The translations under genes were made by a program, and so were the position numbers. The notes under the pieces are model-generated. The model saw nothing but the letters and a program-made list of their open reading frames with translations, was not told where the DNA came from and searched no databases. A DNA stretch of 64,000 bases from Chiloscyllium plagiosum (taxonomy: Eukaryota), in the NCBI RefSeq assembly GCF_004010195.1, contig NC_057756.1, positions 6,205,094 to 6,269,093 on the forward strand, read 5' to 3'. Positions 1 through 64,000 of this stretch are shown piece after piece. Numbering within the stretch: the first letter of the stretch is position 1; each line of letters starts with the position of its first letter.

Positions 1-122
1 ACCCACGCAGACATGGGGAGAATGTGCAAACTCCACACAGACAGTCGCCCGAGGTGGGAATTGAACCCGGGTCCCTGGCACTGTGAGGCACACATGCTAA
101 CCACTGAGCCACCATGCTGCCC
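1..122 (-). mobile_element. HE1-type tRNA-derived SINE, 5' part
   Basis: Reverse complement of ggcagcatggtggctcagtggttagc...gggttcaattccc (A/B boxes); same family as 39462-39786. Confidence 0.85.
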
Positions 123-449
123 TCATGTTGCAAATATTTTGAGACATCCTTGATCCTGGCACCAGGAAATCAACACGCCATCCTAAAGTGATGCTCAATG
201 CCACAGGATTTCCTGTCTGAGCCTCTGCCAGAGGAATCCCCTCCAACAATTATTCTTTCACATTTTGTCAAATGTTACGTAATATAAGATTTTCTTTTAG
301 TACCCAAGTTCAGGCTGTCTCTTCAGAAAGACTATCCCTTTCAGCAGGACCCAAATCTGTTTGAGAGAGGAATAGCCGCAGGAAACATCTGACCTACCTC
401 ACCCCTTCCTGACAGTCACCATCTGTCTGACTGATCCTGCTGTAATCCC

Positions 450-1395
450 GGAGAAAGTGAGGACCGTGGATGCTAGAGCTCAGAGTTGAAAAGTGTGGTG
501 TTTGGAAAAGCCCAGCAGGTCAGGCATCTTCTAAAGAACAGGAGAGGCGTCATTTCAAGTATAAGCATTTCATCATGAGGGTGAGGGAGTGGAGAAGGGG
601 GCTGAGAGATAAATAGGAGGTTGAGGGTAGGGTTGGGGTGAAGGTAACTGGGAAAGTAATAGGTAGATGAAGGTGAGGGGGTGATAGTGATAGGTTGGAG
701 CGGAGAGTGGGAAGGAAGATGGATAGGTAGGACAGTTCAACAGAGTGGTGCTGCGTTGGAGGGTTGGATCTGGAATGAGATGGGAGGAGGGAAGATGAGG
801 AAGCTGGTGAAATTAACGTTGATACAGTGTGGTTGGAGGGTTCCAAGGTGGAAGATGAGGCATTCTTCCTCCAGGCGTTGGGTGGCTTGAATTTGGCAGT
901 GGAGGAGATTCAGGACTTGCATGTTCTTGGTGGAGTGGGAGGGGGAATTGAAGTGTTCGGCCACAGGGCGGTGGGTCTGTTTAGTGCGTGTGTCCGAGGG
1001 ATATTCTCTGAAACGTTCTGCAAGTTGGCGTCCAGTCTCCCCAATGTCGAGGAGACCACATCGACAGCAACCACATGGCATCAACATCAACTTCACCAGT
1101 TTCCTCATCCCCTTCCCCCGCCTTATCCCAGATCCAACCCTCTAACTTGGCACTGCCCTCTTGATCTTTCCACCTGTCCATCTTCCTTCCCACCTATCTG
1201 CTTCACCCTCCCAACTGACCTATCACAATCACACTAGCTGCATTTACATATCGCCTTCCCAGGAACCTTTCCCCCAACCCCACCTCCACCCTCTTATTTA
1301 TCTTTCAGCCTCCTAGAGCACACCCTACATTCCTGATGAAGGGCTACTCGGTTGCTACCTGATCTGTTATGCTTTTCCAGCACCACATTTTTTGA
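450..1395 (-). mobile_element. Penelope-like retroelement 3' fragment (GIY-YIG endonuclease C-terminus) with inverted terminal copy
   Basis: ORF 737-1108 reads IGETGRQLAERFREY...PVAEHFNSPSHS...RLEEECLIFHLGTLQP. 1070-1395 is an inverted copy of the 3' end. Confidence 0.8.
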
Positions 1396-1584
1396 ACATT
1401 TTAAATTCCTGAGCCATTTCATTGTGTCTCTTGTATACCCTTGAAGGCACTAAGCCAAAAAGAAGCTTTCAATAGCATCTTATACAGTATATCAAATAAA
1501 TGACTTTTCCTTACACACAGAAATTATTATTAAGAATGCAAACCAAAATCAATCACATAAATCTTCAATAAATTCAGCCAGTTA

Positions 1585-1880
1585 TAGTCTTAGAGTCATA
1601 GAGATGTACAGCATGGAAACAGACCCTTCAGTCTAACCCATCCATGCCGACCAGATATCCCAACCTAATCTAGTCCCACCTGCCAGCATCTGGCCCATAT
1701 CCCTCCAAACCTTTCCTATTCATATACCAATCCAAATGCCTCTTAAATGTTGCAATTGTACCAGCCTCTACCACTTCCTCTGGCAGCTAATTCCATACAC
1801 GTACCACCCTCTGCGTGAAAAAGTTGCCCCTTAGATCTCTTATATATCTTTCCCCTCTCACCCTAAACCTATGCCCTCAC
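1585..1880 (-). mobile_element. CR1/HER1 LINE 3' end fragment
   Basis: Matches the 3' RT end and tail of the copies at 30480-30670 and 37580-37800. Confidence 0.8.
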
Positions 1881-4239
1881 AAACTCTTAACATTCACCTG
1901 TACCTGTGTTTTTGTTTTGCTGCTCTTACCTATTATTTACTATCTACGCTACTTAACTCTGTGATCTGCCTGTATTGCTCACAAGACAAAGCTTTTTGCT
2001 GTGCCTATGTACATGTGACAATAAATTAAATTCAATCAATACAATAGTACTGGACTCCCTCACCCCTGACATGTTTTTCCAAAATGCAGCACCTCACACT
2101 TATCTAAATTAAACTCCATCGGCGAGTGGGTGAGTGGGTGAGTCACTCTTTCTTGTCAGAGATTGAGATTTTTTTCTCTCACTGGATTTTGTAAGTTTAG
2201 AATTTTGCCTCCGATCCCAATGGAGACAGGAATATGGAATAGTTTTCAGCAGAAGAAGATAGGCAAGGGAGTCAAATGTTATCGGGGATAGATGGGAATG
2301 TGTGATTCAGTACAAAACCTCATCAGCCATACTTATATTGAATGGTAGAGCACGATGAGGGGGGGGAGAAGAATGGCCTGCTTTTGTTGCTAGCTGACAT
2401 GTTTGTCCAACAACATGGGGCTGAGATTCTGGACTGGGGACTCCATCTTCTAGTTTCTGCTGCAGAGTGAGGGAGTGAGTTTGAAAGCCCCAGAGCCAGT
2501 GTAGAAATTCTATGTGATCAGCTGCCCAGCTCTGAACAGAAACATCACAGAGTCAGGGTTAAACGGGCAACTACTTGCAACGAAAGCAACATTTTGTGGA
2601 ATATCGCACTTGTTCCCTACTTCCTCATTCTAACACAGTGCTACACATCTGCACTTTATAATTACCAGCAGGTAGAGCAAAGGCCATTCAGTCCAAGCAG
2701 AGGATCCCCAGGCGAAGAGTCGGGCAGGTCGTATGTAAGTAATGAAATGATTGTCATGGGACTAATTGCAATACTTTTAATGATACAGAGACTTCATAAA
2801 AACAGATCCCAATGATTGATGCCTTCAGTAGATTCCTCCTTATTATTGAATAGGAATCCTACTTGTTACTGAGCTCTGGGCTTGTTTCTCGAACAGAAAC
2901 CAATTCTCAACTTCTGTTAGACACAAACATAATGAGGTCTGCTCAGCTCCTCCAGCCTTTTAAACAGGAACAGGAGATCCGTTTAGCCTGTTACACAAGG
3001 ATGAGACTAATCCAGTCCCACGAAACTGGAGTAAGTCCATTCATCCCCTCAGATCTGAGAGAGGGACAGGAGAAAACCCGTTCAGCTCCATCAGACCATG
3101 TTAAATACTGCCCGGGTCTGCATAGAGGCAATTGCTAACAAACAGTTCGCAGTTTATTTGTAATGCTGGGCAAACTGCTGCCTTCTCACTTTGAACCAAC
3201 TTCCCAACCTCACTCACAGTGACACATGGAAAATACAAATTAAATACACGTGGAAGCAGCACAGGAAGAGGCCATGCTGACCAAGCAGAGTGTGTCAGCA
3301 CTTAATCCTTAGGCAAGCAGTCAGACAGGTCCAGGGTAAATAATAACACAACAGGAACTCACTTCCAGGATCAACATCATCCTTTGTTAATGCTGTGACT
3401 TTGTAAAGACATATCCCAGTCACTGGTGATTGGAATCAGATTTCTACTGATTGATATCTGGCCATAAGGCTCATGTTGCTGATACAGAATGTCTTCATGG
3501 ACCAATGGACAAGGCAAGGAGATTTGGGAGATGCTGAGGAGGTGACAGACACGACAAGAAATTCAAGTTGTTCATTGTTTTACTTTATTGAAGCCTTGTA
3601 AATCTCTGCTGAGCACTGATCATACCACAGAGAATCAAAATAGTCTGTGAAGACATTGTCTAATAGATGTTCTGATAGGTATATACNNNNNNNNNNNNNN
3701 NNNNNNNNNNNNNNNNNNNNNNNNNNNNNNNNNNNNNNNNNNNNNNNNNNNNNNNNNNNNNNNNNNNNNNNNNNNNNNNNNNNNNNNNNNNNNNNNNNNN
3801 NNNNNNNNNNNNNNNNNNNNNNNNNNNNNNNNNNNNNNNNNNNNNNNNNNNNNNNNNNNNNNNNNNNNNNNNNNNNNNNNNNNNNNNNNNNNNNNNNNNN
3901 NNNNNNNNNNNNNNNNNNNNNNNNNNNNNNNNNNNNNNNNNNNNNNNNNNNNNNNNNNNNNNNNNNNNNNNNNNNNNNNNNNNNNNNNNNNNNNNNNNNN
4001 NNNNNNNNNNNNNNNNNNNNNNNNNNNNNNNNNNNNNNNNNNNNNNNNNNNNNNNNNNNNNNNNNNNNNNNNNNNNNNNNNNNNNNNNNNNNNNNNNNNN
4101 NNNNNNNNNNNNNNNNNNNNNNNNNNNNNNNNNNNNNNNNNNNNNNNNNNNNNNNNNNNNNNNNNNNNNNNNNNNNNNNNNNNNNNNNNNNNNNNNNNNN
4201 NNNNNNNNNNNNNNNNNNNNNNNNNNNNNNNNNNNNNNN

Positions 4240-4393
4240 TGTGGGAGGAAACCGGAGCACCCGGAGGAAACCCACGCAGACACGGGGAGAATGTGCAAAC
4301 TCCACACAGTCAGTCGCCTGAGTCGGGAATTGAACCCGGGTCTACAGGCGCTGTGAGGCAGCAGTGCTAACCACTGGGCCACCGTGCCGCCCA
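4240..4393 (-). mobile_element. HE1-type SINE (runs into gap)
   Basis: Near identity to other SINE copies in the window. Confidence 0.9.
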
Positions 4394-4399
4394 GGTGTT

Positions 4400-5882
4400 A
4401 GCAATTCTGGAAAGTGTGAAAATAGAAACGTCCCCTGAGGCTGGATAGGATTTATCTGAGGATTCTTTGATCTTTGGCTTTGATATTTGTCATCATTGTT
4501 TACAGGAATAGTGCTGGAAGACTGCAGGATAGCAAATGTTGTCCCTTTGTTCAAGAAGAGGAGTAGAGACACCCTTTATAGACCAGTGAGCCTTACTTCA
4601 GTTGTAGGTAAAGTGTTATTTAGGGTTATAAGCGATAGGATTTATAATCATCTAGAGAGGAATAATTTAAGTAAGGATAGTCAACCAGGTTTTGTGAAGG
4701 GTAGGTCGTGCCTCACAAACCTTATTGAGTTCTTTGAGAAGGATGAGGTTAAAGTGGTTGATGTGGTGGATATGGATTTCAGTAAGGTGTTTGATAAAGT
4801 TCCCCGGATTAGGCTATTGCACAAAGTATGGAGGCATGGGATTGAGGGGGATTTAGCAGTTTCGATCAGAAAAGAAAGAAGACAGAAGGTGGTGGTTGTT
4901 GGGAAATGTTCATCCTGGAGTTCAGTTACTAGTGTTGTACCACAAAGATATGTTTTGGGAACACTGCTGTTTGTCATTTTTATAAATGATCTGGATGAGG
5001 GCACAAAAGGATAGATTAGTAAATCTGCAGATGACAATAAGGTCAGTAGAGTTGTAAATAGTGGCACAAAAACTGCAGAATTGGGCTGAGAGGTGGCAAA
5101 TGGAGTTTAACGTGGAAACATTTGAGGTGATTCACTTTGGAAGGAGTAACAGGAATACAGAGCACTGAGCTAATGGTAAAATTCTTGGTAGTGTGGATGA
5201 GCAGAGAGATCTCAGTGTCCATGTACCTAGATCCATGAAAGTTGTCACCCAGGTTGATAGGGTTGTTAAGAAGGCATACGGTGTGTTAGCTTTTATTGGT
5301 AGAGAGATTGAGTTTTGGAGCCATGAGATCATGTTGCAGCTGTACAAAACTATGATGTGGCCACACTTAGAGTATTACATTCAATTCTAGTTGTCTCATT
5401 ATAGGAGGGATGTGGAAGCTTTGGAAAGGGTGAAGAGGAGATTTACTAGAATGTTGCCTGGTACGGAGGAAAGGTCTTATGAGGAAAGGCTGAAGGACTT
5501 GAGGCTATTTTTGTTAGAGAGAAGAAGGTTGAGAGGTGACTTAAATGAGTCATATAAGACGATCAGAAGATGGTGTGGACAGTGAGAGCATTTTTCCTTG
5601 GATGGTGATGGCTAGCAAGAGTGGACATAGCTTTAAATTGATGGGTCGCAGATATAGGACAAATGATAGAGGTAGTTTCTTTACTCAGAGAGTAGTAGAA
5701 CTCACTGCCTGCAACAGTAGACTCAACAACTTTAAGGGCATTTAAATATTCACTAGATAGACACATGGATGAGAATGGAATAGTGTAGGTAAGATGGGCT
5801 CCAGATTGGTTTCACAGGTTGGTATAACATTGAGGGCTGAAGGGCCTGCACTGTGTTGTCATGTTCTAACTCTAACTCTAAC
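4400..5882 (+). mobile_element. CR1/HER1 LINE, 5'-truncated, decayed RT
   Basis: ORF fragments RPVSLTSVVGK, SCLTNLIEFFE, DFSKVFDKVP, LFVIFINDLD; tail (ctctaa)n. Confidence 0.92.
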
Positions 5883-5976
5883 TTGAGAGCTGTCAGACAA
5901 AAAGTGAGGTCTCATTAACTCCTTTCCCTTTCAGAGCTTGCGAGGGAGAAGCTAATGAAATATCTAGGAGAGGACA

Positions 5977-6016
5977 ATGATTGGGAAATCTTACTTCCTG
6001 CTGTCACTCCTGCAAG
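5977..6016 (+). CDS. Siglec-like gene, signal-peptide exon (MIGKSYFLLSLLQ + phase-1 G)
   Basis: ATG in gacaATG context, hydrophobic 13 codons and a strong donor CAAG|gtaatg. An upstream acceptor cctttccctttcag| ends at 5934. Splicing to 13140 in frame gives MIGKSYFLLSLLQAGLALEWEIDTPPEV. Confidence 0.8.
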
Positions 6017-6454
6017 GTAATGTCATCATCGACTTGGTCAGGTTGCTGTTTGATTAATCTTTTACAAAGACGTCTTTATTGAGCTCTGATTGGGAACAAT
6101 TCAGCAGTGAGCCAGTGCGCACACTCACATCAAATCCTGGTCACATATCACCCTGTGCTCACCGATATACACCAGCTACTCATCTGACAACAGTAGTGAA
6201 GGAGGACAGAGATCTTCAATGTACATTGTCGGTCTAGAGCGGGTTACAGAGGCAGTGAGTGGAGGGGGAGGACGGGAAATCAATGGTGATTATCCTGAAG
6301 CTGAAGTTTCATTAACCAATGGAAGTCAGTGAACCATGAGTCAGTCATGGGTCTGAGTTTTGATAAAAACTGGGAATGATGTTTATTCTGGAAGCGACAC
6401 GTTTGAGTGCAATTTTCTGAAACTTGTGTATTTTGTTGATTTTTGACACAATTG

Positions 6455-6565
6455 CCCACTTCTCCTAAAATACACAGGCTGCTCAGTGTCACACTTCCTC
6501 TGCATTCTCATTGTGATAGAAACCAGGAAGGGTGTGAGATAACCAACAGAGAGAGGAAAGGAAAC
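6455..6565. promoter_or_regulatory. Candidate ETS/PU.1 motif cluster in the intron after the signal exon
   Basis: cacttcctct at 6492-6501 (AGAGGAAGTG on the minus strand) with further GGAA cores (ccaggaag, gagaggaaaggaaac) in non-repeat sequence. Motif match only. Confidence 0.25.
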
Positions 6566-7139
6566 ACACTCAGTGAAGAAATGTGTCAAACATTCAGTTC
6601 CCAATTTACCTTTGCTCTCAACATATGCAGAGCTCAGGCTAGAGGCACCTTGCTCGAGTGTTTCATACTGTCTGCAGGATTGGGGTCAGTGCTGAGTTTG
6701 GGAACCAGTCAGTCTCCAATGCTACATCAGAATCAACAATACAGCAATGTGGAGCATGGACTAATTCTCTCCCTCTTACACTTTAATTTCTACCTTTTTG
6801 AGATTTTGTTCTCCATGATTACCAACCCCTTTGTCTAATGCATTGGGTCTCGATGTCATTGGCCCCACCACAGCTCTGCCAAAATTATGAAAGAAAGCCT
6901 CTTTTCCAACACCTTCCAGTTCTGAAGAGTCATTTCAGACTCCTTTGTGAACTCTGTTTCCCTCTGCACACAGTTGATCTGAATTTCACCAGCTTTCTCA
7001 AAGTTTGCTGAGATTTCCAGCATCCACACTGTTTCCCTTTCAGTATCCAGTAACACCACGACCAGTCAGAATCAACGTGGCTTCTTCAATTTTTTTTAAA
7101 AAGCTTGCATTGATAACTGCGGAGAGAAATCAGAGTTAA

Positions 7140-7560
7140 CATTTCAGTTTGAGTGTCCCTTCCTCATTTCCATAGATGCTGACAGACCTGCAGAGCTTTT
7201 CCAGCAATTACTGCTTTTGTTTCTGCTTTACAGCATCCTCAGTTGTTCCTTTTTTTTATAGAGCTGATAATTATTCCCTGGTAAATTCCATGGCACGTCA
7301 TGACTACATTCTGCCTATCAATATATAGGGAACATTTCTTCATGCAGTCTAGAATTTCAGTTTGAGTGTCCCTTCCTCAGTTCCATAGATGCTGACAGAC
7401 CTGCGGAGCTTTTCCAGCAATTACTGCTTTTGTTTCTGATTTACAGCATCCTCAGTTGTTCCATTTTTTTTATAGAGCTGATAATTATTCCCTGGTAAAT
7501 TCCATGGCACTACATTCTGCCTATCAATATATAGGGAACATTTCTTCATGCAGTCTAGAT
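7140..7560. repeat. Tandem direct duplication, about 210-bp unit x2
   Basis: atttcagtttgagtgtcccttcctc...gcagtctaga occurs at about 7141-7352 and 7353-7559. Confidence 0.9.
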
Positions 7561-10500
7561 TGTGGTGTCCTTTGAAATTTGGACTGATGAGTGCAAAGTG
7601 AAATACTTCAAAAGTACGTCTCTCTTTTCAACAATAATCAAGTACAATCCACCAAAAAACAATGAACACACACTGGCAGGAAAAATAGGAAGGTGTGTGG
7701 AAGGTGTCAGTCAGGTGGAGTTGTGGAAAACAGGGTTCATGTTGAACAAATATATCAATCATTCATCACTGCTCCATGGATGAGTGAATCCACAAAGTAA
7801 CAAACTGAGCACTGCACTTAATTTCCAGAGGGATACAATTGAAATGTAGGAACACTACATTAAACCCAAATCGAATTCTGGTCAGACCACATCTGGAGTA
7901 CTGTGTGCAGTCCTGATGTGCACATTATAAAATAGACCCAAGGTATTTGAGAGAGTGCAGGGAAGATTAATACAGTGGATTTCAGAAATATGTGGATCAA
8001 TGCATCAGGAAAGGATGAACAGACTGCTCCTTGCTGGCAGAAAAGCTGATGTGATGAAATTGCTCCTTTAACAAAGTTTTGCTATCCTTGGCTTTTCTTT
8101 TTCAGAGAGATTGTAATTGACACAGACTCTGAAAAGGTTTTAGGGCCAGTTTGATAATAGCTAACAGATACTGCCTCAGGCAGAGGCTTTCAAGTTTAAT
8201 AAAAACAGTTGTACAATGAAAGGGGTGTGGCCAGTTCTGCCAGCTCAGCTTTTCTCTGGTTGGCTTTTTTTAGCAGTAGTGTGAAGAACAGCTCCTGGGT
8301 CTACAGGCTGCTACTCTGTCTCTGACTTCTATCCTCTAAGAATTTGAGTTTGATTTTACCATTTGTGCCAAAGGATGTTTTGGCGATTGTTGAAAGTATT
8401 TGGAACAGCAGCATTAATTTGATCTGTTGGGTTTTGGAGAGGTTAAGTTATTCGGTATTCCATTTTCTGTTGTTTATGTTTCATTCAGAAATCTTGTAAA
8501 TAAATTCTGTTTTGTTTAAACTAAATGGTTTGACCAACTGTATCTCTCCTGGAGTACACACCTCACACCTACTTAAAACAACCAGCAAAGTTAGGGCCTG
8601 GGATACAATCTTGAAATGATTTAAGGGGTCTGGCCTGGTCCAGAGCTCTTTGCGGGATTTGTTCTGTAGTTCCAAATTGGGATGAGAGTTATCAGACTCA
8701 AGGGCAGCAAGTGTTAGTGTTAGTGTCTTTTGTTCTGGGTGTTGAATTCAGTTGATTTAAATAGTGCTTGGGATAGCAATGGCTCTTTCTGTCAACCAGA
8801 GATTTCTCTGGGTGGAAGAAGTGACCTTGGGGCTTTTACAAAAGGTGATTAAGGCCAAGCTGCTGCAATTAGCCGACAAGCTGGGGTTGGAACTGCCTCC
8901 TTCCATGAGCAAAGGAGAGATATTTATAGCAGTAGCTCAGCATTTGAATTTGCTGGAAACACCATCAGAACCTTTTGAGATGGATAAAATTTAATTGCAA
9001 ATGAAGCAGCTTGAGTTACAGGCAAAATACAAGGGATTATGATGAAAAGCAAAGGAGAGAGGAAACGAAAAAGAGAGAGAAGAGAGACAAAAGGAGAGTG
9101 AGGAAAGTAAGAAAGAGAGAAGGTTTGAACTTCAAAAATTAGCACTTAGACAGGAAAATCAGCTTACAAGGTTGGAGATGAAGGTTGAAGGTAAGCTTAG
9201 TGTGGAAGAGTTTGAGGATGAACAAACTCATGGGAGCCAAAGACCTGGTTCAAGCATTGCCTCAATTTGATGAGAAGAATGAGGAAGTCTTTTTCATCTC
9301 ATTTGAAAAAGTGGCTAAAAAATGTGGTGGCCAGTGACCCTGTGGGTTTTGTAGGTAGAGCAAGTGAGGTATTCACATCACTGTCAGAGGAAGTATCTGG
9401 GGTATATGAGGAGGTGAAGAAAGCTATAATAAGTGCATATGAGCTTCTGCCAGAATCCTACAGACAACATTTCAGGAATCTAAATAAGAACCCTGGCCAA
9501 ACCTACATTGAATTGGAAAGCATCAAACAAAGTAATTTTTACAGGTGGATAAGAACATTAAAAATAGAGTATATCTACAATGCTCTTACAGAGACAATTA
9601 TTTTGGAGGAGTTCAAAAATTCACTTTCTGAAGTAGGGAGAACACATGTGGAAAAGCAGAGAGTTAAAATGGCAAGTTGGCCCATAAGTTAACATTTGGC
9701 TTCCAGAATCAATTTCAGTCCATGAGGGATAGAAACTGGAGAAAAATAGAAATCCTCACGTGGAAAGGGAAAGATAGATTTCGGTGAAGATCATCAGGAT
9801 AACTTACCATAGGGTAAAAAGTAAACCCTTGAAGGGGACAGAGAAGTTAAAAAGCTCCCAGGTTTTCACTGCAATAAAGTAGGCTGTTGGTTGGTTAGGA
9901 GAAGCCATGGGAAGCCAGCTCAAGGAATACAGGATAAGTCAGTGAATTCTGTTGGAGTGGTGACAGAAAGTACAGTGAAGGCTATAAAGCTGTACCAGAA
10001 TGTACAATCTGGTTGGAGGTTGGTTAAGGAGGAAGTTGGTTCAGATCTTCTTAACCCATATACCTGCAAAGGTAAAGGTTACTCACATAGGCCTGGAGCA
10101 GCAGGTAAAGAGGTCATAATATTAAGAGACACAGGATCCTCTCCGTCTGTGATGCAATAAGATGAGGAGACATGTACTTGTGAAGGGTTACTGCCAGTAA
10201 AGGTACTAGTAATGGGAAATCACAGGCAGACAAAAAACATTCAATTATGTAAAGTGAGGTTAGAGTGTTCAGTGATGAATGGTGAATTTGTCACAGGAAT
10301 ACTGGACAAACTCTCAGCTCCAGGAATAACATTTGTCCTTGCTAATGATATAGCTGATATTAGTGGGTAGGGGTGCTACCTACTGTGGTTGAAAAGCTAG
10401 TGGAAACTCAGGCAACTGAAATAATGCAGGACACATATTCCTGGAATTTTTCCTCATTGTGTGGTAATGAGGTCATAAAGTCACCAGCTGAAACAGGAGA

Positions 10501-11304
10501 GATCAAAGAGTACAGCTAAGAATGTTGAAGTAGATTGAGCAGAGACCCTGCTTGATCAGATGGTTGAGACAAAACAGGAGCAGATAGATGACAATGCAGA
10601 CATCTTTAGCTCAGATATATTAACTTGGTTACAGCAGAAAGATGAAAATTTTAAGCAATTGCATCAAAAGGCATTCACAGAAAAGGAATGCAAATGAATC
10701 TCTGAATGTTATTATCTTAACAATGATGTGTTAGTGAAGAAATAGAGACCATCACGCATTCAGGCAGATGAGAAAAGGGCAGAAGTTCATCAAATTGTAC
10801 TGCCAGTAGGTTATAGAAAGGAGGTGTTGTGAGTGGTGCACAAACTACCAGAAGGGGGGTCATTTAGGAATGAATAAAATGCAAAGTAAAATACCAAAAC
10901 ATTTTTACTGGCCTGGAATGCACAAGGAAATAATTGAATTTTGCCAGACGTGTCAGCATGTCAGATGATTGGAAAACCACAGGCAGTAATAAAACCTGCA
11001 CATTTACAACCTATTCCTGCATTTGAGGAACATTTTACAAGGGTCTTTATTGATTGTGTAGGACCCCTACCTAAAACAAAAAGTGGGAATCAGTAATTGT
11101 TAACAATAATGGAAATGTTGACTCGATTTCCAGAAGCTATTCTATTACCCAATATCATGACTAAAAGGATTGTAGAGGAATTACTCAAGTTTTTCACGAG
11201 ATACGGACTACTGACAGAGACACAATCAGATCAAGGGTCAAACTTCACATCAAAATTAATCAAGAAAGTTATGTACAGTTTGGGAATAACAAACACTTAG
11301 GAAT

Positions 11305-11368
11305 AACACTGTAAGTAATCTAATCTAATCTAATCTAATCTAATCTAATCTAATCTAATCTAATCTAA
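11305..11368 (+). repeat. (CTAAT)n pentanucleotide tract, orphan SINE/LINE tail
   Basis: acactgtaagtaatctaatctaat... matches the HE1 3' tail. Confidence 0.85.
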
Positions 11369-11859
11369 CAATTCAAATATACTGTGGACCATCCAGAATT
11401 GCTGGGAGTGCTAGGAAGATGGTATCAGACATTGAAGACTATCCATATGATTGAGATAAGGGAATTCCGTTTGTGGCTTTTGCGATCAGAGATGCATAAA
11501 ATTAATCAGCCAAAATCAGTCCATTTGAATTAGATTTTAGGCATGAAGTGAGAGGAAAATTGATTAAAGAGAAATTGTTAAGTCAGAATTCAGAGACCAC
11601 ATATTTGGATTTTGTGTCAAATTTTAGGGAACAATTAAATAGAGCTGGGGAGTTGGTTAGACAGCATTTAGAAGTATCGCAGCATACATTGAAACAGGAA
11701 GCAGACAAGAAATCAAAAATTCACAATTTTGCTCTCTGGGGATAAAGTATTGGTATTCCTCCAGTGATAGTTGAACCTTTAAAAGCAACGTTGAGTGCAC
11801 CTTATAAAGGAAACTGAGTGAGGATCAAATTATTCTGTTGTTTGTGTTTCATTCTGTAA

Positions 11860-12166
11860 TTAGATTAGTTTACTTACAGTGTGGAAACTGGCCCTTCGGC
11901 CCAACAAGTCCACACCGACCCACCAAAGCCCAACCCATCCAGACCCATCCCCCCCTTCACCTAACACTACGGGCAATTTAGCATGGCCAATTCACCTAAG
12001 CTGCACATTTTTGGATCGGGGGAGGAAACCGGAGCACCCGGAGGAAACCTACACAGACACAGGGAGAATGTGCAAACTCCACACAGACATCGCCTGAGGC
12101 GGGAATTGAACCCAGGTCTCTGGCGCTGCGAGGCAGCAGTGTTAACCACTGTACCACCGTGCCACC
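11860..12166 (-). mobile_element. HE1-type SINE inside the 3' LTR of Gypsy A
   Basis: Full SINE body; LTR sequence resumes on both sides. Confidence 0.9.
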
Positions 12167-13139
12167 ATTGTGTAAGTAAATTGTTTTGTTTAAAACTAAG
12201 TAGTTTGACCAGATGATTCTCTCCTGGAATATATACTCTCCACTTGCTTAAAACAACTAGCAAAGTTAGGGTCAAGGCTACCTTCTTGAAATGTTTTGTG
12301 GAGTCTGGCCTGTTCCATAACATTGATGGATAATCTTAATGATGCTGTTAAAATTCTGAGAGGATTTGAGACAGTGAATTCGGGAAGAATGCATCATCTT
12401 GTGGGATATACCAGGGACCATTGACAGAGACAAGAAATCCAGATGTGAATTCAGGAGAAACCTCTTCACTGAGTATGCGCAGAATGTGACACTCCCTCTC
12501 ATGGAGAGTAGTTGAGGTGAATCATGTCAATGTCCATAATGAGGGCACTGGATAAACACACAAGGGAGAAGGGGATAGAGGGTGTCAATGTTAGACATGG
12601 ATGAAGAAAGATGGGATGCTTAAGTGGAGTAGCAACAGCAGTGTGGACTGGTTGAGCTGAATGGATTGTTTCTGTGATCTGTATCTAATGTATTGCCATA
12701 GATTCATACTTACCCTGAATTTGTTGTCCCTCTGCTCTGTCTCATCATTGTTCTCAAACTGCCCTCTAAGTGATTGCCTGCTTCCTGAATCCCATTATTA
12801 ACACTGTCCTTCTGCACATCACCCTCATGTTGTGAGTGTTATAAATTAGATTGGGAGCCTGTAATTATGAAGGGTTTATGTCCAAACTGTTGATTCTCCT
12901 GATCCTTGGATGCTGCCTGACCGGCTGTGCTTTTCCAGCATATACTCTTGACTGTAATTACCATGAGCCAATGTACAATGAACTTGTCCATTCCTGTGTC
13001 CAGTATTTTACTCCTTCCTTGTGTGTCCTGGAGCTGGTCCTTACTGCAGCTACTGTGCACAAGTGATGGAGGGAATGGATATTGAGTCTATTGGATCTAC
13101 AGCCTCTCCAGTGCTAAATACTGATATTTCTCTCCCCAG

Positions 13140-13505
13140 CTGGACTGGCACTAGAGTGGGAAATCGACACACCACCTGAGGTGACAGTACAGGAAGGTTC
13201 CTGTGCACAGATCCCATGTCGTTACCGATATCCTTCACCTCTGGCTAGTCAACATCGAGATGGAATCTGGTTTAATAACGAGAAACCGGTCACATCATCG
13301 ATAGCCTTTCACTCCCGGGATCACAGCAAAGAGTTGCCACATTTCCGACACCGGACCCGGCTCACTGGAAACCTGAACAATGGAGACTGTTCCCTGATTA
13401 TAAACAACATCAGACAGGAAGATGCAGGACCTTATTTGTTCAGAGTAGAATTTGGGGGAACGTATAAATACAGCTACTACCCTGTAACCCAGCTCTATGT
13501 TTCAG
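13140..13505 (+). CDS. Siglec-like gene, N-terminal V-set Ig (sialic-acid-binding) domain exon
   Basis: Acceptor tttctctccccag|, donor TCAG|gtcagt, 366 nt, phase 1/1. Siglec hallmarks present: N-terminal Trp, VQEGSCAQIPC, GDCSLII, DAGPYLFRVE with Arg at 13442-13444, and KYSY. Confidence 0.95.
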
Positions 13506-13679
13506 GTCAGTGATATACAATAATTGCTCAGTTCAGACCCAACACTCAGTGCCAAACTGCTCAGCCTTGGGTTTGTTGCACCAGTTTTGCGGGTGTGCTA
13601 ATTAGTGTCAGTACATTTCGTGACTCAATTATCACTCTGTTCCACGCGCTGTACCACTAGGGTAAAGGTTTTGATTTAA

Positions 13680-14990
13680 TAGAACACAGAACATAGGCCC
13701 TCAATGTTATGCTAACATTTTATCCTACTATCAAACTAACCAATATACCCTACATTTTACTATCATCCATGTGCTTATCCAAGAGTTGCTTAAATGTCCC
13801 CTGACTCTACTACCATCACTGGCAGTGCAATTCCATGAACCCAGAACTCTCTGTGTAAAGAATCTATTTCTGACATCTCCCCTAAACCTTCCTCCAATCA
13901 CTTTATAATTATGCTCCTCATGATAGCTGCTTCTGCCTTGGGAAAAAGTCTGACTATCCACTATATCTATGCCTCTCATCATCTTGAAAACCTTGATTAA
14001 GTCACCTCTCATCTTTCTTCGCCCCAATAAGAAAAGCCCAAGCTCCCACACCATGTCTTCATAAGGCATGCCCTCCAGTCCAGGCAGCAGCCTGGTAAAT
14101 TGCCTCTGCACCCTATCTAAAGTTTCCATATCTTTCCTATAATGAGGTGACTAGAACTGAACACAATATTCCAAGTGTGGTCTAACCAGGACTCTACAGA
14201 GCTGTAGCAGAACCTCGCGTCTCTTAAATCCAATCCCCTTGCTCATGAAAGCCAACAGACTAGATACCTTCTTCACAACCCTATCAACTTGGGTGGCAAC
14301 TTGAGGGATCTGTGGATGTAGAACCTAAGATCTCTCTGTTCCTCCAAGAATCCCACCTTTAACCTTGTAACCCTTCCAAACTGAATCACTTCACACTTTT
14401 CCAGTTTGAACTCCATCTGCCACTTCTCAGCCCAGCTCTGCATCCTGTTAATGTCCCTTTGTAATCTACAATAGCCCTCCATGCTATCCACCCCTCAACC
14501 AACCTTCATGTCAACAGCAAACTTACTAACCCTCCCTTCCACTTCCCCATCCAAGTCATTCATAAAAATCAGAAAATCCAAAGGTCCCAGAACTGACCCC
14601 TGTGGAATACCACTGGTAATTGAGCTCGAGGCTGAATACTTTCTATTTGCCACCAACCTCTGTCTTGTAATTCTGTATCCAGACAACCAAACTTCCTTGC
14701 ATTCCATGCCTCCTTACTTTCTAAATGAGCCTAATATGGGGAACCTTATCAAGCGCCTTGCTAAAATCCATACACACCACATCCACTGATCTACCTTCTT
14801 CAATGTGTTTTGTCACATCCTCAAATAATTCAATAAGGGTTGTGAGATATGATCGGCATTTCACAAAGCTATGCTGACTATCTCTAACCAAACTATGGTT
14901 TTCTAAGTAATCACAAACGCAGAATCCTCTTCAATAATTTGCCCAGCACAGCTGTAAGACTGATTGGTCTGTAATCCCCAGGATTATCAA
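13680..14990 (-). mobile_element. CR1/HER1 LINE, 5'-truncated
   Basis: ORFs [11 protein letters not shown]...NDLD, WAEKWQMEF, RVQRQFTRLLPGL. Confidence 0.92.
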
Positions 14991-15636
14991 TGAGATTGAA
15001 ATACTGTCCATTGTTGAATGACAGAATAACTTCAGGCCAAACTTCAGACAGATGGAAAGTTAGTTGGATTTAGCTCTTTGAGTAGAAGTTAGAGTCCAGC
15101 TTTTAGGGTTGGTGAGATTGTCAGAAATACCAATATCTGGGACTTTCTCAGGTTCTCACTGAAAGAGAGATCTGTGTAGGTTCTCCTGTTGTATCATGTC
15201 TCCTTCCATTTGCAGGAGAAAAAGACTAGCCTTCTGCACATTTTTGAGATTTGTTCTCCCAGTGACACATACAGATGTCATGGAAGATAGCAACCATCTC
15301 CAGAAGAGTGGTGCTAAACACTATCAGTACCTATGTCCCATTTGTTCCAACCAAGTTTTTCCATTAATTAAAGCAATAAACGTTCCCACTAATCCCTCTT
15401 AAAATATTTACTTCTATCCTTTCCAAAGTTACTTGACATTCAGTAATGATCAGGTGAATCACAGCTCACATTACTGTTAAGCAATTCTCCATAGTTGTAG
15501 GACCCATCAACCCTTGGTAAATATTATCATATTGTCTGTTCTGGCCATGTAAATAATTCTTCATATGGTTGAATGAGCAAACTCCACTGAAACAGTTTAG
15601 CAATTTTATTATTAGATTTATCTACAAAGGCTACAG

Positions 15637-18400
15637 TATTACAAAATGGAGGTGAACACCTCTGTTAATTAAACCAAACATCTAGGAAAGCTCACCTCGC
15701 TTCATTATCTGTTAAAATATGAGTGACAGAGAACTCCCAAATTCCACTATTTAAAGAAAATGATATCAACTTATTCTTTAACTCTAAAAGTGAACATTAA
15801 GCAATAACTATTCACAACCCTAGGCCCTCTTTTTCTTAATTACTTATTACCTGCATCCAATTCTATAACAATATACTGCCCCATTAAAACACTTAATAAA
15901 ATTACATGGACTTAATTTCAAAATCACACAGTGGCTGTCGTCTTTGGTGTCTTTTTTCTTCTAACTGAAGATCTCCCATGGTCATCTTCTTTCTTTTACT
16001 GTGAATATGCTTCATATAAAAAGGTATCATTGATAGAGAGTGTTTCCTAATTTCTTGCATCTATCTTGATGGCAGTTTTCAAAATGCCTGTATTTTTATA
16101 TCCCTAACATTGGATCATCTCATTGGCTTGATGTTGGCAAAACAATAAGTTCAAACTTGATTGGGTTTTCGTATCCTGGGGCATAATTCAAACTAATTGG
16201 TTAAATTCAAATTGTTAAAACAACAAACAGAACTCAGATAGCCATTTCACAGCCATATGTTACATATTTTCATTTTTCCAGTACACTCTGAGACTACCAT
16301 ATATTCATATACACAGGTGCTTGTAAGCTCTCACTTCAGAACAGTATTCACTCTCTCTTAAAGGTGCAGTATGACTTCATGACACCTCCACCCTTAAGAA
16401 AAAAATGAACCACCATTATAAAAATGATAGCTTCATTTTTTTTCTAATTCTTAATCCCATTATAAGGAAATACATAGGTCATTAATCTAAGTTAATTTCT
16501 GCATATACACATAAAAAATAAAACATGGGAATCTGTCCAATCTTACCTTTATGTTTTCCTTTAAATCTGTGATAATGGATCTCTGATCACATTTTTATGA
16601 CCTGCAACATGGTCAATTTGCAAATTAGAAGTCTGTAACATAAGACTCCAACAAAATAATCTCATATTCTGTCTTTGAATCATTCCAAGAATGTAAGAGG
16701 AGTGAGGTCCATGTACATAACTGTGTCTAACACATTGTTCATCACAAAATATTGAAATGTTGTAAAGCCAGTACCAAACTTAATAATTCTTTTTCAATGG
16801 TAGATTATTTTCTCTGCTGGGTGTTGAGCTTCTTTGAAAAGTAACCAATTGGCCATTCAATTCCATCATCATCTTCCTGTAGCAATACAGCTCCAGCTCC
16901 ATATCTCTAACATTGATTGAAACTTTGAAGGGTTTCAAAAGATTTGGTGTCGCTAAAACTGGTGCGGTTGTTAATACTGCTTTTAAGTTCTCTAATGCCT
17001 CCTCACATTGTTCTGTTCACCAAAATGTTGTGTTTTTCATTAGTAAATCTATTAACGGTGCTACCACACCACTGAAGTTTGGAACTCTGGGAGTAACTGC
17101 TTAGTCCCAAAAATTGAAGTACCTCTTTCTTCGAGGTTGGTCTTGCAAATTCCTTGATGGCCTTCACCTTGCATTCCTTGGGGTCAACCTTCCATGACCA
17201 ATGTTATGTCCTAAGCATTCACCTCTGGTTTTGCAAAGTCTGTTTTCTTGATGTTTGTTACCATCAAGTTTTACTTCTTGTAATCTTTCATTAAGCCCTG
17301 TCAACTCTACCGTGTAATCTTTCCATGACTCACTAAATATCGCGAAAGATCACTACATCATCCAGATAAACTGCATAGTTTGTTAATCTGACCACAACTC
17401 TGTTCATGACTCTTTAGAGTATGGCTGGTGTGTTCTTCATTCCAAAGGGCATCAGTTTGAATTGATATAGCTCCTTTGGGGTGACAAACGCAGAGACTCT
17501 TTTCGCTTTCTCTGATAAAGGCACCTACCAATAACCATGCAGAGTAAGTACAACTTTGTCAACTTTCACTCTACAGTCTTGGTATTGGATATGAATCTGA
17601 TTTTGTTGCAGTATGACCTTTCGATAGCCCACGCAAAGCTGTTGAGTCCTGTCAGGGTTGTGCACTAACACGATCAGCAAACTCCACTCACTCTGACTCA
17701 GATCGATAATAGCTTCATTGAGCATCACATCCATTTCCTTCTGGACCTGTGAATAGCATTCTCTACTTCCACCTCATGCACAATAGTATAAGTCCTCCCC
17801 ATTTTATTCTTGCATACTGCTGTAACCAACCTCCCAACTATACTCTTTGCTCCTGAGACAGATAGTTCACTAACCTATCCCACTCCTCAAGGACTTCCTC
17901 ATTGTTTAACGTATCTTGAGGCATGTCAAACTCCATGACACCTGCATTTGATTCCTTACTCTGTGGGGCAGTAACTAGCACCTGTTTCTCCAGTTCCCTG
18001 TTTCTATTACGGTAAAGTTTCAACATACTCACATGACATCCCTGAAACATTTTTTTTCGATCCATCATCTTTACCAAATAGTTTACCTCATTTTTTTTTC
18101 TCAATTTGATTGGGACCACAAAACCTGGCTTTGAAGCAATCTCCTACCATTGGTAATGTCATCCCGAGGGGAAATGTCTGAATTTCAAGTTTTTATCTGC
18201 CACCTGCTTCATTCTATGCTGTGCCCTCTTTAGGTGGTGTTTAGCTAACTCACATACCTGATTTAGTCTCTCCCTCACCTCAGATACATAATCCAAGTGT
18301 GAGATCTCCAACTTCAGTCCTGTCAATTTTTCTTGGAATTAATTTCAAAGGCCCTCTCACTTCATGTCTGAATATTTACTCAAAGGGAGTAAATTTGAAT
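15637..18400 (-). mobile_element. Gmr1-like Gypsy element B: 3' LTR plus RNase H, RT and integrase C-terminal remnants
   Basis: LTR about 15637-16383 resembles the LTRs at 47916 and 57624. Polypurine tract ttaagggtggagg. RT start IIDLSQSEWSLLIVLV..QLCVGYRKV lies downstream of the integrase tail. Confidence 0.85.
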
Positions 18401-18829
18401 TGTTGTGAAAACAACAAACAAAACTCAGGTATCCATTCCACAGCCAAATGTGACATATATACTTTGTTGCTGCATTAATTTCTGAGAATTGTGCTCTATA
18501 AGCTTCTTTATGTCCAGTTATCATTTTGCAATGAGGCTGCCCCCCCCCCCGACCCGCAAGTCTTCAGTGTGAATGATGATCACTTTAAAGGGGCTGCAGG
18601 TCAGACCTACAAGGAAACACCAATCCTGGGAACTGGGCTGCTTCTGGATAATGTGTCTAAGGGTGGCATCACAGAATGACACGAGTTAATTGTTGCTAAA
18701 CTGCTATTAGGGTCTGTATTTCAACACCAGGTGCATTAAAAAATGTAAATTTTTAAACAAGAACTGGGATGGTAGAATTTCCAGGTAGAAATGAGAAAGG
18801 TAATCTGGAAAAACACACCAAAGAGCACC

Positions 18830-21800
18830 GAAAAAAACAGCACAGAACAGGCCCTTTGGCCCTCAATGTTGCGCTGACCTGTGAACGATTCTCAACTATC
18901 CCCCTACACTATCCCATCATCATCCATGTGCTTATTCAAGGATTGTTTGATGTGGCTTAATGTGGCTGAGTTGACTACATTAGCAGGTACTGCATTCCAC
19001 GCCCTTACCACTCTCTGAGTAAAGAACCTGCCTCTGACATCTGTCTTAAATCTATCACCCCTCAATTTGTAGTTATGCCCCCTCATACAAGCTGACATCA
19101 TCATCCTAGGAAAAAGACTTTCACTTTCTACCCTATCTAATCCTCTGATCATCTTGTATGTCTCTATCAAATCCCAACTTAGCCTTCTTCTTTCCAATGA
19201 GAACAGACCCAAGACTCCCAGCCATTCCTCATAAGACCTTCCCTCCAGACCAGGCAACATCCTGGTAAATCTCCTCTGCACCTTTTCCAATGCTTCCACA
19301 TCCTTCCCAAAATATGGGGACCAGAACTGTACACAATATTCCAAGTGTGGCCGCACCAGCGTTTTGTATAGTTGCAGTATGATATTGCGGCTCCGGAACT
19401 CAAACCCTCTACAAATGAAACCTAACACACTGTATGCTTTCTTAACAGCACTATCAACCTGGGTGGCAACTTTCAGGGATCTATGTACATTGACTCCAAG
19501 ATCCCTCTGTACATCCACACGACCAAGAATCTTTCCATCGACCCAGTACTCTGCCTTCCTGTTATTCTTCCCAAAGTGCATCACCTCACATTTAGCTGCA
19601 TTGAACTCCATTTGCCACCTCTCAGCCCAATTCTGCAGTTTATCCAAGTCCCCCTGCAACCTGTAACATTCTTCCANNNNNNNNNNNNNNNNNNNNNNNN
19701 NNNNNNNNNNNNNNNNNNNNNNNNNNNNNNNNNNNNNNNNNNNNNNNNNNNNNNNNNNNNNNNNNNNNNNNNNNNNNNNNNNNNNNNNNNNNNNNNNNNN
19801 NNNNNNNNNNNNNNNNNNNNNNNNNNNNNNNNNNNNNNNNNNNNNNNNNNNNNNNNNNNNNNNNNNNNNNNNNNNNNNNNNNNNNNNNNNNNNNNNNNNN
19901 NNNNNNNNNNNNNNNNNNNNNNNNNNNNNNNNNNNNNNNNNNNNNNNNNNNNNNNNNNNNNNNNNNNNNNNNNNNNNNNNNNNNNNNNNNNNNNNNNNNN
20001 NNNNNNNNNNNNNNNNNNNNNNNNNNNNNNNNNNNNNNNNNNNNNNNNNNNNNNNNNNNNNNNNNNNNNNNNNNNNNNNNNNNNNNNNNNNNNNNNNNNN
20101 NNNNNNNNNNNNNNNNNNNNNNNNNNNNNNNNNNNNNNNNNNNNNNNNNNNNNNNNNNNNNNNNNNNNNNNNNNNNNNNNNNNNNNNNNNNNNNNNNNNN
20201 NNNNNNNNNNNNNNNNNNNNNNNNNNNNNNNNNNNNNNNNNNNNNNNNNNNNNNNNNNNNNNNNNNNNNNNNNNNNNNNNNNNNNNNNNNNNNNNNNNNN
20301 NNNNNNNNNNNNNNNNNNNNNNNNNNNNNNNNNNNNNNNNNNNNNNNNNNNNNNNNNNNNNNNNNNNNNNNNNNNNNNNNNNNNNNNNNNNNNNNNNNNN
20401 NNNNNNNNNNNNNNNNNNNNNNNNNNNNNNNNNNNNNNNNNNNNNNNNNNNNNNNNNNNNNNNNNNNNNNNNNNNNNNNNNNNNNNNNNNGGATTTTTAT
20501 CTTTGTACACCCCAGTCCAACACCGGCATCCCCATCATGACTTATTTCAGAAAGCCAGTTTCTAATCCAAACTGCTAAATCACCCTCAATTCCATGCTTC
20601 TGCATTTTCTCCAACAGCCTATCATTTGGAACCTTATCAAAGGCTTTACTGAAGTCCACGTATACCACGTCAACTGCCTACCCTCATCTACATGCTTGGT
20701 CACCTTCTCAAAAAACTCAATGAAGTTTGAGAGACATGACCTGCTCTTGATAAAACCATGTTGACTATCTGAAATCAAATTGTTGCTTGCTAGATGATTA
20801 TAAATCTCATTATCTTATAATCCGTTCCAAAACCTTTCCTACAACAGAAGTAAGGCTCACTGGTCTATAATTACCTGGGTCATCTCTACTGCCCTTCTTG
20901 AACAAGGGCACAACATTTGCAATCCTCCAGTCCTCTGGTACTAAACCTGTAGACAATGATGACTCAAAAATCAAAGCCAAAGACTCTGCTATCTCCTCCC
21001 TAGCTTCCCAGAGAATCCTCAGATAAATCCCATCTGGCCCAGGGAACTTGTCTACTTTCACTCCTTCTAGAATTGATAACACCTCTTTGATAACTAACCT
21101 CGATCCTTTGTAGTCTAATGTCACGTACCTCATTCTTCTCCTGTACAATATTCTCCTTTTCCTGAGTGCAAACCGATGAGAAATGTTCGTTAGGCACTTC
21201 TCCAATCTCCACAGGGTCCACACTCAACTTCAGAACAGAACCACAGCAGCTTCCCATTTCTGTCTTTGACTGGCCCTATTCCTACCCTAATCATCCTTTT
21301 ATTCTTCACATGCCTATAGAAAGCTTTAGGGTTCTCCTTTTTCTATTTGCTAAAGACTGCTCGTGTCCTCTCTATGCTCTCCTTAACTCTCTCTTTAAAT
21401 CCTTCCGAGCTGATCTGTAACTCTCCCTCGCCTCTTCTGAACCATCTTGCCTCATCAACACATAAGCCTCCTTCTTCTGCTTAACCAGAAATGCAATTTC
21501 TGTAGTAAACCATGGTTCCCTTACCTTATCACTTCCTCCCTGCCTGACAAGAACATACCTATCAAGGACACGCAATATCTGTTCCTTAAACCAGCTCCAC
21601 ATTTCCATAATCTGCAACCCCTGAACTTTGCCATCCCATTTTGTGCATCCTAATTCTTGCCTAATCGCATTGTAATTGCACTTGCCCCATCATTAAGTTT
21701 TGACCTGTGGCATGTACCTATCGATTTCCATCACGAAACTAAACATAACTGAATTATTCCTCTCCAAAGTGCTCACCTACAACCAAATCAAACATCTGGC

Positions 21801-22325
21801 CTAGATCTTTACCAAGCACCAGATCCAGTGTGGCCTCCCCTATTCGACATACTGTGTCAGGAAACCTTCCTGCACACATTAGACAAAAACTGATCCATCC
21901 AACGTACTAGAGTTAGAACATTTCCAGTCAATGTTTGGGAGTCAAAGTCCCCCATAATGGCCACCCTGTTCCTTTCATCCCTGTCCAGAATAATGTTGCT
22001 AATCCTCTCTTCCACCTCCCTGGAACTCTGCAGAGGCCTATAAAAAACTCCAAGCAGTGTGACCTCTCCTCTCCTGATTTTAACCTCAGCCCACACTACC
22101 TCAGTAGACGAGTCCTTGTCAAAACTTCTTTCAGCCACCGTTATACTATCCTTGACTAACAAGGCCACACCTCCCACTTTTTTACCGCCTTGCCTGTTCT
22201 TAATGAAAGATCTAAACCCTGGAACCTGCAACATCCATTCCTCACCCTGCTCTATCCATGTCTCCGAAATGGCCACAACATTGAAATCCCAGATACCTAT
22301 CCATGAATTCCTACTTTCCACTTAA
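18830..22325 (-). mobile_element. CR1/HER1 LINE ORF2 (APE endonuclease + RT), interrupted by gap
   Basis: VVAISETW...GGVALLVK...IMGDF endonuclease motifs at 21857-22321; 251-aa RT C-terminal ORF at 18904-19659. Confidence 0.93.
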
Positions 22326-22449
22326 TTGTCAGGTATTGGTTAATAGTACAAGAAGAAGTTAACGTTGGTAAAAGGAATGAAAGTTTTAGAAATTTGGAAG
22401 TATAAGGTCCAGAAAGGTGAGCTCGGTTAGTTAAACCCCCCCCCCCCAA

Positions 22450-23930
22450 CTCCATGGCATACATGGTGTCATGGAGACTTGTTGTGGTCTGGACCAGCCT
22501 AACTGCAGGAAATTACAACGGCTGCACAAGTTTGAACTCTGGGTTTCAGAGCTCGAGCAGCAGCTCCAGTTACTGAGCTGTGTATGTGGGGCAGACAACA
22601 AAATGGATAGTACATTCAGGGAGATGGTCATACCGCATGTTAGGGCTAAGCAGGCAGATAGGGAATGTGGGAACACCTGGCAATCTAAGAGAAACAGGCA
22701 GGTAGTGAGGAGTTCTGAAGTACCACTCACCAGCTGGTTTTCCATCTGGATGTTAGTGATGGTGATGGATCCCTGGAGGAGTGCAGCAACAGGCAAGGCT
22801 GTGGTACCGTTGGTGGCCCACATGGACCAGGAGAGATGAGGCAAGAGTGAAAGGGCAGTACGAGAGGGGGTTATTTAGCTCGGGGACAGAGAGACATTTT
22901 TCCTGTAGTCAATGTGACTCATAGGTAGGAAGGGATTTTTTGGGCATTTTGCTGGTGTTGTTGGGGAGGTTTATATTCATTGAGTTGTGGGTGGGGACCA
23001 AGTAAGAATATGAGACCTTTGAATTCTGGAACAGAGTTACGCTGCATGTTTGTGAATGCAGATTATAGGTAATAAAACCAGGAAGTGTCAGGCACAATTT
23101 GTCTTGGTTGATTATGGTGTAATAATGTGATACTAATGGACACCTTTCTCAAGGAGAGGCATGTCTGAGTGTTAAATATCCCTGGTTACAAAGTGTTCAG
23201 AAAAGAGAGGATAGGAAAAAAAAGTAGATGCTCTGATATATTTGTTAAGGAGGGAATTTCAGGATTGGAGAAAGGGGAGCTTTCAGAGGGTTCAATGACA
23301 GAATCACATTGGCTGGAGCTCAGGAACAAGAAGAATACAGTGACAATACTTAGTGTAACATACAAACCACCAGCTAGTGGGAAGGATATCGAGGAATAAA
23401 TCTCAGGGGCAATTATAGAGAGGTGTAAACAGCATACAATCTTTCTGTAGGGGGACTTTAATTGACTGTATGTAGGCAATGATAGCGGTCGTGAAAACAG
23501 GTAGTGATTGTTTTCAGGATAATTCCCGATACCAGTATGTGTCCAGCCCAACAAGCAAGGGGTCACTGCTGGCCCTGCTTCTTGGGAATGAGGTGACCAG
23601 TAAATCAAGAGACAGTGAGGGAACATTTAGGGGACAGTGATCATTGTTTCATAAGGTTTAGGATGGAAGAGGGGAAATGACAGATGAATCCATAGTGAGA
23701 AAAATCAACTGATGGACAGCAGGCTTCAATGGGACAAGGACAGAGCAAGGCTGTAACCCTGACTGAAACCACAAAGATTAACAGGAGAAACAAGAGCTGA
23801 ACAATGAACTACCTTCAACCACGAGATGGCTGGAGCAGGGTAAACGAATATCCCCTCAATAGGTAAAGGAGGGAAAATAAAATCAGGGCTCCCTGAATGC
23901 AAAGGAGGTCAAAATTAAGTTAAAGAAGAC
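22450..23930 (+). mobile_element. Older CR1 LINE 5' portion (ORF1 and endonuclease remnants)
   Basis: CRKLQRLHKFELWVSELEQQL resembles the CR1 ORF1 zipper; LNIPGYKVFRK...WLELRNKK is endonuclease. Confidence 0.7.
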
Positions 23931-24343
23931 AAATGGTTTTGTCCAGGTGAAACTCAGCAGGTCTGGCAGCATCCGTGGAGAGAAAGCATTCAGCAGGAGG
24001 ATTGTGTGTCGTTCTGGATCCCACACCATAGTGAGGACAGGGTGTGGAAGTGGATTCTGCGAATGATTCCAGGGATGAGAAATTTCAGTTCTGAGGACAG
24101 GTTGGAAAACCTGGGGCTGGTTTCCTTGGAGAGGAAAAGGCTAAGGGAAGAGTTGGACAGAGGAGACACTGAGAAATTGGCCCGTGGCTTTCTCTCCACG
24201 GATGCTGCCAGACCTGCTGAGTTTCACCTGGACAAAACCATTTGTCTTCTTTAACTTAATTTTGACCTCCTTTGCATTCAGGGAGCCCCGATTTTATTTT
24301 CCCTCCTTTACCTATTGAGGGGATATTCGTTTACCCTGCTCCA
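23831..24343. repeat. 157-bp near-perfect inverted repeat with about 200-bp spacer
   Basis: 23831-23987 is the reverse complement of 24187-24343 with one mismatch seen. Confidence 0.92.
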
Positions 24344-24870
24344 ATTGAACATTAAAGAATCAAGAACCAGAGGTCACAGATTTACAGTGTTTTGCAGAAG
24401 AGATGAATGTGAGATGAAGAAAGCCTTTTCTCCCCACAGTGAGTTGTTTGGTCTAGAATGCACTGACTGAAAGTCTGGTGGTGTCAGGTTCAATTGAGGC
24501 ATTTAGGAGGAGTCTGGATAGTTATTTAAACAGACACAGTGCACATGGGATGGAGTAAAGGCAGGAAATTGGCACGAGGTCAAAATGCTCAGAGAACCAG
24601 CACAGACGCAATAGGCTGAATAGATCTATTTCTTCAAATTTCAAATACATAAAGGAGTTGATTGGCCAACTGGGAAAAGTGTTATTATTTCATGTTGTGA
24701 GCTATGGAGTGGTGGGGCTACAGTGAAGGTGCACTTCTCCAGTCTTAGCACTAACCCTCAGTACAGAGATCATCCTGGTTAACATGTTTTATCATGTAGG
24801 AGGGTGGTTTCTATTTGGTCTGATGCTCCATGCTATATTTATCTAAGAAGATCCATTCTCTGTGTGTTAG

Positions 24871-25164
24871 ATTTCACAGATAAACCTCTGATACACCCTG
24901 TGGAAATTATCACAGGAAAGCGTGTGAACCTAACCTGCATCTTCAATACAACGTGCAATGGAACAGCACCTGTCTTAACCTGGGCTACTCCAACTGCTGT
25001 ACATGGATCAGTCTCAATCACTGTCACTCGGCATGGGGTCACTCTGAGCTATACTTCTGTTCTGAGCCTAATACCATCACTCAGACACCAGGGACAAGCC
25101 CTCACCTGCAGAGTGAGTTATCCAACTGTGTCAACAGAGCAGACCCTCATACTGACAGTGCAAT
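24871..25164 (+). CDS. Siglec-like gene, Ig domain 2 (C2-set) exon
   Basis: tgtgtgttag| ... CAAT|gtaagt, 294 nt, phase 1/1. Reads DFTDKPLIHP...LTCIFNTTCNG...LTW...SVLSLIPSLRHQGQALTCRV. The extra Cys fits the Siglec domain 1-domain 2 disulfide. Confidence 0.93.
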
Positions 25165-25329
25165 GTAAGTATGGACATCTCTCATTCAACTTTTGCTGAA
25201 ACAGCTTACATTGTGCACAGCAAGATCCCAAAATTCCCAATGCTGTGCACTGCATTTCAACTGAGCAATCTCAGACTGAGAGTGCAGAGACAGTTTACTG
25301 ACATTACAGATCGTAATGTTGCGCTCTCA

Positions 25330-25815
25330 CAGAACTAACATTCAGACAGAGATGCTTTCCTTCTGCACTGACGATCCATCAGTGCAGCATCGCCTCAGTA
25401 ACTGACCATCGATCACTGTGGCTCTCCCTCAGCACTTACTCTCTGATCGTGTAGCACTCCCTCAGTACTGACTCTCTGACAGTGCAACACTCCCTCAGTA
25501 CTGACCCTCTGACAGTGCGGTACAGAGATGCTTTCCTTCTGCACTGCTGATCCATCAGTGCAGCATCGCCTCAGTAACTGACCATCGATCAGTGTGGCTT
25601 TCCCTCAGCACTTACTCTCTGATCGTGTTGCACTCCCTCAGTACTGACTCTCTGACAGTGCAACACTCCCTCAGTACTGACCCTCTGATAGTGCGGTACT
25701 GCCTCAGTGCTGACCCTCCGACAGTGAAGCACACTCTTAATACTGACCCTCTGACAGTGCGGTACTCCCTCAGTATTAACCCTCCAACAGTAAAGTTGCG
25801 ACATTCTCTCAGCAC
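25330..25815 (+). repeat. 33-bp minisatellite array (cagcactccctcagtactgaccctctgacagtg), diverged, with an internal block duplication of about 190 bp
   Basis: Repeated cagtactgac cores; cagagatgctttccttctgcactg occurs twice. Confidence 0.85.
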
Positions 25816-26140
25816 TGGATATATATGCAGTGGATAGTGCACATATGGAATTAGCTGCCAGAGGATATGGTGGAGTCTGGTACAATTACAACATTTTAAA
25901 GGTATTACAATTGGTATAGGAACAGGATAGGTTTCCAGGGAGATAAGCCAAATGTTGGAAACTAGGACCTCAGGATATCTGGTCAACATGGATGAGTTGG
26001 TCCAGACTGTTTACGCACTGTACAATTCTATGATTCTCCTGTCTTCACAATGACCAGAAATGCCTACTTCTTCTGTGATCTGTGGGTAAAGAAACTGCAA
26101 TGATATCTCAGCTTTCATATACTCAGGAACTGATCATATG

Positions 26141-26430
26141 TGACACAATGGCACAGTGGTTAGCACTGCTGCCTCACAGCGCCAGAGACCTGGGTTCAAT
26201 TCCCGCCTTAGGCGACTGACTGTGTGGAGTTTGCACGTTCTCCCCGTGTCTGCGTGGGTTTCCTCCCACCATCCAAAGATGTGCAGGGTCAGGTGAATTG
26301 GCCATACTAAATTGCCTGTAGTGTTAGGTAAGGGGTATGGGTGGGTTTCGCTTCGGCGGGTCGGTGTGGACTTGTTGGGCCGAAGGGCCTGTTTCCACAC
26401 TGTAATCTAATCTAATCTAATCTAAATCTA
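26141..26430 (+). mobile_element. HE1-type SINE ending about 15 nt before the acceptor of Ig exon 26446
   Basis: SINE body plus (TCTAA)n tail; absent at the paralogous position before 34159. Confidence 0.92.
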
Positions 26431-26445
26431 ATGATTTGTTTATAG

Positions 26446-26727
26446 ACCCACCACGGAATCTCTCAATTATTTCCCTGGATGGGATTAAAGATTCATCCAT
26501 CAATATAATTGAGGGGAATTCTGCAGTCATAATCTGCTCTGTGAAGAGCTTCCCAGTATCTAACCTGACGTGGAGACATCTTAATGTCACAATGAACAGG
26601 ACACATTCCAACAATGAGCTGTGGTTGGAGATTCCTCACATTACACCCAGGGAGACTGGAGACTATCAGTGTGTGGCAGAGAATGAACATGGAGCAATGG
26701 AGAGCTCCATAACCATCACTGTGACAT
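26446..26727 (+). CDS. Siglec-like gene, Ig domain 3 (C2/I-set) exon, type A
   Basis: ttgtttatag| ... ACAT|gtgagt, 282 nt, phase 1/1. Reads YPPRNLS...IICSVKSFPVSNLTW...TGDYQCVAENEHG. Confidence 0.92.
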
Positions 26728-28052
26728 GTGAGTTTATATAGACTGCAACATCTCTCAGATGTACACACACAATAAAACCTAGACACATACACACATTACC
26801 AGCTCTCATTCTGTGTTGAAGCAATGAAAACACCAGAGTACCCAGGCACTGTTTAGTAATCAGCACCCTACAGAGAACTGCAGATTTTTCCTTTTCTCTA
26901 TCATTTGTACTGTGTACAACAGCAATCTGATAATATTGTAACATTCAGGGAACACTGTATTCCTTTGGCTGCTGCTGTCAACCACAGTCGTACAAGAGTG
27001 CTGCTCGTTGTCAAGTTTTCAATAGATCACTAAGTGACATGGTGTGAGTACAGGGGTTCAATAAGCTTTGAGTCATTTAGACAGTTCGAGGATCACAAAA
27101 ACAAAGAGAGACTAAGAGAATGACAAACAGAGAGACTGATAGGGAAAGAGAAGTCAAAAATAGGTTCTATGCAGAACAAGCTGCTGCTAAAAAGCCAACT
27201 GAAGGCCACTCGTTGTGTGGGCTTGCAGCACAGGAAGAAATCCCTGCAGCTGTTTGACTATTCTGTACAGTTGGGACTCAGGTGAGATTCTGGAAACAAG
27301 TTGTGTGCTGTAGTTAAGACCCATCAATAGTCCAGGGAGCCAGGAGGTGTCACTAAATGTTGGAGTTAAGTTTCAGAAAAACACTTGGGATCTACTGAGG
27401 TCCCAGAATAAAGTCATGAATAGGTCAGAAAGAGATTAACCAAACTTCCACTTTCACATTAAATGGGTATGATGAGCCACAGCATCACTAACATCTGGGA
27501 TATTGCTGACACATCAGTGGGATCTGTTTTCACTTCATTTTTCATTTGGTGTGCTCTGCAGGCTCTTTAATCTTTAATTCTGGACACGAGAATATATCCG
27601 AACCATACACTGGAGACTCTACTATTGTGTTGTTTTCCATGATAAATCTAATTTCTATTCATTAAAAACTGTTGAATCTAGTGGCTTCCTTGTCGAAGTA
27701 AGTATCAGAAAATTAAATGTTGTTGACTTGCTTTCAAGCACGGCCAGCAGGTAGCTATTGACCAGGTCTGGTCTGGACTCACACCATGTCACTTAGTGAT
27801 CAAATACTATCCAGTGACTGACAAGCACCAGGGCACATGCTGGGGACATGAAAGGAACTTTCTTTTTTCGAGATAGAGAGCAGCTCCAATGCTGAGGGAA
27901 TATAATGACAGCTTACACAGGCAATCTCCATCAGAAATGTGACACAGAAACTTACACAGAGGGAAAATGAATGCAAATTCAGAGGCATCAGAGACTGAAA
28001 ATCAGCGTGATGTGCACTGTTCTGACACAATGTTATCTTCCTTCATTTTTAG

Positions 28053-28334
28053 ATGCACCACAGAATCTCTCAATTACTTCTGCTCACATAATTAAAAACT
28101 TATCGATCACTACAATTGAGGGGAATTCTGTGGTGATAATCTGCTCTGTCGAGAGCTTCCCAGCTTCCAACCTGACGTGGACCCATCTGAATGTCACAAT
28201 GAACAGAACAAGTTCCAACAATGAGCTGTGGTTGGAGATTCCTCACGTTACACCCAGGGAGACTGGAGACTATCAGTGTGTGGCAGAGAATGAACATGGA
28301 GCAGTGGAGAGCTCCATAACCATCACTGTGCAAT
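28053..28334 (+). CDS. Siglec-like gene, Ig domain 4 (C2/I-set) exon, type B
   Basis: cttcatttttag| ... CAAT|gtgagt, 282 nt, phase 1/1. Reads YAPQNLS...IICSVESFPASNLTW...TGDYQCVAENEHG. Confidence 0.92.
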
Positions 28335-28410
28335 GTGAGTGTACACAGCGTTCAACACCTACACTAGAGGGCAAACAATCAGAAATGTGGTACATAGTAC
28401 CACAAATGAC

Positions 28411-28634
28411 AAAGATAGAGAAAAGGGATGAGGTCCTGCAAGGTGAGGGGCAAGATTCAAGGTTCAAGGGGTCCAATTGCCACCAGGACAGAACCCCACT
28501 GGTCCTCACCTACCACGCCACCAACCTCCAGATACATCGTATCATCCTTCGTCATTTCTGCCTGACCTGCTGCGCTTTTCCAGCAACACATTTTTCAGCT
28601 CTAATCTCCAGCATCTGCAGTCCTCACTTTCTCC
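28411..28634. mobile_element. Penelope-like fragments
   Basis: DRTPLVLTYHATNLQIHRIILRHF plus the ctccagcatctgcagtcctcactttctcc terminal repeat also seen at 43150 and 63650. Confidence 0.6.
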
Positions 28635-30670
28635 CTCAAAGATCAGCAAGGCGGCCTTTGTGTGGAGCCACAGAAAATGGGGGAGATACTAAATGAGTAT
28701 TTTGCATCAGTATTTACTGTGGAAAAGGATATGGAAGATATAGACTGTAGGGAAATAGATGGTGACATCTTGCAAAATGTCCAGATTACAGAAGAGGAAG
28801 TGCTGGATGTCAGGGAAATAGATGGTGACATCTCGCAAAATGTCCATATTACAGAGGGGGAAGTGCTGGATGTCTTGAAACGGTTAAAGGTGGATAAATC
28901 CCGAGGACCTGATCAGGTGTACCCTAGAACATTGTGGGAAGCTAGAGAAGTGATTGCTGGGCCTGTTGCTGAGATATTTGTATCATCGATAGTCACAGGT
29001 GAGGTGCCAGAAGACTACAGGTTGGCTAACATGGTGCCACTGTTTAAGAAGGGTGGTAAGGACAAGCCAGGGAACTATAGACTGGCGAGTCTGATGTCAG
29101 TGGTGGGCAAGTTGTTGAATGGAATCCTGAGGGACAGGATGTACATGTATTTGGAAAGGCAAGGGCTGATTAGGAATAGTCAACATAGTTTTCTGTGTGG
29201 GAAATCATGACTCACAAACTTGATTGAGTTTTTTGAGGATGTAACAAAGAAGATTGATGAGGGTAGAGAAGTAAATGTGATCTATATGGACTTCAGCAAG
29301 GCGTTTGGCAAGGTTCCCCATGGGAGACTGATTAGCAAGGTTAGATTTCACGGAATACAGGGAGAACAAGCCATTTGGATACAGCACTGGCTCAAAGGTA
29401 GAAGACAGTGGCTGGTGGTGGGGGGGTTTTTTTTCGGCCTGGAGGCCTGTGACCAGTGGAGTGCCACAAGGATCGGTGCTGGGTCCTCTACTTTTTGACG
29501 TTTACATAATGGGGAGGCACGGTGGCATATTGGTTAGTACTGCTGCCTCACAACACCAGGGACCCAGGTTCGATTCCAGCCTCAGGCGACTGTCTGTGTA
29601 GAGTTTTCACATTCTCCCCGTGTTTGTGTGGGTTTCCTCCAGGTGCTCTGGTTTCCTCCCACAGTCCAAAGATGTGCAGGCCAGGTGAATTGGTCATGCC
29701 AAATTGCCTGCAGAATTGGGTGCATTAGTCAGGGGTAAATATGGGGAATAGGTCGGGGAATTGGTGTGGACTAGTTGGGCTGAAGGGCCTGTTTTCACAC
29801 TGTAGGGAATCTAATCTAATTTAAATGATTTGGATGCGAGCATAAGAGGTACACTTAGTAAATTTGCAGATGACACCAAAATTGGAGGTGTAGTGGACAG
29901 CGAAGACGGTTATCTTAAATTACAACAGGACTTTGACCAGATGGGTCATTGGGCTGAGAAGTGGCAGATGGAGTTTAATTCAGAAAATGCGAGGTGTGGC
30001 ATTTTGGGAAAGCAAATCCTAACAGGACTTATAGACTTAATGGTAAGGTCCTAGGGAGTGTCTTGGAGTGCTTCATAGCTCCTTGAAAGTGGAGTCACAG
30101 GTAGATAGGATAGTGAAGAAGGCGTTGGTATGCTTTCCTTTATTGGTCAGAGTATTGAGTACAGGAGTTGGGAGGTCATGTTGTGGCTGTACAGGACATT
30201 GGTTAGGCTACTGTTGGAATATTGCGTGCAATTCTGGTCTCCTTCCTATCGGAAGGATGTTGTGAAACTTGAAAGGGTTCAGAAAAGATTTACAAAGCTG
30301 TTGCCAGGGTTGGAGGATTTGAGCTACAGGGAGAAGCTGTACAGGCTGGGACTGTTTTCCCTTGAACGTCGGAGGCTGAGGGGTGACCTCACAGAGAATT
30401 ACAAAATTATGAGGGTAAATAGAGTAAATAGACAAAGTCTTTTCCCTGGGGTCAGGGAGTCCAGAACTAGAGGGCATAGGTTTAGAGTGAGAGGGGAAAG
30501 ATATAAAAGAGACCTACTGGGCAACTTTTTCACACAGAGGGTGGTACGTGTATGGAATGAGCTGCCAGAGGATGTGGTGGAGGCTGATACAATTGCAACA
30601 TTTAAGAGGCACATGGACGGGTTGGACCGAAGGGTCTGTTTCCATGCTGTACATCTCTATGACTCTCGGA
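28635..30670 (+). mobile_element. CR1/HER1 LINE RT region with nested SINE
   Basis: ORFs 28662-29210, 29220-29498, 29830-30054 and 30130-30771 carry CR1 RT motifs (SKFADDTKIGG); 63-bp internal duplication at about 28745-28875. Confidence 0.92.
29511..29820 (+). mobile_element. HE1-type SINE nested in CR1
   Basis: SINE body and tail interrupt the RT ...YI|NDLD motif. Confidence 0.9.
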
Positions 30671-30674
30671 CTCT

Positions 30675-31465
30675 AAATAAAAAATATCTAAGAGGAAATT
30701 TAAAGAGAAAATTCGGAAAGCAAAGAGGGGGCATGGAAGGAACGTCCCAAGTTATTTCACGAGTACAATAAGAGTAAAAGAATGGATAGGGTAACGGAAG
30801 GGCCCATTTAGGTATTTTGTATGTGGAGCCGAAGGATGTGGGTTAGGTTCTAAATGAATACTTGGTTTTAATGTTCACTCATGAGAGCAATAGTTTAGAT
30901 ATCATCATCAGGGAGATGGAGTGTAATATACATTACAAAATTAGCTCAGACAGACAGGGGACTCTGAGTGACCTAGCAGGATTAAAACTAGACAAATCGC
31001 AGGACCAGATGCAGTGTATCCCAGGCTGCTGAGTGAGGCAAGGGAGGGAACTATCAGGGGCACTGGCAAATATTTTCAATTCCTCTGTGGCCACTGGAGA
31101 GGTACCAGTGGATTGGAGAGCAGTCAATGCGGTACTAACATTCATGCATGAATGGTGATTCATTTGCCATATTCTACTCCAACTTCAACAAGGCTTTAGA
31201 TAAGGTCCAACTTGGGAAGCTGTTTGTGAAGGAGAAAGTCCATGGGATCCAAAGAGCATTGCCAAATTGGATTTGGAGTTAGCTGAGTGGCAGGAAGCAG
31301 AGGGTCATGGTTTGAGGGGTGTTTCTGTGACTGGAAGCCTGTACCCAGTGGGGTCTCACAGGGATCATGACTGGAGCCCTTGCTGATTAAAGCAGATATA
31401 AATAATTCAGAATTTAGGAGGATTGATCTGTCAGTTTGAGGTTCATCCAAAACTCAGTGAGCTGA
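30675..31465 (+). mobile_element. Old, decayed CR1 fragment
   Basis: Degenerate DKS.GPD, W+.ANV, FNKALDKV and SGVSQGS motifs. Confidence 0.65.
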
Positions 31466-31474
31466 TAAATACTG

Positions 31475-34028
31475 AAGCATTCCCTCAGTATTGACCCTTG
31501 GATAGTGCAACACTCCCACAGTACTGACCCCCAATACAATAGCACCCCCTCAGTACTGACACTCTGACAGTGCAGCACTCCCTCAGTACTGACCCTCTGT
31601 CAGTGCAGCACTCCCTCAGTACTGACCCTCTGACACAGCAGCACTCTCTCAGTACTGACTCTCTGACAGTGCAGCACTCCCTCAGTCCTGACCCTCTGAC
31701 AGTGCAGCAATCCCTCAGTACTGACCCTCTGACACAGCAGCACTCTCTCAGTACTGACTCTCTGACAGTGCAGCACTCCCTCAGTACTGACCCTCTGACA
31801 CAGCAGCACTCTCTCAGTACTGACTCTCTGACAGTGCAGCACTCCCTCAGTACTGACCCTCTGACACAGCAGCACTCTCTCAGTACTGACTCTCTGACAG
31901 TGCAGCACTCCCTCAGTACTGACCCTCTGACACAGCAGCACTCTCTCAGTACTGACTCTCTGACAGTGCAGCACTCCCTCAGTACTGACCCTCTGACACA
32001 GCAGCACTCTCTCAGTACTGACTCTCTGACAGTGCAGCACTCCCTCAGTACTGACCCTCTGACACAGCAGCACTCTCTCAGTACTGACTCTCTGACAGTG
32101 CAGCACTCCCTCAGTACTGACCCTCTGACACAGCAGCACTCTCTCAGTACTGACTCTCTGACAGTGCAGCACTCCCTCAGTAAAGGTTTTGGAAAGAATT
32201 ATAAGAGATAGGATTTATAATCATCTAGCAAGCAATAATTTGATTTCAGATAGTCAACATGTTTTTGTCAAGGTCGTGTCTCACAAACCTTATTGAGTTT
32301 TTTGAGAAGGTGACCAAGCATGTAGATGAGGGTAGGGCAGTTGATGTGGTATACATGGACTTCAGTAAAGCCTCTGATAAGATTCTACATGGTAGGCTGT
32401 TGGATAAAATGCAGAGGCATGGAATTGAGGGTGATTTAGCAGTTTGGATTAGAAACTTGCTTTCTGAAAGAAGGCAGCGAGTGGTGTTGATGGAAAATAT
32501 TCAGTCTGGAGTCTGATTACTAGTGGTGTGCCACAAGGATCTGTTTTGGGACCACAGCTGTTCATTATTTTTATAAATGACTTAGACGCAGGCATAGGTG
32601 GATGGGTTAGTAAGTTTGCAGATGACACTAAAGTCAGTGGAGTAGTGGACAGTTTGGAAGAATATTACTGGTTGCAGGAGGACTTGGATAATCTGCAGAA
32701 TTGGGTTGAGAGGTGGCAAATGGAGCTCAATGCAGCTAAATGTGAGGTGATGCACTTTGGGAAGAATAGCAGGTAGGCAGAATACTGGGTCAATGGAAAG
32801 ATTCTTGGTAGTGTGGATGTGCAAAGGGATCTTGGAGTCCATGTGCATAGATCCCTGTAAGTTGCCACCCGAGCCGGGAATATCATGTTGCAACTAGTGC
32901 TGCCACACTAGGAATATTGTGTACAGCTCTGGTCACCCCATTACAGGAAGGATGTAGAAGCATTGGAAAAGGTGCAGAGGAGATTTACCAGGATGTTGCC
33001 TGGTCTGGAGGGAAGGTCTTATGAGGAAAGGCTGAAAGACTTGGGTCTGTTCTCATTGGAAAGAAGAAGGTTAAGAGGGGATTTGCTAGACACATACAAG
33101 ATGATCAGAGGATTAGGTAGGGTAGACAGTAGAAGTCTTTTTCCTAGAATGATGATGTCAGCTTGTAATTTGCAAAACTACAAATTGAGTGGTGATAGAT
33201 TTAAGACAGATGTCAGAGACAGGTTGTTTACTCAGAGAGTGGTAAGGGCATGGAATGCCTTACCTGCCTTTAGGGGCATTTAAACAATCCTTGGATAAGC
33301 ACATGGATGATAATGGGATAGTGTAGGGAGATGAGCTGAGAATAGTTCACAGGTCGGCGCAACATTGAGGGCTGAAGGGCCTGTTCTGCGCTGTATTTCT
33401 GTTTTATGTTCTAAAACTCCATTTCATGCACAAAGGTGGATAATTCCAAAACTGCAGGGTGTACATGTGGGGTTCTACACCACAATACTTTGCAATGCAA
33501 ATTCTTGGAAACCAGATGGAAATGATGTGCATTTGAAAGGTTTTGTGGGTCTTGTTTTCTGAAAAGTTGAATTAACTCTGCACATTCCCCGATGAGCCTT
33601 CTCACTATATAGGACTGAAGTTAGGGGTAGGTTCTTCACTCAGCGTGTCGTAAGTTCATGGAATGCCCTGCCTGTAGCAGTGGTGGACTCTCCCTCTTTA
33701 TGGGCATTTAAGCGGGCATTGGATAGGTATATGGAGGATAGTGGGTTAGTATAGGTTAGGTGGGCTTGGATCGGCGCAACATCGAGGGCCAAAGGGCTGT
33801 ACTGCGCTGTATTCTTCTATGTTCTATGTTCTATGTTCTATGTTCTAACTCCCTCAGTGCTGACCCTCTGACAGTGCAGCACTCCCTCAGTGCTGACCGT
33901 CTGACAGTGCAGCACTCCCTCAGTGCTGACCCTCTGACAGTGCAGCAGTCCCTCAGTACTGACCCTCTAATAGTGCAGCACTCCCTCAGTGCTGACCCTC
34001 TGACAGTGCAGCACTCCCTCAGTACTGA
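31475..34028 (+). repeat. 33-bp minisatellite array (31475-32181 and 33848-34028) split by CR1 insertions
   Basis: 11-codon periodicity in both strand ORFs; perfect 66-bp dimer units at about 31700-32181. Confidence 0.95.
32182..33847 (+). mobile_element. CR1/HER1 LINE fragments (32182-33413 and a second 3' end about 33600-33847)
   Basis: RT motifs PQGSVLGP and SKFADDTK; (tatgttc)n tail. Confidence 0.9.
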
Positions 34029-34158
34029 ATTGAAGTGTCTGCTATGGTTACATGATGTGTGGAGGAGGAAACCGCGCTGCTATCTCACCTTTCACATTGT
34101 CGGGGTCTAGGATGTTTTTGACTATCATTGTAATGAACTGATCATTATTTGCTTTTAG

Positions 34159-34440
34159 ACCCACCAAGGAATCTCTCAATTATTTCCCTGGATGGGATTA
34201 ATGATTCATCCATCAATATAATTGAGGGGAATTCTGCAGTCATAATCTGCTCTGTTGAGAGCTGCCCAGTGTCTAACCTGACGTGGAGATATCTTAATGT
34301 CACAATGAACAGGACACGTTCCAACAATGAGCTGTGGTTGGAGATTCCTCACATTATACCCAGGGAGACTGGAGACTATCAGTGTGTGGCAGAGAATGAA
34401 CATGGAGCAGTGGAGAGCTCCATAACCATCACTGTGACAT
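34159..34440 (+). CDS. Siglec-like gene, Ig domain 5 (C2/I-set) exon, type A duplicate
   Basis: tttgcttttag| ... ACAT|gtgagt, 282 nt, phase 1/1. Differs from 26446-26727 at 10 nt by manual comparison. Confidence 0.9.
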
Positions 34441-35250
34441 GTGAGTTTATACAGACTGCAACATCTCTCAGATGTACACACATACACACAGACAAACACA
34501 TACACATTATCAGCTTTCAGACCGTGTTGAAGTAATGCAAATTCCTGAATGACTAGGCACCCAGCTGAAGAAGCAGCATATCTATCCAAAACTGCAGATT
34601 TATCTGTTCTCGGTTATTTTTTGTTGGATCAATTTGTCCTGTGTACAACAATTTTGTAACATTCATGGAACATGATATTGTGTTGATTTGTATTATTGGA
34701 AAAGTGCAGCCAAGTCAGGCAGCATCCCAGGAGCAGGAAAGTCAGATTTTGGGCATAAGCCCCTCATCAGGAATGGAGGCCCAAAACGTTGATTCTCCTG
34801 CTCGTCAGATGCTGCCTATCACTTTCTCCTGGTTTGTATTGTCAAGTTTTCAACATGACACTGAGGTTAATCCAAGGATTCAGCGTTGGTTTGAGTTTGA
34901 TTCAGTTACACAATTCAAGAGAGAAAGAGAGAGAAAGGATGTGGCACAGAGGGAAAGATAACACGAGGTGGAGAGTGCGAGAGAGCGCGTTAGAGTTTAG
35001 AAGGATGAGGGGATATCGGTTTGAAACTTACACAATGGCCAGGACAGAGTGGACATTGAAAAGATGTTGACAAGAGATACTAGGACTTGAGGGCAAAGCC
35101 TTAGAATAAAAGGAAGATCTTCTAGAACGGAGATAAGGAGAAACTTCTTCAGCCAGACAGTTCTGGAATTCATTGCCACAGAAGGCTGTGGAGGCCAGGT
35201 CATTATATATATTTAAGATGGAGATAAGTAGGTTGTTGAGTATCAAGGAA

Positions 35251-35750
35251 NNNNNNNNNNNNNNNNNNNNNNNNNNNNNNNNNNNNNNNNNNNNNNNNNN
35301 NNNNNNNNNNNNNNNNNNNNNNNNNNNNNNNNNNNNNNNNNNNNNNNNNNNNNNNNNNNNNNNNNNNNNNNNNNNNNNNNNNNNNNNNNNNNNNNNNNNN
35401 NNNNNNNNNNNNNNNNNNNNNNNNNNNNNNNNNNNNNNNNNNNNNNNNNNNNNNNNNNNNNNNNNNNNNNNNNNNNNNNNNNNNNNNNNNNNNNNNNNNN
35501 NNNNNNNNNNNNNNNNNNNNNNNNNNNNNNNNNNNNNNNNNNNNNNNNNNNNNNNNNNNNNNNNNNNNNNNNNNNNNNNNNNNNNNNNNNNNNNNNNNNN
35601 NNNNNNNNNNNNNNNNNNNNNNNNNNNNNNNNNNNNNNNNNNNNNNNNNNNNNNNNNNNNNNNNNNNNNNNNNNNNNNNNNNNNNNNNNNNNNNNNNNNN
35701 NNNNNNNNNNNNNNNNNNNNNNNNNNNNNNNNNNNNNNNNNNNNNNNNNN
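35251..35750. other. Assembly gap of exactly 500 N (possibly a placeholder of unknown size)
   Basis: N run flanked by different CR1 copies. Other gaps: 3687-4239, 19677-20490, 42798-42818, 49200-49334, 55993-56148. Confidence 0.95.
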
Positions 35751-37800
35751 GTTGGCTAACATGGTGCCACTGTTTAAGAAGGGCGGTAAGGACAAGCCAG
35801 GGAACTATGGACCAGTGAGCCTGATGTCGGTGATAGGCAAGTTGTTGGAGGGAATCCTGAGGGACAGGATGTACACGCATTTGGAAAGGCAAGGACTGAT
35901 TAGGGATAGTCAACATAGTTTTGTACATGAGAAATCATGTCTCACAAACTTGATTGAGTTTTTTGAGGAAGTAACAAAGAGGATTGATGAGGGCAGAGCG
36001 GTAAGTGTGATCTATATGGACTTCAGTCAGGTGCTTCAGCAAGGTTCCCCGTGGGAGACTGGTTAGCAAGGTTAGATCTCACTGAATACAGGGACAACTA
36101 GCCATTTGGATACAGAACTGGCTCAAAGGTAGAAGACAGAAGGTGGTGGAGGAGGATTGTATTTCAGACTGGAGGCCTGTGACCAATGGAGTGCCACAAG
36201 GATTGGTGCTGGGTCCTCTACATTTTGTCATTGATATGAATTATTTGGATGCAAGCATAAAAAGTATAGTTATTAAATTTGCAGATGACACCAAAATTGG
36301 AGGTGTAGTGGACAGCGAAGAAGGTTACCTCAGATTACAACAGGATCTTGCTCAGATGGGCCAATGGGCTGAGAAGTGGCAGATGGAGCTTAATTCAGAA
36401 AAATGTGAGGTGCTGCATTTTGGGAGAGCAAATCTTAGCAGGACTTATACACTTAATGGTAAGGTCCTAGGGTGTGTTGCTGAACAAAGAGACCTTGGAG
36501 TGCAGGTTCACAGCTCCTTGAAAGTGGAGTCGAGGTAGATAGGATAGTGAAGAAGGCGTGTGCTTTCCTTTATTGGTCAGAGTATTGTGTATAGGAATTG
36601 GGAGGTCATGTTGCAGCTGTACAGGACATTAGTTAGGCCACTGTTGGAATACACCATGCAATTCTGGTCTCCTTCCTATCGGAAAGCTGTTGTGAAACCT
36701 GAAAGGGTTCAGAAAAGATTTGCGAGCATGTTACCAGGGTTGGAGTATTTGAGCTATAGGGAGAGGCTGAACAGGCTGGGGCTGTTTTCCCTGGAGCATC
36801 AGAGGCTGAGGGGTGACCTTATAGAGGTTTACAAAATTATGAGGGGCATGGATAGGGTTAATAGACAAAGTATTTTCCCTGGGGTCAGGGAGTCCAGAAC
36901 TAGAGGGCATAGGTTTAGGGTGAGAGGGGAAAGGTATAAAAGAGACCTAAGAACCAAGAAAGAACAAAGAAAATTTACAGCCCAGAAACAGGCCCTTCGG
37001 CCCTCCAATCCTGAGCCGATCCAAATGTACCGTCTAAACCTGTCGGTCAATCCCTAAGCATCTGTATCCCTCTACTCCCCATCAATCATGCATCTGTCCA
37101 GACGCATCTCAAATGAATCTACCGTGCCTGCCTCTACCACGTCTGCTGGCAACGCGTTCCAGATACCCACCACCCTCCGTGTGAAGTACTTGCCGCGTGT
37201 AACCCCCTTAAACTTTCCACCTCTCACCTTGAAAGCATGACTTCTCATTATTGAATCCTTCACCCTGGGAAAAAGCTTATCTCTATCCACCCTGTCTATA
37301 CCCTTCATGATCTTATAAACCTCAATCAGGTCCCTCCTCAATCTCTTTTTTTCTAATGAAAATAAGTCTAACCTACTCAACCTCTCTTCATACCTAGCAC
37401 CTTCCACACCAGGCAACATCCTCGTAAACCTTCTCTGCACCCTCTCCAAAGCGTCCACATCCTTTTGGTAATGTGGTGACCAGAAATGTACACAGTATTC
37501 TAAATGCGGCTGAACCAATGTCTTGCACAATGTTAAGATGACTTGCCAGCTCTTATACTCAATACCCCATCCAATGGGGCAACGTTTTCACACACAGTGT
37601 GGTACGTGTATAGAATGAGTTGCCAGAGGAAGTGGTGGAGGCTGGTACAATTGCAACATTTAAAAGGCATTTGGATGGGTATATGAATAGGAAGGGTTTG
37701 GAGGGATATGGGCCGGGTGCCAGGTGGGATTAGATTGGGTTGGGATATCTGGTCGGCATGGACAGGTTTGTTTCCATGCTGTACATCTCTATGACTCTAT
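35751..37800 (+). mobile_element. CR1/HER1 LINE with an antisense CR1 3' fragment nested at about 36950-37578
   Basis: The RT reading ...RYKRDLR| resumes as gggcaacgttttcacacacag at about 37578; minus ORF 37072-37530 is CR1 RT C-terminus. Confidence 0.9.
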
Positions 37801-38412
37801 CTCTTTGGGTTCACCCTGATCTTCTCAGCCAAACCTATCTTGTGCACCCTTTTCACCCCCTGATTTTCTTCTTTAGTAAAGCCTTGTATTCCCTGTTTAC
37901 ATACAGGTATTCCCTTGATCCCAGCTGCCTGTACTTGAGCCACACCTTTTTTTCTGCTCAAAGCATCAAGATGTCTTGTCATCCTGTGTTCCCTATTCCT
38001 GCCAACCTTGCCTTCACCCTCACAAGAACAGATAGACCTCGAACTCCAGCTATCTAACTTTTAACAGCCTCCACTTACCAGAGGTCCCATTGCCTGCAAA
38101 CAACTTGTTCAATCAACCCCTGCAAGTTCCTGTCTAATTCCATCAAAATTCCCTTGCCTTAATTTAAACCTTGAACCTGTGACATAGTTTTGTCCCACTC
38201 CATAACTACTTTAAAATTAATAGAACTATAGTCACTGATGCCAAAGTGCTCCCCCAATGTCACCTCCATCACTATTTCACAAGAGAAGGTCAAGTTTTGC
38301 CCCTTTCCAAGTAGGGCCCTCCATATACTTGAGGAAACTTTTCTTTATGCACTTCACAAATTTAACACTCTGGCAGTCCCAGTCTATGTGAGGAAAATTA
38401 AAATCATCTAAT
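37800..38412 (-). mobile_element. CR1 LINE fragment (endonuclease-RT linker)
   Basis: Reverse complement resembles 21370-21960 (GDF N PNIDW, GSSDHNS-like). Confidence 0.7.
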
Positions 38413-38414
38413 CA

Positions 38415-40250
38415 TGGGATTTATCCTAGGATCCTCTGGGAAGCCAGGGAGGAGATTGCCAAGCCTTTGGCATTGATCTTTAAATCGTCATTGTCTACAG
38501 GAATAGTGCCAGAAGACTGGAGGATAGCAAATGTGATTCCCCTGTTCAAGAAGGGAAGTCAAGACAACCCTGGTAATTATAGACCAGTGAGCCTTACTTC
38601 AGTTGTCAGTAAAGTGTTGGAAAAGGTTATAAGAGATAGGATTTATAATCATCGAGAAAAGAATAAATTGATTAGGGATAGTCAGCATGGTTTTGTGAAG
38701 GGTAGGCGTGGCTCACAAACCTTATTGAGTTATTTGAGAAGGTGACCAAACAGGTAGATGAGAGTAAACCGGTTGATGTGGTGCATATGGATTTCAGCAA
38801 GGCTTTCGATAAGGTTCCCCACAGTAGGCTATTGAACAAAATGCGGAGGAATGGGATTGTGGGAGATGTAACAGTTTTGATCATTAATTGCCTTGCTGAA
38901 AGAAGACAGAGGGTGGTTGATGGGAAATGTTCATTCTGGAGTACAGTTACTAGTGGTGTACCCCAAGGGTCGGTGTTGGGTCCACTGCAGTTGGTCATTT
39001 TTATAAACAACCTGGATGGGGGCGTAGAAGGGGGGGGTTAGTAAATTTGCAGACGACACTAAGGTCGGTGGAGTTGTGGATAGTGACAAAGGATGTTGTA
39101 GGTTGCAGAGAGACATAGATAAGCTTCAGAGCTGGGCTAAGAGGTGGCAAATACAGTTTAATACAGACAAGTGTGAGGTGATTCACTTTGGTCGGAGTAA
39201 CCGCAATGCAAAGTACTTGGCTTATGGTAAGATTCTTGGTAGTGTAGATGACCAGAGAGATTTCGGTATCCATGTACACTGATCCTTGAAAGTTGCCACC
39301 CAGGTTGACAGGGTTGTTAAGAAGGCATACAATGTTTTAGCTTTTATTAATGGAGGGATCGAGTTCTGGAACCACGAGGTTATGCTACAGATGTACAAAA
39401 CTCTGGTGCGGCCGCACTAGGAGTATTGTATACAGTTCTGGTTACAGAAGAAGGATGTTATGGGCGGCACGGTGGCACAGTGGTTAGCACTGCTGCCTCA
39501 CAGCGCCAGAGACCCGGGTTCAATTCCCGCCTCAGGCGACTGACTGTGTGGAGTTTGCACGTTCTCCCCGTGTCTGCGTGGGTTTCCTCCGGGTGCTCTG
39601 GTTTCCTCCCACAGTCACAAAGATGTGCAGGATCAGGTGAATTGGCCATGCTAAATTGCCCATAGTGTTAGGTAAGGGGTAAATGTAGGGGTATGGGTGG
39701 GTTTCGCTTCGGCGGGTCGGTGTGGACTTGTTGGGCCGAAGGGCCTGTTTCCACACTGTAATCTAATCTAATCTAATCTAATCTAAAAGCTTTGGAAAGG
39801 GTGCAGAGGAGATTTACTTGGATGTTGCCTGGTGTGGAGGGGAGGTCTTACGAGGAAAGGCTGATGGACTTGAGGCTGTTTTTGTTGGAGAGAAGAAGAT
39901 TGAGACGTGACTTAATAGAGACATATAAGATAATCAGAGGATTGGATAGGGTAGACAGGGAGAGCCTTTTTCCAAGTATGGTGATGGCAAGCAAAAGGGG
40001 CATAGCTTTAAATTGAGGTGTGATAGATATAGGACAGATGTCAGAGGTAGTTTCTTTACTCAGGAGTAGTAAGTGTATGGAATACTTTGCCTGCAACGGT
40101 AGTAGATTCGCCAACTTTAGGTACATTTAAGTCGTCATTGGACAAGTATATGGATGTACATGGAATAGTGATGGGCTTCAGATTGGTATGACAGGTTGGT
40201 GCAACATCGAGGGCCGAAGGGCCTGTACTGCGCTGTAATGTTCTATATTC
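38415..40250 (+). mobile_element. CR1/HER1 LINE, 5'-truncated, with nested SINE
   Basis: [36 protein letters not shown] motifs and 3' tail. Confidence 0.92.
39462..39786 (+). mobile_element. HE1-type SINE, full length, young
   Basis: gggcggcacggtggcacagtggttagc...gggttcaattcccgcc...(tctaa)n with many CpGs intact. Confidence 0.95.
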
Positions 40251-40259
40251 TTATGACAA

Positions 40260-41003
40260 CACTATTGCTCCTGCAAGTCTTCCCAATCCCCCATCATATT
40301 TATTCCTTTTTGACTATTTGTGGATTTCTCATACATCCTGAATAACATCACCATCCCCTTTTTATTTCTTAGCTCCACCCACAAAGCCTCACTGGATGAT
40401 CTTTGAATTATTTCATCTCTGACTACTGCTGTGATACTCACCTTAATCAAAAATGCAACTCCCCCCTCCCCTCTTTCCACTCCCCTATGTCCTGCCTAAA
40501 GCACCTGTACCCTGGCACATTAAGCTGCCAGTCTGTCCCTCCCTTAGCCATGTTTCCCTTAGCTCCACATATCTATCCACACCCTGTGTTCATCAGCTTT
40601 ACCTGTCAGCTATCTTGCACTGAAATAAATGCAATTTAATCCAGCAGGCATTCATTGCTTCCTGTTGTGTTCTAGCCTGACCTGTCTCTTTAACCGACTG
40701 TTTTTGAGTACTGTATCTCCTTTGAGTCTCACACTTGCATCCTTTCTGTTGAGGATCCCATCCCTCTGCCAATAATGGTTAGCCATGTTTCCCTTAGCTC
40801 CACATATCTATCCACACCCTGTGTTCATCAGCCTTACCTGTCAGCTATCTTGCACTGAAATAAAGCAGGCATTCATTGCTTCCTGTTGAGTTCTAGCCTG
40901 ACCTGTCTCTTTAACCAACTGCTTTTGAGTACTGTATCTCCTTTGAGTCTCACACTTGCATCCTTTCTGTTGAGGATCTCATCCCTCTGCCAATAATGGT
41001 TAG
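40260..41003 (-). mobile_element. CR1 endonuclease/5' fragment containing a tandem duplication of about 230 bp
   Basis: GGVAFLIK...ALWVELRNKKG motif; ttagccatgtttcccttagc...gccaataatgg occurs twice (about 40545-40780 and 40780-41003). Confidence 0.8.
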
Positions 41004-42545
41004 TGTTTATGGTTATCTAAAGCAATCTTGTGCTCTGATTATTGAAGGGAAAGCAGCAAATTAAGCATAGTGAGGTTGGCTTCATTACTAGCGGCACAGA
41101 GCAAAAGAGCAGGGGGATGATTTTGAACTTGTTTGAAGTCATTTGTTGGGAGTCAGCTCAAGTACAGGTACAGTTGTGGGTTACACATTATAGACATTAT
41201 GAATACATTAGAGAGAAATCAGAATTGATATACGTGATTGGTTCCAGATATGAGAAACTTCAGCTATTAAGATAGATTGAAGAAGTTAGGACCATTCGCC
41301 TCGGAGAGAAGAAGGATGAATGAAAGTCTGATTTTGAGGTTTTCAAAATCTTGAGTGAGCTGAATACAGTAGATGGAGAGAAACTGTTTCCATTTATAAA
41401 AGAAACGTGAACATGGGGATGTACATTTATAGTGATGTGGATTTTTTTTATTCATTCACAGAACAATGGTGTCACTGGCTAGGCCAACATTTCCTGCCCT
41501 TCCCAGAGGACAGTTACTGTGGGTCTGGAAACACATGGTAGCAGTTCCCTTCCCTTAAAGAACATTAGTAAACCAGGTGGGTTTTTCCGACAATGATTTC
41601 ATGGTCATCATCCCTCAATTCCAGATTTTTATTGAATTCAAGTTCCACCATTTGGTGGGATTCAAGCCTAGAACATTCCCCAAGTCTCTGGATTAACAGT
41701 CCAGCAATAATCCCATCAGGCCATCACTTCCCCATGAAATGAAGCAAGGGTGATGTGAGAGAAAACTTTTTTCACTCAGTGATAACTAGGGTGCAAGTGG
41801 ACTGACTGAAAATGTGGTAGGGACAGGCTACATTGAGGCATTCAAGAGGGCATTGGGATTTTAGTTTTGGATGGTATTTGTGAGCAAATACATGGAAAAA
41901 GGCACTAAGTAATAAAAAAGGATGACATTATAGATCCAGTGCGAGCACGATGGGCCCAAAGACCTCTTTCTGCACTGTCATTTTTCCCATGATTCCTTGG
42001 TCCCTTCCCCATTTCCTGCTAAAAGCAATGCTGCTTTCTTTGTTGATATCTGCTGCGAATTCATGGTCATAATCTCAGTGCACAAACAAATTCTGCCATT
42101 GACAATGTGCGAGATATGCTTGAGGGTTGAAAGTTAATTTGTTCAAATATTACCATTGCAAAGTAATGCCCAAACATCTCTGGCAGTATTGGCCTAATAG
42201 TTACCAACACTTGGATACACAACTTTACAGACAGACCAGCACAATGAGTGGATTAATATTAACTTAAGGCAGATGCATGTCTCATAATCATTGCCGAGTG
42301 CCTCAACAGTGGTGTCTTAGGCCAAACTAGCTTCAGTTCCTGAAATGATACTCTTCCATGCAACATCATGACAGAAGTCGGGTGTTCAGTCGTGTTTACA
42401 ACATATTTAGCACCACTCATTTGATATGCAGCAATCAGCATCACTGTAAATCGGACTCAGCAGACTGTACAAAAAGAAGTATTACTGCAATCAGTCTGGG
42501 TGGACCTTGGTATGGGTCAGTGTGTGAGCAGAGTAGTGAACCTGG

Positions 42546-43183
42546 TCGAGAGCATTTTGCTGGATAGTACAGCAGGTCAGGCAGCATGCGATGAGCAGGA
42601 GAATTGACATTTCGGGCATAATCTCTTCATCAGGAATGAGGCTTGTGGGCTGGGGCTGAGAGATAAATGAGAGGAGGGTGGGGTGGGCAGCTGAGAAAGG
42701 AAAGATGGATGAAGGTGACAGAGAAGGTGATAGATCAGAGGGGGGAGTGATGGACAGGTCTGGAGGGCAGTGCCAAGTTGGAGGCTTTGGCTGGGATNNN
42801 NNNNNNNNNNNNNNNNNNGGGGGGAGTGATGGACAGGTCTGGAGGGCAGTGCCAAGTTGGAGGCTTTGGACTGGGATAATGTGGGGGGAGGGAAAATGAG
42901 GAAGCTGTTGAAATCCACATTTATCCTGTGTGGTTGCAGGATCCCAATATGAGACGGTTCTTCCTCCAGGCGTCAGGTGATAATGGTTTGGTGGTGGAGG
43001 AGGCCCAGGACCTGCATGTCCTTGACGGAGTGGGAGGGGGAGTTGAAGTGTTCAGCCACGAGAAGGGCTTATGCCCAAAACATTGATTCTCCTGTTCCTT
43101 GGATGCTGCCTCACCTGCTGTGCTTTCCCAGCAACACACTCTCAACTCTGATCTCCAGCATCTGCAGTCCTCACTTTCTCCTG
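42546..43183 (-). mobile_element. Penelope-like 3' fragment with inverted terminal repeat
   Basis: Same GIY-YIG tail (AEHFNSPSH) and terminal repeat as 450-1395. Confidence 0.78.
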
Positions 43184-43699
43184 GAGTGGTAAACTTGATA
43201 AGCAGCTGCTGGAGAGGACAGCAGTGATTAGTGACAGGTCAGCATTTCCATTACTTTCTCTGATAATTAAACTGCTGCAATTCATTAGTTCATTCAGTTG
43301 GCTCGATGGCTGATTTTCCAACAGGGAGTGGGTTCAATACCCACACTACTTGAATGTACCATGAAGGACTCTACTTCTCATCCGTCCACTCCCCTGGAAC
43401 TATGGTGACCTGTAAGCTAAATTAACATCATTCAGTTTCCTTCGAATGAATGATCAGCTCTATGTCCTGGTGAGACTGCAGTGATGGTAGTGGGAATGTT
43501 TGGAGTCAGGAACAATGTACTTTGTATCCATTAAATGAAGTAATTAATCTAAGGGAAGTCATAGAAGATAAGCTTGAACCAGTGATATGTTCGTCCTGTT
43601 CTACCCGGGAAATCATGGACACTTCAAATGTCCCTGGTGCCCAAGAAGGCTTCAAAGCATGACAGACATGTGGAATTTTTTGAAAAAGCACATGGCCGG

Positions 43700-44450
43700 T
43701 GCATTATAAACATGAATAAATGTGAAGCTTTATTGTATTGTGTGAAGATCAGGAAGTCAGAGTATTATCTAAATGTTTGCAAAAAGATTAAGATCTGGGT
43801 ACCTTGGTCCACCAGTCAGTTCAATGTAAACGGACAGACACAGAAGGCAACTGGCATATTGGCCTTTATTGCAAGAGGATTTGAGTTTAGAAATAGGGAT
43901 GTCTTACTGCAGCAATACAGGGTCTTGGTAAAACCAGAATTGGAGAATTGTGTACAGTTTTGTTCTGCTACCTGAGATCTGAAACCTGTGATCAAGGCAG
44001 TGTAGCGAGGTTTTACTCGACTGATACTGGGGAGGCTAAGACTGCTGTATGAGAGATTCATTTGACTGGGCCAGTATTCAGTATATTTTGAATGAATAAG
44101 AAGGTATCTGAAATTCTAATCGGGCTGTACAGGATAGGTGCAGGGAGGAGGTTTCCCTCATTTAGGAGCTTGGAATCAATGGGCCAGAAATTTAGGATTG
44201 CGATGAAGAAACAATTCTTCGTGCAGAGGATGGTCAAAGCTATGGAATTCACTACCAGAGTGAACATTGGATAACTGAGTATATTCAAGAAAGAGACTGA
44301 AAGAGAGTGTTTAAAGGCCTCACAGGGTATAGACGGAAAGTAGGAAGAAGGTTTTGAGATGCAGGGTCAGCCACATACGTATTGAATTAGAGAGTAGGTT
44401 CGAAGATAAAAATTGCTAACTCCTAATTCTGCCTTATTTTGTATTTCTAT
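43700..44450 (+). mobile_element. Old CR1 3' fragment
   Basis: LAFIARGFEFRNRDVLLQQYRVLVKPELENCVQF. Confidence 0.75.
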
Positions 44451-45156
44451 GTTATTAGGAAAACTTAGATTAACTGAAGAACTGGGCTGGTCTGGTAACC
44501 TGAATGATTTTCAACTATTGGAAATCAGTCCCTCTACTTGGAAGCTAAAGAAACTTTGCGAATTGCTGCCCGACTTCAGTTCCTTTAACTTCACACAAAA
44601 TGAGTATTGAAGTTTTGAACATTTTGTTTATCAAATTAAAAGTTAAACTGAATGGCCTCTTGCTTCTGTTCCAGGCTTGAAATTGCTGGTACCCTTTGAT
44701 GAACAAGTTGTGCTCCCTTGTCTCAGAATAAAATTACTGTCTCAAACGACAGGATCCAATAACTCTTGAACTGTTAAATATAATTTGGTATTTGTTGGAG
44801 CTCTCTCTTGCCACTTTAGCTGCCATGTTTCTTGTGTCACACTTTCAGCACTGCCATGTATATTCATGATCAGTGAAGTTACCTTGACACCTTATTTAGG
44901 TGGGAAATATATCAGGTCAGATCATTCTGTTCCTCAGAACATTGGGCGATCTATCATGTTAAATCATCAGCGTCTGCATTGACTGGAACAGGAGAATGAA
45001 TTGCTACTAGTTTATACACTTGAAATGGAAAGAAATAGAATTGGTCTTGAAACAGTCACAGTTAGGCTGTCATATTCAGCTTCTTGTTTTAATCTTTCTT
45101 TGATGCCATCCTTGAATTAAGTGTTCATCATTTACTTTCTCAATTATTGATTGCAG

Positions 45157-45296
45157 CCTGGGGTGACTGGTGCAACTGGTCCACCACAATCTGTTGGCGG
45201 GGATCCTGTGAATCAAACGAGATAGTTTTCTATCTCCCCTGCCCGCAAAGGTTCATGTGTTGCAGACTGTTAGAGTGGAAGGTTCTCCGTCGATAA
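45157..45296 (+). CDS. Terminal exon encoding a beta-defensin-like peptide: xWGDWCNWSTTICWRGSCESNEIVFYLPCPQRFMCCRLLEWKVLRR*
   Basis: Acceptor tttactttctcaattattgattgcag|, phase-1 reading, Cys spacing C-x6-C-x4-C-x10-C-x5-CC, stop TAA at 45294-45296, AATAAA about 120 nt downstream. There is no in-frame ATG between the upstream stop (45090-45092) and the acceptor, so it must be spliced. Confidence 0.8.
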
Positions 45297-45417
45297 GAAC
45301 TGCCAGATTCTCTCATTTCACCCTGATTACAAAAAACAATTCCTCAAATTTGATTCTTGAGGTTCTTGATCACACATTTCTAAATTGCTGCTTTCCATGT
45401 GATATTCTGAATTCAGA

Positions 45418-45423
45418 AATAAA
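45418..45423 (+). terminator. Polyadenylation signal of the defensin-like terminal exon
   Basis: AATAAA followed by T/GT-rich sequence (ttctttgtatcagtgttgtatttct). A second AATAAA lies at 45545-45550. Confidence 0.55.
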
Positions 45424-45966
45424 AATTGATTCTTTGTATCAGTGTTGTATTTCTCAATAAGATCTGTGGGTCCATAGAATCTATTCTGCAGTTGAAATGA
45501 GCCTGGAATACAATGCCATAAATGATGTGAAGAGTCCTCAGTAAAATAAAAATGTGAATGATCCACTCATTAACAGACTATCATAAAAGCAGATAGCCAA
45601 GTGCCTGCCTTGCAACTGAACTGCATGAGCTATATAAATACTGTAGCGAAAGGAGCAAGCTGGAGGTGAAGAATCGTCCAGCAGGTAACTCACCTCCTGA
45701 CTCCCCAAAGCCTGTCCAACAGCTTCTAGGTACAAGGTAGGAGTGTGATGGTTTACTCCCCATTTAACTGGACGAATGCAACTCCAACAACACTCAGGAG
45801 GCTTGACGCCATCTCGGAGAAAGGAACCAGCAACTCCCTCCAATGATGGGAAGTTGTATATATGTATAAACTACAAGACAATTGCAGAAATTTCCCAAGA
45901 CAGATTAATTAGCAACTGCTAATCCCACAACTACTACCATTGAGGACAAGGGTAGCAGATACACAA

Positions 45967-46287
45967 GGAGGTGACCCAGTGGCTCAGTGGTTAGCACTGC
46001 TGCCGCACAGCATCAGGTCTCAGGTTTAATTCCAGCCTCAAGTGACTGTCTGTGTGGAGTTTGCACATTCTCCCCGTGTCTGCGTGGGTTTCCTCCGGGT
46101 GCTCCGGTTTCCTCCCACAGTCCAAAGATGTGCAGGCCAAGTGAATTGGCAATGTTAAATTGCCTGTAGTGTTAGGTGCATTAGTCAGAGGGAAATGAGT
46201 CTAGGTGGGTTACTCTTCAGAGGGTCAGTGTGGACTGGTTGGGCCGAAGGGCCTGTTTCCACTCTGTAGGTAATCTAATCTAATCTA
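45967..46287 (+). mobile_element. HE1-type SINE
   Basis: SINE body and (tctaa)n tail, inserted in an older LINE remnant at about 45640-46360. Confidence 0.9.
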
Positions 46288-46869
46288 AAACCATGACCAA
46301 AAACTTCTATCCCAAGTCACTTACCATCCTTACTTGGAAATATATCTCTGTTTCTTCAAGTCATGGGAAATTCGGGATGAGAATTTTTAAAAAAATATTC
46401 TCAGTGTTATACATAAAGCATATAAATGTTTGGAAAAGCAGAACAGGATGGTCACTTTTTTCTTAATTTAATTTAGGGGACATATAACCTTTGGTAGCAG
46501 TATCTTCATTGATCATTTCTGCTGTCCTTCACAAGGGGACAGTGAGCTTCCTTCATGAGCCAATGCAGTGGTTGTCTTGTAGATACACTCTAAATATCAT
46601 TGGGTGGGGAATTCTAACATTTCAATGTAAGGTGACAGAAGGGAAATATATTTCCATGTCAGGGTAGTCAGTGGATAGGAAGGGATCTAGGCAATGTTCT
46701 GATGCTTTTGCTGCACTAGTCCTTCTCGATGGATGTGCTCATGGGTTTAGAAGGTGGTGTCTCAAGAATTTTGGTGAATTTCTGTAGTTAATTTGGAAAA
46801 TGGTACTTGCTGCTAATGCTGAACATAATGGTGAAGAGAAGTGATGTTTTTGGATTTGCCAATCAAAAT

Positions 46870-47350
46870 GGCTGGAAAGAGTGCAGAAAAAATTTACAAG
46901 GATGTTGCCTGGACCCAACAGTCAGTGTTATGGGGAAAGATTTGACAAGATAGGTCTTTTTTCTTTACAGGGTAGGTGACTGAGGGAGGAAGGTGTATAG
47001 TGGTGTATAAAATCAAGAAAGGCCTGGATAGGGTGAATACACTCTATTTCCCATGGTTGGGAATCCGAGGATGAGAGGGCAACCGTTTAAGTTAAAGGAG
47101 AAAGAATAAAAGGGGACCCGAGGGGCAAATTCTTTTACACAAAGAGTATTATGCATATGGAATGAGTTGCCAGTGGAACTGGTTGCCACCAGTTCATTAA
47201 CAACATTTAAAAGGCATTTGGACAAATACATAGAAAGGAAAAGATGAGAAGGATATGGGCAAAGGAGGTTAGTGTGGATGGACATTTTGGTTAGCCGGAA
47301 CCAGTTTGGTTGAAAGGGCCTGTCTCCGTGCTGTAGACTCTACGACTCAA
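46870..47350 (+). mobile_element. CR1 3' fragment nested in an older antisense LINE
   Basis: LERVQKKFTRMLPG...FFTQRV motifs and tail. Confidence 0.8.
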
Positions 47351-48224
47351 TGGGTGCTTTATCCTCAAATGGAATCAAGCTCCTGGTTTTGGAGCTACAC
47401 TCATGTGGGCAAGTATGGAGTATTCCATAACATTCCTTACTTGTGCCTTTGGATATAGTTTGAGGAGTCAGGAGGTGAGCAACTGTGGCAGGATTCTAAG
47501 TAGTCATTACATTGGATGTGGTTATTTTATTTCAGGTGCTGGTGAACATAAAGCTTAGTATGTTGATAGTGGGGAATTTGGTGTTTGTGATGTCAAGGGA
47601 CAATGCTTAGATAGCATCTTATTGGAATTAGTCAATTTCAACCCAAACCTGGATATTGTCCAGGACTCACTGCAATTGGATTTGGATTGCTTCATTACCT
47701 GACGAGGCATGAATGATGATCAATATTGTGCAGTCATCAGCAAACATCCAAGTTCTCATTTTCAGATGGAGGGGAGGTTAGTAATGTAGCAATTGAAGAT
47801 GATTAGGTCTTGGACATAGGAACTCCTGAAGAGATATCCTCAGGCAGAGATGACACAGCTCCAACAATGACAGACAACTTTCTTTGTGCCAGGTATGACT
47901 CAATTGAGCAGAGAGTATTGAAGTTGAAGCCATGTACTGTAACTTTAAAAGAGAGAGAATGCTGAACTGAACAAGCACCTGTGTATATGATGAGATGGCA
48001 GTCCAGAAGTGTACTGGAAAATTGAAAATAGATAATACTTGGCTTTGAAATGGATTCCTGAGTTTTGCTTGCTGTTTTGACAACAATTCAAATTTAAATT
48101 ATGTCCAGGATACTAAAACCCAACCAAGATTTGGCAACAACAAACCAATGAGATGGTCCGATGTTGAGGGGGGATATAAAATGTGGATCATTTGAAAATT
48201 GGTCAGAAGGAGCAATTGCCATCA

Positions 48225-48760
48225 AAGAAAGAACAAAGATCAAAGAACCTTATGGCACAGGAACAGGCCCTTCAACCCTCCAAGCCTGCACCAATCCAGA
48301 TCCTCCATGTAAACCTGCCACCTATTTTCTAAGGATCTGTATCCCTCTATTCCCTGACCATTCATGTATCTGTCTATACACATCTTAAATGATGCTATCG
48401 TGCCTGCCTCTAGCACCTCCACTGGCAACGCATTCTAGGCACCCACCACCCTCTGCACAAAGAACTTTCCACGCATATCTTCCTTACACTTTTCCACTCT
48501 CACCTTGAACTTGTGACCCTTAGGAATTGAGTCCCCCACTCTGGGAAAAAGCTTCATACTATCCACCCTGTCTATACCTCTCATGATTATGTAGACTTCA
48601 ATCAGGACCCCCCTCAACCTCCATCTTTTGAATGAAAATAATCCTAATCTCCTCAACCTCCCTTCACTGTCCACACCGACAATATCCTGGTGAACCTCCT
48701 CTGCACACTCTCAAAAGCATCCACATCCGTTTGGTAATGTGGCAACCTGAACTATAAGAT
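48225..48760 (-). mobile_element. CR1 3' fragment inside the 5' LTR of Gypsy C
   Basis: RLRRLGLFS...GKFFVQRVVGA; absent from the 3' LTR. Confidence 0.88.
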
Positions 48761-49334
48761 GAGACTGGAGAGCTAACATCTGGCTCTCCAAGAAATGTGG
48801 AAACACTCTCTGTTAAAGGTGCCTTTTCACACGCAACATACTCATTGTGAAAAGAAAGGCGATGACCCAGGGAGATCCTCAGCCAGAAGAAGATAGATGC
48901 AGAAGATGACAGCCGCTGTGTAGCTTTGAAATTAAGTTGATGCAATTTTAATAAGTGTCTTATTGGAACAGTAATCGTTACAGAGTTGGAGGCAAGTAAT
49001 AAGCAGTTTTGAGAAAGGGGGCTTAGAATTGTGAATAGTTGTTATTTAATGTTCACTTTTCGAGTAAAAAAAAACTGATATTATTTTCTTTAAATAAGGA
49101 AATCTGGGAACGCTCTGTCACTCATATTTTCACAGATTGTGAGGTGAGGTGAGCTTTTCTGGATATTGGGTTTAAGCAACAGTGGAGTTCAACTTCCATN
49201 NNNNNNNNNNNNNNNNNNNNNNNNNNNNNNNNNNNNNNNNNNNNNNNNNNNNNNNNNNNNNNNNNNNNNNNNNNNNNNNNNNNNNNNNNNNNNNNNNNNN
49301 NNNNNNNNNNNNNNNNNNNNNNNNNNNNNNNNNN

Positions 49335-49494
49335 CTTTGGACTGTGGGAGGAAACCGGAGCACCCGGAGGAAACCCACGCAGACACGGGGAGAACGTGCA
49401 AACTCCACACAGTCAGTCGCCTGAGGTGGGAATTGAACCCGGGTCTCTGGCGCTGTGAGGCAGCAGTGCTAACCACTGTGTCACCATGCCGCCC
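49335..49494 (-). mobile_element. HE1-type SINE (runs into gap)
   Basis: Near identity to 39462-39625. Confidence 0.9.
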
Positions 49495-50992
49495 ACGGTG
49501 TACAAGAGGTCCCAGCTGATTTAAACACTTGCTGATCAGTGTCCCAGGTCTTTAAATAAAAAGTAAATGGGGCAATTTGATTAATTTCAGTTACTTGTGG
49601 TTGGTTGAATTAAAAGTGAGGGGAATGGCTCTTAACATTGCTAAACAGTTCTAGGGCTTGAAGATGCTTCCCAATTTTGCCAAGAAATTTTAGAAAGACA
49701 GAGGAAGGGCATACTTTTAGAATTAGCAAATAGGTTGAAATTGGATTTAACCAGGGACAAAAGGAAGGCTGAAATTATAATGGGTTGGTCAAGCACTTAG
49801 GTATATCAGAAAACAAACAAGTGTAGTAGTTAGAAAAACTTAAATTGCAATTTAGGCAAATAGAGCTAGTAGATAAAGAAAGGGAAATAAGAGCCATGTT
49901 CGAGGAGTTGAAAGAGAGAGAGAAAATAAAGAGAGGGTTAGAAAAAAAGGGAGAGAAGATGCTTAGCTGAGCAAAAAGAACGAGAGAGGGAGAATCTGAA
50001 CTTCAGAAATGGCAAATTAGTCAGGAAAGTCGTGTTAACAGGATGGAGATTAAGACAGAGGGTAGTGATGTATACAAATATATAAAAACATTGTTGCATT
50101 TTGATGAGTAAGATATCAAAGCCTTCTTTATTTCATTTGAAAGATTTGCTAGGCAAATTGAGTGGCCAGAAGCTAGTTCAGATTAAGTTGGCAGGCAGAG
50201 CTAGTGAGATATTAGCAGTGCTGTTCAGATGAGGAGTGAAGGGGTATGCAGATGTCAAAAAGGCTATTTTGAGCGCTTATGAATTAGTACCAGAAGCATA
50301 TAAACAGAGGGTCAGAAACAAAAAAGAACCAGGTCAGACTTAGGCTGACTTCGAAAGAATTAAGCATAGTAATTTTGACAGTTGGATGTGGGCCTTAAAA
50401 ATAGATAAAACCGATAAGGCTCTAAGAGAGATTATTCTGCTGAAGGATTTTAAAAACTCACTTCGAGAGATAAGAATTCATGTGGATAAACAGAAAATTC
50501 AAGAAGTGAGAAGTGCAGCAGAGATGGCAGATGATTGTGCATTGGTGCATAGAATGAAATTTAGATTCCAACAGGAATTTCATCCTGTGAAGGATAGAAA
50601 TTGTGAGAAGGGGAGATTTTTCACTACAAAACAAAAGGTCAAGCACACTTGAAATGGCTTACCACAAGTGAAAAAGGAAACCCAGATAGGTGAAAGTGAA
50701 CAGCCTCAGGTGCTTTCACTGTAATGGAATCGGACACAGAAAATTACAGTGCCAGTGGTTAAAGAAGGACACTGGGAAAAGAAGAGTGCAGGGGAATTGA
50801 GTTAGCGCCTGATCTCGATAAAGACTTCACCACTGTGTGTAAAGGAAGAACGGAGGGGAGGGGAAGGGAAAGAAGTTACAATTTTGAGAGATCCGGGAGG
50901 TAATAGCAGGAGATGCACTTTGTTACCCGAGAGTGGAAATTTGTGGAACAGATGGACAGAAATTTAAAGATCCCCTGTGTAAAATCAGGTTG

Positions 50993-51556
50993 GAGTGCCA
51001 AAGTAACAGTGGGAGTGATTGACAGCGTGTCAGTTCCAGGGATATAGTTTGTTCTTGGGAATAATTTAGCAGGATCCATGGTGGGATCCTGGTCAAAAGA
51101 AGCCAAAGGAAGACCAGGGAACTGAGGAATTCAAAGAAAAATACCCTTTTTTTTTTACAGATAGTGTAGCAACAACATCCTCCTGTCATAAGTCACAGCA
51201 AGAAGCAAAAAATTAAGGAGAAAGGTGAAGGATTAGACTAGATTACTTACAGTGTGAAAACAGGCCCTTCGGCCGGAGTGCCAAAGTAACAGTGGGAGTG
51301 ATTGACAGCGTGTCAATTCCAGGGATACAGTTTGTTCTTGGGAATAATTTAGCAGGATCCATGGTGGGATCCTGGTCAAAAGAAGCCAAAGGAAGACCAG
51401 GGAACTGAGGAATTCAAAGAAAAATACCCTTTTTTTTTACAGATAGTGTAGCAACAAGATCCTCCTGTCATAAGTCACAGCAAGAAGCAAAAAAATTAAG
51501 GAGAAAGATAAAGGATTAGACTAGATTACTTCCAGTGTGAAAACAGGCCCTTCGGC
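50993..51556. repeat. Tandem duplication of about 280 bp spanning Gypsy sequence and a SINE tail
   Basis: ggagtgccaaagtaacagtggg...aaacaggcccttcggcc occurs twice. Confidence 0.9.
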
Positions 51557-51814
51557 CCAACAAGTCCACACAAACCCTCTGAACAGCAACCCATCCCCCT
51601 ACATTTACCCCTTCACCTAACATTACGGGCAATTTAGCACAGCCAATTCACCTAACTTGCACATCTTTGGACTGTGGGAAGAAACCGGAGAAAACCCACG
51701 CAGACACGGGGAGAATGTGCAAACTGCACACAGATGGCTGCCCGAGGTGGGAATTGAACGCAGGTCTCTGGCGCTGTGAGGCAATAGTGCTAAGCACTGA
51801 GCCACCGTGCCACC
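51515..51814 (-). mobile_element. HE1-type SINE
   Basis: SINE body and tail. Confidence 0.9.
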
Positions 51815-51954
51815 CACTAAGAAGTTGTGGTTCAATAAGCTGACACCCTGCTTGATGTAATGGTGCAGGAAAAACTTGAAGAGGTATCAGGTCAGGCAGA
51901 AGTGTTTAGTTCTGAAAAGCTAATGGAATTACAACAGAAAGACAAGACAATCGA

Positions 51955-53110
51955 AATAGAAAGGTACAGCGCAGAACAGGCCCTTTGGCCCACAATATTG
52001 TTCTGAGGATTAATCCTAATGTAAACTAAAAAAACTTAACCTACGCACCCCTCAATTCACTGCTATCCATGTGCATGCCCCTGCTCACTCTGCTTCCACC
52101 ACCACCACACTGGCAACGCATTCCATGCATTCACAGCTCTCTGCATAAAGAACCTTCCTCTGACGTCCCCTCTATACCTTTCTCCTAATATCTGAAAACT
52201 ATGACCCCTTGTGGCAGTCAATCCTACCCTGGGGAAAAGTCTCTAACTATTGACGCTATCCTCTCATTATCTTGTATACCTCGACCAGGTCACCTCTTTT
52301 CCTCCTTCTCTCCAGAGAGAAAAGTCCAAGCTTAGTCAACTTATCTTCATAAGGCAAGCCCTCCAGTCCAGGCAACATCCTGGTAAACCTTCTTTTCATC
52401 CTCTCCAAAGCCTCCGTATCTTTCCTATAGTAGGACAACCAGAACCGGACAGAATATTCTGAGTGTGGTCTCACCAGAGACTTGCAGGGCTGCAGCAAAA
52501 CCTCGTGGCTCTTAAACTCGATCCCTTGTTAATGAAAGTCAAAACACCATATGCTTTCTTAACAACCTTATCTACTTGGGTGGCAACTTTGAGGGAAATA
52601 TGTACTTGAACACCCAGATCCCTCTGCTCCTCCACACAGCCAAGAATCCTGTCCTTAATCTTATATTCAGCATTTGAGTTTGACTTTCCAAAATGCATTA
52701 CTTTGCGTTTATCCAGGTTGAACTCCATTTGCCATTTCTCAGCCCAGCTCCTGTCTATGTTGCGCTGCAGCCTACAAGAGCCCTCAATACTATCAACGGC
52801 ACCTCCAACCTTTGTGGCATCTGCAAATTTACTAACCCACCCTTCAACCTCCCCATCCAAGTCATTTATAAAAACTACAAAGAACAGAGGCCCAAGAACA
52901 GAGCCCTGCAGGACCCCACTCAACACTGACTTGCAGGCAGAATTCTTTCCATCTACAACCACTCTCTGCTTTCTGTCAGCCAACAAATTCTGAATCCAAA
53001 TAGCCAAATCTCCCTGTATCCCATACTTCCTGACTTTATGAATGAGCCTATCATAGGGAACTTTATCAAAAGCCTTGCTGAAGTCCACCAACACCACATC
53101 CACTGCTCTA
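51955..53110 (-). mobile_element. CR1/HER1 LINE nested in Gypsy C, followed by a (CA)n/(TG)n microsatellite to about 53160
   Basis: ORF 52471-53169 with [17 protein letters not shown] and NDLD motifs. Confidence 0.92.
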
Positions 53111-55294
53111 CACACACACACACACACACATATATTTATATATGTGTGTGTGTGTGCGTGTAGATGCATACTTAGAAAATGAATGAGAATGTATTCCTGA
53201 TTGTTATTATGTTAAAAAAAACGAAGATGAAAATAGAAACTACAGCAGGTTAGTGCAGAGGAGAAATGGGCAAAATGTACCAGATTGTGTTGCCAGTATA
53301 CAATCGGCAATTGTGTACTGATTATTATTGGAAGTATTATGTGGAGCACATGAATTACCATAAGAAGGTTACCTCGGCAGTGAGGAAAACTCGGGCAAAG
53401 GCACAAAAGTACTTCTATTAGGCTGGACTGCACAGGGATGTGGTTAAACTGGCAAGTAAGCCATAGATTGTAATAAAACCAGCACCTTTACTGCCAATTC
53501 CTGCATTCCACGCGGGTTATGATTGATTGTGTAGCCCCCTCCCTAAAAGTAAAAGTGGGAACTAGTACTTGCTAAACATAATGGATATGTCTCACAGACC
53601 TCCAGAGGCAATTCCATTATGGGGCATTAAGACAAAAAGGCTGGTGGAGGAGTTGATAGCTTTCTTTCCCCGCTATTAGCTACCCAGAGAGATTAGTCAG
53701 ACCAAGGGTCTAATTTTACTGCCAGGCTGTTTATAAGGAAGCTTAGGCAAACAGCAATTTAAAGGAAGTGTGCACTATGCTGAATCCCAGGGAGCTTTGG
53801 AAATGTGATAGCAGACCCCGAAGACTATGTTAAAAGCATACTGTCATGATTACTCAAATGATTGGGATAAAGGTATCCCATTTGTATTGTCTGTCATTAC
53901 AGATGCCCCAAACAAATCTACTGAGTTTACTCCCTTTGAGGTAATATTCGATATGACGTGAGAGGGCCTTTGAAACTAATTTTAGGAAAATTGATAGGAC
54001 CGAAGTCGGAGATTTCACACTTGGATTATTTATGTGAGGTGAGGAAGAGATTAAATTGGGTAGGCTAGTAAACTAAACATCACTTGAAGAGAGTACAGCA
54101 CAGAATGAAGAAGGTGGCAGATAAAAACTCTAAATTTCAGATATTTTCCTGTGGAGATGACAGACTACTGTTGTTCCCAGTGGTAGCAGATCCCTTGAAT
54201 GCTAGTTTTTGTGGTCCCTCTCAAATTAAGAAAAAGGTTGCCAGGTAAGCTATCTGGTAAAGACACCAAATAGAAAAACTTGTGTCAGGTATGTCATGTA
54301 AATGTGTTGAAATGTTACTATAATAGAGACAGGGAACTGGAGAAACAGGTGTTAGTTATTGCCACGCAAATTAAGGAATCAAATCCAGATGTTGTGGTGT
54401 ATGATGTGCCTCAAAGTACATTAAATAATGAGGAAGTCATTGAGGAGTGGGATAGGTTTGTGAACTATCTGTCGCAGGAGCAAAGGACTCAGTTGAAAAG
54501 TTTGTTGCAACAGTCTGAGGACATATGCAGGAATAAGATGGACAGGACTGATATTTTTGTGCATGAGGTGGAAGTAGGGAATTCTTTTCCAATAAAACAA
54601 CACCCTTTCAAATCCTTTCAAAGCCACACAGGTCCAGAAGGAAGGGGATGCAATGCTCAATGAAGATATCATTGAACCGAGTCAGAGTGAGTGGAGTTCA
54701 CCATTCATGTTAGTTTCCAAATCTGATGTGACTCAACAATTTTGTGAGGACTATAAGAAGGTCAAAACTGAATTCCTATCCAATACCAAGATTGGACGAC
54801 TGGAAAGAATTTTTTTCAAGCCACTTACATCATGAAGTTGGACTTACTGCGTGGTTATTGACAGGTATCTTTATCAGAGAAAATGCAGGAAGCTTCTGCA
54901 TTTGTAACCCCAAATGGGCTCTCTCAATTCAAAGTGATGTCCTTTTGAACGAAGAATGCACCAGCTACATTCTAAAGACTCATGAACAGAGTTGTGGCTG
55001 GATTAACAAACTTTGCAGTCTATCTGGATGATGAAGTGATACTTAATGAGTACAGTTGGCAGAGCTCTTTGAATGACTACGAGAATCAAAACTGGTAATA
55101 AACTTAACAAAACAGAATTTACGAAGTCAGAGGTGACATTGTTGGGACATAACATCTGTCATGGAAGGTTGCCTCCAAGGAACGTGAAGACAAAGGCCAT
55201 TGACGAATTTCCATGACCATCCTCAAAGAAAAAGGTGCTTTGATTTTTGGGACTAAGCGGATTCTACCAGAAAGATGTGCAAACTTCAGTACTA

Positions 55295-56960
55295 GACAAT
55301 AGACAATAGACAATAGACAATAGGTGCAGGAGTAGGCCATTCAGCCCTTCGAGCCTGCACTGCCATTCAATATGATCATGGCTGATCATTCCTAATCAGT
55401 ATCCTCTTCCTGCCTTATCTCCATAACCCCGATTCCACTATCTTTGAGAGCTCTATCCAACTCTTTCTTAAATGAATCCAGAGAGTGGGCCTCCACTGCC
55501 CTCTGGGGCAGAACATTCCACAAAGCTACCACTCTCTGGGTGAAGAAGTTTCTCCTCATCTCTGTCCTAAATGGTCTACCCCATATTTTTAAGCTGTGTC
55601 CTCTGGTTCGGCACTCACCCATCAGTGGAAAGATGTTTCCTACTGCCAGAGGGTCCAATCCTTTCATACAAGTCCAGTCGCTTCAGTCTTTCAGTGTAAG
55701 GTAATCCTGCCATTCCAGGAATTGACCTCGTGAACCTACGCTACACTCCCTCAATAGCCAGAATGTCTTTCCTCAAATTTGGAGACCAGAACTGCACACA
55801 ATACTCCAGGTGTGGTCTCACCAGGGCCCTGTACAGCTGCACAAGAACCTCTTTGCTTCTATACTCAATCACTCTTGTTATGAAGGCCAGCATGCTATTA
55901 GCCTTCTTCACTACCCGCTGTACCTGCATGCTTACCTTCATTGACTGATGTACAAGAACACCTAGATCTCGTTGTACTGCCCCTTTACCTAANNNNNNNN
56001 NNNNNNNNNNNNNNNNNNNNNNNNNNNNNNNNNNNNNNNNNNNNNNNNNNNNNNNNNNNNNNNNNNNNNNNNNNNNNNNNNNNNNNNNNNNNNNNNNNNN
56101 NNNNNNNNNNNNNNNNNNNNNNNNNNNNNNNNNNNNNNNNNNNNNNNNTCAGCCAACCAACTTTCAATCCAAGTTAGTACTTTGCCCCCAATACCATGCG
56201 CCCTAATTTTATTCACTAACCTCCTGTGTGGGACTTTATCAAAAGCTTTCTGAAAGTCTAGGTACACTACATCTCCCTCGTCCAACTTTAGAGTTACATC
56301 CTCAAAAAATTTAAGAAGATTAGTCAAGCATGATTTCTCCTTCATAAATCCATGCTGACTCTGTCCTATCCTGTTACTACTATCCAGATGTGCCGTAATT
56401 TCATCCTTTATAGTAGACTCCAGCATCTTTCCCACCACTGAGGTCAGACTAACTGGTCTATAATTTCCTGCTTTCTCTCGCCCACCTTTCTTAAAAAGTG
56501 GTATAACATTAGCTACCCTCCAATCCTCAGGAACCAACCCCGAATTTATTGAACTCTGGAAAATAATCACCAAGCATCCACGATTTCCCGAGCCACCTCC
56601 TTCAGTACCCTGGGATGCAGACCATCAAGCCCCGGAGACTTATCAACCTTCAGACCTAACAGTCTCTCCAACACCAAATCCTGGCAAATATAAATTCCCT
56701 TAAGTTCCGGTCCTTCAGCCACTGTTACCTCAGGGAGATTGCTTGTGTCTTCCCCAGTGAACACAGATCTGAAGTACCCATTTAATTCCTCTGCCATTTC
56801 TTTGTACCTAGTAATATATTCCCCTGTTTCTGTCTTCAAGGGCCCAATTTTGGTCCTAACCATTTTTTTGCCTTGCACATACCTATCCTCCTTAATATTC
56901 TTAGCCAGTTTACCTTCGTACCTCATTTTTCCTCTGCGTCTTTCCTTCTTAGTAATCCTG
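55295..56960 (-). mobile_element. CR1 LINE nested in the RT of Gypsy C
   Basis: ORFs 55989-56573 and 56567-56926 carry CR1 RT motifs; (tagacaa)n tail at 55292-55322. Confidence 0.92.
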
Positions 56961-58339
56961 TGGTGGTATCACTAACAGATGTACGAAAAAAGAAAAATTT
57001 TGGTGGACAGAAAAATTCCAGGAGGCATTTGAGAATTTAGAAGCAGTAATAGCCACTGCACCAGTTTTAGCTACACCAAAATTTTTGAAACCCTTCAAAA
57101 TTGCAATCGATGTTAGCAACATAGAAGTTGAGCTGTCCTGCTACAGCAAGATGATGGAACTGAGTGGCCAGTTGGCTACTTTTCAAAGAAATTCAACACC
57201 CACCGGAGAAAATACTTTACCATCAAAAAAGGATTATTAAGTTTAGTACTGGCCTTACAACATTTTAATGGTTATGTGACAAGCAATGTGCCAAGAAATG
57301 TATGTACACTGACCACAATCCTCTTACAGACTTGGAAAGATTTAAAGACAAAAATATGAAACTATTTCATTGTAATCTTATGTTAGAGACATTGTGCATG
57401 TTATGGGTCATAGAAAATGTAATAGCAGATAGGTTATCGTGGATTTAAAAGGAAAAAGTGGAGATAATATTTGACAGATTCCAATGTTATATATGTGTGC
57501 AGAAATTAAAATGAAAAGTATAACTTAAATTAATGACCTATGTATTTCATTGAAATGGGATTAAGAATTAAAAGCAAAATCTTTTCATTGTGATGGTTCA
57601 TTTTTTTCTTTAAGGGGGTGAGGGGTTATGAAGTTGAAGGCACGTACTGTACCTTTAAGAGATAATGAATGGTCTTCTGAACTGAGAGTTAACAAGCACC
57701 TCTGTATGTGACTAGGTGGCAGTCCCAGAGTGTACTGGAAATTAAAAATATGTAACATTTGCCTGTGAAATGCACAACTGAGGTTTGGTTGTTGTTTTGA
57801 CAATTCAAATTTAACCAGTTTAAATTATGCTCCAGGATTCTAAAACTCAACTGAGTTTGAATTTATTCTTTTGCCAATATCAAACCAATGAGATGATCTG
57901 ATATTGAGGGGGATATAAAATGTGGACCTTTTGAAAATTGGTCAGAGAGAGCAATTGCCATCAAGATAGATAAGCCTGGAGATCTAATATCTTGCTTTCC
58001 AAGAAATTAGGAACCACTCCCTATTAAAGGTACCTTTTCATATGAAGCATCCTCGCAATAAGATAAGACTATAATCCAGGGAGATCTTCAGCCAGAAGAA
58101 GACAGACATAGAAGATGACAGCGGCTGTATGGTTTTGAAATTAAGTTGATGTAATTTTAATAAGTGTCTTATTGTTATAGAGTTAGAGGCAAATAATAAG
58201 CAGTTAAGAGAAAGGGGAGGGGCTTAGAGTTAAGAACAGTTGTTTTCTAATGTTCCCTTTTAGAGTTAAAACATAAATTGATGTTACTTTCTTCAAATAG
58301 TGGGAATTGGGAGTTCTCTGTCACTCATATTTTAAACAT

Positions 58340-58552
58340 GATTCGGAGATGCCGGTGTTGGACTGGGGTGTACAAAGTTAAAAATCACACAACACCAGGT
58401 TATAGTCCAACAGGTTTAATTGGGAGCACACTAGCTTTCGGAGTGACGCTCCTTCTTCAGGTGATTGCCTGATGAAGAAGTGTCGCTCCGAAAGCTAGTG
58501 TGCTCCCAATTAAACCTGTTGGACTATAACCTGGTGTTGCGTGATTTTTAAT
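58340..58552. repeat. Palindromic short repeat (probably Penelope-derived) in the 3' LTR of Gypsy C
   Basis: 58378-58462 is the reverse complement of about 58468-58552. The same family appears at 20491-20530. Confidence 0.75.
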
Positions 58553-61500
58553 ATTTTAAACAAATTATGTGGCGAGGTGAACTTTTCTCGGGTTTAAGTG
58601 ACAGAGGGGCTGACCTCCATGTCACAATAAAAGTTCTCCCTGTTATCATTTATTCCAGTTTTCTTTGAGCTTCTTCATGCCACACTTGAACAAATGAAGC
58701 CTTGATGTCAAGGGCAGTGACTCACACCTCACTTCTAGAAATCAGTTATTTTGTCGGAGGGTTACTGTGGACTTGTTGGGCCAAATGGCCTGATTCCACA
58801 CTGTTGGGATTCTATGAAGTATCCTGGTGAACTCCAAGTGTAGTATTAGTGTGTAGGTTATTGCCAATGTTATGAACCAGACCAAAAGTCTCAAACCATG
58901 TTATTGGATATAGCCTAAACCCTAATGTTTTCTTATTCTAATTGCAAGTGCCAGGCATTGTACACCAGAAGCAATTGGATTTGTTTAACTGCCAGGCTTT
59001 AAGCACATTTTATTCATACACTATCTCATTAAAATACAACAAGGGAAAGAAGAATTGGAATAACTCAACTCTACTGGAAAACTTAACACAATAATACATC
59101 ATTTAACTACTAAACAACAACTATTCCAATATAGTACTATCCAATAAATATAATCTTGGCAAGGCAAATACAGCGAAATAGATTATTTCACATGCAATTC
59201 TAGAGAACTCAAGCTTTTCGCTGTAGCAAAGACAGATGGAACAGCTTACACAATCGTAACAGCTACTGAAAGCTAAAACCATAAACTCCCGGTTTTCTGG
59301 AAAGTTGCCTCACTCACTCAGGTTGCTTCTAGCGTTCCAAACATTTAAATAAAAACCAAAGCCTCACAAGTTGTTTACTTTATTGAGCTGAAACAGACTG
59401 ATCGTTACCTCTGTCTCAACTGCTGTTGATAAAAATAGGACAAAATACACCTTTTAAAGCCACATCTCCCTAAAAAAAAACATCAATATAAAAAGTTCGC
59501 TTCATTTTTAAAAATCTTTAGCCTCACGCTATTAATACACTACAATACATGTACAATACATTGGCATTAAGCATGCAAACATTCAGTAATTTGGTCCATG
59601 TCAGTTTGTTTCGTTACCCCAATATCGAATGCCTGTCTTCCTTTAAAGATGCAACAACGCTTTTACAATTATGTTCGCTCGTCCTGCCACGTGTATACTT
59701 TTCAAACTGAATGGCTGCAATTAGCTCCATTTAAAACTTCTGGTATTTTCATCCTTAAATTTTTCCAAAGATTTTAAGAGGTTATGATCAGTATATATAT
59801 ATTCTTTTTAAGCCAGATTGAATATAAATTTTGAAATATTGCAATGCCAACACCAAACTTTAGGTCTCCTCATCCGTACAATACTTCTGTTGATGAATAT
59901 TCAATTTTCTGGAAAAAATTCTATCCTCTTGTTGTTTTCTTGCAAGAGTATAGCACTGACACCACTCACATCAATAGCTACTTTGAATGGCTTTGAATAA
60001 TTAAGTATGGCTAACATTTTGGCAGCGAATAACAGAGCCTTCTGACATTCCTCTGTGCACTGAAATTTTCTGAACTTCTTCAACAGGTCTTTGATGCCAC
60101 CATTCTAAAGCTCCTTGCGTTTACAGAATGGTATGCAGTAAATTTGAATTGTGATAGTCCGAAGCTATCTAAAACTTTCTTGAATAGTTTGATGTAAAAT
60201 CTGACCCTTGATCCAGTTGTCCATATTTGGTAAAGCATTTTGAGTAATTCTTCTACAATCTTCTTAAGCCAAAGCCGTGATTCTGAGTAATGGAATGGCC
60301 TCTGGAAATTTAGTAGACACATCCATTATGGTTAACGAATACTGATTCCCACTTTTTATTTTAGGTAGGGGTCCAACACAATCAATTAAGACTCATGTGA
60401 AAGGTTCCTCATATGCAGGAATGGTATTAAAGGTTTATCACTGTTGGAGAATTTCCAATTACCTGATGCGCATGACAAGTTCGCCAAAAGTCAATCACAT
60501 CCTTATGCAGTCCAGGCCAATTATTTCTATATTTTGGTTTGAGTTTTTGTTACTCCCAAATGACCTCTGCCATTAATTCAGGTGCTACCCACAGCACCTT
60601 CTTTCAATTACCCACCGATAATACAACATGATGGACTTCTGCCCATTTCTCATCCTCCTGATTCTGTGATGGTCTCCATTTCATCAAGACTTTATTTTTA
60701 AAAATAGTAATGTTTTGAGATACACTCAGAATCTTCAGCTGTGTATGTTGTTTGATACAATTGATTTAGTTTTTCATCTTTCCTTTGTAACTCAGCTACT
60801 TTCTCTGAACTAACAATATCCACTTTGTCCTCCAGCTGTTCTTAATTTTTCTCAACCATTTAATGAAACTTGGTCTGTTAAATGTGCTTCAACTTCCTTA
60901 TCTTTACTCCTTGATTTCTCCTTTTGCTTCAATCTGTGGCTTTGTGACCTTGTCAACACACAGTTGGAAAAATCCCAGGATATCAGTTGCCTGATTTTCT
61001 ACTGGCTTTTCAACTACAGTAGACATCACCTTCAACTATGGTCCAGCTATCATCATTACCAAGGATGACATGTATTACCAGAACTAAGAATTTCTCTAAT
61101 ACACAGATCACCACTTTTCACTGGACACTCCAAACTCACTTTATATAATGGAACGCTGCTCTTCTCACCATGAATTCCACAAATTGCCACCTTTTCTGGC
61201 AATACTACTTCCAATGTACATTATTCATCATTTATCACCTTCAAAGATTGACTTGCTCCAGCATTTCTTAAACCTGCTCCTCCTGACATATATGAGTAAA
61301 CCTTACCCTTGTAGGTAAATTCTTTAAAGAAATCTGGCACTTTCTTCTAAACCAAGCCCTGATTAACTTGTACATTCTGGTGCAGCTTTCTAACTTCCTC
61401 TGTGCTTTCCTTTACCACTTCAACAAACCTCACTGGTTTATGCTGTTTTCCCATATCCGTCTTCCCAATGCTTTTTCAAAACCACCCACACTGTGACTTC

Positions 61501-61802
61501 ATGTGGCCTACTTTATTACAGTGAAAACACCTGAACTTTTCCACTTATCTTTTTCCCCAATGGGGTTCCATTTTACCCTGTGATAAACTATCTTGATAAT
61601 CTTCAAAGAGATCTCATTTTCCATTACTACCCGAGGATTTCTCTATTCCTCAGTGATAAACTATCTTGATCATCTTCAAAGAGATCTCCTTTTCCATTAC
61701 TACCCGAGGATTTCTCTATTCCTCAATTCTATCTCTCACAGATTGAAGTCGATGATTAGATTAGATTCTCTTAGATTTTGGAAAAGTGCAGTAGTAACAA
61801 GG

Positions 61803-62072
61803 TTAGATTAGATTCCCTACAATGTGGAAACAGGCCATTCGGCCCAACAAGTCAACACTGACCATCCGAAGAGTAACCCACCCAGACTCAGTTCCCTCTG
61901 ACTAATGCACTGAACACTGTGGGCAATTTACCATGGTCAATCCACTTGACCTGAACATCTTTGGACTGTGGGAGGAAACTGGAGCAGCTGGAGGAAACAC
62001 GCAGAACGAGGAGAATGTGCAAACTCCACACAGACAGTCGCCCGAGGCTAGAATCAAACCTGGGTCCCACTG
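61803..62072 (-). mobile_element. HE1-type SINE, 5'-truncated, inside Gypsy D
   Basis: SINE body and tail. Confidence 0.88.
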
Positions 62073-62119
62073 TTTTAGAGTCCGATAATCCTATAACCAA
62101 CCTGGAATTACTGGTTTTG

Positions 62120-62137
62120 ATTCCAGATGAGCCCCCA
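62120..62137 (-). promoter_or_regulatory. Primer-binding site of Gypsy D, tRNA-Pro type
   Basis: Minus strand reads TGGGGGCTCATCTGGAAT directly after the 5' LTR, 15/18 identical to the tRNA-Pro PBS TGGGGGCTCGTCCGGGAT. Confidence 0.75.
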
Positions 62138-63149
62138 GTCATGATGGGCCAGACAAAACCACTCAAAATATGTTGAAGAGAGTGCGTTAATCATAGCATT
62201 TATTTTAAGAGATTCGTGCTAGGTGTTGCATTCTGGATGCAATTTGATTCATTAAACTACCAGGCTTGAACAGAAAAAAACACTTTATTCATACAATATA
62301 GTTAAAACACAACAAAAGAAAGAAGCATTTGAGCAGCTTAACTCTATTGGAAAACTTTCAAGATTAATATTTTATTTAACTAGTTCCAATATAATAACAT
62401 TCCAGAAACACACCTTTGACAAAGGCAAAGTCAGTAAAATAGATTGTCTCACATGCAATTCTAGCAGCAGGAAATAATCCAAGGTTTTAGCTCTAGTAAA
62501 AGGAGAGATCTAGCAGCTTTTACAACCCAACAGCTACTGAAAACTAAACTAAAATTCCTGGTTCCATGGGAGTCTCACAGCTGTTTACTTTATTGACCTG
62601 AAGCAGACTGCTCATGACCTGTCTTAACCTTCCTGTATAAAAATCACCACAGGACACAATGCACCTTCTAAAGCCTTAGTATTATTATACTGAGCAGGGT
62701 TTTCTTGATAGCATTCTTGATGACTTCATCCATCAGTTCACTTATTCAAGAACACAGCTCACCACCACCTTCTCAAGGGCCAATCGGGATAGGCTACCAA
62801 TGTTGGCGAGCCAGCAACGCCCAAGTCCCATAAATGAATTTTTAAAAACATATGATCCTTTTGTCCAATGTGTATAATTACTGGGACTACAGGATGGGAA
62901 AATGGTGTGTCCAAAGTAGTGTCTTTACTGGGAGTGCTGGATGGGAGAATAGTGTTTACTAATTATGTTGCATACTATGTTGCGGCAAAGGCAGTCATTT
63001 TATATATTGGAACACTTTGACTGTTCATAGCAGCATGCCAAGTATTTTGCAGGTTGAGTGTAATCAACAATAACAGCACTATTAAAAGTGATAATTAATA
63101 CTCATATTATACAACTAGAATCCTCAGTCAACATACTTTTATGCTCAAA

Positions 63150-63297
63150 GTTTGTGCGAAGATTTGTAGCTCGGGTGCTCGTTGTTGTGGTTCTGTTCGC
63201 CGAGCTGGAAGTTTTTGTTGCAAACGATGATGTCGCCTAGCCAGGGGACAAAACGTTTGCAGCAAAAACTTCCAGCTCGGTGAACAGAACCACAACA
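63150..63297. repeat. Short palindromic repeat element
   Basis: gttgtggttctgttcgccgagctggaagtttttgttgcaaacg pairs with cgtttgcagcaaaaacttccagctcggtgaacagaaccacaac. Confidence 0.7.
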
Positions 63298-63804
63298 TAC
63301 TTTTATGCTTCCACCCCGCCACCCCAAAGTCATATTAGTCACAGATTCAATATTAGATTTTCTGTCCTAATAGTACTCGCCAGGTTTTCATATTGCTACA
63401 ATGTGAGATTGGACATGACATTGACAGGATGCAGAGCTGGTCTGAGAAGCGGCAGATGGAACTCGAAACATTCAAGCTCCTTATTTTCTCATTCTCTTGC
63501 CGTGGATATAATTGCTTACTGTCTTTACGTTTTCCTTAGCTTTTTTGATGAATTCGACTGCTCGCAAGGTCAGGTTGAATATTTGCAAAGTTCAGCAGCA
63601 TCTGCCTGGCCTGCTGTGTTTTTCCAGCATCACATTTTTCAACTCTGGTTTCCAGCATCTGCAGTCCTCACTTTCTCCTATTTGCAAAGTTCAGCAAAGC
63701 CAAGTTGTCTCCTCGACTGCAATATTCAGCAAAGCATTAAATTTAGCAAAGCATTCTCTTAAAGATTTCATAGTAAATGTTAATTTTGTTAATTTTCGAT
63801 TACA

Positions 63805-64000
63805 GTGTGGAAGAACAGTGGAGTCTTCTGGTCCATGTACATACATCCCTCAAAGTTGCCACCCAAGTTGATAGGGTTGTTAAGAAGGACCATGGTGTGT
63901 TGGCTTTCATTAACAGGGGGACTGAGTTTAACAGCTGCGCAGTTTTTGCTGCAGCTCTATAAAACCCTGGTTAGCCCACATTTGGAATATTGTGTCCAGT
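63805..64000 (+). mobile_element. CR1 RT fragment running off the window end
   Basis: SLKVATQVDRVVKK..GVLAFINRG...LVSPHLEYCVQ. Confidence 0.85.

Follow-up and report, generated by a model that had tools for sequence, protein, structure and literature searches.

A short exon in the genome of the cartilaginous fish Chiloscyllium plagiosum raises two questions: whether it encodes a peptide of the beta-defensin type, and whether it belongs to a gene that is still in use. The exon begins at position 45157 of the window, the stretch of 64,000 nucleotides that was analysed (NCBI RefSeq assembly GCF_004010195.1, contig NC_057756.1, positions 6,205,094 to 6,269,093 of the forward strand). A first-pass annotation, made from the letters alone, had described it as a beta-defensin-like terminal exon, opened by a good phase-1 acceptor and followed by AATAAA. 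The features concerned are as follows:

45137..45156, + strand: splice acceptor, phase 1, with a pyrimidine stretch and AG at 45155-45156 (sequence)
45157..45296, + strand: coding part of the terminal exon, with a split codon, 45 codons and TAA
45171..45263, + strand: six-cysteine core of beta-defensin type, C-x6-C-x4-C-x10-C-x5-CC
45297..45452, + strand: likely 3' UTR, with AATAAA at 45418-45423 and a GT/T-rich element 3' of the signal

The acceptor sequence, ...ttgattgcag, ends at 45156 and is followed by two bases (45157-58) that complete a split codon. The open frame then runs from 45159 to 45293, giving 45 residues by translation before a TAA stop at 45294-96, and the other two frames of the + strand are closed at the exon. 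The proposed order of a phase-1 acceptor (AG at 45155-56), a frame open to its stop, and AATAAA (45418-23) is thus confirmed, and the 3' UTR is delimited by a putative cleavage site. The acceptor, however, is moderate rather than good (8 pyrimidines in 14 bases), and the best support for it appears to be its conserved position among paralogues. The intervals between the cysteines (x6, x4, x10 and x5) lie within the beta-defensin consensus C-X4-8-C-X3-5-C-X9-13-C-X4-7-CC, as given in the available part of PMC515299. The peptide carries five Trp, six Lys and Arg versus four Asp and Glu (net charge +2, pI 8.3), a basic tail, and Thr in place of the usual Gly two residues before Cys2, a composition that had been read correctly at the outset; the Glu four residues after Cys3 and the F-x-CC motif, with Phe two residues before Cys5, are likewise present. 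A six-cysteine motif of such spacing occurs once in the six frames of the window. When the window was simulated 300 times with a second-order Markov model, the motif turned up three times, in one case preceded by an AG at this offset; the probability that motif and acceptor arise by chance is low.

Comparison of profiles carries the likeness to defensins further. The profile of the window's family (A1), compared with the PDB, best matches human beta-defensin 106 (hBD-6, PDB 2lwl; E 0.0016), with spheniscin-2 at E 0.21. A second profile (A2) brings together five further exons of defensin type from this genome; three of these were scanned with Pfam, and two of them pass the PF00711 cut-off. A1 and A2 align to each other without gaps (probability 96.9, E 1.6e-10). 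When the window is searched with A2, the exon frame is found at E 1.6e-4 and the next match at 0.95, and because just 2 of 500 shuffles of the frame with fixed cysteines score as high, the likeness of the exon to A2 exceeds what the cysteines alone would provide. An AlphaFold model of the peptide (pLDDT 77) places strands at residues 10-13, 21-24 and 33-37 and ends in a C-terminal helix; the structure-prediction check suggested earlier returns a predicted fold that is three-stranded and defensin-like. In a VIA structure comparison with this model, 29 of 32 rows were defensins or small defensin-like peptides as judged by eye, at low scores (Z at most 3.8, the top row being a sea-anemone peptide) and with alpha-defensins among them; hBD-6 occupied the second row (Z 3.7, rmsd 3.3, 40 residues aligned), and hBD-2 reached Z 3.3 (rmsd 2.4, 36 aligned). 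Foldseek gave no significant match for the model, the best being an alpha-defensin at E 0.66, and the top clusters of the ESM Atlas were beta-defensins at 0.75-0.79, which serves as a lead only.

Family models and single-sequence searches return little. The Pfam check turned out negative, with neither PF00711 nor PF13841 detecting the peptide: the exon peptide falls into none of the Pfam families, and no defensin model matches any of 12 aligned family members, two of which match Ragweed_pollen (E 0.024), a result taken as cysteine noise. A search of the PDB with the single sequence returned fibrillin alone (E 0.58). Protein database searches with the single peptide gave no match, either at near lengths or at longer ones; with alignment A1, at near lengths, they gave one candidate and none at E<=1. 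As these searches need shared 5-residue words, the blank does not establish the peptide as unannotated. The sole match (P0001, E 6e-4) in a search of 1.84 billion representatives is a repetitive protein of 228 aa without the six-cysteine pattern, and was rejected. The reading as a beta-defensin-like terminal exon is upheld by spacing, acceptor offset, the profile match to human beta-defensin 106, the match between A1 and A2 and the predicted fold. Judged by its sequence, exon 45157 is a real, divergent six-cysteine exon of beta-defensin type, and its cysteine spacing, predicted fold, phase-1 intron and net cationic charge are features of the broad family.

The exon had initially been presented as encoding a real, probably unannotated cartilaginous-fish peptide of the defensin fold; its product is here a putative peptide, and the copy is one of a large family rather than a lone find. 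A search of the same genome with the peptide yields at least 76 matches at E<=10, all 76 of which were fetched and translated. They comprise the window copy, two copies on C50 (B1 and B2), six of subfamily C, 52 labelled D (one of which is a chance match), eight of subfamily A, and seven unassigned matches that are mostly due to chance. The exact stop-free motif is present in 24 of the 76: the window copy, both B copies, three of C and 18 of D. A further 11 D copies, judged by eye, differ solely by a seventh Cys that replaces Trp, two are truncated by a gap or by the end of a contig, and stops or lost cysteines mark the remaining ones. All 24 exact-motif copies carry an AG four codons plus 2 nt before Cys1, an acceptor offset also found in other beta-defensin-type exons (L101, L103, L104 and L107). 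Since subfamilies C and D consist of recent duplicates, the 24 copies represent, from their sequences, five independent lineages (window, B1, B2, C and D) rather than 24 independent copies.

Peptides of the other lineages are 32-50% identical to that of the window, with the six cysteines and Thr10 invariant and an EWKVL tail in the window, B2 and C lineages; in DNA, the window copy resembles lineages B and C in the exon alone. Comparison with B and C gives it a dN/dS of 0.52-0.67, and comparison with D one of 0.27-0.55, values that are biased by the selection of intact copies and that come with dS near saturation. When D copies are compared with one another, pN/pS is about 0.86, intact copies being no exception, so that much of the D burst is probably neutral; given this ratio and the 52 of 76 matches that lack the exact motif, an intact appearance is no proof of use. 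Such a family would evolve by birth and death, with a few old intact lineages and bursts of segmental copies that often decay.

As to genomic setting, subfamily D amounts to about 50 near-identical copies on C8 (18.8-19.5 Mb), C7, C48 and many unplaced contigs, and many of them are broken. At C8 19.5 Mb the copies lie in satellite DNA next to C2H2 zinc-finger genes of the opposite strand, a setting that suggests spread by segmental duplication; the DNA common to D copies upstream consists of satellite and LINE sequence, joined at one locus by zinc-finger sequence of the opposite strand. Two intact paralogues lie 20 kb apart on C50 (7582754-7604268; L002, L003 and L068), the first of which has the strongest claim to be a complete gene within the window's subfamily. 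Canonical beta-defensin exons with Gly before Cys2 were found by searches with the Pfam models and with a paralogue (C49 at 5.6-6.0 Mb, C101976, C81822, C74664, C94706 and C88717; L092-L107); the five that were aligned do so without gaps, and four of them have the acceptor offset (L099 has no AG there).

Whether this particular copy is intact and used can be approached through its closest DNA relatives, the eight copies of subfamily A (C99468, C97944, C89853, C59801, C28 at 40.43 Mb and others), of which those compared are 84-95% alike. The likeness to the window copy extends upstream of the exon:

44143..45136, + strand: likely intron DNA common to decayed subfamily A copies (62-72%; DNA comparison)

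The exon had been placed in a non-repeat island, but the island is not unique, since about 1.1 kb upstream together with the exon is 62-72% alike in at least eight decayed copies. Intron distance between these copies and that of the window is 0.34-0.41. Subfamily A copies have lost Cys2, Cys5 and Cys6 in common, so that the subfamily multiplied after the motif was lost, and the loss is about what neutral decay predicts. Over the divergence that cost subfamily A three cysteines, the window copy kept all six, the AG, the frame and the AATAAA; the rough neutral chance of such retention is 0.002-0.025, a figure biased by the picking of intact copies.

Two sequencing runs of one study (X1 and X2) cover the region with reads that are DNA-like, as their contigs extend over the intron. 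These contigs show 17 differences from the window in about 1000 bases and keep the frame and six cysteines. Their only coding indel is an in-frame deletion of 3 nt (X1), an insertion of 5 nt is found in both runs at 45302, directly past the stop, and a change at 45158 affects the third place of the split codon. Inside the 45 codons there are 3-4 coding differences per run, all of which alter the protein. Contig depth is 65 and 151 over the exon and about 9-10 and 3-19 over certain pieces nearby, and across 44043-45700 window-identical pieces of low depth lie beside divergent ones of high depth. Several near-identical copies may have been collapsed in the assembly there; as depth is no measure of copy number, these figures are given no weight. 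Two single-cell runs (X5 and X6, from one sample, of which about 2% and 6% were read) were compared with 42830-45700, where X5 falls on repeats only and X6 gives nothing; they are given no weight.

The search for a leader exon bears most directly on the state of the gene. Hydrophobicity scans, paralogue comparison and examination of low-copy islands all failed to reveal a signal-peptide leader between 34441 and 45157. Rejected candidates include 34665 (half Siglec intron, half SINE), 43071 and 12878 (both SINE-derived), 42028 (which stops ahead of any donor) and 44653 (not hydrophobic). A convincing leader was seen in one of 19 copies scanned, C50:7584124, where a signal-peptide-like ATG exon lies 1.36 kb upstream with possible, moderate phase-1 donors. 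The DNA of this leader has no second match in the genome, and tblastx among 14 copies reveals no upstream coding exon in common besides the six-cysteine exon. Upstream of the window exon, the assembly is interrupted:

35251..35750, no strand: run of exactly 500 N, 9.4 kb upstream of the exon, which separates the Siglec-like exons from the defensin exon

Gaps of exactly 500 account for 9 of the 63 internal gaps in the fetched loci (overlapping loci not being de-duplicated), all of them on chromosome-scale contigs, and the next commonest size occurs three times. Since gaps of this exact size recur, and on chromosome-scale contigs only, the run is likely a scaffold join of undefined size, one that may hide both a defensin leader and Siglec membrane exons; the missing leader is explicable on these grounds. 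The same failure to find a leader would be expected if the exon were an orphan or recently dead, that is, a segmental duplicate that took with it the terminal exon and some 1.1 kb of the intron before it, without leader or promoter, and that is intact-looking and unexpressed. This reading, which we consider unlikely, also draws on the end of the likeness to subfamily A near 44143 and the start of the high-depth X1/X2 contigs near 44043, as well as on the many broken relatives and the near-neutral evolution of D. It has to contend with the retention of six cysteines, AG, frame and AATAAA in the window copy while subfamily A lost three cysteines, and with the likely join upstream, which can itself account for the absent leader.

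On the far side of the join, the window holds the following exons:

13140..13505, + strand: Siglec/CD22-like V-set exon, phase 1-1 (Pfam V-set and Ig_CD22; Siglec-5 at E 2e-15, MAG, CD33; splice sites)
24880-25164, 26446-26727, 28053-28334 and 34159-34440, + strand: four Siglec-like C2/I-set Ig exons, phase 1-1 (Pfam, splice sites)

Three of the C2-type exons are recent duplicates, 80-92% identical, and the V-set exon encodes an F-R-V-E motif at what we take to be the place of the sialic-acid-binding Arg. A possible leader of this Siglec-like gene lies near 6580-6675, and the Siglec cluster as a whole spans C47 5.65-8.43 Mb. In Siglec paralogues, the transmembrane exon lies a few kb past the last Ig exon; such an exon has no match in the window, in the 10 kb upstream or in the 30 kb downstream. 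On the unplaced contig C93627, an Ig exon 92-96% identical to that of the window is followed by a transmembrane exon, and this contig may be the missing piece of the window's Siglec-like gene. Three unplaced contigs, C93627, C76749 and C70502 (L062-L064), have Ig exons 90-98% identical to those of the window, C70502 being 98% identical to window 26485-27730, and all three may be missing or alternative pieces of the gene. Elsewhere, the window contains decayed elements resembling LTR retrotransposons (about 8700-11900, 15600-18500, 49600-57400 and 59000-61700, with gag/pol-like remnants recognized by eye), many LINE and SINE fragments, and a satellite of 33-base units at 31480-32180 and 33850-34030.

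The absence of a Siglec transmembrane exon from the window and the 30 kb beyond, together with that of a defensin leader, evokes the idea of a single gene, in which the last Ig exon (end at 34440, phase 1) would splice onto 45157, on the same strand and in compatible phase, to produce a secreted sialic-acid-binding protein of five Ig domains with a defensin tail. If true, this would be a lectin with a membrane-attacking defensin tail, joining targeting and killing in one protein; we know of no such Siglec-defensin chimera in any vertebrate. The proposal is very improbable, as the 500-N join intervenes between the two exons and nowhere else is a defensin match close to a Siglec match. Specifically, none of the other defensin matches in the list of 76 is on C47, home of most Siglec matches, and besides C47 just C28 in the C2 and V-set match lists has a defensin match, 4.8 Mb apart. 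Paralogous Siglecs, including that of unplaced contig C93627, also have a normal transmembrane exon.

The reading that we favour, and regard as probable, is that the exon at 45157 is the last exon of a working, divergent two-exon beta-defensin gene that encodes a secreted host-defence peptide. A short signal-peptide exon, like that of C50:7584124, would splice in phase 1 onto 45157 and would be missing from the assembly, its probable place being within the 500-N join or on the far side of it. The precursor would be secreted and its signal trimmed to release a mature peptide of about 45 residues, which is predicted to form a sheet of three strands, followed by a short C-terminal helix and held, as the spacing suggests, by Cys1-5, Cys2-4 and Cys3-6 bonds. 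Given its five Trp, its basic tail and a net charge of only +2, the peptide would then most likely bind and disturb microbial membranes by way of aromatic and hydrophobic contacts and not by charge alone, and might perhaps also attract leukocytes, as teleost beta-defensins do according to the available part of PMC6795676. Each step beyond the exon itself, antimicrobial action included, is one that we infer from the family. A secreted peptide of the same fold could instead have a main role other than the killing of microbes, for instance in receptor signalling or, within the reproductive tract, in the coating of sperm. We hold this to be improbable: the profile match is weak, and a low charge does not set the peptide apart, since the cod Defb, weakly cationic at +1, is still called an antimicrobial peptide in the available part of PMC3636224.

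A large, Trp-rich subfamily that Pfam does not see would extend beta-defensins to the oldest lineage of jawed vertebrates, and would be a source of candidate peptides, possibly active at high salt. As one copy among many, that of the window carries modest weight by itself, unless the fusion to the Siglec-like gene is real. The section on antimicrobial peptides of cartilaginous fish in a 2019 review, in its available part, names transferrin, squalamine and kenojeinin only (PMC6795676), and in the available part of a paper on shark skin proteomics defensin appears in a reference only (PMC10707392). Our literature search found no paper on shark beta-defensins; most subscription journals and supplements lie outside its scope, so that a description may exist.

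Comparison with known systems places the peptide at some distance from each of them. Human beta-defensin 106, its best profile match in the PDB, has the six cysteines and the Glu after Cys3 in common with it, at about 25% identity; the window peptide differs in its five Trp, in the Thr that replaces Gly before Cys2, and in loops one residue longer between Cys2 and Cys3 and between Cys3 and Cys4. Vertebrate beta-defensins covered by PF00711 and PF13841 (hBD-1 to -4, AvBD, spheniscin-2, CpoBD13) are similar in spacing, in a three-stranded fold (predicted for the window peptide) and in a mature peptide encoded by a separate exon that follows a phase-1 intron, whereas the window's family is undetected by either Pfam model, is dispersed over many chromosomes rather than held in one cluster, and has a lower charge than most. 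The canonical exons of the same genome (C49, C101976, C81822 and C74664) have identical spacing, a gap-free alignment and the Glu four residues after Cys3, but keep the Gly before Cys2 where the window's group has an invariant Thr. Teleost beta-defensins (cod Defb, sea bass beta-defensin 1 and 2) are comparable in low positive charge, in a mature peptide of 39-45 residues and in their six cysteines, as far as the available parts of the sources describe them, and, unlike the window peptide, have conserved glycines near Cys2 and Cys4. Their genes are split into three exons, the last of which carries Cys5 and Cys6 (available part of PMC3636224), whereas the window exon and its paralogues hold all six cysteines and the stop in one exon, which is the mammalian layout. 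This single exon for the mature peptide fits the proposal, made in the available part of PMC8231796, that the ancestral gene had two exons and that teleosts gained their third one later.
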